DNA from: Nanobdellota archaeon
GTDB taxonomy: Archaea; Nanobdellota; Nanobdellia; Woesearchaeales; GW2011-AR9
Length of the DNA: 50,591 nt
Assembly (NCBI GenBank): GCA_040751885.1
Contig: JBFMFP010000003.1
Location: forward strand, 1-50,591
Direction: 5' to 3'
The notes under the pieces are model-generated. The model was given only the letters and a program-made list of their open reading frames with translations. It ran no database searches and was not told the DNA's origin. Positions 1 through 50,591 of this stretch are shown piece by piece. The position numbers and the translations under genes were made by a program. Numbering within the stretch: position 1 is the stretch's first letter; each line of letters begins with the position of its first letter.

Positions 1-1
1 C

Positions 2-49
2 TTGTATTACGCCCGGAGTATCATAGACGGCGAAAAAGATGAGGATTAA
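2..49 (+). CDS. 3' end of a gene truncated by the window edge
   Basis: Open frame LYYARSIIDGEKDED* ending TAA at 47-49, followed by AT-rich intergenic DNA. Confidence 0.4.
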   Translation: MYYARSIIDGEKDED

Positions 50-152
50 ATTGTTCCCTAAAAATGTTCCCTAAAAAATCAAGGAAAAATTATAAAAGAA
101 CAAAATTTATCAATAATTAAAAAGCGGAAACAAAAAAAGAGGAGATAAAAAG

Positions 153-875
153 ATGACAAAGTACATTGCAGTTGTATCCGGCAAAGGAGGCGCGGGTAAA
201 ACTACCTGCACAGCAAACATCGGGCATGCTCTTTTCGCTCTCGGAAAAAAAGTTGTTCTTCTTGATGCTAATTTAGCTACGCCTAATTTATCCCTGCAGC
301 TGGGCCTTATGGAGCCAAAGGGAACATTAAACAATTTCCTGCGCAAGGAAAAAAGCCTTGCCGAAATAACCCATGCACATGAAAGCGGCATTTCCATAAT
401 ACCCTCCTCTCCCTCTTACAGCGAATTCCAGAAAACCCAAAAAAATGACTCCTTGAACTTAAGTGAGATTTTTGAACATCTGGATGAAACAGCTGAATTT
501 GTGCTTGTTGATTCACCCGGCGGTTTGGGCAGCGACGTAGAGCAGGTCCTTAAAAACACTGATGAAGCAATAATTGTAGTAAACCCTAATTTAAGTTCAG
601 TTGTAGATGGACTAAAAACAATCATGCTTGCCAAATCCAGCAATAACACCATTGCCGGGATAATCCTTAACATGACTAACGGGGGCAGGAACGAGCTTGC
701 TCCTGCGGAAGTGGAAAAAATGCTTGGACACCCCATCATTGCCAACGTAAAATCACACAGAAAAGTAAGAAAAGCTGCACACAGGCAGATGCCGCTTAAT
801 CATCTCTACCCCCGCTCCAGGCTGGCAAAAGAATTCATGAAAGTTGCTAAACATCTTACATATGAACAACCATAA
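153..875 (+). CDS. minD: MinD/ParA-family P-loop ATPase (archaeal MinD-like)
   Basis: Deviant Walker A SGKGGAGKTT, LLDANL..PNL, VDSPGG; GGAG SD upstream. Confidence 0.85.
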   Translation: MTKYIAVVSGKGGAGKTTCTANIGHALFALGKKVVLLDANLATPNLSLQLGLMEPKGTLNNFLRKEKSLAEITHAHESGISIIPSSPSYSEFQKTQKNDSLNLSEIFEHLDETAEFVLVDSPGGLGSDVEQVLKNTDEAIIVVNPNLSSVVDGLKTIMLAKSSNNTIAGIILNMTNGGRNELAPAEVEKMLGHPIIANVKSHRKVRKAAHRQMPLNHLYPRSRLAKEFMKVAKHLTYEQP

Positions 876-886
876 AGAACAACCAC

Positions 887-965
887 AAAAATCAAAATCA
901 TAAAACTATAAAATTCAAAATCACAAAACTATAAAAATCAAAATCATAAAACCATAAAAATTCAA
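887..965. repeat. Imperfect ~23-bp tandem repeat, ~3 copies
   Basis: aaaatcaaaatcataaaactata-like units. Confidence 0.7.
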
Positions 966-1030
966 TATAAATACCCCCTGTTTTAATTTAAAATAATTTA
1001 AAATAATTTAAAATAAGATTTAAAATAAGA

Positions 1031-1525
1031 ATGAAAGAAGAGAAAAAATTGGAGCTTCTGCACAAAGGGTGGAAAGAGGAAGAAGTTAAACATGCTGAAG
1101 AGATGCTGGAAAAAGTCCAAAAGCATGACATTTTCTTTTCAAAAATGGTCTTCTGGAGCGCATTGGTAGTGATTGTTTTTGCCAATTTGCTCGTTTCACT
1201 GATATTAGTCCCTTTTTTAATCGTTCTGAACGAATGGATGCTTTATGTGATAACTGCTGTCCTGGCCGGAACCGTAGGATTTCTGTACAATTTCCTGATT
1301 ACAGACATTGGCCTGCTGGAAAAAAAGCATCATAGGATTGCTAGCATAATCGTGCCTATTCTTGCTCTTGGAAACATGTTAATTACTGTTTTTGTCTCCA
1401 ATCACTTCATTGCCAAACTGAATTTCGTTGATAATCCCCAGCATAATCCTCTTCTCTTAGGCATAGTCTTTGGCGCGGCATTTATTCTTCCGTATGTAGT
1501 GATGCAGGTGAGAAAAAAACCCTAA
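1031..1525 (+). CDS. Hypothetical membrane protein (~4 TM helices)
   Basis: Charged N-terminus followed by four hydrophobic segments. Confidence 0.75.
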   Translation: MKEEKKLELLHKGWKEEEVKHAEEMLEKVQKHDIFFSKMVFWSALVVIVFANLLVSLILVPFLIVLNEWMLYVITAVLAGTVGFLYNFLITDIGLLEKKHHRIASIIVPILALGNMLITVFVSNHFIAKLNFVDNPQHNPLLLGIVFGAAFILPYVVMQVRKKP

Positions 1526-1577
1526 AATGAGTTTTGGAATAATCACTAAACATTTATACCACACAATTATACTCTAC

Positions 1578-3167
1578 TTAATTACTCTCCCTCATCAGGA
1601 TTTCAATTACCACAGCATAAGCAGGCCTGGCAATTAAAACGCCAAAGGAAAAGCCGGCAATAGTTGTTAATGCAAATCCCTTCAATAATCCTGCTCCGGC
1701 CCAGAGCAAAGGCAGCATCCCCGAAAGAACTGTAAAGTAAGCTCCCATGACAATAAACATGGCATTCTTGATTTTAGTTTTCCAGTCGTAAACAACCGCT
1801 GCCCCTTTCATAGCTTCATCAGCAATGATGATAAGATGGTCTACCCCTGTGCCTACGGCTACTATAATCCCGGCAATTGCCGCTAAATCCAGATTCCAGC
1901 CCACCAAAGCAGCAAAACCCAATAGCATTGTCATCTCTGTAACCAGCGTCAGAACCATGGGAATGACCACTCCTGCTCTCCTGTACCTTATGGAAACAAC
2001 CAAGGCGACTGCCCCTAAAGCCAGCACGGCGATTAAAGCAACGTTGCTCATGAATTCTTTCCCGAATGATGGCGAGATAGTATCGAGCTTGACAACATCA
2101 AGCTTTACAGGCAGGCTTCCGGTAATCAAAACTGTCTGCAGCTTTTTCATGTTCTGCAAAGCTACAGCCACTGCTTCCTGCTGCGTCGTTCCGCTCCCAC
2201 CTCCAGAAATTTGGATGCTTGTTGATGCGCTTCCTTTAAGCTCACAGCCTATGCGCAGGCTGTCTACTTCCTTGTCGTCAAGGTACAAATACATGCTTTC
2301 GCTGAGGAAACACCCGCCATCTTCATTTTGCGTATCTAAATCTTTTGTCGCTTGTGCCTGGCGCTCGGCCGCTTCCGGGCTTAAAGAAATGCTAAAGAAA
2401 AAGCCGCATGAATAACCCCTGCTGGATTTTGCACATCCTTTCCTTGGGTCAATCCCTGAGCAGTCCGCACTCCTGCAGACGTAAGTTATATCTTTTTTCC
2501 CGCCAAGGAAGACTGTCTCATTCCCAATCTTGGCTTCAAACTTACCCTGCTTGGCCAGCAGCTCTTTTATTTCTTCTTCGGTTATCCCGGCAATCTCTAT
2601 AAGAATAAAATTATCTCCAGCAAGGTCGGAAGCCGGCCGGACAACAATATCACTAAGGCCGTAAACATTGAGGCGCTCCCTTAAATTATCAAGGATAGAA
2701 TCAAAATCTTCCTGGGAAATTTCTTCAGTAGGTTTAAGCAAAACTCTGGTTCCCCCTTCCAAATCCAGCCCTTTCCTGAGGTTAGAAGTGGGAGCATCAT
2801 ACACCTTTAGACCTAAATCTACCCTTCCTAAATCATTAGCCGTAGCCAGCAGGCTATAGCTTCTTTTATTGGTTTGAACATTGATAGTATCATTTTCCTG
2901 AACCTTAGTGATTAAATCGTAATAATCGGCTGCGGAAAGAACTTTCTTGCCATCAAGGGCAATTATTCTCTCTTTGGCCAAAGGGGTGAGCTTGGGGGAA
3001 GGATTTTCAATTCTGGCCAGAGATGCCGAAGAATTCTGCACTACATTGCGTATGGCTGCACCCTGATTTGAAAAATGCGGCTGAATGGCCACTAATGAAA
3101 AGATCACAAACAAGAGCAGGATGATCACCCGCCAATGGGTAAAGATCTTTTTTATTTTTGTTTTCAT
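1578..3167 (-). CDS. secD: Protein translocase subunit SecD, with an N-terminal PDZ-like insert
   Basis: GLDLEGG motif, RLNVYGL, GTGVDH TM motif, LKGFA; adjacent to secF. Confidence 0.92.
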   Translation of the reverse strand: MKTKIKKIFTHWRVIILLLFVIFSLVAIQPHFSNQGAAIRNVVQNSSASLARIENPSPKLTPLAKERIIALDGKKVLSAADYYDLITKVQENDTINVQTNKRSYSLLATANDLGRVDLGLKVYDAPTSNLRKGLDLEGGTRVLLKPTEEISQEDFDSILDNLRERLNVYGLSDIVVRPASDLAGDNFILIEIAGITEEEIKELLAKQGKFEAKIGNETVFLGGKKDITYVCRSADCSGIDPRKGCAKSSRGYSCGFFFSISLSPEAAERQAQATKDLDTQNEDGGCFLSESMYLYLDDKEVDSLRIGCELKGSASTSIQISGGGSGTTQQEAVAVALQNMKKLQTVLITGSLPVKLDVVKLDTISPSFGKEFMSNVALIAVLALGAVALVVSIRYRRAGVVIPMVLTLVTEMTMLLGFAALVGWNLDLAAIAGIIVAVGTGVDHLIIIADEAMKGAAVVYDWKTKIKNAMFIVMGAYFTVLSGMLPLLWAGAGLLKGFALTTIAGFSFGVLIARPAYAVVIEILMRESN

Positions 3168-3209
3168 TTTCCTGTTGTTTCAATTTGTCCTTGCTGTTTT
3201 AATTTTGTT

Positions 3210-4112
3210 TCATGCTGCTTGAATTTTGCCCTTTTTCTCCACCCTATCCAAATATAAACGTATTACTCCAACATTCTGGATGTAAGTCATAACCACGTCT
3301 ACCAGCAAGCCAATCAGCAAGATAAGCATGATTTGTTTGATTACTTCACTTTGCACAAAAATCAACGCAACGATTACAGCAACTAAAGTGGTTGTAGTCA
3401 TGGTCAATCCTGTTTTTATAGAGCTGTAAACCCTCTCCATTACCGGGCCCTCTTTTCTCCTCAGCATCCTTGTTGAGAGGACCATGTCCGTATCTACAGA
3501 ATAACCAACGAGCATGAGGAAGGCGGCTACACCGGCTGTGCTCAGCTTAATTCCGGTAAGATTAAAAATAGCTAATGAAACAGTAATATCTGAAAAAGCG
3601 CATAAAACAACGGCAAAAGCAGGAACAACCTTACGGAAATAAATTAAGACTACAATAGCCATGAGCAGGAAAGCTGCTATTATGGCTGTAATTGTTTGCT
3701 TAAAGAAGCTCTGACCCAATGATGAGCCCATAACTTCAACGCTGTAATCTTCTTTAGTCAGGCTCTCTTTTTGTATTATCGCTGAAAGAAGATTATTTAT
3801 TTCTTCTGTCTCCTGGGCATCGGAATCTACAGCTATATTTACCACTTTACCTGCCGAAGTTACCGTCCTGACGCTAATATCCGCTTTAGGGAACTTCTCC
3901 TTAAGGAAACTCTTTAAATCGTTTGAATCTATCGCTGTTTCAGTTATAGTTATAGTAGAGCCGCCTTTAAGGGTTACACCCCGATTAATAAAATCCCCTG
4001 TGGTGTAATACTGAACCCCTATCTGAACTAAAGCCAGAATCAGAATAGCAAATGAAAAAATCATTAATGTCTTATAACGGCGTTCATAAATATCTTTCAA
4101 CAGCTTTAACAT
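3210..4112 (-). CDS. secF: Protein translocase subunit SecF
   Basis: RGVTLKGG and GYSVDTD motifs, ~6 TM helices. Confidence 0.92.
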   Translation of the reverse strand: MLKLLKDIYERRYKTLMIFSFAILILALVQIGVQYYTTGDFINRGVTLKGGSTITITETAIDSNDLKSFLKEKFPKADISVRTVTSAGKVVNIAVDSDAQETEEINNLLSAIIQKESLTKEDYSVEVMGSSLGQSFFKQTITAIIAAFLLMAIVVLIYFRKVVPAFAVVLCAFSDITVSLAIFNLTGIKLSTAGVAAFLMLVGYSVDTDMVLSTRMLRRKEGPVMERVYSSIKTGLTMTTTTLVAVIVALIFVQSEVIKQIMLILLIGLLVDVVMTYIQNVGVIRLYLDRVEKKGKIQAA

Positions 4113-4192
4113 TCAGTCAGCAAAATTGGCAGATTATATATAAACGTTGTGATAAAAATTAATACCGGCTCCGGCGACCATCTCCCATAACA

Positions 4193-4200
4193 TTTATAAA
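4193..4200 (+). promoter_or_regulatory. Archaeal TATA box of the ABC operon (probably leaderless transcript)
   Basis: TTTATAAA ending 23 nt before GTG 4223; similar geometry at 7505, 10421 and 25015. Confidence 0.55.
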
Positions 4201-4222
4201 CAAAAAAGCATTTCATAACGGC

Positions 4223-5224
4223 GTGAAACTGTTAGAATTAAAAGAGGTTAGCAGGGAGTTTGAAGGAAACCTGGTTCTTGAGGATGTAAGTCTCACCATA
4301 GAAGAAGGTGACATCTTTGGAATTGTGGGCAGGTCAGGAAGCGGAAAAACCACTTTGTTAAACCTCCTTTCCGGATTTATTGAGCCCACTTGCGGAGAAG
4401 CCCTCCATTATCTTAAAGTAACTTCCGGACCTGAAAACTTAACCAGGGACTTACAGAAAATCAAAAAACATTTTGGCTTTGCTCCCCAGCATAATTCTTT
4501 TTATCCAAAACTAACAGTTGTAGAAAACCTGCTCCATTTCGGCCAGCTGTACGGGCTTAAAAGAGATCTTACCATAAACAACATCAAAAGCCTGCTCAAA
4601 GCCACAAGGCTCTATCCGGAAAGGAAAAAACTTGCTGAGCAGCTTTCCGGAGGCATGCAAAGAAGGCTGGACATTTCCTGCAGCCTCATTCACAAGCCAA
4701 AGATCCTCCTTCTTGACGAACCCACGGCAGATTTAGATCCCATATTGCAGGTGGAAATAATGGATTTTTTGCAGGAAGTAAACAAGCAGGGAATTACTTT
4801 GGTTATAGCTTCCCACCATCTCAACCTCCTGGAGAAAATCTGCAACAAAGTAGCCATAATCCATCAGGGCAGAGTCAGGTGCAGCGGCCCGATTGAAGAG
4901 GTAAGAAAGCCTTACTTAAAAGAAAATTTTACCATCAACCTCACCCCGGGCAAAAACAAAGAGATGCTTATCTCCATACTGAAAGGCCTGCCGGTGCAAA
5001 AGATTATAGATGTGGGTACGAGTATTATCGTCTATCCCAAAGACACTGCCTCAACAATAGTCAACTTGCTTAACTATATAGAAGAAGAAAACCTTTATCT
5101 CCACGATATGGACATCCGCAAGCCTTCCTTAAATGAAATATTTGAGATTATAACTACGGAAGTCCCGCCTGATGAAAAAAGCACGGTAACTGAACCACAA
5201 CCAAAAACAACAGATAAAAAATGA
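4223..5224 (+). CDS. ABC-2 type transporter ATP-binding protein
   Basis: Walker A GRSGSGKTT, LSGGM signature, LLLDEPT Walker B, SHH. Confidence 0.93.
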   Translation: MKLLELKEVSREFEGNLVLEDVSLTIEEGDIFGIVGRSGSGKTTLLNLLSGFIEPTCGEALHYLKVTSGPENLTRDLQKIKKHFGFAPQHNSFYPKLTVVENLLHFGQLYGLKRDLTINNIKSLLKATRLYPERKKLAEQLSGGMQRRLDISCSLIHKPKILLLDEPTADLDPILQVEIMDFLQEVNKQGITLVIASHHLNLLEKICNKVAIIHQGRVRCSGPIEEVRKPYLKENFTINLTPGKNKEMLISILKGLPVQKIIDVGTSIIVYPKDTASTIVNLLNYIEEENLYLHDMDIRKPSLNEIFEIITTEVPPDEKSTVTEPQPKTTDKK

Positions 5225-6957
5225 ACCAACTTTGGCTGCTGACAAAAAAGAACTTCAAGCTGCTTGTGCGTGCAAAAAGCTCGGCTTTAATCTTATTTTT
5301 TGCGCCCCTGCTTATTATACTCATCTTAGGTCTTTCCTATAACAACTCGGCAAAGTTTGGGCTGAACATAGGCATTTATTCTCCTCAATTTACTGAAGAT
5401 GTTAACTCTTTAGCCAGTTCATTGCAGGAGAAAGAATTCAAGATTGTAAAGTATGACTCCTCAATAAATGATTGCATTGAAGATATTAAGCTGGGATTTA
5501 TCCATGCCTGTGTTGCCGTCCCCAGCAGCCTGCGCGTGGAAGAAAATTCTGCTAAAGAGATAACTTACTATTTAGACCCCAGCAAGATTAATCTGGTATA
5601 CATGGTCCAGGAAACTCTGGAAAACAAATTCGCTCTTAAATCACGGGAAATTTCCCAGGAGCTGACTAACAGCATCATCACCAAAATAACTGAAGCAAAA
5701 ACAAAAGTAGGTGAAAAAAGCTCAGAATTAAGCGCTGTTAAAGAAAAAAATGCCCTTATTTCCAGCTCAACAGACTCGATAATGAGCAGCCTTGCTTCTT
5801 TAGACTTAACTCCCCCATCAGCAACTTATGACCCCTCTGTAATTGCTGCTTTCAGGGAAAATGTTTCCTCAGGAATAAAAAACAGCATTAGTAAAATAGA
5901 CGAGGCTAAAGAAGCGGTAGCTGAAGCTAACATCAGCAACGGAAAGACAGCAATAGTAACTGCCCTGAGCCAGGCCGATGCTGCTTTGCAAAACACATTT
6001 AACACCATTAATGGCAGCGGAGCGGGAAGCCTTGAAGAAGTAACGGCGATGATTACACTGCTGGAGCAAGAGCTAAGCGCTTCAAAATCAAAATTAACCT
6101 CAGCATCAACTTCGATAAATGATGCCAATGCACAGCTCAGCTCCACAAAAAGTGCTCTTGGGGAAAGCATTTCCAGCTTAGAAAGGATACAAAACGGCCT
6201 GCTGGAGGTTAAAGCGGGTCTGGAAGCACAAAAAGTAACTGAAGCAGGCGTTATTTCCGCCCCTTTAGTCACTAAAATTGAAAAAGTAGGCACGGGAAAC
6301 TCTTACCTTAATTTCATCTTCCCGGCTTTGCTGGTCTTGGTAGTAATGTTTTCTTCCCTGCTCTTAGGCACGACACTGGTCATGATGGAAAAAAACAGCC
6401 CGGCGTTTTTCCGCAACTATTTCCTCCCGGTAAAAAAATGGGTCTTTGTCTGCTCAATTTATCTCACCAACTCTATCATCACTTTAATACAAGTTGTAAT
6501 TATTCTTGGAGTTTCATTGTTTTTCCTAAAACTAGAGCCGCTGCTAATGCTTCCGGTAGCTTTAATCCTGATCATTGCCTCATCAATATTTACTTTTATG
6601 GGAATGGGAATTGGCTATTTATTCAAATCTGAAGAAACCGGCACACTGGCATCAATCTCCTTGGGAAGCCTGCTACTGTTTATCTCAGGAGTCGTTCTTC
6701 CCCTGGAAAGCATATCTCCGACATTAAGAAAAATAACTTTTTTTAACCCCTACGTCATCGCCGAAAAGATCGTAAGAGAAATGTTCTTCTTTAACGCTTC
6801 GTTTGAATTTTTGTGGGTAGATATTCTTACTCTCGTAGGATACGCACTGGTTCTCTTCATGGGAATACTCATTCTGGAAGTATTGCTGCAGAAACATCTC
6901 ATTGACCACTTCATCAAAACCCACCACAGGGATAAGGCTGCTAAACTCAAAGTATAA
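5221..6957 (+). CDS. ABC-2 permease with a large coiled-coil extracellular domain (YhgE/Pip-like)
   Basis: N-terminal TM, long Ser/Ala-rich helical region, ~5 C-terminal TMs; ATGA overlap with the ATPase. Confidence 0.82.
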   Translation: MNQLWLLTKKNFKLLVRAKSSALILFFAPLLIILILGLSYNNSAKFGLNIGIYSPQFTEDVNSLASSLQEKEFKIVKYDSSINDCIEDIKLGFIHACVAVPSSLRVEENSAKEITYYLDPSKINLVYMVQETLENKFALKSREISQELTNSIITKITEAKTKVGEKSSELSAVKEKNALISSSTDSIMSSLASLDLTPPSATYDPSVIAAFRENVSSGIKNSISKIDEAKEAVAEANISNGKTAIVTALSQADAALQNTFNTINGSGAGSLEEVTAMITLLEQELSASKSKLTSASTSINDANAQLSSTKSALGESISSLERIQNGLLEVKAGLEAQKVTEAGVISAPLVTKIEKVGTGNSYLNFIFPALLVLVVMFSSLLLGTTLVMMEKNSPAFFRNYFLPVKKWVFVCSIYLTNSIITLIQVVIILGVSLFFLKLEPLLMLPVALILIIASSIFTFMGMGIGYLFKSEETGTLASISLGSLLLFISGVVLPLESISPTLRKITFFNPYVIAEKIVREMFFFNASFEFLWVDILTLVGYALVLFMGILILEVLLQKHLIDHFIKTHHRDKAAKLKV

Positions 6958-6971
6958 AATAAGGTAGTTAA

Positions 6972-7511
6972 ATGGTCTGCCAAGTAGTCGTCATCTCCGG
7001 AACTCCCGGCACAGGCAAATCAACGCTGGCAGAAATGCTGGCAAAAGAGCAAGGTTGTTCACGCTTAATTCTCAGCAGGCATTACAAGGATATTTCCAAA
7101 GGATACAACAAAACAAAACAATGCTATGATATTGACCTGCAGAAATTTACCCTCCTAGTTAAAGAGAAAAAAAATATAGAAGGAAAAAATAAAGACAAAA
7201 AAAACAAAATTCCAACCAGAGATAAAAATAAAATTCTCATCATTGATTCGCATATCGCCCATCTGCTGCCTAAAAAGCTTGTTGATTTATGCATTATATT
7301 AACCTGCTCAGACTTAAAGAAACTGCAGAAAAGGCTGCGGCAGAGAAAATACTCTAAACAGAAAATCAGGGAGAATCTTGATGCAGAGATATTTCAAGTC
7401 TGTTTAAACGAAGCAAAGGAAATAGGGCATAAAGTTATAGTCTTTGATACGGCGAAGGCGGGGAAGAGAGAAATTTTAAACAATGTTAAAAAATCAATGC
7501 TACATTTATAA
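6972..7511 (+). CDS. Adenylate kinase 6 / Fap7-like kinase
   Basis: GTPGTGKST, IIDSH, RL..RKYS..KI.ENLDAEI. Confidence 0.88.
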   Translation: MVCQVVVISGTPGTGKSTLAEMLAKEQGCSRLILSRHYKDISKGYNKTKQCYDIDLQKFTLLVKEKKNIEGKNKDKKNKIPTRDKNKILIIDSHIAHLLPKKLVDLCIILTCSDLKKLQKRLRQRKYSKQKIRENLDAEIFQVCLNEAKEIGHKVIVFDTAKAGKREILNNVKKSMLHL

Positions 7512-7512
7512 A
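7505..7512 (+). promoter_or_regulatory. TATA box for aRF1
   Basis: TTTATAAA ending 23 nt before ATG 7535. Confidence 0.5.
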
Positions 7513-7534
7513 CCAGCCGCGTAAATAATTCTCT

Positions 7535-8635
7535 ATGGCACTCACTGTTACAGACAAATTGCACTTGAAGAAGCTTGTCAGCGAATTAAAGAGCCATAAG
7601 GCTGCCCATACTGAGTTTGTCTCCGTGTACATCCCGCAGGGCTACGAAATGACTAAAATCATCCAGCATCTTGCGGAAGAGCAGGGAACCGCTTCCAACA
7701 TTAAATCTGCTTCCACACGTAAGAACGTGCAGGCAGCTCTGGAAAAAATGATCCAGCACCTGCGCAATTTTCCCAGGACACCGCCAAACGGCCTGGCTGT
7801 CTTTTCCGGAAATGTTGCGTCAATGGAAGGGAAACAGGACTTAAGAGTATGGAGCATAGAGCCGCCTGTGCCGTTAAACACCCGTATTTACCGCTGCGAC
7901 AAGAATTTTGTTACCGATATTCTTGAAGAAATAATGGTTGAGCATAACGTTTACGGCCTTGTTGTCTTAGACAGAAGGGATGCCATTTTAGCCCTGCTGA
8001 AGGGGAAAACAATTGTTCCATTGCAAAAAACACATTCGGAAGTGCCGGGAAAATTTAAAGCGGGAGGACAATCCGCTCAGCGTTTTGCGCGCATCCGCGA
8101 AGGGGCATACAAAGAGCATTTCAAAAAAATAGCTGACTACATGAAAGACCAGTTCCTTCCCCTGGGAAATAATCTTAAAGGCATTATCATCGGCGGCCCT
8201 GGAACAACTATCAATGATTTCTTAAGCCATGATTATATTACGGGAGACTTAAAACGCAAAATCCTCGGCACAAAAGACTTATCATATACTGAAGAATTCG
8301 GCCTGCAGGAGCTTTTAGACAAGTCCTCTGACCTGCTTGCAGAAGAGGAAATTGCCAGAGAAAAGAAGTCCATGCAGCAGTTCTTCCAGCAGATGGTTGA
8401 CAATCCCAAGAAAGTAACCTATGGAGAAAAAGAAACCATAAAAGCTATGGAAATGGGAGCTGTAGATACCCTGCTGCTTTCGGAAAGCCTGCCTGAAGAT
8501 AAAATATTTTCCCTGGAAGAAAAAGCACAGGCTAAAGGCAGCACTGTTAAAATAATTTCAATAGAAACAAGGGAAGGTGTGCAGCTGAAGGAATTGGGCG
8601 GGATTGCAGCGATATTAAGGTTTGAGGTAGGATAA
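7535..8635 (+). CDS. prf1: Peptide chain release factor aRF1
   Basis: TASNIKS, YRCD and GGQS motifs. Confidence 0.96.
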   Translation: MALTVTDKLHLKKLVSELKSHKAAHTEFVSVYIPQGYEMTKIIQHLAEEQGTASNIKSASTRKNVQAALEKMIQHLRNFPRTPPNGLAVFSGNVASMEGKQDLRVWSIEPPVPLNTRIYRCDKNFVTDILEEIMVEHNVYGLVVLDRRDAILALLKGKTIVPLQKTHSEVPGKFKAGGQSAQRFARIREGAYKEHFKKIADYMKDQFLPLGNNLKGIIIGGPGTTINDFLSHDYITGDLKRKILGTKDLSYTEEFGLQELLDKSSDLLAEEEIAREKKSMQQFFQQMVDNPKKVTYGEKETIKAMEMGAVDTLLLSESLPEDKIFSLEEKAQAKGSTVKIISIETREGVQLKELGGIAAILRFEVG

Positions 8636-8704
8636 ACATTATTTATTTCATTTTATTCACAGATTTCATCCACAAAAAATAATTTAATTCCAATCAATTT
8701 TAAC

Positions 8705-9415
8705 ATGAACCTCATCCAAGAATCATTCCAGCGGCTATTCCCGGGAAAAGAGTTCTCTTACGTTTCGGAAATAGAATATAACCGCAGATTAGGCAGCTTT
8801 AATGCCAACATCGCTCTACGGGAGAAGACCATTAAAATAAACTTAAACCTGCAGTGGAAGGATATTGACGATGAGATAAAAATTGGGCTGATCCAGCACC
8901 TGCTGCTGAAAGCCTTCCACAAAAAAATAGGCACGCCTAAAAAAAACACGCCCAACATAGAGCTGTACAACAACTTTATCAAAAATATTCCCCTGCTGAC
9001 ACCCAAAACCAGGACCGACTTAATTCTTGAAGCTTCATTCCGGCGTGTAAACGAAACTTTTTTCTCCGGCCGGCTGGAGCAGCCTAATTTAACTTGGGGA
9101 GTTAACTCAAAAAGAAAATTGGCCAGCTACAGCTTCCATAATGATACGATCACTGTTTCCACTTTATTCAAAGATTCCAGAAAGGAAGTGCTTGATTACC
9201 TGATGTATCATGAGCTGCTGCACAAATTCCATAAATTCAAGCACAAAAACGGAAGAAGCGCATTTCATACGACTACCTTTAGAACAGATGAAAAAAAATA
9301 CCCTCATTACGAATCTATTGAAAAAGAACTTAACAGGATAATTAAAGCTAAAATTTTCCTGGAGAAAAAAAACAGAAGAGGCGGCATCTGGAGCTTAAGA
9401 TCATTTTTTGAGTAG
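8705..9415 (+). CDS. SprT/DUF45-like zinc metalloprotein
   Basis: YLMYHELLH HExxH motif with downstream H; internally duplicated layout. Confidence 0.7.
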   Translation: MNLIQESFQRLFPGKEFSYVSEIEYNRRLGSFNANIALREKTIKINLNLQWKDIDDEIKIGLIQHLLLKAFHKKIGTPKKNTPNIELYNNFIKNIPLLTPKTRTDLILEASFRRVNETFFSGRLEQPNLTWGVNSKRKLASYSFHNDTITVSTLFKDSRKEVLDYLMYHELLHKFHKFKHKNGRSAFHTTTFRTDEKKYPHYESIEKELNRIIKAKIFLEKKNRRGGIWSLRSFFE

Positions 9416-9463
9416 GCTTAATTTTTCCGATAAATTTAAAAATTAACCCCTGCTCACCTTTTT

Positions 9464-9676
9464 ATGGGCAAAAAAGGGCTTATTTCCCTTAATGCAATGG
9501 ATAAAATCATGCGTAAGGCCGGGGGGTTAAGAATTTCAAACAGTGCTAAAGCAGCCTTGGCAAAAGTGCTTGAAGAGAAAGCTCTGGGCATTTCAGCTGA
9601 TGCCAGGAAGTTTGCAGAACATGCCGGCAGAAGGACAATCACAGAAAGGGATATCCAAATGTCTGCAAAAGCATAA
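9464..9676 (+). CDS. Archaeal histone
   Basis: RIS..A...L, HAGRRTI..RDI histone-fold signature. Confidence 0.92.
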   Translation: MGKKGLISLNAMDKIMRKAGGLRISNSAKAALAKVLEEKALGISADARKFAEHAGRRTITERDIQMSAKA

Positions 9677-9721
9677 TATAATCTGCAAAAGTATAATACA
9701 AAAATCAGCGGGTGGTTAAGC

Positions 9722-10114
9722 ATGTACGAAAAAAAATTAGTTGACGCGGGAAGCCTGAAGAAAGGGGATACTATCATTATTGACAATGCGCCCTGTAAAA
9801 TAACCGACTTAGCTACTTCACGCCCGGGGAAGCACGGACACGCAAAAGTTAACTTAACGGCCGTAGGTTTGCTTGACGAAAAGAAAAGAAACATCGTCAT
9901 GCCCGGGCATGATAAAGTTGAAGCTCCAATCATAGAGAAAAAGACAGCACAAATACTATCTATCTCAGGAAATACTGCCAATGTAATGGACATGGAAACT
10001 TATGAAACCTTTGAAATGGAAATCCCTGAAGAATTAAAAGCGGAAGTGAAAGAAAACAGGGAAGTGCTTTATTGGGAAGTTATGGGTTTAAAAGTAATGA
10101 AGCAGGTCAAGTAA
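9722..10114 (+). CDS. eif5a: Translation factor aIF5A
   Basis: SRPGKHGHAK hypusine-site motif. Confidence 0.96.
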   Translation: MYEKKLVDAGSLKKGDTIIIDNAPCKITDLATSRPGKHGHAKVNLTAVGLLDEKKRNIVMPGHDKVEAPIIEKKTAQILSISGNTANVMDMETYETFEMEIPEELKAEVKENREVLYWEVMGLKVMKQVK

Positions 10115-10166
10115 AAAAATAAATAATCCTACTTAAATTAAATAAATTAAAACTTAATTAAAGATT

Positions 10167-10331
10167 ATGGCTACCAAATTTGAAGAAGCGCTCAACAGGA
10201 ACATCAAGAACGTCTTTGTCTGCAGGATATGTAAATCTAAAATCAGGGCTCCGAGCTTAAAAGTCAGCCAGGGCAAGGTTAAATGCAGGAAGTGTGATTC
10301 CAGAAAACTGCGTCCAAAGAGAAAGAAATAA
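10167..10331 (+). CDS. rpl40e: 50S ribosomal protein L40e (absent from the ORF track)
   Basis: MATKFEEALNRNIKNVFVCRICKSKIRAPSLKVSQGKVKCRKCDSRKLRPKRKK; two CxxC pairs and LRPK; follows aIF5A. Confidence 0.88.
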   Translation: MATKFEEALNRNIKNVFVCRICKSKIRAPSLKVSQGKVKCRKCDSRKLRPKRKK

Positions 10332-10451
10332 AAGTTTAAGTTCATAGAAGTTTAAATTCGTAGAAAATGTTTGTAGCGCAGCATAGAGAAAGTCCGTAAA
10401 AATAAGCGTCTACCCAAACATATATAAAAGAAAGATACAATCCTTCTAAGT

Positions 10452-11702
10452 ATGGCTTTGCCAATTACTTTGCCAATTACTAGTCTAAACATTACTTCCG
10501 GTGCTGTTCTGTCTTTCATAACTAATTATAAATATATTCTTCTCTTTTATCTTCTCGTTATTATCTTTCTGTATACCCAGCGGAAAAAAATTGAAACCCA
10601 GGCAAAGGTAATACTCCTTTACCGCATGAAATTTGGGCTTAAATGGATGGATAAATATGCCGGCAAATTCCGTGAATGGATTATTTTGCTTGGGTACATT
10701 GGCGTCGGTGCAGGATATGTGGGATTAGCTTTCATCTCTTATCTTCTCATCAAAAATCTTTACAGCCTGATAATTGCACCGGAAGCTGTCTCCGGCGTCT
10801 CTTTAGTCCTGCCCGGAATAAGCATCCCTGGAATGGGTGTACTGCCCTTCTGGTACTGGCTGATTGCTATCTTTATCATTGCTTTAGTCCATGAATTTTC
10901 CCATGGGATCGTCGCCCGAGCCCATAACATACCAGTTAAGAATACTGGGCTCGTTTTTCTTGGGCCTATCCTTGGCGCGTTTGTAGAGCCTGATGAAAAA
11001 AAACTAAAAAAGGAAACGGACATCAAACAATATTCGGTCCTTGCTGCGGGCTCGTTTTCAAACATCATTCTGGCTCTGCTTGCCCTCTTAATGCTCAATT
11101 TTGCATTCATGCCGCTGGAAAATATGATGGTTGAGCCAAAAGGATTTACCTTTGACAGCTATGTCAATGAATCCCTGCCCTTTTCCCAGGCAGGAATAGC
11201 CCCTAAAACAATCATCAATGGTATTAATGGCCAGCCTACTGACAACTTTCAGAAATTCAGTGACGAGCTGGCTTTTTACAGGCCGGGGGATAAAATTACA
11301 ATAAATACAATAAATGCTGCCGGAACTGCCAGCGAATATTCCCTCACTTTAGCAGCAAACCCCGATAACTCCAAAAAGCCATTCATGGGCATTAAAGATA
11401 TACATAATGAGTTTGAAAGCAAAGAAAAGTTTAAACACGGCTTCTGGAATATCCTTTACATCCTTACAAATTGGATTAATGGGCTTCTACGCTGGCTATT
11501 CCTGCTCAGCTTCGGAATAGGTTTGTTTAATCTGCTCCCGCTGCCGATTGTTGATGGCGGAAGGATGGCACAAGTATTTCTCTACAAATTAAAAGGCTCA
11601 GAGAAAGGAGAAAAAAGTTACCGCCGCCTGAGCATGTTTTTTCTGCTGATACTGTTACTAAATTTATTTTATCCACTGCTGATTAAGCTGTTTGGGTTTT
11701 GA
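10452..11702 (+). CDS. Site-2 protease (M50) with PDZ domain
   Basis: VHEFSH, GAFVEPD, NLLPLPIVDGG. Confidence 0.93.
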   Translation: MALPITLPITSLNITSGAVLSFITNYKYILLFYLLVIIFLYTQRKKIETQAKVILLYRMKFGLKWMDKYAGKFREWIILLGYIGVGAGYVGLAFISYLLIKNLYSLIIAPEAVSGVSLVLPGISIPGMGVLPFWYWLIAIFIIALVHEFSHGIVARAHNIPVKNTGLVFLGPILGAFVEPDEKKLKKETDIKQYSVLAAGSFSNIILALLALLMLNFAFMPLENMMVEPKGFTFDSYVNESLPFSQAGIAPKTIINGINGQPTDNFQKFSDELAFYRPGDKITINTINAAGTASEYSLTLAANPDNSKKPFMGIKDIHNEFESKEKFKHGFWNILYILTNWINGLLRWLFLLSFGIGLFNLLPLPIVDGGRMAQVFLYKLKGSEKGEKSYRRLSMFFLLILLLNLFYPLLIKLFGF

Positions 11703-11760
11703 AACTGTATTTGGGTTTTAAAACCGTTTAAGATTTATTTTAAGCTTTATTGCCTGCTTC

Positions 11761-12774
11761 CTAAACCTGCTCTTCCTTCCCCGCCACTTTTTCTGCCAAA
11801 TACTTTTCAGCTTCCATTGCCGCCATACATCCTGAGCCGGCAGCAGTTATTGCCTGCCTGAACCTGAAATCCTGAACATCACCGGCAGCAAAAACCCCCG
11901 GAATATTCGTATGCATAAATTTATCTGCTTTCAGGTAACCTCTTTCATCAACATCCAATTGTCCGGCAAATATTTCAGTATTAGGGATATGGCCTATAGC
12001 CAGAAAAACCCCGTCACAGGCAAAAGTGCTTGTTTTTCCGCTATTAACATTTTTTAGTTTAACTCCCTTAACAAACTTTCCGTCTCCCAAAATTTCTTCC
12101 ACTGTTGAATCCCAGAGAACACTTATCTTTTTGTTTTTCTTAACTTTGTCCTGCATAATTTTAGAAGCCCGGAATTCTCCACGGCGATGTACAATAGTTA
12201 CTTTGGAAGCAAATTTGGTCAGAAACGAGGCTTCTTCCATTGCTGAATCCCCGCCGCCGACAACAATTACCTCTTTGTTCCTGTAAAAAGCTCCGTCACA
12301 AGTTGCACAGACAGAAACGCCCCTGCCTTGATATCTCTTTTCTGAAGGAACACCTAGCCATCGCGCTGATGCTCCAGTAGCAATTACTACCGCTTTTGCT
12401 GAAATTTTCCTGCCGCTTGCTAAAGTCAATTCAAAAATATCCCTAACAACTCTAAATGCACTGACTGTATCTAACAAAAAACGTGCTCCGAATTTTTCAG
12501 CCTGCTTTTTGCTCCTTTCAACTAACTCTAATCCCTGGACACCATCAACAAAGCCGGGAAAATTTTCTACAGCAGTTGTTAAAGTTAGCTGTCCGCCTTC
12601 CTGCGGTCCGGAAATGACTAACGGAGACAAATCTGCCCTTGCTGCATAAATAGCAGCCGTGCAGCCGGCAATTCCTGAACCTAAGATCACCAGTTTTTCC
12701 GGCATCACCGGTTTTTCCGGTGTTACATCTTTGTCCTGCAAATGTTTAAGCGATTTTTTTCCCATTTTAAGCAA
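11761..12774 (-). CDS. trxB: Thioredoxin reductase
   Basis: GSGIAG, CATCDG, GGGDSA, VHRR, GVFAAGD; start uncertain. Confidence 0.95.
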   Translation of the reverse strand: MLKMGKKSLKHLQDKDVTPEKPVMPEKLVILGSGIAGCTAAIYAARADLSPLVISGPQEGGQLTLTTAVENFPGFVDGVQGLELVERSKKQAEKFGARFLLDTVSAFRVVRDIFELTLASGRKISAKAVVIATGASARWLGVPSEKRYQGRGVSVCATCDGAFYRNKEVIVVGGGDSAMEEASFLTKFASKVTIVHRRGEFRASKIMQDKVKKNKKISVLWDSTVEEILGDGKFVKGVKLKNVNSGKTSTFACDGVFLAIGHIPNTEIFAGQLDVDERGYLKADKFMHTNIPGVFAAGDVQDFRFRQAITAAGSGCMAAMEAEKYLAEKVAGKEEQV

Positions 12775-12775
12775 A

Positions 12776-12852
12776 TTATCTTTCTAATTTTATGTCTTCT
12801 TAAACTTATCTTTCTAATTTCACGTCTTCCTAAACTTATGTTTTCTTAATTT
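12776..12852. repeat. Imperfect 30-bp tandem repeat, ~2.5 copies
   Basis: ttatctttctaattttatgtcttcttaaac / ttatctttctaatttcacgtcttcctaaac. Confidence 0.75.
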
Positions 12853-12895
12853 TTTTCCTAATTTTAACAGCCATATTTTAATCTACTTTTAATCT

Positions 12896-14479
12896 TTAAC
12901 AATTCTTCAGCAGATAATACATTAAAAACCTTACTCCTGAGCCGGTAGCCCCTTTTTGCAAATACGCCCCGTCTACATACCAATAAGCAGAACCGGCAAT
13001 ATCCACATGTACCCATTTTGCTCTTTCAATGAATTTATTTAAGAATACCCCCCCGGTAACCGGGCCGGCTTCATATCCCTTTCCCTTTAAGGAAGCATTG
13101 TTTAAATCTGAAATTGTTCCGTCCATCCAATCCTGATATTCTTCAAAAAAAGGCAAGGGCCAGACTCTGTCACCGCTTTCCATCCCCGCCTGGCTCAGTT
13201 TGCCCAGCAGCTGCTCATCATTACCAACCATGCCCGCAGCATAATAACCTAAAGCGACTACGCAGGCACCGGTTAAAGTAGCTAAATCAATTATACTTGC
13301 CGGAGCGTACTTTTTTTCTGCATAAGCTAAAGCATCAGCAAGGATTAGCCTTCCTTCAGCATCGGTATTGCCTATTTCTATAGTCTTTCCATTATAAGCC
13401 CGGACAATGTCTCCGGGATGCTGTGCTGAGCCGCTAACCATATTTTCACATACCGGAATAACTCCCACCAAATCTGCCTTTAACCCTAATTCGGCAGCCG
13501 TTTTAATCACTCCCAGAACAGCTGCTCCGCCGGCCATATCCGTTTTCATATCTTCTATGAACTTAGTCGGCTTTAAGTTATATCCGCCGCTGTCAAAAGT
13601 TATCCCTTTTCCCACAAGCACTATACACTTCTTTCCTCCCCTTTCCTCTTTCCTTCCCTCTTCCCTTCCCTCTCTCCTTTCCTCTTTCCTGCTTTGCCCG
13701 CCAGAGCACTTATACTCAAGAAGCAGTAATTTAGGTGCATTTTCGCTGCCTGCATTCACGCCCAGTAAGGCATTCATTCCTTCTTTTTGCAGCTCTGTTT
13801 TGTTTAGCACCTTCAGCTTAATTTTACCTGAGCCAGTTGAACCACCAGTTGAGCCAGTAGCTATTTTCCTTGCTACCAATTCCAAATATTCAGAATTAAC
13901 TACGCTTGCTGGCTCATTGACCAAATCGCGCACAAAATTGGTATTCTCAGCAATTAATTTTCCGACATTTAACCCCCTGCTCAAAAGAGCTTCCTGAGCA
14001 TTCCATTGGACAAACACGTTGTCTATAGCCTTTCTTTTTTCTTTTTTTTCTATGGAGAGATACTTTATAAAATCATAATCTGCCAGCACCAGCCCCTCGG
14101 CAACGGCTCTTCCCAGCAATTCCTGCTCAAATCTGTTCAAAGAACATGCAAGTGCGGTCAAATTGGTTGAAAAAGAAACAAATTTGCAACACTTAACATA
14201 ATTAACAGCTTTTCCCAAAGATTGCCGCACTTTTTCCAAAGTAAAATCCTGTTTTTTTCCCAGCCCCATGATGATTACTTTCTTAAACGGGAGGGCAGCA
14301 ATTTTTGTGGAATAAATTTCTCCAAACTTCTTAGAAAACTTCTTTTCTTTAAGAGCAACTTCAATTTCCTCAGCCAGTTCTTTATTATATGCTCTATAAT
14401 TGTCTTTATCTTCCTCAAACAGGCCTAAAAATAATGCCTCTGTCTTTCTCTCCAAATCTTTGATTAGTGTTATTTTCAT
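12896..14479 (-). CDS. pepA: Leucyl aminopeptidase (M17)
   Basis: VGKGITFDSGG, MKTDMAG, NTDAEGRL, ATLTG. Confidence 0.96.
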   Translation of the reverse strand: MKITLIKDLERKTEALFLGLFEEDKDNYRAYNKELAEEIEVALKEKKFSKKFGEIYSTKIAALPFKKVIIMGLGKKQDFTLEKVRQSLGKAVNYVKCCKFVSFSTNLTALACSLNRFEQELLGRAVAEGLVLADYDFIKYLSIEKKEKRKAIDNVFVQWNAQEALLSRGLNVGKLIAENTNFVRDLVNEPASVVNSEYLELVARKIATGSTGGSTGSGKIKLKVLNKTELQKEGMNALLGVNAGSENAPKLLLLEYKCSGGQSRKEERREGREEGRKEERGGKKCIVLVGKGITFDSGGYNLKPTKFIEDMKTDMAGGAAVLGVIKTAAELGLKADLVGVIPVCENMVSGSAQHPGDIVRAYNGKTIEIGNTDAEGRLILADALAYAEKKYAPASIIDLATLTGACVVALGYYAAGMVGNDEQLLGKLSQAGMESGDRVWPLPFFEEYQDWMDGTISDLNNASLKGKGYEAGPVTGGVFLNKFIERAKWVHVDIAGSAYWYVDGAYLQKGATGSGVRFLMYYLLKNC

Positions 14480-14709
14480 TTTAGCCAGCCCCTCTTTTTC
14501 TTTTTTGGATTGTTTTTGAATTATTTTTCTTAATGTGCTCTCTATTTCATTTATTTTTAGTTTATTTATCTTACTTACTCTATTTATTTCATTTATTTTT
14601 GATTGCTTATAAAGTATGAAATACTTTTAAGCTAGAGAAAATTATTTTTCAATTTTCTCGTTTGTTATTTTAATTCTTTTCTTGCTTCATTTTATCCCCT
14701 TATTTTCAG

Positions 14710-15504
14710 CTAAGAATACCTCTCAAATTTGATGTCCTCAGGTTTTACCCCGCTATTTAATAAATGCTCTTTAACAGCAGAAACCATCCCAGCCATCCCG
14801 CAGATATAAAAGGTTTTGCCTTGGGCGCTTTCCGGCAAATGTCTCTGCACTCTTCCTGTCTTGCCTGCCCACTCTTCCCTGGTTAAGGAAGGAATGTATT
14901 TAAAATTAGCATGCTTTTTCTCCATTTCCAGCAGCAAATCGTGAAAAATTAAATCCTTTTTGGTTTTTACACTGACAAGGAGAACAAATTTGCGCCGCGG
15001 AAACTTAGCCACGTTGGCAGTGATCATGTTGTATAACGGAGCTAAACCGCAGCCGCAGCCAATAAACCAATGCTCCTCATTTTTGCTCTGCTCATCAAAA
15101 ACAAAATGGCCAAACGGGCCTTTAACTTCTAATTTATCTCCTAACTTAAGCTCTTTAAACTTCCCTCCTGCAAAACCGCCTTCAATTATCTTAATTATAA
15201 AGCCTAATTTATTATCAAACTTATCTTCAGAACCGCCTGTTTTTTGTTTCTTTTTATTTCTGCTTGCAGGTTTTTTTTCCACCAATCCTTCCTGCAATTC
15301 ATTACCTTTTAACTCCGAGTCAAATATGGAATAAGAACGCGGCTTTTTAACTCCATCTCTTTCAATAACAAAAACAACAAACTGCCCGGGAATAAAAGAA
15401 AAATCTTCCGGCGCAGTGAGAGTTAATTTAATGATTTCCGGAGTAATCTGTTCTTTGCCTGTTACCGTAGCTTCAAACTCTCTTACTTTGGCTTCAAACT
15501 GCAT
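14710..15504 (-). CDS. FNR-like FAD/NAD(P)-binding oxidoreductase
   Basis: F.PGQF, RSYS, GPFG, GCGLAP, YICG, C-terminal FERYS. Confidence 0.88.
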   Translation of the reverse strand: MQFEAKVREFEATVTGKEQITPEIIKLTLTAPEDFSFIPGQFVVFVIERDGVKKPRSYSIFDSELKGNELQEGLVEKKPASRNKKKQKTGGSEDKFDNKLGFIIKIIEGGFAGGKFKELKLGDKLEVKGPFGHFVFDEQSKNEEHWFIGCGCGLAPLYNMITANVAKFPRRKFVLLVSVKTKKDLIFHDLLLEMEKKHANFKYIPSLTREEWAGKTGRVQRHLPESAQGKTFYICGMAGMVSAVKEHLLNSGVKPEDIKFERYS

Positions 15505-15575
15505 ATTATTGCTTATTTTTTACTCTTTTATAAAGGTTTGTCGGGAAGCAATACTTCTGGTTCTCTGAGGGCGCT

Positions 15576-15899
15576 TTAAAAAGAAAAGAAATGTTTCTTT
15601 AAATTAATTCTCCCGTTTATTACGGCTATCCCTTCCGCCTCCAGCCTGCCCACCTTTTTCTTAATATTTTCCTGCCCAGAGCCACAATACCCGCCAATCT
15701 CACCATTGCTCTTGACAACCTTAAAGCAGGGAATAAGCTGGGGCTCTTTGTTCATTTTTAATGCCCGCCCGACTGCACGATGAGATTTGCAACCCAATTT
15801 TTCGGCTATCGCTTTATAAGTAGTAACTTTCCCTTTTGGAATAAGTTTACATAAAGCATAAACATTCTCCACAAAGGCCGTGCTTCTTTTCCTGCTCAT
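15576..15899 (-). CDS. MGMT/Ogt-family alkylated-DNA repair protein (single domain)
   Basis: IPKGKVTTY, RAVG, IPCFKVV (variant of PCHRV), LEAEG. Confidence 0.85.
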   Translation of the reverse strand: MSRKRSTAFVENVYALCKLIPKGKVTTYKAIAEKLGCKSHRAVGRALKMNKEPQLIPCFKVVKSNGEIGGYCGSGQENIKKKVGRLEAEGIAVINGRINLKKHFFSF

Positions 15900-16336
15900 T
15901 TCCCGCTAGGATTCTGCTCCGTCGAATCCTGTCCAGCAGCCCCTCGCTCTGATTCATTGCCCAAGGCCCCTTTATTCTCTTTCGTATCCTCTGCCTGAGC
16001 ACATTTTTCCTCGCTGCATCTCTTATTATAATTCTCAATAAACTCCCTGACTTTATTTTCCCCTTTTGGCAAAGCAAACCTGCCTAAAGAATAATACTTC
16101 TTCTCTACCAGCCTTCCCCAGGAAAAATCGCCCTTCTCTTCCTCAATTTTATGCACCTCAATCTCTTTAGTCTGGATACCTTTACGCAAATGATAATAGA
16201 TGCTCCTTTGCGTCACTTTAGGGAAAACCTCATTGTAAATTTTGGCAATTTTATATCCGTAACTTTCTCCCAGGTAAAAAAGAATTTCTACAATGTTCTG
16301 CCGGATCTGGCTTTTCACAGGTCTTCCCGGAGGCAT
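15896..16336 (-). CDS. Winged-helix hypothetical protein
   Basis: GRPVKSQIRQ, YGY.IAKIY, RSIYYHL, KKYY.LG (PadR-like wHTH); ATGA overlap with the MGMT gene. Confidence 0.7.
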   Translation of the reverse strand: MPPGRPVKSQIRQNIVEILFYLGESYGYKIAKIYNEVFPKVTQRSIYYHLRKGIQTKEIEVHKIEEEKGDFSWGRLVEKKYYSLGRFALPKGENKVREFIENYNKRCSEEKCAQAEDTKENKGALGNESERGAAGQDSTEQNPSGK

Positions 16337-16582
16337 AAAGAAGGAAATAACTTCTTTTGTTTATATGCTTTTTGAATAAACCAGTAGTTGGCAAAGTTGA
16401 TAAAGCTTTGTTTTCAAAGTCTTAAAAATAAGATAGTTGTTCTCAGTTTTTCATTAAGAATTAGCTAAATCTCAATAAAAGTTGGGTAAAAGATAGAAGA
16501 AAGAGATTATCAAACACAAAAATAGTAGAAATGAGTATATTCACAGCTAACAAAATCTATTCAATTCCCGAAGAGATATTCG

Positions 16583-17978
16583 TTATCCACCGGGATCAAG
16601 ATAAGAGCAAAGCGTGTAAAGCATTACTCCGAACATCTTGGCAGTTATGAACGGTTCTTTTGGAATGAACTTCAATATTGCCAAACCAACCATAATGTTA
16701 GCCAGTATCCAGAGATTGTACAAGCATGCAGAGAACATAAAGTAGAATAATCTTACAACATAATTCTTTGATGTTGTTCTTGCTTTGAAATCCTGCTTGA
16801 CTCTGTAAGAAGTTTCTATCCCCCATCTTTTACCATATTCGCGAAATAGAATTTTTGAATTATCTTCAGTAACTCTAAGGTTTGTTGCAAATACTCTCTT
16901 GACATTTTCTTCGTCATTCACAATAGCAAGTTTGAATTTGACATGTTGGTATCTTGTATCACCCATAACATAATCGAGAATCTTAGGAGCATTGTTCTCT
17001 TTGATTAATTTTTGAATTGCTTTGTTCTGAACAGCAGGCATTAACCATTTGACTTTCTGATTGTAAAGAGTATCAATACATTTAACAGTAAAGAAACCTC
17101 TATCAACATAGACATTTCTGATGTTGATCTTGCTTTTAGCGTAAGTTATCAGTTCATCAAGAATTTTGTATTTCTCGTCAAAAGCGTGCATCGGTAAAGC
17201 AAGTAAGGTAAATCTAAGCGTGCATCGGTAAAGCAAGTAAGGTAAATCTTCTTCCATTCTCAACGATATTTATTGTGGCAAATCTGAAACAATGAGTTGT
17301 TCCATTTTGTGGTTTTGTCTAGCAAACCATGAAGTCATTTTTATTTCCATAATACAACCAGTCATGCAAGTCAATAGCAACATCTAATTTCTTCTTTTTG
17401 AAAACATTATTTTTCTTTGCTATCTTGAAAATCTCCTCGAATGCTTTTCTGAAATTCTTTCTCAATTCCTCTGTATCAGATTTTCTTATGTGGTAAAGTA
17501 GAGTATTTGAAGCAGGAGTATTTTCCTTCATTACAAATTTGAATGTCTGAGAACCATTATGCGTAAAGTCGTGATTCATCGCTACATGAGTCAATAAATC
17601 CAAGAACTTCTTTGTGTCATATTTTCCTGTGTAATGAACCTTGAAATCCAAGAATGGATAAATCGCTTCTTTGATAAGCTTGCATAGTTTCTTCAATTCC
17701 TTTGTCTTGACATTCTCTATGTCTTTGTGGTTAGACTGGAACTTGATTTGCTTAATCAGTTTTGTCGTCGGAGTAAATTTAGCGTTACAATCCTTGCATT
17801 TGTATCGTGCTTTCTTTCCTTCTTTTGTTATATTGTAGCCGAACTTTACAACATTAAAAGAACCGCAGAACCTGCAGGAAAGAGCTAAAGTCTCAGTTTT
17901 AGCAAACTTGCCGGAGCCGTCTTTAGCAATACTTTTAAATTGCTCCTTCTCCTTTATTCTATTGGTAGGGTTTTTCAT
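16583..17978 (-). pseudogene. ISH3-family (IS4 superfamily) DDE transposase with N-terminal zinc ribbon; disrupted
   Basis: VAIDLHD, VYVDRGFF, Y.KRWGIETSYR; in-frame TAG at 17319-17321 plus a 34-bp duplication frameshift. Confidence 0.88.
17182..17249. repeat. Perfect 34-bp tandem duplication inside the transposase
   Basis: aagcgtgcatcggtaaagcaagtaaggtaaatct x2. Confidence 0.95.
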
Positions 17979-17994
17979 AGCGAACGACTCTATC

Positions 17995-18029
17995 ACTGCA
18001 GGGTTGGCCTTCGAAACTAGCCCTGCAGT
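17995..18029 (-). promoter_or_regulatory. GC-rich hairpin in the transposase 5' region
   Basis: actgcaggg...ccctgcagt 9-bp perfect stem, extendable. Confidence 0.55.
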
Positions 18030-18161
18030 TTACATTTACTATTTACATATTATATACGTTATTAGTATAACTAATATTTAAATATATCGGTGGTCAACTA
18101 TATAGGTCAATAGTTAAGTTTATATATCCTTAACATATCTATTATTATAGAGGATGAGAAA

Positions 18162-18404
18162 ATGGTAGAACCTTTGCCAAAGTGGATAATGCAACGCTAC
18201 TCTGCATTATGGAACAAATTCAAGGACAGGGAGTTTAACCACGAGGAAGCTTTCAAGACTCTTAACAAGGACAAGATGCTCAGCATTGTCTTATCAGAAT
18301 TAAGACAAGCTGGATGGCTGGAAATGAAGCTTAGCCCAGAAGATGCACGCAAAAGAATCTATAAACTTAAAAGTCCAGAACAGGCTGTTAAGGAAATGGA
18401 ATAA
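18162..18404 (+). CDS. Small winged-helix (MarR-like) protein; putative controller of the R-M operon
   Basis: LSELRQAGWL..KLSPEDARKRIYKL wing motif; first gene of the operon. Confidence 0.7.
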   Translation: MVEPLPKWIMQRYSALWNKFKDREFNHEEAFKTLNKDKMLSIVLSELRQAGWLEMKLSPEDARKRIYKLKSPEQAVKEME

Positions 18405-20084
18405 GTGATTAAAATGGCACAAAATATTTTACTTGAAAAAGAACAGGAAAATCTCCATTTAAGCATGAATACTTTGAGATCTCTACCTTATGAAGATAAA
18501 GTAATAAATCAAGTAATAAACAAAATAGAACAGGAAAACTTAATTAAAATTAATGAAGATACTTTAGGACTCTTATTCGAGAAACTAATAAAAGAACAGG
18601 AAAAAAAAGATTTAGGTCAATTTTATACCCCTCAAGAAATCGTTAATTACATAATTAGTTTTCTTAACATTAAACCAAATTCAAAAATTTTAGATCCAAC
18701 CTGCGGATGCGGCGTTTTCTTAGTAACTGTACATAATTTCCTAAAACGTACAAACCCTAACGCTATTAAAAATATCTACGGTATAGACCTAAATGATTCT
18801 GCAACCAAGATAACAAGAATAAATTTATGGTTGAGGAATGGCCACAATTTAAATTCTTTAAAAATTCTTGAAAGAAATATAAAAATTGGAAATTCGATTG
18901 TAGAGAATAAGCTTATTGATAAGAAGGCATTTAATTGGAAAGAACAATTTTCAGATATTTTTGATGAAGGTGGATTTGATTTTATTATCGGAAATCCCCC
19001 TTATGTGACTCTTAAAAATGAGAGAGATTACGATATAAAAGAATCTTGTTTTTCTCAGATAGCAAATGGAAATACTAATGCGGCTTCCTTAGTTATTGTC
19101 AAGTCTTACGAATTTCTCAAAGATGGAGGAATAATGGCTTTTGTTCTTCCTAAAACATTGATTAGGGTTAACTCATATGCAAAGTTGAGAGAATTTCTGT
19201 TAAATAATTCAAAAATCTTACATATCTTTGATTTAGGAACTTGCTTTAAAGATGTTAGAGGGGAGCAAATAATCTTATTTGTGCAGAAAACACATAAGAA
19301 ACAGGATATAAATAAAAATAAGATTTTAATTCGACTATTTGAAAGCAACAAAGAATTTTACATACCACAGAATATGTTAAAGAAGCACAATGCTTTTCTG
19401 CTGTTTGAAGATAAGACTTATTATGATTTGATAGAAAAGATTGAAGGAGAAAATTTTGGCGATATAGCAAACATCTTTAGAGGCATTGCACTAAGCCCAT
19501 ATTCTAAGATAGTTTCAAAATCAAATGGCAAGAATAAAATCCCAATTATTAAAGGAAACGATATTTCCAAATTTTCACATTCTAATACCTTTTATCTTGA
19601 TGCAATAAATCTAAAGAACAATTCCTTAAAATTAAGAGAATTCGATGAACGAAAAATTATACTTCAAAACATCTTTTCAAGTGAGGCCGGAATTATTTCT
19701 TGTATAGATGAAAGCGGTGATTTGAATTTTGATACTGTAACCAATGTCGTTCTTAAGAACAAGTCTTTTGAATTGGATTATATCTACGGATTATTGAATT
19801 CAAAACTGATTAATTTCTATCTAATCTATGCAGTTTACAATAAATCAAAACTTACAATGCATACAGACAAAATTTACCTTGGAAAAATACCGATTAAAAA
19901 AACTTCAAAAAGAAACCAAAGAGAAATTGGTAACATTGCAAGAAAACTTAATCCAAAAAATGCAAAAATTCTACTGCCAAAGTTAGATGAAAAAATCTAT
20001 AATCTTTATAACATAACTAAAAGTGAGCGGGTCAGAATAGATTTTGCACTGAAACGTATAATGTCCAAAAAGAGCGTGTGGTAA
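18405..20084 (+). CDS. N6-adenine DNA methyltransferase, gamma class (TaqI-like, with C-terminal TRD)
   Basis: GQFYTP, LDPTCGCGVF, IGNPPY, GLLNSKL; real start possibly ATG 18414. Confidence 0.92.
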   Translation: MIKMAQNILLEKEQENLHLSMNTLRSLPYEDKVINQVINKIEQENLIKINEDTLGLLFEKLIKEQEKKDLGQFYTPQEIVNYIISFLNIKPNSKILDPTCGCGVFLVTVHNFLKRTNPNAIKNIYGIDLNDSATKITRINLWLRNGHNLNSLKILERNIKIGNSIVENKLIDKKAFNWKEQFSDIFDEGGFDFIIGNPPYVTLKNERDYDIKESCFSQIANGNTNAASLVIVKSYEFLKDGGIMAFVLPKTLIRVNSYAKLREFLLNNSKILHIFDLGTCFKDVRGEQIILFVQKTHKKQDINKNKILIRLFESNKEFYIPQNMLKKHNAFLLFEDKTYYDLIEKIEGENFGDIANIFRGIALSPYSKIVSKSNGKNKIPIIKGNDISKFSHSNTFYLDAINLKNNSLKLREFDERKIILQNIFSSEAGIISCIDESGDLNFDTVTNVVLKNKSFELDYIYGLLNSKLINFYLIYAVYNKSKLTMHTDKIYLGKIPIKKTSKRNQREIGNIARKLNPKNAKILLPKLDEKIYNLYNITKSERVRIDFALKRIMSKKSVW

Positions 20085-20085
20085 T

Positions 20086-20886
20086 ATGGAAAAAAGAATG
20101 AACAATTTAGACGGGAAAACGTGGTTGCAATATTCTTTTAGTATTTGGCGGGATATTGAAAAAACTAATGGAGAATGGAAATTGAAACATCCGGCAATGT
20201 TTCCCACGCAACTAACTACTAGATTAATACAGATTTATACAAAAGACAAAGGAGAAGTTATTTTAGACCCCTTTCTAGGAAGTGGAAGCACAATTGTTTC
20301 TGCGTATCAGTTGGGTAAAAAGGGTATTGGTTTTGAATTATCACCTGATTATGTAAAACTCGCAAATGAGAGAATAAAAGGAGTGCAATTGAATTTAACA
20401 CAAACACCAAAAGATTTGATTAAACCAGAGATATACAACAGAACCGTTTTTGAAATATCAAAAGTTCTTCCAGAAAATTCTGTTGATTTAGTTATAACAT
20501 CACCACCGTATTGGGACATTCTAACAGTTGAGAGATCAGCGGACAGAAAAGCAATAAGAAAATATAGCGAATCAGAAGAAGACCTAGGAAATATTCATGA
20601 TTATAACAAATTCCTAGAAAAACTAAAGGAAGCATTTAATGGTGTGTATAAAGTGTTAAAGAAAGGTAAATATTGCATTGTTGTAGTAATGGACATCAGG
20701 AAAAAATCTAACTTTTATCCATTTCACATAGATCTAATAACTAAAATGAAAGAAATCGGATTTGAACTAGATGATATTATCATATGGGATAGGCAGAAAG
20801 AGTATAACAATATGAGACCACTTGGCTATCCATTTGTTTTCAGAGTAAATAAAGTACACGAATATATTTTGATATTCAAGAAGTGA
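20086..20886 (+). CDS. Amino-DNA methyltransferase, probably N4-cytosine, with motif I before motif IV
   Basis: HPAMFP, LDPFLGSGST, then ITSPPY, IIWD, HEYILIF. Confidence 0.88.
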   Translation: MEKRMNNLDGKTWLQYSFSIWRDIEKTNGEWKLKHPAMFPTQLTTRLIQIYTKDKGEVILDPFLGSGSTIVSAYQLGKKGIGFELSPDYVKLANERIKGVQLNLTQTPKDLIKPEIYNRTVFEISKVLPENSVDLVITSPPYWDILTVERSADRKAIRKYSESEEDLGNIHDYNKFLEKLKEAFNGVYKVLKKGKYCIVVVMDIRKKSNFYPFHIDLITKMKEIGFELDDIIIWDRQKEYNNMRPLGYPFVFRVNKVHEYILIFKK

Positions 20887-21800
20887 TAAAAATGCTAAAT
20901 CCAGAAATAGCTTACTTGTTGGGGATGATTGTCGGAAAAGGACAGGTAATTCGTGGTAATAAAGAAACAGAGGTCATCATAGATATTCCCCACAAAAATT
21001 TAGTAGTCGAAGGTGAGGATACCCAACAATCAATAAAAGCAAGTCTGCTGGACATTGTTGGCAGATTAAGGCCGTTAGTTGGTGCAGACATGAGTTGGGA
21101 TACTTCAAAACCTAATGTTGCCCATATAACTTTCTCTAAACCAAATGGAGATTATCTAATCAGGACAATCAATGCGTATCTCAAAAATAAAACCAGCTGG
21201 AGAGACTTTAGAATACCTGAAGAGATATCCACTGCCCAAACTGACATCAAAAAGGAATTTTTACGCGGACTTGCTGACGTAACGGCTCATATAAGGAAAA
21301 GTAATGTTGCTTGGAAGGATTTTGAATATAGGGTTTATGTTGAAATAATGACAAACTGGGAGTTATGCATAGATATAGCCAATTTATTAAAAGGGCTAGA
21401 TGTTCCGGTCCATACAATTAGATTTGCACATCCGAATATAGTGGATCCAACTCTAAAATTCTATAATAGAGGTATGAGAAATTACAAAGAGCATCAAATT
21501 AAAGTTTGGGCAGAAGAGTTTGAGAAAATTGGGTTTAACATAGAACATAAAAATAGATTATTAAAGAGATTTGCTGATCTTAACAGAAAAAATTGGAAAA
21601 AGTATGCTTCCAAATCCAAAAAATACAAAGGTAAACCAATTTCAGAAGTTCATCACAGATATTATTGGGAAACAAAAGAAATCGAGAAAAGAAAACAAAA
21701 ACATCCGGATGAAAATCACCCATCAATACATCCAAAGATAAGAGGAAGGCATTTTGACAGCTGGAAAGATATAGCAAAGGAGTTAGGTTACCATGAGTAA
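20883..21800 (+). CDS. LAGLIDADG-like two-motif protein; putative large/specificity subunit of a restriction enzyme
   Basis: EIAYLLGMIVGKG and RIPEEI...KKEFLRGLADVTA, then ELCIDIANLLKGLDV. Confidence 0.6.
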   Translation: MIKMLNPEIAYLLGMIVGKGQVIRGNKETEVIIDIPHKNLVVEGEDTQQSIKASLLDIVGRLRPLVGADMSWDTSKPNVAHITFSKPNGDYLIRTINAYLKNKTSWRDFRIPEEISTAQTDIKKEFLRGLADVTAHIRKSNVAWKDFEYRVYVEIMTNWELCIDIANLLKGLDVPVHTIRFAHPNIVDPTLKFYNRGMRNYKEHQIKVWAEEFEKIGFNIEHKNRLLKRFADLNRKNWKKYASKSKKYKGKPISEVHHRYYWETKEIEKRKQKHPDENHPSIHPKIRGRHFDSWKDIAKELGYHE

Positions 21801-22275
21801 AGAAGAAGAAAGATTATATCCAGAAATTAAAGAATGGCTACAGAATTATTTAATTGACAAATATAGAGGTTATACAGTAGAAACTACTTTTGAAACATCA
21901 AGAAGAAATTTAGACATCGTTTTGAAAAGTAAGAGAATCGAATGTAAAGAAGCAGTAGGTCTACAAGTTAAAATCGATGTTATAGGTATTTTGAAGAGAG
22001 GCGATGACTTTAAACTTGTGTTTGTTGAAGTAAAAGACAAAGAGTTGACACTTAAAGATTTAGGTCAGCTATGGGGTTATACTCAGTTAATCGATCCGAT
22101 AGAATCTTTCTTGGTGTCATCGAAAGGATTGGGTAGATTATCACATTTGTTTAATGTTTTGAGAAGAGAAGACTTATTGAAATTTGGAACAAAAACAAAT
22201 AAATTTATGCAAATAGCAAAATGGGATAAAAGGAGGGGTTGCATTGATTATTCGAGTTTAGTTCCTAAACTATAG
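21793..22275 (+). CDS. Small PD-(D/E)XK nuclease; putative restriction subunit
   Basis: KIDVIG...VFVEVK...LGQLWGY (Mrr/NucS-like QxxxY); 8-bp overlap with the upstream gene. Confidence 0.72.
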   Translation: MSKEEERLYPEIKEWLQNYLIDKYRGYTVETTFETSRRNLDIVLKSKRIECKEAVGLQVKIDVIGILKRGDDFKLVFVEVKDKELTLKDLGQLWGYTQLIDPIESFLVSSKGLGRLSHLFNVLRREDLLKFGTKTNKFMQIAKWDKRRGCIDYSSLVPKL

Positions 22276-22282
22276 AGTAAGT

Positions 22283-23062
22283 TTATTTAGCCTCTTTCCA
22301 TCTTTCAGAAAATAAATCTTTCATTGAAGATGCTACCTCGCTAATTTCTCGTATTGTGGCGTCCTTATTGCCTAAATCTTTAATACTACTTCCAATTGAC
22401 CAACATTTATTACCTTCAATGATAAAGCGGTCATGAATCTTTTGATTGATTTTTACCTCTATCTGTATTCCAAGCTCCTTACTCAGTTTTTTCTTGTAGT
22501 CTTCAAATTTATCTGAATCATAAATGTTTGTAGTCAATAGCTTCAACGATTTTATTTTTCCCTTCAATACAGAAAAGGGAAACAGTGTAGAATGTGAGAC
22601 ATGAGAATCGCACAGCAATATTTCTTCACCGTTAAACTGAGAAGTTAAAAATTCTTCAAATAATTTTATAGCAGTAAAATTTTCACCAGATTTTATTACA
22701 TAAACTGGCGACTTGCCAACTTGACCCAAAATATTTCTTATCTTTTTCAAACCACCACTTAAGAAATAGAGGTTTTTGTCTTTTTCTTTTAGAATAGACT
22801 TCTTTTTGGCTTGATATACATTCACTTTGAAATTATCATCTTTTTTGCCAAAAGATACAAACAAATCTTTAACCTCATTATAATTGGCACCGGCTTCCTG
22901 CTTTGCATTTTCTATCAAATAAATAGAAACTAAAATGACATCTAAATCAGTAAGAGAATCGCCTACAATAAGCGTATTGTGATGTTTCTGTATCAATCCA
23001 GACATTTCTGGAGGAATCTCTACTTTGGATTCACTTTTCTTTTTTGAGGTCATTTTTAACAA
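22283..23062 (-). CDS. wHTH-like plus PLD-like (HDRF) domain protein
   Basis: ILLCDSH...LLT...IHDRFII...WSIGSSIKDLG. Confidence 0.65.
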   Translation of the reverse strand: MLKMTSKKKSESKVEIPPEMSGLIQKHHNTLIVGDSLTDLDVILVSIYLIENAKQEAGANYNEVKDLFVSFGKKDDNFKVNVYQAKKKSILKEKDKNLYFLSGGLKKIRNILGQVGKSPVYVIKSGENFTAIKLFEEFLTSQFNGEEILLCDSHVSHSTLFPFSVLKGKIKSLKLLTTNIYDSDKFEDYKKKLSKELGIQIEVKINQKIHDRFIIEGNKCWSIGSSIKDLGNKDATIREISEVASSMKDLFSERWKEAK

Positions 23063-23429
23063 ACCTTTCTCCTGTGCTGGTTAAAGTCCATGCCTTAAAC
23101 TTATCTTTCTTTTCTTTAGCTTCCATCATGTAACCGCTTTTTATATTCTGAATTACTTTGTAATTTACATTATCTGGTACTTTCTCTTTTGCATCCCTAA
23201 ACCCATCCTCAACATCTTTGGCGTTGTAAATATTCATGCCTTTATACTTTTCAAGGTAGTAGCAGACTACCAATGTTCTTTGAACATCATCTTTAGGTTT
23301 TTTAGAAAGAAGAAACTCTTTTATGGAAATCTGTTTCTTCCCACTTTTCACATCTGATTTAGGTATGCCTTCCAACACCCTTATTCGCTTTTCATAGTCA
23401 TCAAGAATTCGTTTGGTTTCCTCGTCCAT
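23031..23429 (-). CDS. Winged-helix protein with N-terminal short coiled coil
   Basis: YEKRIRVLE; LVVCYYL; KSGYM...WTLTSTGERFV wing. Confidence 0.7.
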   Translation of the reverse strand: MDEETKRILDDYEKRIRVLEGIPKSDVKSGKKQISIKEFLLSKKPKDDVQRTLVVCYYLEKYKGMNIYNAKDVEDGFRDAKEKVPDNVNYKVIQNIKSGYMMEAKEKKDKFKAWTLTSTGERFVKNDLKKEK

Positions 23430-23438
23430 ATTGTTACC

Positions 23439-23846
23439 TCATTTCTTTTGTTTAGTTCCCAAGACATCGTCAAATATTTCTTTTATTCTGTGGTAAGCTA
23501 CTCTGTATTTCTTTCCTGGAAGATATTCGACATATCCCTTGTTTACCAGTTCCTTCATGTTTCCGGAAAGAGTAGTCATCGGTCTACCAATTTCCTTAGC
23601 TATTTCAGATATGCTTAGTGAAGGGTTTTCTATCATACTAAGCCTATTAGCAAAATACTTACCCAATAAAACTATTGCTATCCTCTGCTTATCATTTAAT
23701 GTGCCAAAGTTCTGGAAGATTATCTTACCTGAAGGTTTCTCAATCCTGAAATGTTTAGACGCCTCTCCGACTAGTTTTTCCATTTCTTTAGTTATGTCCT
23801 TTTCTTCAACTACGAGTTTCTTTAAAATCTCATTTTCTTCTGTCAT
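23439..23846 (-). CDS. Winged-helix protein
   Basis: LSISEIAKEIGRPMTTLSGNMKELVNKGYV. Confidence 0.75.
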   Translation of the reverse strand: MTEENEILKKLVVEEKDITKEMEKLVGEASKHFRIEKPSGKIIFQNFGTLNDKQRIAIVLLGKYFANRLSMIENPSLSISEIAKEIGRPMTTLSGNMKELVNKGYVEYLPGKKYRVAYHRIKEIFDDVLGTKQKK

Positions 23847-23983
23847 ATTAATTTACCCCCATTTCTTACGAAATTTACTTTTCTGACATTATAAACTTTA
23901 GAAACCACAAGTATTTAAATCTTTATGTCCTGAACCCTAAAATTTAGTTGATGGCACCGTCAACTTTGCCAACTACTGTAAAC

Positions 23984-24156
23984 GGCACAGTCCGTTTCGT
24001 GAGTGATTGCTGGAGTCAGACCAACCGAAAACCCGATGTTTTTTGAGAAGTATAATCGTCGTTTATCTTTATTGTTTTCGGACCTTAATCCCCAGTATAT
24101 TGCCCTTTTGGTCGGACATTCTTGGCCTTGCCATCACTCACTTTTTGGACTGTGCC
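23984..24156. mobile_element. MITE, 173 bp, with IS1595-like ends
   Basis: 24-bp imperfect TIR GGCACAGTCC-N5-GTGAGTGAT at both ends; 8-bp TSD GAATAAAC at 24157-24164 and 16374-16381 (left copy displaced by the larger transposon). Confidence 0.85.
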
Positions 24157-24260
24157 GAATAAACAGCTTTTAAATTCTCTTTGAATAAACAGACAAACAT
24201 ATACAATAAATAGGGCTATTTTATATACATAAGCCCCTATGGAAACTGCGGTGGTGTATT

Positions 24261-24491
24261 ATGAAATCATTTATACTTATTTCCCTGAATGAAGGATTTA
24301 GTAAAGGCGTTATTGATGATTTGAAGGACTACCCGCAAGTTAAAGATGTACATTTCATCTTCGGCGAATGGGATCTTATTGCTGAGGTGGAAGTGGCTAA
24401 TTCTGAAGAGCTCTATTCCTTTGTGGTAGATAAGCTTAGAGCCAGGGGAGATGTAAAACTGACCAGCAGCCTGATCGTTGCCGGGCAATAA
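24261..24491 (+). CDS. Lrp/AsnC ligand-binding (RAM) domain protein
   Basis: VHFIFGEWDLIAEV...LR...V..TSSLI. Confidence 0.85.
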   Translation: MKSFILISLNEGFSKGVIDDLKDYPQVKDVHFIFGEWDLIAEVEVANSEELYSFVVDKLRARGDVKLTSSLIVAGQ

Positions 24492-24522
24492 ATTTAAGTA
24501 TTCTTCTTTTTTTATTTTAGTA

Positions 24523-24846
24523 ATGCCTAAATTAATGCTCCCAAAAAAACAAAAAGAAATAGCCGGAATAGCCAGAGAAAGGATTAAAATATTATTTCAG
24601 CAGGCAGAGGATACTTTTTCTGAAAACAGAGCCTTATCTAACCGTTATGTAGCTTTAGCAAGAAAAATTGCCATGAAAGTAAAAGTAAAAATCCCCATTC
24701 ATCTAAAAAGAAAATTCTGCAAGCACTGCCGCAGCTTTTTAATGCCGGGAGTAAATTCCAGAATCAGGACGAGGAAGGGCAGGGTAGTTATCTCCTGCTT
24801 TGAGTGTAAGAAGTTTATGAGGATACCGGTTAAAGACAAATTGTGA
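24523..24846 (+). CDS. rnp4: RNase P protein Rpp21
   Basis: IARERI, RYV.LARKI, KRKFCKHC...PG...C..C; start reassigned to ATG 24523. Confidence 0.9.
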   Translation: MPKLMLPKKQKEIAGIARERIKILFQQAEDTFSENRALSNRYVALARKIAMKVKVKIPIHLKRKFCKHCRSFLMPGVNSRIRTRKGRVVISCFECKKFMRIPVKDKL

Positions 24847-25047
24847 ACCAGAGTCAGCAGGGCATAACTTTTCGCATCATTCCCCCAAACGGAAGTCAAT
24901 ACTGAGCAATTTAATGAGCGCAAAGGTAAAGATTAGTGATACTGGGGTGAAAGTATTAAAATCACGACAAACGTAATTAAAAAAGTATTAGTTTATACTT
25001 CTAAAATAGAAAAGTTTATAAATAATGAATACAAACAACAATTAAAA

Positions 25048-26397
25048 ATGAATAAAGAAATACAACTGTTAATAAAAATATGCAAAACTAATAAGAACGT
25101 ATTTTCGCCCGATGAGTTAGCGGCAGCCCTAAACCTTAAGTACAGGGAAGGCGTTTATCCCTATGTACGAAAACTGCAAGAGCAGCAGCTCTTAATAAAA
25201 GAAGAGCGCGGAACATTTATCTTAAATGAAGATGATGAGCGGGTAAAAACCATAAAATTCTTCTTAAGCTTATTTGGCGCAAATACTGAGGTACTTTTTA
25301 GCAATCATACCAAACGAATTTTAGAAAAGTTCAGCGTTAATCCCATACTTAAAGCCTCTGATCTTCCGCAGCATAACCTCAAGAAAATAAAAGACATAGC
25401 TAGAAAAACGAGGATCATTCACACCACGAAAGACGGCCGTGCTGGTGTTTATTTCATCCGTTCTTGGGAGGAACCAGTTAAAAAGCTATTAGAATTTTTC
25501 AACATTGAGCTGAAATTTGATGACGAAGAATTCAAGCATCAAATCATTAAAGCGTATTCCATATTTACCGGAAAGCAAGCTCATCTTACCGATGAAAAAC
25601 AACAGGAATTGGCAAGGCTAAACTTGCAGTACTATTTTGAAGGCAAAGATTTTATTCTCAATAAGTTGAAAAATGTAATTTTAGCAGAAACTGCGTTCTT
25701 GGATGTTCTCACTAAAGAAAAACTCAAGCGCGTTATAAACCCGTTTGAAATAACAAAAAAAATAAATGAATGGAAAATAAAATATGTTTATAATACTGAT
25801 AAAATCGAAGGGAACATATTGACTTTTGATGAAGTTAAAACAGGATTAACCAAGGGATGGGAAGGAATAAAAAAAGAAAAAAAATGGATTCTGGAAACAG
25901 AAAATTCAAAAAAAGCAGTAGAAAACATTTTTGATACGACAAACGAATTGACATTAGAGTTTATACAAAACCTACATTTTATTACTCAGCAAGGTATTGA
26001 TGAAAGCGCTGGACAATATAAACAGGAAGAAAACTGCATCATAGATGCAGGCGGCACGCTTATTGATAATACTACCCCGGCTAAATTTGTTGAAGAACGA
26101 CTTAGCAGTCTTGTCAAATGGTATAAGGACAATGAAAAGAAACTTCACCCCATTGTTTTAGCAAGTATCTTCCATAATCAATTTGTCTATATCCATCCAT
26201 TTGAAGATGGCAATGGCAGAGTTTCTCGGCTTTTGCTCAATTTTGTACTAATAAAACATGGCTTTTTTCCAGTAATAATTTTTAATGATGAAAAACACAG
26301 ATACTACAGCGCTTTAAGACAATCAAAAGAAGGTGACATTAAGCCGTTCATAATGTACCTATCTGATGTTTATAGAACACAATTGGAGTTGTTTTAA
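25048..26397 (+). CDS. Fic-family protein with N-terminal wHTH
   Basis: HPFEDGNGRVSR catalytic motif; TDKIEG autoinhibitory motif. Confidence 0.9.
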   Translation: MNKEIQLLIKICKTNKNVFSPDELAAALNLKYREGVYPYVRKLQEQQLLIKEERGTFILNEDDERVKTIKFFLSLFGANTEVLFSNHTKRILEKFSVNPILKASDLPQHNLKKIKDIARKTRIIHTTKDGRAGVYFIRSWEEPVKKLLEFFNIELKFDDEEFKHQIIKAYSIFTGKQAHLTDEKQQELARLNLQYYFEGKDFILNKLKNVILAETAFLDVLTKEKLKRVINPFEITKKINEWKIKYVYNTDKIEGNILTFDEVKTGLTKGWEGIKKEKKWILETENSKKAVENIFDTTNELTLEFIQNLHFITQQGIDESAGQYKQEENCIIDAGGTLIDNTTPAKFVEERLSSLVKWYKDNEKKLHPIVLASIFHNQFVYIHPFEDGNGRVSRLLLNFVLIKHGFFPVIIFNDEKHRYYSALRQSKEGDIKPFIMYLSDVYRTQLELF

Positions 26398-26583
26398 AAT
26401 AGAAAAAATTATTGTTTTATAGATAATTCCCTTGATTAGAGCAAAATTTCCTAATTATTTGTCGTCAGTTAGGATGTACTAAAATGTGCTCTAACTATCA
26501 GAATTATCTATAGGAATCGAAATCCCATGCTATAGAGTTCTCAGGTATTTGGGAGGAAATAAACAACCCAAATATCCTCACTT

Positions 26584-28923
26584 TTATCTCTTTTTCAACT
26601 CTTCCCTTTCTGCTTCCAGCATTAATTTTCTCTCTGTCTTTGCCACTACCTGTTTGATTTCCTGCACTGCATCAGGGTTGGCTGAAATTGAATCTATGCC
26701 GTTATATACCAAAAACTCAGCCATCTTTGGCCTGCTGCCGGCCTGCCCGCAGATGGAAGTGACAACATTATATTTTTTACACGTTTTAATCACTTTGGCT
26801 ATTTCGCCTAAAACTGCCGGATGCATTTCATCAAATAATTTGGATATTCTTTCGTTATTCCTGTCTACTCCTAAAGTAAGCTGGGTCAGATCGTTAGTGC
26901 CAAAGGAAATAAAACTAATCCCTTCCATGCACAAATCTTCAATTATCCAGCAGGCTGCCGGAGTTTCTACCATTACACCAAAATCAATCTCTTTTACCGC
27001 TTCCAGACCAATGTCGCGCATAATTTTTTTGGCTTTGACAACTTCATCTGCCCGAATTACAAAAGGCAGCATTACTCCCACATTATTAAGGCCCTCATCA
27101 TGCAGCTCTTTAATTGCCTGAAATTCCGCTCTTAGAATTTCCGGCTCGTCTAACAACCTTCTGATAGCATGCCAGCCAATCATCGGATCAGTCTCTTTGG
27201 GCTCTTGGGCACCACCCTGCAAATTCCTGTATTCATCCGTCCTCATGTCCGAGCATCTCACCCAGACCGGCTTCCCGGCAAAGGCCTGAGCCATTTTTCT
27301 GATACCCTTTTTGAGCAAATTAACATAGTCCTGTTTCTTACCCTTGCGGATGTACTCTGCCGGATGTATCCCGCCGTTGGCAATCATTATTTCCAGCCTG
27401 ACTAAGCCGATGCCCTCAGCTCCCGTAGCCGCGGCTTTTTCAGCCAGCTCCGGTATGTCCATAATAACTTTAACCTCAGTCGCTGTAGCTTCCTCAGGAC
27501 AAGCAGCCGCTTTACCTGCGGGAGGGGATGAAGCAGCTTCCTCTTTTGCACCAACTCCTGCTTCAGTTCCGGCTTTTATTCTGCCTTCGTAAACAACCCC
27601 CCGGGAAGCATGCACAGTGACTATTTCCCCTTCTTTCAGCGTAGCAGTTGCAGTTTCCGTTCCGACTATGCAGGGTATTCCCATCTCCCTGGAGACAATA
27701 GCAGCATGACAGGTCATTCCCCCTTCATCTGTAACAATAGCACCTGCCTTCTGCATTGCCGGGACCATGTCCGGCGTAGTCATGGCTGTCACCAAAACAT
27801 CTCCTTTCTGCACTTTACCAAGCTCAGAAGCATTTTTAATGAGCCTAACAGCACCTGAATAAACTCCGGGCGATGCCGTTTCTCCTTTAAGCAGAATCTT
27901 GCCGGCTTCTTCAGCAATAGCTGCCCGCCCTTCCGCAGAGGGCTTAAAAGTTGTCACTGCCCTTGACTGAACGATAAAGAGCTGGTTTTTTTCAATCGCC
28001 CATTCAATATCCTGCGGATGGCCGTAATGATCCTCAATTTTCTTCCCCAGCCGGGCCAATTCCTTAATCTGCGTTTCAGGAATTACCTGTCTCATCTGCA
28101 GATTTCCCGGGATTTCTCTTTTTTCATTTTCACCCTTTTTATTTCTGAACAGAGCAACTTCCTGCTTTTTCACTTCAATTTTCTTAATCTCATGAGTTTT
28201 CTTGTCCAGAAGATAAAAATCAGGGTTAACTTCTCCGGAAACGACCATTTCTCCTAGCCCATAAATAGCTTCAATTACAATCTCCTCAGCATTGTTTGTA
28301 GAGGGATTAACTGTAAACATTATTCCGGAAGCGTCAGAATTAACCATCCTCTGCACAATTGCAGAAATAAGAACCTTCAGGTGTAAAAACTTATTTTTTT
28401 CCCGATAATAAATAGCTCTGGCCGTGAACAAAGATGCCCAGCAGGAAAGAACAGCTAAAACTACATTTTGTTTTCCCTTGATGTTAAGAAAAGTGGCCTG
28501 CTGCCCGGCAAATGACGCCTCTGGCATGTCTTCTGCCGTTGCTGAACTTCTTACGGCAACAAAAACGTCTTTTCCCTTTACTAACTCCTGGGCCCCTTTT
28601 CCTGCTCCCAGCAATTCATAGCTTTCTTTTATTTCTTCAGCTATCTCTTCAGGCATAGGAGTAGAAATGATTAACTGTTGTATCTGCTCAGCAACCTTCT
28701 GCAATTTGGCTGTATCTTCAACATCCAGCCCCTCAAGAAGCTGCTCAATTTTTCCTTTTATTTTTGTTCTTTCCAGATATTCCCGATAGGCCTGCGCGGT
28801 AACTGCAAAGCCCGGCGGGACAGGAAGGCCCATGTTGAACATTTCTCCTAAATTAGCGCCCTTGCCGCCAGCAATATCTACGGAATCTTTATTTATATCT
28901 TTAAACCAGGCAATGTAAGACAT
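26584..28923 (-). CDS. ppsA: Phosphoenolpyruvate synthase
   Basis: GGKGANLGEM, VRSSATAED, GGMTCHAAIVSRE, GTNDLTQ, SICGQA; GAGGTG SD before ATG 28923. Confidence 0.96.
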   Translation of the reverse strand: MSYIAWFKDINKDSVDIAGGKGANLGEMFNMGLPVPPGFAVTAQAYREYLERTKIKGKIEQLLEGLDVEDTAKLQKVAEQIQQLIISTPMPEEIAEEIKESYELLGAGKGAQELVKGKDVFVAVRSSATAEDMPEASFAGQQATFLNIKGKQNVVLAVLSCWASLFTARAIYYREKNKFLHLKVLISAIVQRMVNSDASGIMFTVNPSTNNAEEIVIEAIYGLGEMVVSGEVNPDFYLLDKKTHEIKKIEVKKQEVALFRNKKGENEKREIPGNLQMRQVIPETQIKELARLGKKIEDHYGHPQDIEWAIEKNQLFIVQSRAVTTFKPSAEGRAAIAEEAGKILLKGETASPGVYSGAVRLIKNASELGKVQKGDVLVTAMTTPDMVPAMQKAGAIVTDEGGMTCHAAIVSREMGIPCIVGTETATATLKEGEIVTVHASRGVVYEGRIKAGTEAGVGAKEEAASSPPAGKAAACPEEATATEVKVIMDIPELAEKAAATGAEGIGLVRLEIMIANGGIHPAEYIRKGKKQDYVNLLKKGIRKMAQAFAGKPVWVRCSDMRTDEYRNLQGGAQEPKETDPMIGWHAIRRLLDEPEILRAEFQAIKELHDEGLNNVGVMLPFVIRADEVVKAKKIMRDIGLEAVKEIDFGVMVETPAACWIIEDLCMEGISFISFGTNDLTQLTLGVDRNNERISKLFDEMHPAVLGEIAKVIKTCKKYNVVTSICGQAGSRPKMAEFLVYNGIDSISANPDAVQEIKQVVAKTERKLMLEAEREELKKR

Positions 28924-28940
28924 TTTAAGCACCTCTTTAA

Positions 28941-29012
28941 TACTTATTTATCTGATTTTGTACTTATTTATCTGATTTTATATTTACTTATCTGATTTTA
29001 TACTTATTCATC
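28941..29012. repeat. 20-bp imperfect tandem repeat, ~3.5 copies
   Basis: tacttatttatctgatttt(g/a) units. Confidence 0.8.
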
Positions 29013-29064
29013 ATTTAATAACATACTTTTTATTATTAAATCAAGTTATAGTAATTAAACTTTT

Positions 29065-29092
29065 CATCTCTTCGTTAACATCTCTTCGTTAA
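29065..29092. repeat. Perfect 14-bp duplication
   Basis: catctcttcgttaa x2. Confidence 0.8.
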
Positions 29093-29098
29093 ATTTCT

Positions 29099-29695
29099 TC
29101 ATTTTATCAATATTTTATCTTTCTCCACCCGTTCATAAAAAGCTGGGTCTTTACTTCCCATTAAAGCCCATTCGCTGGCGGTAAATAATTGCAGTCTGAT
29201 TTCCTTCTTTAATTTTTTGGCCAATTTATCAATATCAGCAATAATTTCTTCTTTGTTTATTTTCCCTAAAACCAAAAGATCATAATCACTTTCCGTATTA
29301 TCCCCTCCTCTGGCAGCGCTGCCAAACAAATAGAATTCACAGTTGTGTTTCCTGGAAAGACTTGTTAAAAAGCTTAATTTAGCTAAACTGTTCAGAATTT
29401 TTAACCGCCTGACCAAATAATTATCTATGTTGATCTGGTAAAGTTTGTTTCTCCCTATTTTTGTTAAAGTGATTAAATTATTTTTTTGCAGTTTAGATAA
29501 AAACTTGCTTAAAGTAGCTTTAGCCAGTTCGGTTTTTTCCCTTAACTGCGTATAGGTATATTTCTGCGGATTATCAGCTAAGAATATCAATACAGACAGA
29601 GAGCTATCCATGAGTTCACTTAATTGAACCATATGGAGCAAAAAGATGAACTTATATTTAAATTTAGTGGTTGGTTGAAAATTGTTGTATAGCAA
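29099..29695 (-). CDS. wHTH plus minimal nucleotidyltransferase (MNT), no adjacent HEPN
   Basis: YLFGSAARG...SDYDLLV; true start probably ~60 nt downstream (MVQLSELM). Confidence 0.85.
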   Translation of the reverse strand: MLYNNFQPTTKFKYKFIFLLHMVQLSELMDSSLSVLIFLADNPQKYTYTQLREKTELAKATLSKFLSKLQKNNLITLTKIGRNKLYQINIDNYLVRRLKILNSLAKLSFLTSLSRKHNCEFYLFGSAARGGDNTESDYDLLVLGKINKEEIIADIDKLAKKLKKEIRLQLFTASEWALMGSKDPAFYERVEKDKILIK

Positions 29696-29702
29696 TAGTC
29701 AC

Positions 29703-30677
29703 TCAAAAATCATCAGGCAGAAAAACCATTTTATCTTCCGTCTTAAAGGCCACAAATTCATAAGATTCGATCATTCCGGGAAAAGTCTTTAATAAATCTT
29801 CCATAACGGCTTCAAAGTGTTCTAAACCTTTCGCTTTTAATTCAATTTCAAAGTCTGCTCCCCCTATGGTTTTATTCACTGTGATCATATAAGGGTTCTT
29901 TTTACAATATTCATACAGCTTATTATATTCGTCCCATCTCGTGAACTTCAAATAGGTTTTATAAAATCTATACCCTAATTTCTTTTCATTAAACCAAATT
30001 TTATACCCCACTATGACTTTTCTCTTCTCAAGAGCCTCAATTCTTCTTTTTACCATTCCTCTTGAAATATTTAATTTTTTTTCCAAGTCAAGATAGCTGA
30101 ATCTGGCATTTTTGCTTATGGCTTTGAGTATTTTTTTATCAGTGTCGTCAATTTTTACCGGTCCGCGGGAAAGCAGGCTATACTGCATTTCATTTTTAGT
30201 ATCATCAATTAAAAATTTAGAAGGATACCAAATTAAATTTCTATAATAAATAACAGAATAATCTTTAAACAAATGCCCGTGCCTTTTCAAAATTTTCTCC
30301 CAATATTTATTGAAATCATCAACACTTCTGAGAGCAATGGCATAACAGACATTCCATACCCCTTCAGCATGACCATACCACCAGGGTTCCATATCTGCAA
30401 CCATTTGTTTAATCATATTTCCTCTTTCTTCTTCAGTTATGCTCTTTAATTTTAGATTTATCCTGAAAGCACAGTACCCCAACGTGCTAATGTCTACAAT
30501 TGTATTATATCCAAGAATAATCTTTTCTTCAGTAAGTTTCTTTATTCTGTAATCTATAAATTGCTTGGATTTTCTGAGTTTTTTAGCTATTTCACTAGTG
30601 GGAACGCGAGCATTCTTATCCAGCTCGTAGAGTATTTTTCGACCAATTAAATCTATTTTTGCTATTTTTTGAGCCAT
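29703..30677 (-). CDS. Tandem (double) Lrp/AsnC transcriptional regulator
   Basis: Two repeats of ID..D.KIL..L..NAR....I.K.L; divergent from the radical SAM pair. Confidence 0.88.
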   Translation of the reverse strand: MAQKIAKIDLIGRKILYELDKNARVPTSEIAKKLRKSKQFIDYRIKKLTEEKIILGYNTIVDISTLGYCAFRINLKLKSITEEERGNMIKQMVADMEPWWYGHAEGVWNVCYAIALRSVDDFNKYWEKILKRHGHLFKDYSVIYYRNLIWYPSKFLIDDTKNEMQYSLLSRGPVKIDDTDKKILKAISKNARFSYLDLEKKLNISRGMVKRRIEALEKRKVIVGYKIWFNEKKLGYRFYKTYLKFTRWDEYNKLYEYCKKNPYMITVNKTIGGADFEIELKAKGLEHFEAVMEDLLKTFPGMIESYEFVAFKTEDKMVFLPDDF

Positions 30678-30833
30678 TCTCTTCCAATAGTTAAGATTAT
30701 ATTTAAATCTTTGGTTATTTTTTTTGTTTATTGTTTAATTTTTACAGTACTGTTAATACAATTGTAAAGAAATTTGATAAATAAATTTATATACTTGCTT
30801 TGAGGTAATGTTGTTATTATCAAGTGATTAATG

Positions 30834-30870
30834 TAGTAAAAGTGATATAGTAAAAGTGATATAGTAAAAG
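30834..30870. repeat. 14-bp tandem repeat, ~2.6 copies, before the radical SAM start
   Basis: tagtaaaagtgata x2 plus tagtaaaag. Confidence 0.8.
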
Positions 30871-30878
30871 GTAATAGC

Positions 30879-32291
30879 ATGGCAAAAAAATTCGCAGGAA
30901 TAATCATCAACGAAACCCCGGAAGATGTAGATAAATCTCTCTACTCTACGGAGCCCCTCGGTTTGGAGTACGCTCTTGCCGCTGCTCAAGCCGAAGGCTG
31001 GGAAGTTAAATTATTTGATAATATGATGTTTTCAGGAAGAGAAGAATTTTTAGAAGCGATTAAAAGATACCAACCGCATGTAGCCGGTTTTTCGGTTTTT
31101 GACAACTCCAGAAACAGCTCTTTAACAGTTGCAAGAGCCTTAAAAGAACAAAAAGCAACAACTTTGTTTGGTGGCTATCATCCCTCAGCCTGCCCGGAAA
31201 TAGCTCTGAAAGAAGAAGTTGATTTTGTTATTGCCGGAGAAGCGGAAAGAACCCTGCCAAAGCTGCTACAGAGCTTAGATAATTATGAACAAAAACCAAA
31301 AATAGCAAATCTGGCGTATAAAGAAAATGGAAAACTTCATTTTAACAGAGAAAATAACAGAGAAAAAGAAAGAGGCAATTTGCCTTATTATTTACCTATC
31401 AGAAATCAATTCTATCTGCGTCAAAAAGATACTTGCTTAAATTATCCTGCGCCTTCAGATCAAACAGGAGTAGCACATATATCTATTAACAGAGGCTGTG
31501 CAAATAGATGCTATTATTGCTCCAGCACTTCAGTTTATGGTAATTCAGTCAGCAAAGGAAATATGGAAATGGGAATCAGAGAAATTGAAGAGCTAAGACG
31601 GAGGGGGGTGAATTTAATTATTGTTGATGACCTTAACTTTGCCCAAAATGAAAGATTCGCTGAAGAATTTTATCAAAAAATGAGAAATGTCAATTCTAAT
31701 TCCGATACAAGACTTTCTTTTGAAGTTTTTGGAAATGTGGAAAGAACAACTTCTCGTATAATTAATTTGCTATACGGAGCAGGAGTAAGGAAAATTGGCT
31801 TTGGAATAGAATCTTTAAATGAAGAAGTTTTAAGATTTATGAGACGAGAGGTAAATTTTTCAAAATTAAAAGCTATTTTGGAGCAGGATTATGAACTAGG
31901 AATTCTCACTACCTGTTTTTATCAGGTAGGCTATCCGCAGGATACCAAAGATACGATAAACGAAAATTTTGCCAGACTGATTGGTGAACAATTGTTCATC
32001 CCCAGAATCAGAATTTCTGTTGCCACCCCCACTTCCGGAAGCCCTTGGTATAAGCAACTGAAAGTTGATAATCCTGAATGGCCAAGAGAAGAAAACTGGC
32101 CTATGTTTGATTGCGAACATCTCGTTTATTCTCATTCTTCTTTGAAACCTGAAGAGATTGGAGCTTTAAGGAACGAAATGGAAAAGAAATACTACCAAAG
32201 TGACTTTTATCGAAGAAGTCTGGATTTATTTGTAAGAAAACATCCTCATCTTAAAAAAGTATTTGAGGAATGCCGAGAAAAAAATGAATAA
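30879..32291 (+). CDS. B12-binding-domain radical SAM protein
   Basis: EPLGL, GGYHPS, GEAE, RGCANRCYYC, GIES. Confidence 0.9.
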   Translation: MAKKFAGIIINETPEDVDKSLYSTEPLGLEYALAAAQAEGWEVKLFDNMMFSGREEFLEAIKRYQPHVAGFSVFDNSRNSSLTVARALKEQKATTLFGGYHPSACPEIALKEEVDFVIAGEAERTLPKLLQSLDNYEQKPKIANLAYKENGKLHFNRENNREKERGNLPYYLPIRNQFYLRQKDTCLNYPAPSDQTGVAHISINRGCANRCYYCSSTSVYGNSVSKGNMEMGIREIEELRRRGVNLIIVDDLNFAQNERFAEEFYQKMRNVNSNSDTRLSFEVFGNVERTTSRIINLLYGAGVRKIGFGIESLNEEVLRFMRREVNFSKLKAILEQDYELGILTTCFYQVGYPQDTKDTINENFARLIGEQLFIPRIRISVATPTSGSPWYKQLKVDNPEWPREENWPMFDCEHLVYSHSSLKPEEIGALRNEMEKKYYQSDFYRRSLDLFVRKHPHLKKVFEECREKNE

Positions 32292-33896
32292 AAAAAAAGA
32301 ATAAGCTTAATCAAACCGCACCATTACAGCTGCTCCGTTTATGGTCTTATTAGGGCTGCCCAACCTTTAGGCATCTGGCAACTGGGAAGCTATCTTCAAT
32401 CCAGAGGGTATGAAGTTCAGATTATTGACAGTGTTAACGAAGGTTGGAATAATATGTCTTTTATTCCTAACGTATCCTTTCTTGAACATAGCAAGCCCTA
32501 CGATCATTTAGAATCCCTCAGAACCAAAATGAGAGATTTTGAAAATCTTTCTATTGACGACTTCATGACCAAACATCCTATTGTTGATCAAAAAGGCAAT
32601 ATCAGAAGAACTTTAGTCAGAACCGGCCTTGATAATGTTGATGTAGTTGAAAAGGTCAAAGATTTTAATCCTGATTTAATTGGAATCAGCATAGTTTACA
32701 CCTGCGACCATAGAAGTGCAATCAATCTTGCTCGGAGCTTGAGAAGAGCTTTTCCCAACAAAAAGATAATTGCAGGAGGACAGCATGCTACTGACTTGCC
32801 TGCAGCAGTTTTGCATGACGGTGAAGGAAGCATTGATTTGGTGGTTAGAGGATATGGAGAAGTAACCTTAGAAGCTTTACTGAAAGGCGAGTGTCCACAA
32901 AAAGGTTTAGCTTACTTTAAAGATGGAATTGTTATTGAACAAGATCTTCCTCAACCTACCAATTTGAATATATTACCCCCTTTAAATCCAAAACTATTGG
33001 AGCATGTTGATTATTCATCAACTCCTAAACATTCTTATTCCACTAACGGAAGAAAATGGAGCGATTATATGCTTTCCTTTGGCTGCCATAATAAATGTGA
33101 TTTTTGCAGGCAGGGCACTATTCTGGATGGTTATCGTCATTTTTCCTTAGAACAAGTTGAAGAGCAATTAAAATTATTCAAAGAGCATGGTTATGAAGAA
33201 CTAATATTACAAGACGATAGTTTATTAGGCTGCTCAAAAGGATGTAAAAAAAACAATGGCAGGGAATTCTTTTTTGAAGCTATTAAACTCCTCAAACAGT
33301 ATAACTTTTACTGGCATGATAATGGTGGTGTTGAATTTGAAGAACTGGATGATAAAATAGTTGATGAAATTTTAAGATGGAATGATGCTCCGGGGGATTC
33401 GCGCTGTACTGCACTTTATGTTCCTTTTAATCCCAGATTCATTAAAGACAATAGAGTAGTTGAAAAGCTATGGAAAAAACCGCAACGGTTTGAATTGCTC
33501 AAACGATTAAAGAACAGCGGCATTTATACCTTTACTTCTGGGATTTGGGGCCGTTGCGAGCAGGACGTTGCAGATATGAAAGCTGATGAAGAAGGATATA
33601 AAGAGCTTATGGCAAATGGTTATCTTGACCAGACAGTTATTTTTGCTTTGGCCTATCTGCCCGCTACGGAAGATTGGAGAAAATATGCCCATCAAATTGT
33701 TGATATTCGCGATTGGGAAGGTTTCTCCATCTTTATTCCCCACGCTTGTACCAGCAAAGCCTCATTTGCTGATGTTACCCGTTGTGTTTTAGAAGCAAAT
33801 AAAGCTTTGAATAACTATCAGCCCTATGTTGAGCCTTGGGCTAGCTCCTTTCCCCGCAGATATTATGACCTGGAAAAGTCGGTGATTGTAGAATGA
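32284..33896 (+). CDS. B12-binding-domain radical SAM protein, frameshifted in an A9 tract after the start
   Basis: Upstream in-frame RISLIKP...QPLGIWQLGSYLQSRGYEVQIID joins ORF 32454; GGQHAT, GCHNKCDFC; ATG 32284 is out of frame by one base. Confidence 0.8.
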
Positions 33897-34024
33897 TAAA
33901 ATTCCAGCTTTTTGCTAAGGAAAAACTATTTTTAGTATTGTTTGGCAAAAATATTAAAGGGATAATTTATAATGAAGACCTCAACTGGCACCTCTTACTG
34001 TTTGTCGTCGTTAGGGTGGGGGCG

Positions 34025-34501
34025 CTATTTTTCTAGTACGAGTTTAATGTTTTTGATGAAAGTCATTGCGTTCTGTATTGACTACTCTGCCGGTTCTTTG
34101 TTCGCCTGAGGAATAGTTTGATAAGTGAAATGCCCTCGCTTCCATTTCTCATCTTTAAAGATTTGGAGAAGTTCATCCGCTCGGACTATCATATTTTGAT
34201 AAATCTTAAGTAATTCTATATCAAGAATTCCTGTTTTTACAAAATTTTCTTCAAATGCTGCATAAGTTTTCTTATGAACATCAGGCATTTCTGTTTCGAT
34301 ATTTTTTGTAAGGAGAATCGCTTTTGCCCCATAAAATATCCCGTAGTAAGAATGTGAGATTACTGAGCTGAAGAATGTTGTTTCTTCCTCTATTTGGAAC
34401 TCTTGTTTCTTCTTTTGGTCGTTGGAAATAGCGAATAATAATTTTGCAGCGCTGATTTCATTAAGCGCTCTTTGCAAGTAGATTTTAGCCATTGAATCCA
34501 T
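34025..34501 (-). pseudogene. HEPN-domain protein with a premature TAG
   Basis: SYYGIFY.AKA.L, RGHFTY; TAG at 34082-34084 followed in frame by SIQNAMTFIKNIKLVLEK*. Confidence 0.75.
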
Positions 34502-35126
34502 GTTCGATCGCCTCTATTAATATTAAATAATATGCTTTTCCCCCAGTTATTATTAAATTATTTCGTGCAATTTCTTTCCCATAGTTTTCTTCTTTAGTTG
34601 TGAGCATTTGATAAAATTGTTCTTGCGTAAATACGTAAGGATGAACTTCTGGAATCATTAGCTCAGACTCTAGTTTTATTTGAGATACAATAGCATTAGG
34701 TTCTTGTTTACTATCGCAAATGATAACCACATCTAAATCAGAGGTTTCTTTTTGCTTAGCTTTGGCATAGCTTCCGGTAACAATAAAGACATAGAAAGCA
34801 ATTTTTAGTTTGTTGATAATTTTTTGAATGTTTTTGTGAGGAAGGTGTTTGGCTCTATTTGCATGGTATTCTACAACAAAACCGATGGTGTTTAATGATG
34901 ATATATTTTTGATTAAAGAATAAGTAAGATTGTTACCAACTTTTTGCTCTTGAAGAATCCCAGAGGTAACAAAGCGCTTAAGGGATGTATGGACATAGTT
35001 ATCCGACTTATTACGAGAGAGTTTTTTAACCTCTTTAAATGTAAATTTCTTCCACGCTTCTTTTGCGAAGGGTTCAAGTAAAGTATATTCTTTGGTGAGC
35101 ATCTTCCAATTTTCAGGAATGATCAT
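34485..35126 (-). CDS. wHTH plus MNT nucleotidyltransferase (antitoxin partner of HEPN)
   Basis: IVTGSYAK...SDLDVVII; overlaps the HEPN start. Confidence 0.87.
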   Translation of the reverse strand: MIIPENWKMLTKEYTLLEPFAKEAWKKFTFKEVKKLSRNKSDNYVHTSLKRFVTSGILQEQKVGNNLTYSLIKNISSLNTIGFVVEYHANRAKHLPHKNIQKIINKLKIAFYVFIVTGSYAKAKQKETSDLDVVIICDSKQEPNAIVSQIKLESELMIPEVHPYVFTQEQFYQMLTTKEENYGKEIARNNLIITGGKAYYLILIEAIEHGFNG

Positions 35127-35287
35127 TCCTATTAAGTGGAATTATATAAACATTTCTAAATTTAAGCGTAACTTGCAAGTAGCAAAATGCAAAAAGAATA
35201 AAGTATCTATAAACCAAAAATTTTTAAATTATTTCCTAAAAAAGAGGAAACTTTTTAATAAAATTTTCCTAAAAAAGAGGAAAAGTT

Positions 35288-35842
35288 TCACCCCAGCCCA
35301 AACTCTTTCACTACTTTATAAACTGGTCCTTCCTTGGTCAGCTCGCTTTCACATAAAACAACTTTATCCACAATCATTTCGCCAAACTCCTCGTGGGCAA
35401 ACTTCCTGACAAAATCCTGCAATTTGTCTTTATTTTTACCTGACTTTACCCGGGCAAGGGTTAAATGGGACTGCTCTCCATGCTCTTCTTTTCTTATGTA
35501 ATTTAACTGCTTATTTATTCTCTTCATCAAAGGAAGCATCAGGGAATTGCCTGTGCCCAGCCAAAGGACATTAATGCGGTTTATATCCGGAAAGACCCCT
35601 ACACCCTTTATTTTAACAGGAAACTTTGCACAGCTTCCAGCTGCCTTTTTTACTTTTTCTTTTATCTCCGCTATCTTGCCTTCTTCAACATCTCCTAAAA
35701 ACTTGAGCGTAAAATGTAAATTTTCCACAGAAACCAATTTCAAATCGGCAGCAGTCTGCTTCAATTCCTCAATCAAAAATTTAATATTCTCTTTAATCTC
35801 AATGGAAAGAGGTATGCCGATAAAAAGTCTTTTTGTAACCAT
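35288..35842 (-). CDS. thpR: RNA 2',3'-cyclic phosphodiesterase (2H family)
   Basis: RLFIGI, HFTLKFLG, HLTLAR, GPVY. Confidence 0.93.
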   Translation of the reverse strand: MVTKRLFIGIPLSIEIKENIKFLIEELKQTAADLKLVSVENLHFTLKFLGDVEEGKIAEIKEKVKKAAGSCAKFPVKIKGVGVFPDINRINVLWLGTGNSLMLPLMKRINKQLNYIRKEEHGEQSHLTLARVKSGKNKDKLQDFVRKFAHEEFGEMIVDKVVLCESELTKEGPVYKVVKEFGLG

Positions 35843-35872
35843 GGTGCCTAAAAATAATTTACAAAAAAAGCC

Positions 35873-36184
35873 TTAGTTCTCCCCAAAATCTTCCGTATCT
35901 TCATACTCTTCCTGCGGCTGCTCATCTTCTTTTTCCAGCTCTTCCTTGCGGACAGTAGCAAACTTAGGCTCCCTTACCGGCTTTTCTGAGCCGCTAACAA
36001 CTTCAGCAAATCCTACTTTTGCCAGAACTCTTGTTACTCTAACTTTTACATAATCTCCTTTTTTGGCATTGGGCACAAACAAAACAAACCCCTTAACTTT
36101 AGCTATGCCGTCTCCCTTTCCACCAACGGCAGTTATATTCACATCGTAGATTTCTCCTACTTTAACTGGTGGTTGCTCATCCAT
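35873..36184 (-). CDS. Single TRAM-domain protein with acidic tail
   Basis: PPVKVGE.Y.V.I...G.KGDGIAKV.GFVLFVP; GAGGAGGT SD. Confidence 0.9.
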   Translation of the reverse strand: MDEQPPVKVGEIYDVNITAVGGKGDGIAKVKGFVLFVPNAKKGDYVKVRVTRVLAKVGFAEVVSGSEKPVREPKFATVRKEELEKEDEQPQEEYEDTEDFGEN

Positions 36185-36205
36185 TTAGTTTATACCTCCT
36201 CTTAT

Positions 36206-36304
36206 ATTTAAACTATTTAAACTATTTAGACTATTTAGACTATTTAGACTATTTAGACTATTTAAACTATTTAAACTATTTAGACTATTTAAACTATTTA
36301 GACT
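36206..36304. repeat. 9-bp tandem repeat ATTTARACT x11
   Basis: Eleven contiguous units differing only at one A/G position. Confidence 0.95.
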
Positions 36305-36603
36305 TATTAAACTCATTTTTAGACTAGTTTTTATTTTCGTAAATAAAGTATGAAAAGCTTTATTTACGGCTGAAAAATTTTTAATTTTTCTTGTAGTTTT
36401 ACTTCTATTTATTCTCATCTCTACACAAGAATTAGATGGTTGCATTGGACTTATTATTCATGACTTCAAGCTATAAAGAACGATATTTTATATAAATGTT
36501 TTGCCGGGAAAAATAAATTTTAAAATAAAAGAAATTCTATCACAGTAAAAGAAATTCTATCAAAAAAGTGCAAAAAAAAGAAAAAACAAAAACTCTTCCA
36601 GAA

Positions 36604-37611
36604 CTAAGCAACATCCCTTAGTCCACCTTCGGTAACTTCAAACACAGCTTCGCCGTCAGGAAGAGCCGGTGCGTCAATGAGCTTGGCAACCCTGGTCCCT
36701 TTCTTTCCTTTCCTTAGGTAAACTCTGTAAGTAGAGGCATGGGCAACAATATGCCCGCCGATGGAAGTGGTCGGATCACCAAAAAACATATCCGGCTTAG
36801 CCATGACCTGGTTGGTTACATAAACACAAATATTGTAAGCTCCGGCAATCCTGGCTAAAGTGTGCATGTGCCTGTTTAACTTCTGCTGCCTTTCCGCTAA
36901 AGTTCCCCGGCCAATGAATTCGGCACGGAAATGAGCCGTTAACGAATCAACAACCACCAGGCGGACGTTCTTCTTCTGCTCAGTGATCAGGCTTTCTATT
37001 TTTTCGGTCAAAAGCATCTGGTGATCCGAATTATAAGCTCGGGCAACCATAATGCTGTTAAGAACCTCATTGGCGTCCAAACCTGCTCCCTGCGCAAACT
37101 GAATAATCCTCTCCGGACGGAAAGTATTCTCAGTGTCAATGTAAACTACTGTTGCGTTAGGATCAGTTTTGAGCTGGTTGACAGCAATTAAGTGTCCAAT
37201 CTGTGTTTTTCCTGAGCCAAATTCACCGAAACATTCAGTAATAGAGCCTGTTTCAAAGCCCCCGCCCATCAGGGCATCAAAATTTACTGAGCCGGTGGAA
37301 ACTTTAGCGACGCTTTCCCTTTTGTGCAGCACGTCCATTCCCGTTTCAAAGCCCATTTTCATGCTCTCGCGGGCAGCATTGATCATTTTTCTGGCTACTA
37401 ACTCTGAAACTCCAGTAATCTCTACTATTTCGCCTATGGTGGATACAGCAATAGCCAGCAAATCCTTATAGCCCGCCCCTTCCAGCTTTTCCGCTGTTGC
37501 CGCTCCTACACCCGGCAAGTCCTGTATAGTCAATTTTTCCATTTTCAATTGCTTTGGAGCACTTTCCTTTTTTAAAGTTTCTAATTCCTGCTTAGTCTCT
37601 TGCTTAGTCAT
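36604..37611 (-). CDS. radA: DNA repair and recombination protein RadA
   Basis: N-terminal HhH (DLPGVG), [31 protein letters not shown]; start after GGAGGT SD. Confidence 0.96.
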
Positions 37612-37612
37612 T

Positions 37613-37930
37613 TTAATTACCTCCCTTAAATAGATTTTGCTCATTGAAAACCAGATACTCATAGGCTTTCTCTAAAACCACTTTTGCTTTAGGCAAGTCA
37701 TTAATGCGCATGGTATTAGTATTCTGCCACTTGCCCTCCTTGTTTGTATAACTCCTTTCAATAGAGATAGTTCTATACTCAGACTCTTCCCCATTGACTT
37801 TTTGGCCCTTATTGAGCCAAACCGTGGCAGAAACAGCTCCTGCTCTAAACTTCTTTTCAGGAAGGTTTCCTGCTGGAGCTCCCTGCATTTGTGCGCTTTG
37901 CGCTATTGGTGTTGTTTGCATTCTATACAC
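37613..37930 (-). CDS. Small conserved-looking protein immediately upstream of radA; possibly ssDNA-binding
   Basis: [16 protein letters not shown]...SIERSY..KEGKW..T..M..NDLP; stop codon 1 nt before the radA ATG. Confidence 0.7.
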
Positions 37931-38329
37931 CTCTTTTCCTTTCGGTTTTTATTTCAGACCAGCTGCAATTATGCAGATGGCGAGGGCAACTAACTTCAAC
38001 TGCAATTGTTTAATTGCGATTGTTTAACTGTAATTGTTTGACTACAATCTTACAATTTTCATTTAGTTGCAATAATCCCTAAAACAGAGCTCCTTTTTAT
38101 TTTCCACCCGCAGCTGTCCAGTGGGTTGTGGCTAGGGCAATTTTGCAGCATTAGGGCTTAAAAAGGCAGTTTTTCCGCTCATTAGGCTTTTTGGAAGCTC
38201 TTGGGAAGGGTGTCCAGTGGCTACTTGACTAAGAAACTTAACCAGCCTAACCCTTTATGTGGCAACATTGACGCACGGGAGGGTAGAAATAATTAAATAG
38301 CTCTGGTAGTTAAAGAGTCAAAGAACAAA

Positions 38330-38998
38330 ATGGCTCGTTTTGACCCTCTTCCAGAACCGCTTTCCACCATAATCCTAAACGCAGTTAAAGAGCATCACCG
38401 GCAGTTAGGTATCGGAACATTAGCTCTAGTGCTGAAAGGCTCTAAAAACAAGCTTCTGCAAAATAGGAAATTATACAATTCCAATTTTTTCGGTGCATTG
38501 TTTTACTATTCTATTGATACGATTGAGAATTTCATCAAACAATTAATTGAACAGAAAATGATAACTGTTGTTCAGGTAACCGGTAATCCTTATCCTTTGC
38601 CTCTCTTGGAATTAAGTGAAGAGGGAAAATTAATTCTAAGCAATAAGATAAATCTTCCTTTGGAGCTAAAGAGAAATTTTAAGCCCGTAGTTCTTAATGA
38701 TTCCACCCGGGAAACGTTAAGAGTATTCTTGGAAACAAAAGATATCCCTAAAACTTCCCGGATTAGAAATTTAGCGGAAAGCACCATCTGGAAGCATTTA
38801 ACTGATTTAGTGAAGTTGGGGCAATTGAGCGCAGGAGAGATAGTAGAGAAAGAAAAGATGCAGCAGATTTTAGAGCTCAGAAACGAGTTGCCGGAAGCCA
38901 GATTAAAAGAGCTGAAGGAAAAGCTACCGGAGGATATTTCTTATGAGGAGATAAGATGCGTGCTGGCGGAGGGAATAAAGAAAGTACAAAATGGTTAA
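38330..38998 (+). CDS. RecQ C-terminal modules only (RQC winged helix plus C-terminal HTH)
   Basis: G...LALVLKGS..K...FGAL; RNLAESTIWKHL; LKELKE.LP..ISYEEIR. Confidence 0.72.
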   Translation: MARFDPLPEPLSTIILNAVKEHHRQLGIGTLALVLKGSKNKLLQNRKLYNSNFFGALFYYSIDTIENFIKQLIEQKMITVVQVTGNPYPLPLLELSEEGKLILSNKINLPLELKRNFKPVVLNDSTRETLRVFLETKDIPKTSRIRNLAESTIWKHLTDLVKLGQLSAGEIVEKEKMQQILELRNELPEARLKELKEKLPEDISYEEIRCVLAEGIKKVQNG

Positions 38999-39009
38999 GT
39001 GCACAAACA

Positions 39010-39417
39010 ATGGCTTTGCTTAATTTTACTTGTAATAAATGTAACTTGGGCTTTGAGCAGGAAGCAGGAGAAGTGAGTTTCCCTACGCCCACTAGGATTT
39101 CTATAGAAAAAGGAGATGATTGTAGTTTTAAATGGGCTTTATTCTCTTTCGTCTTAGATTATACTTTTCTTAAAACCCGCAGTGAAGAGCTAATTGAGCC
39201 ACAGGAGGCCGAATCCATCACCAAAACAATCCCGCTAGAAATTATCAATTCTTTTAGAGAAAGGCACATAGAAATGAAAAAAGAGATTTTTCCTGTTATC
39301 TCTAAAAAGTTGGAAAGTTCAACTCCTAAAAATCTTCTTATCCCGACCATTAAACTCGGCCGTAACGATCTTTGTTGGTGTGGTTCCGGATTAAAATACA
39401 AAAGATGTTGTTTATAG
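39010..39417 (+). CDS. SEC-C motif protein (possibly a remnant)
   Basis: N-terminal CNKC; C-terminal LGRNDLCWCGSGLKYKRCC; start uncertain. Confidence 0.6.
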   Translation: MALLNFTCNKCNLGFEQEAGEVSFPTPTRISIEKGDDCSFKWALFSFVLDYTFLKTRSEELIEPQEAESITKTIPLEIINSFRERHIEMKKEIFPVISKKLESSTPKNLLIPTIKLGRNDLCWCGSGLKYKRCCL

Positions 39418-39546
39418 TAAATCTCAAAAGTAATGAAACATTACACCATGAAATTTACTGTTATAGCGAATCTTACAAATGTTCAATAATTAATGAGATT
39501 TGCTATTAGATAAAGATATTCAGGAGACAGGCCGGGCTAGAAGAGT

Positions 39547-39768
39547 TTAGGTCACATTCTCTTCTCTTTTTGACTTTTGCTGGCAATACTGCCCCAATGC
39601 CGCAGAGGAAGCGTGGTGGTAAATCTTTTCCATAATTTCATTGAACTCTTGGTTGGATACCCAGAATTTTGGCTTGCCCAGCCTTTTAATGATGCTTAAG
39701 CCTGCTTCGGGAGCAACAACACTGATAAGTGCTCCTGGTTTGGAAGAAAAATTAAAAAAATTAGCCAT
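39547..39768 (-). CDS. Small hypothetical protein
   Basis: ATG overlaps the end of the SWIM gene by 8 bp. Confidence 0.4.
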   Translation of the reverse strand: MANFFNFSSKPGALISVVAPEAGLSIIKRLGKPKFWVSNQEFNEIMEKIYHHASSAALGQYCQQKSKREENVT

Positions 39769-40489
39769 GCTTGCCCCTTTTTGTTCTTTTTTTAGTTATT
39801 TTAGTTACTTTAGTTACTTTAGTTACTAACCGCTTTTTTTCTTTTTTCTTGCTGGTAGGTTTCAAGGTTATTTTCTCCTTAAGCTTTTTCTCTTTGCTTT
39901 TAGACTGTTTCGCATCGGCTACCTCCAATCTTGAAAATAGTTCTTCTTTACCCATCCCCTGCAATAAAAATAAGTTCATGGGGTCGTGGTCAATCTCGTC
40001 AGCCACCGTATAAAATACCGCAGCAACATGCTTGCAGGGATTGGCATAATCTGGACAGCTGCACTCTGAAGAAAAAGAAGAAGGGATAAACCTAAACTTG
40101 GTAATATCATGCAGTTCCTCTGGCATTTCCTGGTTTAACAGCTTCCCTAACAGCAAAGGTGTATCTCTTATTTTTAGGGCAATTTTATTCCAATCTTTAT
40201 CGGAATACTTTTTTATTTTGATTTTTACTTTATAATCGCCTAAAGAGCCGTTTACAGTGGCGGATATTTTTCCTTTATCTATCTTAAACCGTCGGACTTT
40301 GTTTGCCCGAGCATAAGCCCGGCCACGGGACATCCGCTGGTCGCTTTCAAATTCAGACAGGATCTCTACCCATTGTTTGCCCCACCAAGTCTCTCCAAAC
40401 TTTTTCCGCTCTTTGCCAGCAACAGCTTTAGGCCTCGGCGCTGCTCTTGGAAAACTGTAATAATCATGATACCATCCCATTTCTTTCAC
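39761..40489 (-). CDS. SWIM zinc-finger protein
   Basis: WWGKQW, R.SRGRAYA, CSCPDYANPCKH. Confidence 0.9.
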   Translation of the reverse strand: MKEMGWYHDYYSFPRAAPRPKAVAGKERKKFGETWWGKQWVEILSEFESDQRMSRGRAYARANKVRRFKIDKGKISATVNGSLGDYKVKIKIKKYSDKDWNKIALKIRDTPLLLGKLLNQEMPEELHDITKFRFIPSSFSSECSCPDYANPCKHVAAVFYTVADEIDHDPMNLFLLQGMGKEELFSRLEVADAKQSKSKEKKLKEKITLKPTSKKKEKKRLVTKVTKVTKITKKRTKRGKHG

Positions 40490-40493
40490 CTCT

Positions 40494-43427
40494 TCAACGA
40501 TCTTTTTGATTCAAACGAGTTGCGGCAAACGAGTCGCGGCGCAGTGAAAAGATTTCTTTTAGCTTTTCATCGTCCAGCTCCGTTAAAGCTGCCCCGCCTT
40601 TGGCTAAGACCACATTAGAAAGGGCGCTTTTCGCTTCCAGCAGCTCATCAATTTTTTCTTCTATGGTTCCAGAAGTGATGTACTTGTATATAAAAACATT
40701 TCTCTGTTGCCCAATTCGGTAAGCTCGATCAGCAGCTTGGTTTTCCACGGCCGGATTCCACCAGCGGTCAAAATGAATGACTTGGTTTGCAGCAGTAAGA
40801 TTTATTCCTAATCCCCCTGCTTTTAATGAGAGAACAAATATTTTTGGCTTGTTCTCGTTCTGGAACATGGCAATCATTTTTTCTCTTTCTTTTCTGCTGG
40901 TCTGCCCGTGCAGAAATAAAACTGGCTCGCTAAAATATTCTTCCAGAGTTTGTTTTAAAATGGCACCCATTTCCCGAAATTGCGTAAAGATGAGGCATTT
41001 TTCGTTGTTCTGCAGGAATATTTCTACCATTTCACAGAGCCGTTCCAGTTTCCCGGACCTCCCCAGAAATTTACTCTGCGTATCCTTAAGAAGATTGGTG
41101 GGATGATTGCATATCTGCTTAAGTTTTATGATAGTGGCAAGAATGTGCATTCTTCTGTTTTCTGCAGATTCTTTTATTTTTGATAAAGATTCGTCCAGCA
41201 CTGCCTGATAGAGAGTAGCTTGCTCTTCGGTGAGGGGGCAGTATTCTTTAATTTCTGTTTTTTCAGGAAGGTCCTGGATAATCTTTTTATCCGTCTTAAG
41301 CCGGCGCAGGATAAAAGGAGCGAGTATTTTTCTGAGCCTGATGGTCTTTTCCGCATCGGCATTAAGCTCGATGGGCTCAGCAAAACTTCTCTTGAAGTTC
41401 TCCCAGCTGGAGAGCAGCCAGGAGTTAGAAAAATTCATCAGCGACCATAGTTCAGAAAGCCGGTTTTCGATGGGGGTTCCAGTTAAACAAAGCCGATGCT
41501 GGGCAGAAAGTTGTCCGATTGAAATTGCCTGAATAGTATAAGGGTTCTTAATGTTCTGGGCTTCGTCAAGAATGACAACCTCCCACAAAATTCCGGCAAA
41601 TTCAGTTTTATCTCTTCTTAGTGTGCCATAACTGGTTATAACGACATCTGCTGAAGAAACTTTAGCATTGAAATTGCATTTTTTTCGCATTAGGCCGTGA
41701 TGGAGGTAAACTGCCAGCGATGGAGAAAATTTTTGCAGTTCATGTTCCCAGTTACCAATAACAGAAGTTGGCGCGATGATTAAGGAAGGTTTTTTCACTG
41801 CAGCCTGCTTCAAATAAAGCAAATAAGAAATAGCCTGAATAGTTTTTCCCAAGCCCATGTCATCAGCCAAGATGCCGCCAAATCCCAATTTTCTCAATAG
41901 GATCAGCCAGGAATACCCTTCTCGTTGGTATTTCCGCAGCTGCCCGCAAAATGCTTCTGGTTGTTTTTCCAGGCTGGTACTGCGGCTACTCAAAAAAGCC
42001 CGACCCCATTCTTCCGGAAAATTTTTAGTTTCCAGCGCAAATTCAACCTCTCCAGAAGCGCCGGCATAGATTACTTCAGAGAGAGAAAGCTGCTTCTTTT
42101 TCTCAAAGAAAGAGATTACTTTCTTAACATCATCGGGATTTACCTCTACCCATTTTCCGTTAACACAGACCAACTCAGATTTCTGGCGGCTAAGTTGATA
42201 AAATTCTTCATTTGTGAGAGTAAGGCTGTCACCTACAGCAATTTCATAATCAAAATCAAACAGAGCACTAGAAAAACAGTTGATGCTGGCAGTTTTCAGG
42301 ATTTTTGGCTTTTTAAAATTAACCATCACCCGGAGAGAATTAAGTTTTGCAGAAGTTATTTTGGGAATGTGTACCACAAAGCCAAAGTCTTTCAACATGA
42401 AAGAATCTGATTTAATGAAGGAGAGCGCTTCATTTTCAGAGAGCAAAATAGAAGAAGGGTTCGGTTTTAGCATTGATTTCTCGATAAATTTAGAACATTT
42501 TGCAGCCATCCCCAATTCCTGAATGAAATATAATTTATAATTTTGGAGAGCTATTTTTTTCTTATTTTCCCAAATATCTTTTAAGCTAATTAGCAAGCTC
42601 GGGTCATTTTTTGATTGAAGATAATAGCTCAATTGCCAACCCTTTTCGTGCTCGTCCGGTTCTTTGAGCTTAAATAGAAGGTAATATCCCTGCATTTTTC
42701 CCACATTCCTTGTAGTTACCCATTCCGAGAGGCTTTTTGTTAGCGCCTCATCCACTTTAGACCTTTCTTTACACAAGCCATAAATCCATTTATCAGAGGG
42801 GGTTGCCGGGATTTCCCCGATTTTGAGGTCTTTAACGAATTCACGGATAAGGTAATCAGTAAATTCGCTTAGGAAAGCATGGAGGGCTTCTTCCATCGGC
42901 CGGGCATCTTTAGCCGTGATAGATTTTGGCAGTTCATTACACAGGCTTTTGAAAATAAGAAAATCATCATGGTTATCAAGGTTGACCTGAAAAAAGCTTT
43001 TACCTTCCCGATGAAAAGGGATAAATCTTTGTCTGGCGATGAGGCTATAAGTAAACTGCACTGCCCTCTTAAATCCTTCATAGGAGTCACCAAAATAAAA
43101 TCCTGCTTTTTTTTCGGATAGAAGAAACTCATCTTTAAGTATCTTGAAATCCAAAATAAAGCTGTCTACTAAAAATTTCTTCTTTGTGAGCAAGGTATGA
43201 TCTTCATATTGCCCATAGGATAACTTTAATTCGTTTGATACCATGATAGACCCATTAGATGCCGGAAGTTCCAGTTCTATTTTAGCAGGGGCTGGGTCAG
43301 ATAAAGAGAAAAGCTTGTTCCAAATAGCATAAAGCCTGTTTTTGGGTACAAACTGCTCTTCTGGATGCGAAGAAATTCCCCAAAGATATGTTTTCCCATT
43401 ACTTATGGTTAGTTGCAGTTCATCCAT
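40494..43427 (-). CDS. SNF2-family helicase/translocase
   Basis: LADDMGLGKT, DEAQ, TGTP.EN, RRLK, WWNPAVE.QA.DRAYRIGQ. Confidence 0.95.
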   Translation of the reverse strand: MDELQLTISNGKTYLWGISSHPEEQFVPKNRLYAIWNKLFSLSDPAPAKIELELPASNGSIMVSNELKLSYGQYEDHTLLTKKKFLVDSFILDFKILKDEFLLSEKKAGFYFGDSYEGFKRAVQFTYSLIARQRFIPFHREGKSFFQVNLDNHDDFLIFKSLCNELPKSITAKDARPMEEALHAFLSEFTDYLIREFVKDLKIGEIPATPSDKWIYGLCKERSKVDEALTKSLSEWVTTRNVGKMQGYYLLFKLKEPDEHEKGWQLSYYLQSKNDPSLLISLKDIWENKKKIALQNYKLYFIQELGMAAKCSKFIEKSMLKPNPSSILLSENEALSFIKSDSFMLKDFGFVVHIPKITSAKLNSLRVMVNFKKPKILKTASINCFSSALFDFDYEIAVGDSLTLTNEEFYQLSRQKSELVCVNGKWVEVNPDDVKKVISFFEKKKQLSLSEVIYAGASGEVEFALETKNFPEEWGRAFLSSRSTSLEKQPEAFCGQLRKYQREGYSWLILLRKLGFGGILADDMGLGKTIQAISYLLYLKQAAVKKPSLIIAPTSVIGNWEHELQKFSPSLAVYLHHGLMRKKCNFNAKVSSADVVITSYGTLRRDKTEFAGILWEVVILDEAQNIKNPYTIQAISIGQLSAQHRLCLTGTPIENRLSELWSLMNFSNSWLLSSWENFKRSFAEPIELNADAEKTIRLRKILAPFILRRLKTDKKIIQDLPEKTEIKEYCPLTEEQATLYQAVLDESLSKIKESAENRRMHILATIIKLKQICNHPTNLLKDTQSKFLGRSGKLERLCEMVEIFLQNNEKCLIFTQFREMGAILKQTLEEYFSEPVLFLHGQTSRKEREKMIAMFQNENKPKIFVLSLKAGGLGINLTAANQVIHFDRWWNPAVENQAADRAYRIGQQRNVFIYKYITSGTIEEKIDELLEAKSALSNVVLAKGGAALTELDDEKLKEIFSLRRDSFAATRLNQKDR

Positions 43428-43497
43428 TTTTTATGTCTTGCTGCATAATTTTCTGATTGTTAACTTTCCTTCTAATTGTTAACCCCCTTTCTAATTG

Positions 43498-45966
43498 TTA
43501 ATTTCCTTTAAACTCTTCTTCTTTAGCGTGGTCCCACCAACGGCGGAAGGGAATAACTGTTCTAATCTGGGTTACGACAAGAAGCTTGTCTCCACGCGTC
43601 ACATGCAGAGTAGGATTGCGCAGGATATCAGTAACAACGTAAACAAAGTAACGCTCCCGCTGCTCTTGTAAAGTGCGGAATTGCCGAGTGGTGAGGTAAA
43701 TATCCGGATTGGGCTTTTCACTGCTCTTAACTTCAATGTAACGCTCGGAAGATTGTACAAAGCCTTCGCCTCCTTCTGTTTCTGGCACCAAATCGTAGCC
43801 AAAGACTTCCTGAGAATGGGGAATTTCTTTGGCATTCCTTCCTTTTTGTTGCTCATATTGTAAAGCCAGCAGGATGCCGATTCTCTCGATCACATTTTTC
43901 CTGAAGCGCTTTTCGCTTAGCTGGTTATCTACCCCCAACTGCCGGAAAAATAAGTGCCAGGCAATTTTCTGTTGCTCGGTACAGCTTTTTACAAAATCAT
44001 CATGAAGATAATTAAGTGGGAAATCTAACAGGCCTCTGAGATGCAGTTGATGGAGCTTGTTCAGAGGGTTATAAGCAGCAGAGAAAACAAGCTGCTCAGG
44101 AGAGAGCCATTCTTCGCTTAGGCTGGGAAGGGTCAGAAACCCCAAATGCTGGCTTTGGATATTCCCTTTTTCCCACAGCTCTTTGCAGATAAAGATTTTT
44201 TCCTTCTTTTCCGCCTGGCTGAGATTGCTCCAGTGTCGCTGCAGATAAAGCAATTCTTTGCTGCGTAAAAGGTCATTGATTTGTTCCTGAGTAAGGGATG
44301 GTAACTTGCAGTTAGCCAGAAAATCCAGAATTTCTGAATCAGCAGTAAGAGCGGGATGCGCAACCTTTATGATTTCACGCAATTGGCGAGGGATGCTTAG
44401 TTTTTCTGAATTAAGGCACAAAGAAAAAGCGTCCGCTAACGTAAAATCATCTGCCAGAAAAATTCGCTTGCTTCTGAGCTGATTAAGCTGTGCAGGATTC
44501 TCTTCCAAGAATGGAATAAGGCAGAGGTGATAAAAGCGGAGAAAAAAATTCAGGTCAGTCTGTTGAGCTTTTAAATTTAGTAGTTCATTTAGCTTTTCTT
44601 CGGACTTGAGGTTAATGAGTGCTGGACCGTTTTGAACGGCGCTTTGCCATGAAGATGGAAGAAGGCATCGTGAATCCAGCACTTTTTTCTGCGGATAGAG
44701 ATGTTGCAGTGTAGGCTCGTCAAGCAGGGGCTTGATTTTCTTTTCAACAGTTAAGGCTTGGGACAGTTTTATCATCGAGCCATCTTCGGCTGCCAACAGC
44801 GGAGCTTGCAGGAGATACTCTCTCAACGGCTTTTTGATTTGCTTTTCAAACAATTCATGCCCGCCATCTGGAGCATAAAGCTGGTTTATAATCTGGAATT
44901 TCCAAGGCTCCCGATTAGAAAAAACAGGGATGCATTTGGTTATAATCAATTCCCGCAGCCGATCCGCTAACCAGTTATTCCAAAGGCATTCCCGGGCTAA
45001 CTCTCCCCGCCCAGTCATGGTTAGAAAGTCGGCCTGAAGAATGAATGGGAGCCCGCTGGGCACCTCCTTTAGAGGAAGAAAGCTAAAGACACCTATATGG
45101 GCAGTGCCTTTTTCTTCTCTGCAGAGAGTATTCTGATTATCCAGCCTGAAAGCGACAGCTACTTCGCGGGCAGTTACTTGTTGCCGTTCCCATTCTATAG
45201 TCAGGTAGTCTTGGCGCACTGTTTCAGGAACTGCAAATTTCCCATGGAAAAGCAGCCACCTTTCTGGTGGAAGAATATTTTCCTGAATCAACTCCTGAAG
45301 CTGAAAGATCTGATAATCGGATTGGTTAGAAACAAGAGTTTTAGTGATGAGGCAGTGCTTCTGCTGCAGATGGTCGACACATTCCAATTGCTGAAGATTA
45401 TTAAGGAATAAAAGGATTCGGCTGTGTAATGATTCTATCTCCGCTTGAATTGGCTGGGCTGAACTGGAAAGAGGAAGATAAAATTTGGTAGAATATTCCT
45501 GCTCTAAAGTCGCAGGAGGAGTGTCTAGCCATAAAGGGATAACCTGCCAGGGAAGGCGTGGGTCTTTCCAATGCTCCTGATTGAAAGTAAATTGCCATGG
45601 TCCGGAATAAATCTGGGGGCTTTTGGAAATCAGGAACACGGCTTTAAATCCCACCCCCAAATAGCCAATGTAATCATGGACAGTTTTGGAAGAGCGGCCT
45701 ACTTTACAAAGGCTAATAACATCTTTTTCCGAGAAAAGCTGGCCGTCGTTAGAGATGCGCAGCGCTTCCGGGAAGAGCTCTATCTTTAACCTAGTGCTTT
45801 TGGCATCATCAGCATTTTGGATGAATTCCATCAGGAAACTGCCATAGCGGGGAAAGGCTTTTTGCAGCCGGTCAATGCTTCCGGCATAGCCGTCTAAAGC
45901 AAATTCCCAGTCGGACTGCAGGATACGCTGCTGAATCTGTTCAATGAATTCTTTAGGGGAAAGCAT
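43498..45966 (-). CDS. Sacsin/NOV-like GHKL ATPase with C-terminal DUF3883-like PD-(D/E)XK nuclease
   Basis: EFIQNADDA, NDG..F, IGYLGVGFKAVF; C-terminal GYDL...YIEVKS. Confidence 0.8.
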   Translation of the reverse strand: MLSPKEFIEQIQQRILQSDWEFALDGYAGSIDRLQKAFPRYGSFLMEFIQNADDAKSTRLKIELFPEALRISNDGQLFSEKDVISLCKVGRSSKTVHDYIGYLGVGFKAVFLISKSPQIYSGPWQFTFNQEHWKDPRLPWQVIPLWLDTPPATLEQEYSTKFYLPLSSSAQPIQAEIESLHSRILLFLNNLQQLECVDHLQQKHCLITKTLVSNQSDYQIFQLQELIQENILPPERWLLFHGKFAVPETVRQDYLTIEWERQQVTAREVAVAFRLDNQNTLCREEKGTAHIGVFSFLPLKEVPSGLPFILQADFLTMTGRGELARECLWNNWLADRLRELIITKCIPVFSNREPWKFQIINQLYAPDGGHELFEKQIKKPLREYLLQAPLLAAEDGSMIKLSQALTVEKKIKPLLDEPTLQHLYPQKKVLDSRCLLPSSWQSAVQNGPALINLKSEEKLNELLNLKAQQTDLNFFLRFYHLCLIPFLEENPAQLNQLRSKRIFLADDFTLADAFSLCLNSEKLSIPRQLREIIKVAHPALTADSEILDFLANCKLPSLTQEQINDLLRSKELLYLQRHWSNLSQAEKKEKIFICKELWEKGNIQSQHLGFLTLPSLSEEWLSPEQLVFSAAYNPLNKLHQLHLRGLLDFPLNYLHDDFVKSCTEQQKIAWHLFFRQLGVDNQLSEKRFRKNVIERIGILLALQYEQQKGRNAKEIPHSQEVFGYDLVPETEGGEGFVQSSERYIEVKSSEKPNPDIYLTTRQFRTLQEQRERYFVYVVTDILRNPTLHVTRGDKLLVVTQIRTVIPFRRWWDHAKEEEFKGN

Positions 45967-46118
45967 AGTAATTGGAGAAGAAAGGTAATTTATAAAATTA
46001 TAGCTGTTGTACTACTTTTTATCTCCCTGCAACAGTGCCACTTTTCGGATAGTGCCTGCTTCTGACAGGATTTTGCTTCTAACAAGATTTTTATACATAA
46101 GAATAATTATTCTGGGAA

Positions 46119-47945
46119 ATGAAAAAAATAATCTTTATTTTAGTTACCTGGAGCTTAATTATTTTCGGGATTGCTTTTGCCCAGTTAGCCGATTCTGCCT
46201 GGCCGATGCTCAATGGCAATCCGCAGCATACCGGCTTGAGCCCTTATGACACCAACCAGGTTAACGGAGCAATCAAATGGACTTTTGAGACAGGAGACGG
46301 AATCGAATCTTCTCCAGCAATAGGAAAAGATGGGACTATTTATGTTGGCTCACACGATAGCAAAATATATGCGATAAATCCTGACGGGACTTTGAAATGG
46401 AGTTTTAAGGCCGGCAATCCTCTCTATAATGAAAAATGGAAACATTGGCATGGGATTGTTTCCTCTCCTAGTGTCTCAGGTGATGGCACTGTTTACATTG
46501 CTGCTCCCGGTGATAATTTTTATGCCCTCAATCCGGATGGAACAGAAAAATGGAGATTTCCCTTAAAATGGAGTACAGAATTTTGGAATTCCCCAGTAAT
46601 TGGAGATGATGGAACGATATATATAGGCTCGGCCAGAGTGGAAGAATCAGAAGGGACAAACTTCAGAAGCGGTCTATTTGTCATTAATCCTGATGGAACT
46701 GAAAAATGGTATTTTAAGATTTCAGCAGGCATCTCCAGCGCACCAGCCATAGCCAGAGACGGAACTATATACGTAGGCGGGAATGTTTTGTACAGGGCTA
46801 CAGGAACTAGCTCGGGAGTGCTTTTTGCCATTGATCCAAACGGCAAAGAGAAATGGCAATTTAAAACACAAAACTGGCTGGAATGCTCGCCTTCGATAGG
46901 CAAAGACGGAACCATTTATACCGGTTCGAAAGAGGGGAAAGTTTATGCCTTAAATCCAGCAGACGGAAGCTTGAAATGGAGCTTTCAGACTGGTGACGGA
47001 ATCAGTGGAACTCCGGCTATAGGCAAAGACGGAACATTATACATCGGCTCATGGGACCATAACCTGTATGCTCTTAATCCGGACGGAACTGAAAAATGGA
47101 AATTCCCGGTTCCAGCTGGTTTTGAAACAATAGGCGGTTCTGCTGCCGTAGGCGCAGATGGCACAATTTATTTTGGCACTTCAACTGGATACTTCTATGC
47201 CCTTAATCCTGACGGAACTGAAAAATGGAGCCTTTCTAAAATCGGTTCTGTAGCATCCTCTCCAGCCATTGGAAAAGACGGGACAGTATATTTTGGTGCC
47301 TGGGACAAAAAAGTTTATGCTCTTGGAGGAGGAACAAATAAAGGAGGAACAAAAAAGGCCGAGCCAGACTATGAAAAAAAGTGCCGGGAGGTAGAATTAA
47401 AATTAGATGTCAAGCTGGTAACCGATTCTGGCAAATCCTGCCTTGACGGGCCTTGCGATTCTTATTCTACCGGATGCGAGAACCGCTATTTTGATGGAAG
47501 ATGCGATACACCAATACAACTTTGTGTTTTACAAAACTGCAAAAAATACCGTGTATTTTGCGATTTAATTATGAAAAATTTAGATGAAAAGCCCGGAACT
47601 GGAAAATTTAACGAAAATTATATCACCGGAGACGGCAAAAATAACTTTATTAAAGAAATGGGATTTGGCCTACAGCCTGGGCAAGAACGTTCAATTGCCT
47701 GGCATTACGATGTTGACAGCGAAAACCTGGGACATTGTAGCTATAGTGACTTAAAAACCGTTGAATGCAGTGATGTCCTGGTAGAAAATGTTCCGGCTGA
47801 AGAAAAACCGGCTGAAGAAAAAAAAGAAATTAAAGAAAGTCCTCAGGAGGAAAAACTCTCAGAAGTGAAAGAAGATAAAAAGGTAAAAGAAAGAAAAAAC
47901 ATCTTTCAGTTGATAATTGACTTTTTCCGGAGGTTGTTTAAATGA
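46119..47945 (+). CDS. Secreted PQQ-like beta-propeller repeat protein with Cys-rich domain
   Basis: Signal peptide; repeated SSPAIG.DGTIYVGS.D..YA.NPDGT.KW. Confidence 0.88.
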   Translation: MKKIIFILVTWSLIIFGIAFAQLADSAWPMLNGNPQHTGLSPYDTNQVNGAIKWTFETGDGIESSPAIGKDGTIYVGSHDSKIYAINPDGTLKWSFKAGNPLYNEKWKHWHGIVSSPSVSGDGTVYIAAPGDNFYALNPDGTEKWRFPLKWSTEFWNSPVIGDDGTIYIGSARVEESEGTNFRSGLFVINPDGTEKWYFKISAGISSAPAIARDGTIYVGGNVLYRATGTSSGVLFAIDPNGKEKWQFKTQNWLECSPSIGKDGTIYTGSKEGKVYALNPADGSLKWSFQTGDGISGTPAIGKDGTLYIGSWDHNLYALNPDGTEKWKFPVPAGFETIGGSAAVGADGTIYFGTSTGYFYALNPDGTEKWSLSKIGSVASSPAIGKDGTVYFGAWDKKVYALGGGTNKGGTKKAEPDYEKKCREVELKLDVKLVTDSGKSCLDGPCDSYSTGCENRYFDGRCDTPIQLCVLQNCKKYRVFCDLIMKNLDEKPGTGKFNENYITGDGKNNFIKEMGFGLQPGQERSIAWHYDVDSENLGHCSYSDLKTVECSDVLVENVPAEEKPAEEKKEIKESPQEEKLSEVKEDKKVKERKNIFQLIIDFFRRLFK

Positions 47946-49366
47946 AAAAAAGAATTTTTGGCATTTTATTTATTCTTTTGATTAATTTTGTTTCTGGACA
48001 ATTAGCAGACTCGCCCTGGCCAATGCTCCATCATGATTTAAGACATACCGGCTTAAGCCCTTATAATACCGGCCATGTTGATGGAACAGTCAGATGGACT
48101 TTTGATACGGGAGCAAGCATGGAATCTTCGCCGACAATAGCGCCGGACGGAACAATATACATCGGCACCGATGAGAATGACGTATATGCAGTTAATCCTG
48201 ACGGCACTCTGAAATGGAAATTTGACGCCGGCGAGCCTGTTTATAGCCCGGAATGGAATACTAAAAAAGGAATTCATTCCGCTCCGACCATCGGTAAAGA
48301 TGGCACAATTTACTTTATCGCTCCGCCAATTTACCTGTTTGCCCTAAATCCAGATGGCACGGAAAAGTGGCGTTATCCTATTTATCTTTATGCCCATGTC
48401 GCCGCCTCGCCAGTGCTCAGCCCCGACAGCACTATTTACGCTACTTCAGAAAGTTATCCGCATGAAGGTTCAGAACCGGAATTTGGGGCCAGAGTGTATG
48501 CCATAAATCCTGAGGGCACGCTTAAGTGGCGCTATGACACTGCCGGTTCTTGTCTGGGTAATCCTATAGCCGTTGCTGATGATGGCACTTTCTATGTCAG
48601 CGGCAGTGATCTGGAGCAGCAGGAATTTCCATATACCCACAATGCCGTTTTTGCTTTTAGACCAGATGGAACAATTAAATGGAAATATCAAATAGGTAGG
48701 GTGGAAGGACCGCCAACCATTGCCGAAGATGGCACAATTTATGTAGGCACTAAAGAAGGCAGGACACTTTTTGCTCTTGCTCCTGATGGCACGAAAAAAT
48801 GGACGTTTAAGGTGGGTGGAGAAATTGGAGTAATGTCCGCTCTTGACAAAAAAGGCAATATTTACTTTGGCTCCTGGGATGGCAATTTTCACGCTTTAAG
48901 TCCAGAAGGCCAGGAATTATGGAGTTTTGACGTTAAAAAGGGCCGGGACCCCCAACTCTTTGGCGGGGGCAGGGAAACCATTATCAGTTCAGCAGCCATT
49001 TCTTCTGACGGGACGATATATTTTGGCGATGTCATTGATACCTTCTACGCGCTTGATCTTAACGGCAAAGAGAAATGGCGTTATAATCAGGGAGGCGGAT
49101 TTGTCTCCTCTCCTGCCATCGGGGCTGACGGGACAGTTTATATCGCTTCTTTAGATAAAAAATTGTATGCTTTTGGCGGAGCAAAAGAAGATTTTCTGGA
49201 AAAAACAGAAAGACCATTGAAAGAAGAACTAGGTAAAGATAAATTGCCAGAAAAAGAGCAAATAAAGAAACCAGAGCAAAAAACAGAAACCGAAAAGGCT
49301 ACAAAAGAGCAAAAAAATCTTTTCCAGAAAATTATTTATTTTTTAAAGAAGTGGTGGGGAAAATGA
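47942..49366 (+). CDS. Secreted PQQ-like beta-propeller repeat protein (paralog of the upstream gene)
   Basis: Same QLADS.WPM..H/G...HTGLSPY start and repeats; ATGA overlap. Confidence 0.88.
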   Translation: MKKRIFGILFILLINFVSGQLADSPWPMLHHDLRHTGLSPYNTGHVDGTVRWTFDTGASMESSPTIAPDGTIYIGTDENDVYAVNPDGTLKWKFDAGEPVYSPEWNTKKGIHSAPTIGKDGTIYFIAPPIYLFALNPDGTEKWRYPIYLYAHVAASPVLSPDSTIYATSESYPHEGSEPEFGARVYAINPEGTLKWRYDTAGSCLGNPIAVADDGTFYVSGSDLEQQEFPYTHNAVFAFRPDGTIKWKYQIGRVEGPPTIAEDGTIYVGTKEGRTLFALAPDGTKKWTFKVGGEIGVMSALDKKGNIYFGSWDGNFHALSPEGQELWSFDVKKGRDPQLFGGGRETIISSAAISSDGTIYFGDVIDTFYALDLNGKEKWRYNQGGGFVSSPAIGADGTVYIASLDKKLYAFGGAKEDFLEKTERPLKEELGKDKLPEKEQIKKPEQKTETEKATKEQKNLFQKIIYFLKKWWGK

Positions 49367-50484
49367 AAAAGATAACTTTAATTATTGTCTTAATCTTTTT
49401 ATTGGTTCTTCCCTTAGTTTCTGCCGCGACCTTAGAATGTTTTGATGATGGCTCCATAAAAATTGACGGCCTGAAAAAGAGATGGCCAATTTCTGCTAAA
49501 GAAAAATACGGCGGGAAGGATTATTTTGAAGTGCCAGGCGAATATATCGAGAAAACGGTGAAAGGAAAAGAAAAAGAAAAAGAAAAAATTTATAGCTTTT
49601 ATTCCGATGAAGCCTTATTTGTAAGCCAGGAAGGGGCAAAATATACAGTAAAATTTGGTAAATATAGCTCTACAGTAACTTGTCCCCCTTTTCGATTCAG
49701 CTGCCGGATTTTTAATCTGTCCATCGATTACTGTTATAACCGGAACAACACTTTTACTTCCAAATTTATGGTTTATAATTTTTATTTCAATAAAACCAGT
49801 GTCTTAAGGTTTACCCAGCCTTATTTGCTCTGGTACGAAGTAAAAACAGAGAGTAAGCGGAATCTGGTGCATGCCGCAGACCGCTATAGCCCAGAATTCA
49901 GAGAGATTAATATTACCTTACGCAAGCTCAATGCGGGGAGCAAATTTATTCTCCGGTGGCCGACCAAGGAAAAAGTGGAAAAGTTTTTTATTATGTATCA
50001 CGACTGCCGGCAGAAAAGGTATAATCTCTATAAAAGTGCCCAGTGCACAGAAGCAATGGCTTGTACTATTGATAAAGATTGCCTCGCTGATGAGTACTGT
50101 GAAAAGGGAGTATGTGAAAAATTAGATTGCGGGGAATGCCAGTATATAGATGAACACCAATGTTTCAATTACACTTGCTGTTTGAATGAAGACTGTGCCT
50201 TAGAGGAGCAGTGTTTGAATCATAGCTGTGTCAGATTTCAATGCGCAGAAGAGGAATTTGTTTCTGAGCATGCCTGTCAAAAATTAGAATGTGCTTTTGA
50301 CGAATCTGTTTTTAATCATACCTGTGTAAAGCTGGAATGTCTGGATGAGGAAGAGGCCGTAAACCATATCTGTATGGCTTTGTCATGCGGAAGGTTCGAA
50401 AAACCCTTTCAGCATAAATGCCTCAGCTATTTTAAGTATTATTATCATAAACTTATTAAAAATAATCAAACTGAAGAAAAATAA
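49363..50484 (+). CDS. Secreted Cys-rich repeat protein
   Basis: MKK signal peptide; C-terminal C...E....H.C..L repeats; ATGA overlap. Confidence 0.75.
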   Translation: MKKITLIIVLIFLLVLPLVSAATLECFDDGSIKIDGLKKRWPISAKEKYGGKDYFEVPGEYIEKTVKGKEKEKEKIYSFYSDEALFVSQEGAKYTVKFGKYSSTVTCPPFRFSCRIFNLSIDYCYNRNNTFTSKFMVYNFYFNKTSVLRFTQPYLLWYEVKTESKRNLVHAADRYSPEFREINITLRKLNAGSKFILRWPTKEKVEKFFIMYHDCRQKRYNLYKSAQCTEAMACTIDKDCLADEYCEKGVCEKLDCGECQYIDEHQCFNYTCCLNEDCALEEQCLNHSCVRFQCAEEEFVSEHACQKLECAFDESVFNHTCVKLECLDEEEAVNHICMALSCGRFEKPFQHKCLSYFKYYYHKLIKNNQTEEK

Positions 50485-50591
50485 AGAAAAAAAAGGTTAA
50501 AAATAAATCAAGTAATAAGGTAAAACGTAAGTAAAAAGTATGAAAATAAATTAAGTGACAAAATAAAACATAAGTAAAAAAAATATGAAAA

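Follow-up and report, generated by a model that had tools for sequence, protein, structure and literature searches.

The window, that is, the whole stretch of DNA analysed here, comprises 50,591 nucleotides of a Nanobdellota archaeon (contig JBFMFP010000003.1 of assembly GCA_040751885.1) and belongs to a metagenome-assembled genome (MAG) of 142 contigs and 1.42 Mb that is 94% complete. An earlier sequence-only reading of the window had placed the host among the DPANN archaea, in agreement with its aRF1, which is nearest to those of Nanoarchaeota/Woesearchaeota MAGs. Between the outer ends of two terminal inverted repeats (TIRs) lies an element of 7,597 bp (16382-23978). The element and its borders are organised as follows (the strand is given for features that have one):

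16374-16381: left 8-bp target duplication of a MITE, GAATAAAC; its last 5 bp are the left target site duplication (TSD) of the element
16382-16400, plus strand: left TIR (transposase side), 19 bp, starting CAGT; the same 19-mer is found at the ends of relatives
16583-17263, minus strand: C-terminal part of the transposase (DDE_Tnp_1, ISH3-like DDE), with the motif YGKRWGIETSYR
17182-17249: perfect 34-bp tandem duplication in the transposase gene (17182-17215 and 17216-17249)
17319-17996, minus strand: N-terminal part of the transposase (Zn ribbon and start of the ISH3 core)
18162-18404, plus strand: 80-aa winged-helix (wHTH) protein, divergent from the transposase; family core
18405-20084, plus strand: gamma-class N6-adenine DNA methyltransferase (Eco57I / N6_Mtase / TaqI_C)
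20086-20886, plus strand: beta-class N6/N4 DNA methyltransferase (N6_N4_Mtase)
20883-21800, plus strand: 302/305-aa protein with a predicted LAGLIDADG homing-endonuclease fold, outside any Pfam family
21793-22275, plus strand: 160-aa protein with a predicted PD-(D/E)xK restriction-endonuclease fold; invariant D62, E79 and K81
22283-23062, minus strand: 259-aa protein with a PLD-like C-terminal domain and a partial PADLOC PDC-S05 match
23031-23429, minus strand: 132-aa protein without a family match
23439-23846, minus strand: 135-aa TrmB/MarR-like HTH regulator
23932-23959: conserved subterminal sequence of about 28 bp, cargo-side end
23960-23978, minus strand: right TIR (cargo side), 19 bp
23979-23983: right TSD, TAAAC
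23984-24156: older MITE, 173 bp, with ends GGCACAGTCC...GGACTGTGCC
24157-24164: right 8-bp TSD of the MITE, GAATAAAC, intact

The left junction reads ...TTTTTGAATAAAC/CAGTAGTTGGCAAAGTTGA..., with the TIR at 16382-16400, and the right junction reads ...TCAACTTTGCCAACTACTG/TAAACGGCACAG..., with the TIR at 23960-23978. The two arms are complementary at 19 of 19 positions and are bordered by 5-bp TSDs, TAAAC, at 16377-16381 and 23979-23983. With up to three mismatches allowed, the 19-mer was found at only two sites in the window; 100 shuffles gave an expectation of 0.01 and never as many as two matches. Across the 1.42-Mb genome, two sites matched without mismatches, both of them ends of the element, and six further matches carried four mismatches each. 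Moreover, the element matched only itself by blastn against the same genome, and no second IS flanks it. The perfect TIRs starting with CAG and the TAAAC duplication noticed in the sequence-only reading are thus far beyond chance, and the lack of a second IS copy was confirmed by both the TIR scan, a search which that reading had called for, and blastn. The GC content of the element is 32.3%, versus 37.5% in the 3-kb flanks.

The element sits in an intergenic region, inside the left 8-bp target duplication of the older MITE. Between the left copy of GAATAAAC and the MITE lie the element and one TAAAC, and nothing else; 8-bp TSDs were found at all seven other full-length copies of the MITE. Since removal of the element and one TAAAC rebuilds the 8-bp duplication, the 7,597 bp came in as one event. 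The split GAATAAAC is in effect an internal empty-site proof: it shows that the MITE was there first and that a single insertion followed. The sequence earlier proposed as the empty site, GAATAAAC/GGCACAGTCC, is itself the point where the older MITE meets its 8-bp target duplication. Neither Rfam (E up to 0.1) nor a tRNA scan gave a match in 15000-25500 or in the window; hence the MITE is no known RNA and the target is no tRNA gene.

What had been read as one transposase gene consists of two broken ORFs on the minus strand. The N-terminal ORF ends at a TAG codon (17319-17321) where all four aligned relatives read GAG or GAA. The 34-bp duplication, which is missing from all four, shifts the frame, and the first 16 residues of the C-terminal ORF are an out-of-frame read-through of it. 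The only other transposase match in the genome was an ORF 26-28% identical on contig C128, so that no close intact copy was detected there; nor was a close homologue found among 40 relatives searched, all from other genera. We conclude that the transposase was broken after insertion and that the element is most likely immobile unless transposase is given in trans. The ends are intact, as first reported, but the transposase is not, and with its transposase inactivated the element is probably non-autonomous despite those ends. The wHTH gene adjoins the transposase gene in every relative and is kept even in relatives from which the transposase has been deleted. It is therefore part of the conserved core, leaving seven cargo genes and not the eight passengers counted before.

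The intact transposases of relatives scored 174.4, 182.2 and 182.2 bits against the ISH3 profile NF033541 (positions 25-297 of 298), below the NCBIfam cut-off of 225 bits; the second-best model, IS4, scored 27-35 bits. The two halves of the window transposase gave 102 and 35.9 bits with NF033541. A Y-2-R-3-E-3-R motif, YGKRWGIETSYR, occurs both in the C-terminal ORF of the window and in the intact protein of one relative (locus L012). Together, the CAGT ends, the 5-bp duplication, this motif and ISH3 as the best profile, albeit under the cut-off, support the ISH3 affinity suggested at the outset.

The first cargo operon encodes two methyltransferases, identified by matches to Eco57I/N6_Mtase/TaqI_C (E 2e-33) and to N6_N4_Mtase (E 3e-35) as well as to PADLOC MTase_II. 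The 305-aa and 160-aa proteins that follow had no match in Pfam, NCBIfam or PADLOC, and their sequences, like that of the 259-aa protein, matched nothing meaningful among PDB chains; no restriction-endonuclease family match was found for the proteins of this operon in any of these four sources. Their predicted structures were more informative. That of the 305-aa protein (pLDDT 89.4) matched PI-SceI (E 3.5e-7), and that of the 160-aa protein (pLDDT 92.9) aligned with PaqCI over 128 residues (Z 9.1, rmsd 3.8), its best Foldseek match having an E of 4e-3. By its predicted fold and its invariant D62, E79 and K81, the 160-aa protein is a candidate restriction endonuclease. The operon can thus still be called restriction-modification (R-M)-like, with two methyltransferases and a protein of PD-(D/E)xK fold. 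The same four genes, in the same order, occur in two other genomes, with a decayed copy in a third, and the module is also found elsewhere without the ends of the new family.

In the second operon, residues 121-244 of the 259-aa protein align with positions 160-277 of the 285-position PDC-S05 profile (E 1e-12), and the 132-aa protein matched nothing in Pfam, NCBIfam or PADLOC. Of 401 genomes of the phylum, 26 encode relatives of the 259-aa protein, and these have only the C-terminal domain in common with it (28-38% identity), so that no conserved three-gene system can be demonstrated. The description of this operon as defence-like therefore holds only weakly, through the partial PDC-S05 match and the PLD-like features. 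For both operons, a function in defence is what the protein families and predicted folds suggest.

To see whether the same TIRs flank other cargo, as had been recommended, we searched genomes and metagenomes for the exact 19-mer, and kept loci or set them aside by the sequence adjoining the TIR (L028 and L051 were borderline). The 19-mer was accompanied by the family subterminal sequence at 20 of the 31 genome loci, mostly in DPANN MAGs, and at at least 52 of the 65 metagenome loci, with one further variant spotted by eye; viral contigs gave 0 matches. The remaining 11 genome loci and 12-13 metagenome loci, which do not have the subterminal sequence, were rejected as chance matches; they lie in bacterial genes or, for L059, L074, L084 and L102, in a repeat-protein array. 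Family ends were thus found at at least 72 loci, in MAGs labelled as Woese-, Pace-, Nano-, Aenigm-, Parv- or Micrarchaeota and in those of a few other archaea.

Eight of these loci hold further complete elements, of 1,490, 3,274, 4,828, 5,270, 5,423, 6,752, 7,226 and 13,056 bp, those that keep a transposase gene (intact or damaged) ranging from 5,270 to 13,056 bp. The nine complete elements, the window copy included, thus span 1.5-13 kb, and the core and the 47-bp right end are all that they share. Their cargo is unrelated, and across the family it includes R-M systems, helicase-nucleases, toxin-antitoxin pairs, radical SAM enzymes, P-type ATPase and tRNA synthetases. Perfect 5-bp TSDs were present in four of the eight complete elements that could be assessed: TAAAC in the window, and ATAAA (L036), CTTAA (L037) and TATAA (L097) in three relatives. 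The other four showed a 4-bp repeat, AGGT (L064), a 6-bp repeat, a match at 4 of 5 positions (L073) and no duplication (L012). In addition, near-identical cargo ends were found beside unrelated flanks (L096/L098, L067/L096, L008/L070 and L073/L075). We conclude that the family is widespread in archaea and apparently undescribed, with constant ends and transposase and varying passengers.

At the DNA level, the window element is homologous to its relatives only over 16382 to about 18416 and over 23932-23978, and the 5.5-kb cargo between has no match. In all members, the cargo slot begins, to within a few bases, after ...GTTAARGAAATG at the 3' end of the wHTH gene and ends, with the same precision, 27-28 nt inside the right end. 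Cores that are about 87% identical in DNA (94-95% in transposase protein) yet carry wholly unrelated cargo. The subterminal sequence at 23932-23959, with the inner part of the TIR, could form a hairpin, AGTTGA-N8-TCAACT. A core sequence common to both slot borders was sought by eye, and the likeness was too weak to claim. It is conceivable, although on balance rather doubtful, that the family is a dedicated archaeal gene shuttle with a site-specific slot, whose contents are exchanged in an integron-like manner or at a recombination hotspot, the wHTH protein taking part or driving expression of the cargo.

The 7.6 kb might never have been one mobile piece: an IS of about 2 kb (transposase and wHTH) could have landed beside an older genomic island, the distal repeat being the solo end of another copy. 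Loci at which a cargo-type end looks solo would suit such a two-step history; it stands without a transposase within 13.3 kb in L038, 14.4 kb in L039 and 4 kb in L040. Among the loci examined, no cargo-less, 'naked' IS of the family was found with which the minimal element could be calibrated. However, the same TAAAC borders both outer junctions, and two insertions would not rebuild the MITE duplication as removal of the 7.6 kb and one TAAAC does. Perfect TSDs also enclose the full length of three further complete elements whose cargo is unrelated, and conservation of the right end extends over 47 bp throughout the family. We thus regard two separate steps as very unlikely. We give an equally slim chance to an assembly artefact, in which reads of different populations were joined at repeated ends, or sequence was collapsed or duplicated, in which case the location of the element, the stop codon or the 34-bp duplication would be unreal. 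Misassembly is well known at IS ends and MITEs, and the MAG is in 142 contigs; an assembler might have produced the exact 34-bp tandem duplication by mistake, and both junctions, the duplication and the TAG codon come from this one assembly. Against this, the TIR is unique in the assembly, and there is therefore no repeat to mis-join. The TSDs of the element and of the MITE make the junctions mutually consistent, and assemblies made independently in other studies show this architecture again.

The low GC content and defence-type genes are also traits of many integrated elements, and a small provirus, a plasmid remnant or a casposon-like element with inverted ends could have acquired the ISH3-like gene by a secondary insertion. 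Such an origin is hardly credible, since replication, packaging, integrase and Cas1 genes are absent from the element, the 19-mer was found in no viral contig, and no separate IS ends surround the transposase gene. Furthermore, in relatives the spacing between one given end and the transposase and wHTH genes is always the same, while the rest varies. We conclude that 16382-23978 is very probably a cargo-carrying transposon of IS type with a single transposase (a 'transporter IS'), and that this transposase falls in, or adjoins, the ISH3 family. The TSD, the rebuilt MITE duplication, the TSDs of relatives and the cargo ends shared between unrelated flanks all favour the original proposal of a unit transposon whose passengers travelled together with it.

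The core of this transporter IS comprises the 19-bp left repeat (IRL), a DDE transposase of about 455 aa with an N-terminal Zn ribbon, and the divergent 80-aa wHTH gene. The variable slot opens at the last codons of the latter and is closed by the conserved 47-bp right end (28 bp of subterminal sequence and the 19-bp IRR). In the mechanism that we propose by analogy with the family, the transposase would bind both ends, excise or copy all that lies between, and insert it through a 5-bp staggered cut, so that the contents of the slot move along. The window copy entered an intergenic region of a DPANN (Woesearchaeota/Nanoarchaeota-like) chromosome as a single 7,597-bp unit, landing in the left target duplication of a MITE already resident there, and brought the four-gene R-M-like module and the three-gene operon for the HTH, the 132-aa and the PLD-like protein. 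The transposase gene gained its nonsense codon and 34-bp duplication after this insertion.

DPANN archaea, with their tiny genomes and dependence on hosts, gain and exchange accessory genes in ways that are poorly known. The elements described here delimit a concrete vehicle for genes in this group, with a single transposase and invariant 19-bp ends, whose load ranges from R-M systems and helicase-nuclease defence candidates to toxin-antitoxin pairs and metabolic genes. With these ends as a sequence handle, metagenomes can be mined for cargo, unknown defence genes among it, and a transposon tool could be built for archaea in which genetic manipulation is difficult. According to a 2019 survey, passenger-carrying transposons had gone undetected in archaea (PMC6563490); if this and the 2021 limits of the transporter IS class (see below) still hold, an archaeal family of ISH3 type would be added to that class.

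In the definition of the ISfinder family ISH3 by De Palmenaer, Siguier & Mahillon 2008 (PMC2266710), members have CRGT ends, 4-5 bp target duplications and the YREK motif in the variant form Y-(2)-R-(3)-E-(3)-(R); those described measure 1,225-1,500 bp and encode only a transposase, and haloarchaea and Sulfolobales are the hosts named. The new family resembles them in its best transposase profile, its Y-2-R-3-E-3-R motif, its CAGT ends, its 4-5 bp duplications and its archaeal hosts. It differs in size (1.5-13 kb, the window element having 7,597 bp and eight further genes), in an extra N-terminal region of about 150 aa with a Zn ribbon in the transposase, in transposase scores under the NCBIfam cut-off, in the 80-aa wHTH partner gene and the cargo slot, and in its DPANN hosts. 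The same source gives 1,450-5,400 bp for the IS231 subgroup of IS4, owing to passenger-gene DNA inside the ends (PMC2266710). IS231 thus compares with the new family in its IS4-related transposase superfamily and in a wide size range due to passenger genes, whereas the slot of the new family lies beyond a conserved accessory gene, beside the far end. Both Varani et al. 2021 (PMC7986276) and the TnCentral preprint (10.1101/2021.05.26.445724), which limits it to IS1595 and IS66, use the term transporter IS (tIS). Like tIS so defined, the new elements have one transposase, TIRs, a target duplication and passenger genes, without flanking IS copies; unlike them, they have an ISH3-like transposase, archaeal hosts and large cargo (up to about 11 kb) that changes between elements with 87% DNA-identical cores.

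The machinery of Tn7 consists of TnsA, TnsB and TnsC plus target selectors. Tn7-like transposons with defence cargo have been described (PMC8649781), as have Tn7 elements in archaea (10.1101/2025.07.27.667033). The new family shares variable cargo with Tn7-like transposons, whose own cargo, at least in these accounts, is rich in defence systems and for which archaeal examples are known. In contrast to the multi-protein Tn7 elements and their specific attachment sites, however, it uses one DDE transposase and inserts at short AT-rich sites.

The 7,597-bp element at 16382-23978 is bounded just as the sequence-only reading had claimed, both arms of the 19-bp TIR being present with TAAAC abutting each. 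A search of the window with the 19-mer, allowing up to 3 mismatches, returned 2 sites only, both TIRs, against an expectation of 0.01 (100 shuffles). The window is the whole of contig C69, in a 142-contig genome of 1.42 Mb, and exact matches in this genome were found at the window TIRs alone; 6 further matches at ≤4 mismatches all carried 4. As also claimed, no second copy of the IS was found, the element's sole blastn match in the genome being its own sequence. We conclude that the transposon is real and that its earlier interpretation was essentially right.

Features of the window element and its borders
16374-16381: left duplication of the adjoining MITE, GAATAAAC
16377-16381: TSD TAAAC, adjoining the left TIR
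16382-16400: left TIR, CAGTAGTTGGCAAAGTTGA
16583-17263, minus: transposase C-terminal half, DDE_Tnp_1, ISH3 profile positions 122-295
17319-17996, minus: transposase N-terminal half, Zn ribbon, ISH3 profile positions 25-85
17997-18161: putative divergent promoter region of the transposase and wHTH genes
18162-18404, plus: 80-aa winged-helix (wHTH) gene
18405-22275, plus: gamma-class N6-adenine methyltransferase with TaqI_C, beta-class N6/N4 methyltransferase, 305-aa protein, 160-aa protein
further cargo, minus: TrmB-like HTH protein, 132-aa unknown protein, 259-aa protein with a weak PLD-like match
23960-23978: right TIR, reverse complement of CAGTAGTTGGCAAAGTTGA
23979-23983: TSD TAAAC, adjoining the right TIR
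24157-24164: right duplication of the MITE, GAATAAAC

The element is adjoined on its right by a 173-bp repeat (23984-24156), whose inverted ends of ~28 bp, beginning GGCACAGTCC, are imperfect. About ten copies or fragments, of 77-99% identity, were found on other contigs of the genome (C99, C122, C89, C1, C59, C63, C75, C107 and C56). Because an 8-bp direct repeat flanks 7/7 of the other full-length copies, we regard it as a MITE with 8-bp target duplications; neither a parent IS nor an Rfam match was found for it. In the window, the left duplication and the MITE have between them the 7.6-kb element and the second TAAAC and nothing else, and deletion of 16382-23983 in silico rebuilt a normal MITE insertion. 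Thus, the MITE is older than the element. The 7.6 kb evidently entered the last five bases of the MITE's left duplication in a single event. The opposite order, with the element in place before the MITE, predicts that the MITE duplication has terminal bases of the element at its end, and this was not seen. A 22-nt near-repeat (86% identical; 16360-16381 and 24169-24190), ending TTTGAATAAAC, brackets the site of MITE and transposon; it seems that the original target region held a short duplicated AT-rich motif. The insertion site itself is flanked by a gene cluster that contains ogt and by the gene for RNase P component 4, with no tRNA gene or Rfam family nearby.

That the element encodes one transposase held in that there is a single gene, split into two ORFs by two lesions: a TAG stop (17319-17321) where 4/4 aligned relatives have GAG or GAA, and a perfect, frame-shifting 34-bp tandem duplication (17182-17249), absent from 4/4 aligned relatives. 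The relative at locus L012 has an uninterrupted transposase ORF of 459 aa, and the intact transposase at L037 has 455 aa. No close second transposase copy was found in the genome, the sole other match, 26-28% identical, being on contig C128. The latter (C128:979-1536) is a distant ISH3-like transposase ORF with a 366-aa open frame, belongs to a different IS and has relatives in 2/40 related genomes. The window copy is a recently decayed member of its family, now probably immobile.

Among genomes taken at one per species, the exact 19-mer was found at 31 loci, against a chance expectation, by our own arithmetic, of about four in 596 Gb. From the bases immediately internal to the repeat, 20 were judged genuine ends and 11, mostly in bacterial genes, were unrelated. 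The MAGs with genuine ends are labeled Woese-, Pace-, Nano-, Aenigm-, Parv- and Micrarchaeota, Thermoplasmata, Methanobacteriota, "uncultured archaeon" and, once, "uncultured bacterium". Metagenomes gave 65 loci, with 52 family ends by the same rule and one variant recognized by eye; a viral collection gave zero matches. At four metagenomic loci (L059, L074, L084 and L102) the 19-mer, with 0-3 mismatches, lies within a ~630-bp tandem repeat array, probably a repeat-protein gene, that is unrelated to the transposon and is a source of false positives in TIR scans. At the transposase side of family members the TIR is followed by TAAAGCTTTG or TAAATCTATTGG, and at the cargo side by about 28 conserved bases. 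The transposase-side end was also seen with 1-2 mismatches. A short hairpin-forming sequence stands beside the TIR at both ends.

When the ten window proteins were compared with the family loci by tblastn, counterparts were confined to the transposase and the wHTH protein, besides distant methyltransferase matches. In a blastn comparison of the window element with all loci, homology was limited to 16382-~18416 and 23932-23978, and none was found in any locus for the 5.5 kb between. The variable region begins at the last wHTH codons, after ...GTTAARGAAATG, and ends 27-28 nt inside the right TIR; these borders are the same in all members (for example, L012:2060-2080 and L012:5466-5496, and 18390-18416 and 23932-23959 in the window). 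Cargo can be unrelated even though the core DNA is ~87% identical to that of the window, and the transposase halves 94-95% identical as protein, as at L012 and L062. Three deletion derivatives (L060, L066 and L097) have lost the transposase and retained the wHTH gene. The cargo beside the right end is 84-87% similar in the pairs L096/L098, L067/L096, L008/L070 and L073/L075, whose outer flanks are unrelated; these are therefore the same cargo-bearing element at different sites. Eight complete elements could be delimited besides that of the window, and their cargo is unrelated to it, which answers in the affirmative the proposed check of whether the same TIRs surround different genes elsewhere.

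Complete elements of the family (locus, size, flanking repeat, transposase, cargo, source)
L012: 5,423 bp; no flanking repeat; intact; radical-SAM enzyme, carbamoyltransferase, ATP-grasp enzyme; Aenigmatarchaeota MAG
L021: 6,752 bp; flanks reach the contig end, repeat not assessable; 454-aa ORF; Y-polymerase fragment, HMA-methyltransferase; Nanoarchaeota MAG
L036: 13,056 bp; ATAAA; frameshifted; ResIII helicase with methyltransferase, MNT/HEPN-like pair (PDC-M05), transglutaminase-like protein, RNase H, split methyltransferase; Pacearchaeota MAG
L037: 7,226 bp; CTTAA; intact; 1,501-aa DUF4011/MTES_1575 helicase-nuclease, Cas4-like nuclease; Woesearchaeota MAG
L064: 5,270 bp; AGGT (4 bp); N-terminally deleted; B12 radical-SAM enzyme; metagenome
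L066: 4,828 bp; ATTTTT on both sides; deleted; Trp/Tyr-tRNA-synthetase-like genes; metagenome
L097: 3,274 bp; TATAA; deleted; P-type ATPase; metagenome
L073: 1,490 bp; AGCCA / AACCA; none; single GHKL-like ORF; metagenome

The L037 helicase-nuclease is a full-length PADLOC PDC-S37 match (1,169 bits). Other loci carry a TGT-like protein and a 1,864-aa DEAD/MZB/PLD protein (L070, at least 10 kb), an Eco57I/TaqI_C methyltransferase (L072) or an SNF2-PLD helicase (L038). Defence-type cargo, as predicted from these genes, is common in the family, not exclusive. In the Aenigmatarchaeota MAG, the element's neighbor is a SAM synthetase gene (L012:5516-7996; 826 aa), whose stop codon it abuts; judged by sequence, this gene has a LAGLIDADG-type intein insertion. 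Going by the sequences compared, the family is an ISH3-like transporter IS spread across DPANN, its ends invariant, its wHTH partner conserved, its slot sharply bounded and its cargo quickly replaced, and as such is of more interest than the single window copy.

The window cargo had been read as two defence-like operons. The two unnamed proteins of the first, to which no family could be assigned, have 695 (305-aa) and 248 (160-aa) homologues at E ≤0.001, all unnamed, from archaea and some bacteria. Homologues of the two frequently share a contig, as do the neighboring Woesearchaeota genes HYV80_04820 and HYV80_04825. Of 401 genomes of the phylum, only 4 encode the 305-aa protein, that of the window included. 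In two of these, at L110 (G251:C43:7207-11055) and L111 (G307:C60:165-4071), both methyltransferase genes and the two others stand in unchanged order, their proteins 51-86% identical; a third has a decayed copy at L109 (G213:C2). Neither the family TIR nor its transposase was found on these three contigs, and the four genes are therefore a self-contained module captured by the window element. The predicted structure of a 302-aa form of the larger protein (pLDDT 89.4) has a LAGLIDADG homing endonuclease fold, matching PI-SceI (E 3.5e-7), I-DmoI and I-Tsp061I (TM 0.68 on target). By eye (alignment A2), its two canonical acidic positions are K16 and T131, so a DNA-binding role is possible, and the protein may be a DNA-binding, not a catalytic, subunit. 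The 160-aa protein is predicted (pLDDT 92.9) to adopt a PD-(D/E)xK fold, with matches to PaqCI (Z 9.1, rmsd 3.8 Å, 128 residues), AF1548 (Z 8.5) and NucS (Z 8.0), and a best Foldseek E-value of only 4e-3; D62, E79 and K81 are invariant. With two methyltransferases and a predicted nuclease, it is reasonable to keep the label R-M-like for this operon, the nuclease being putative. Possibly, the module is a kind of R-M system whose DNA recognition comes from a LAGLIDADG scaffold.

The second operon fared less well. Its 259-aa protein matches PADLOC PDC-S05 over the C-terminal half alone (E 1e-12), that domain has distant relatives in 26/401 genomes, and the protein resembles PLD/NgoFVII-type clusters only at lead level (score 0.77). 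A role for it in defence is a guess.

The host is, as had been proposed, a DPANN archaeon. The flanking genes encode aRF1 (420 bits, cut-off 234.7), RadA (456 bits), RNase P component 4, an archaeal MinD and SecD/F; the closest named relatives of aRF1, at 76-82% identity, are from Nanoarchaeota, Nanoarchaeia and Woesearchaeota MAGs, and the genome measures 1.42 Mb at 94% completeness (relatives, 0.7-1.7 Mb). Elsewhere in the window (40494-45966, minus), a gene for a 977-aa SNF2 helicase (SCO1167-like, with ZorD/DrmD-like regions) adjoins one for a protein of 822 aa that has a HATPase domain of sacsin-like type; the two may be a defence pair of the host chromosome.

No description of the family was found among the main texts of the papers searched, on ISH3 passengers, on ISH3 in DPANN, on IS and R-M in DPANN and on Woesearchaeota transposons with defence genes. 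The word "passenger" is absent from PMC13343696, a survey of archaeal IS from 2026, and "cargo" occurs there twice, both times in the reference list. Krupovic et al. (2019; PMC6563490) state that transposons with passengers had not been detected in archaea; a 2025 preprint (10.1101/2025.07.27.667033) reports archaeal Tn7 elements. The TnCentral preprint of 2021 (10.1101/2021.05.26.445724) restricts the term tIS to IS1595 and IS66, and Varani et al. (2021; PMC7986276) give it a broader use. The NCBIfam ISH3 model is the best match of the transposases, yet below its cut-off. In De Palmenaer et al. (2008; PMC2266710), passenger genes are reported for the IS231 subgroup only, and ISH3 elements are 1,225-1,500 bp long, with CRGT ends, duplications of 4-5 bp and a Y-2-R-3-E-3-R motif. 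Compared with that definition, the window element agrees in ends, duplication and motif, but not in size, at 7,597 bp.
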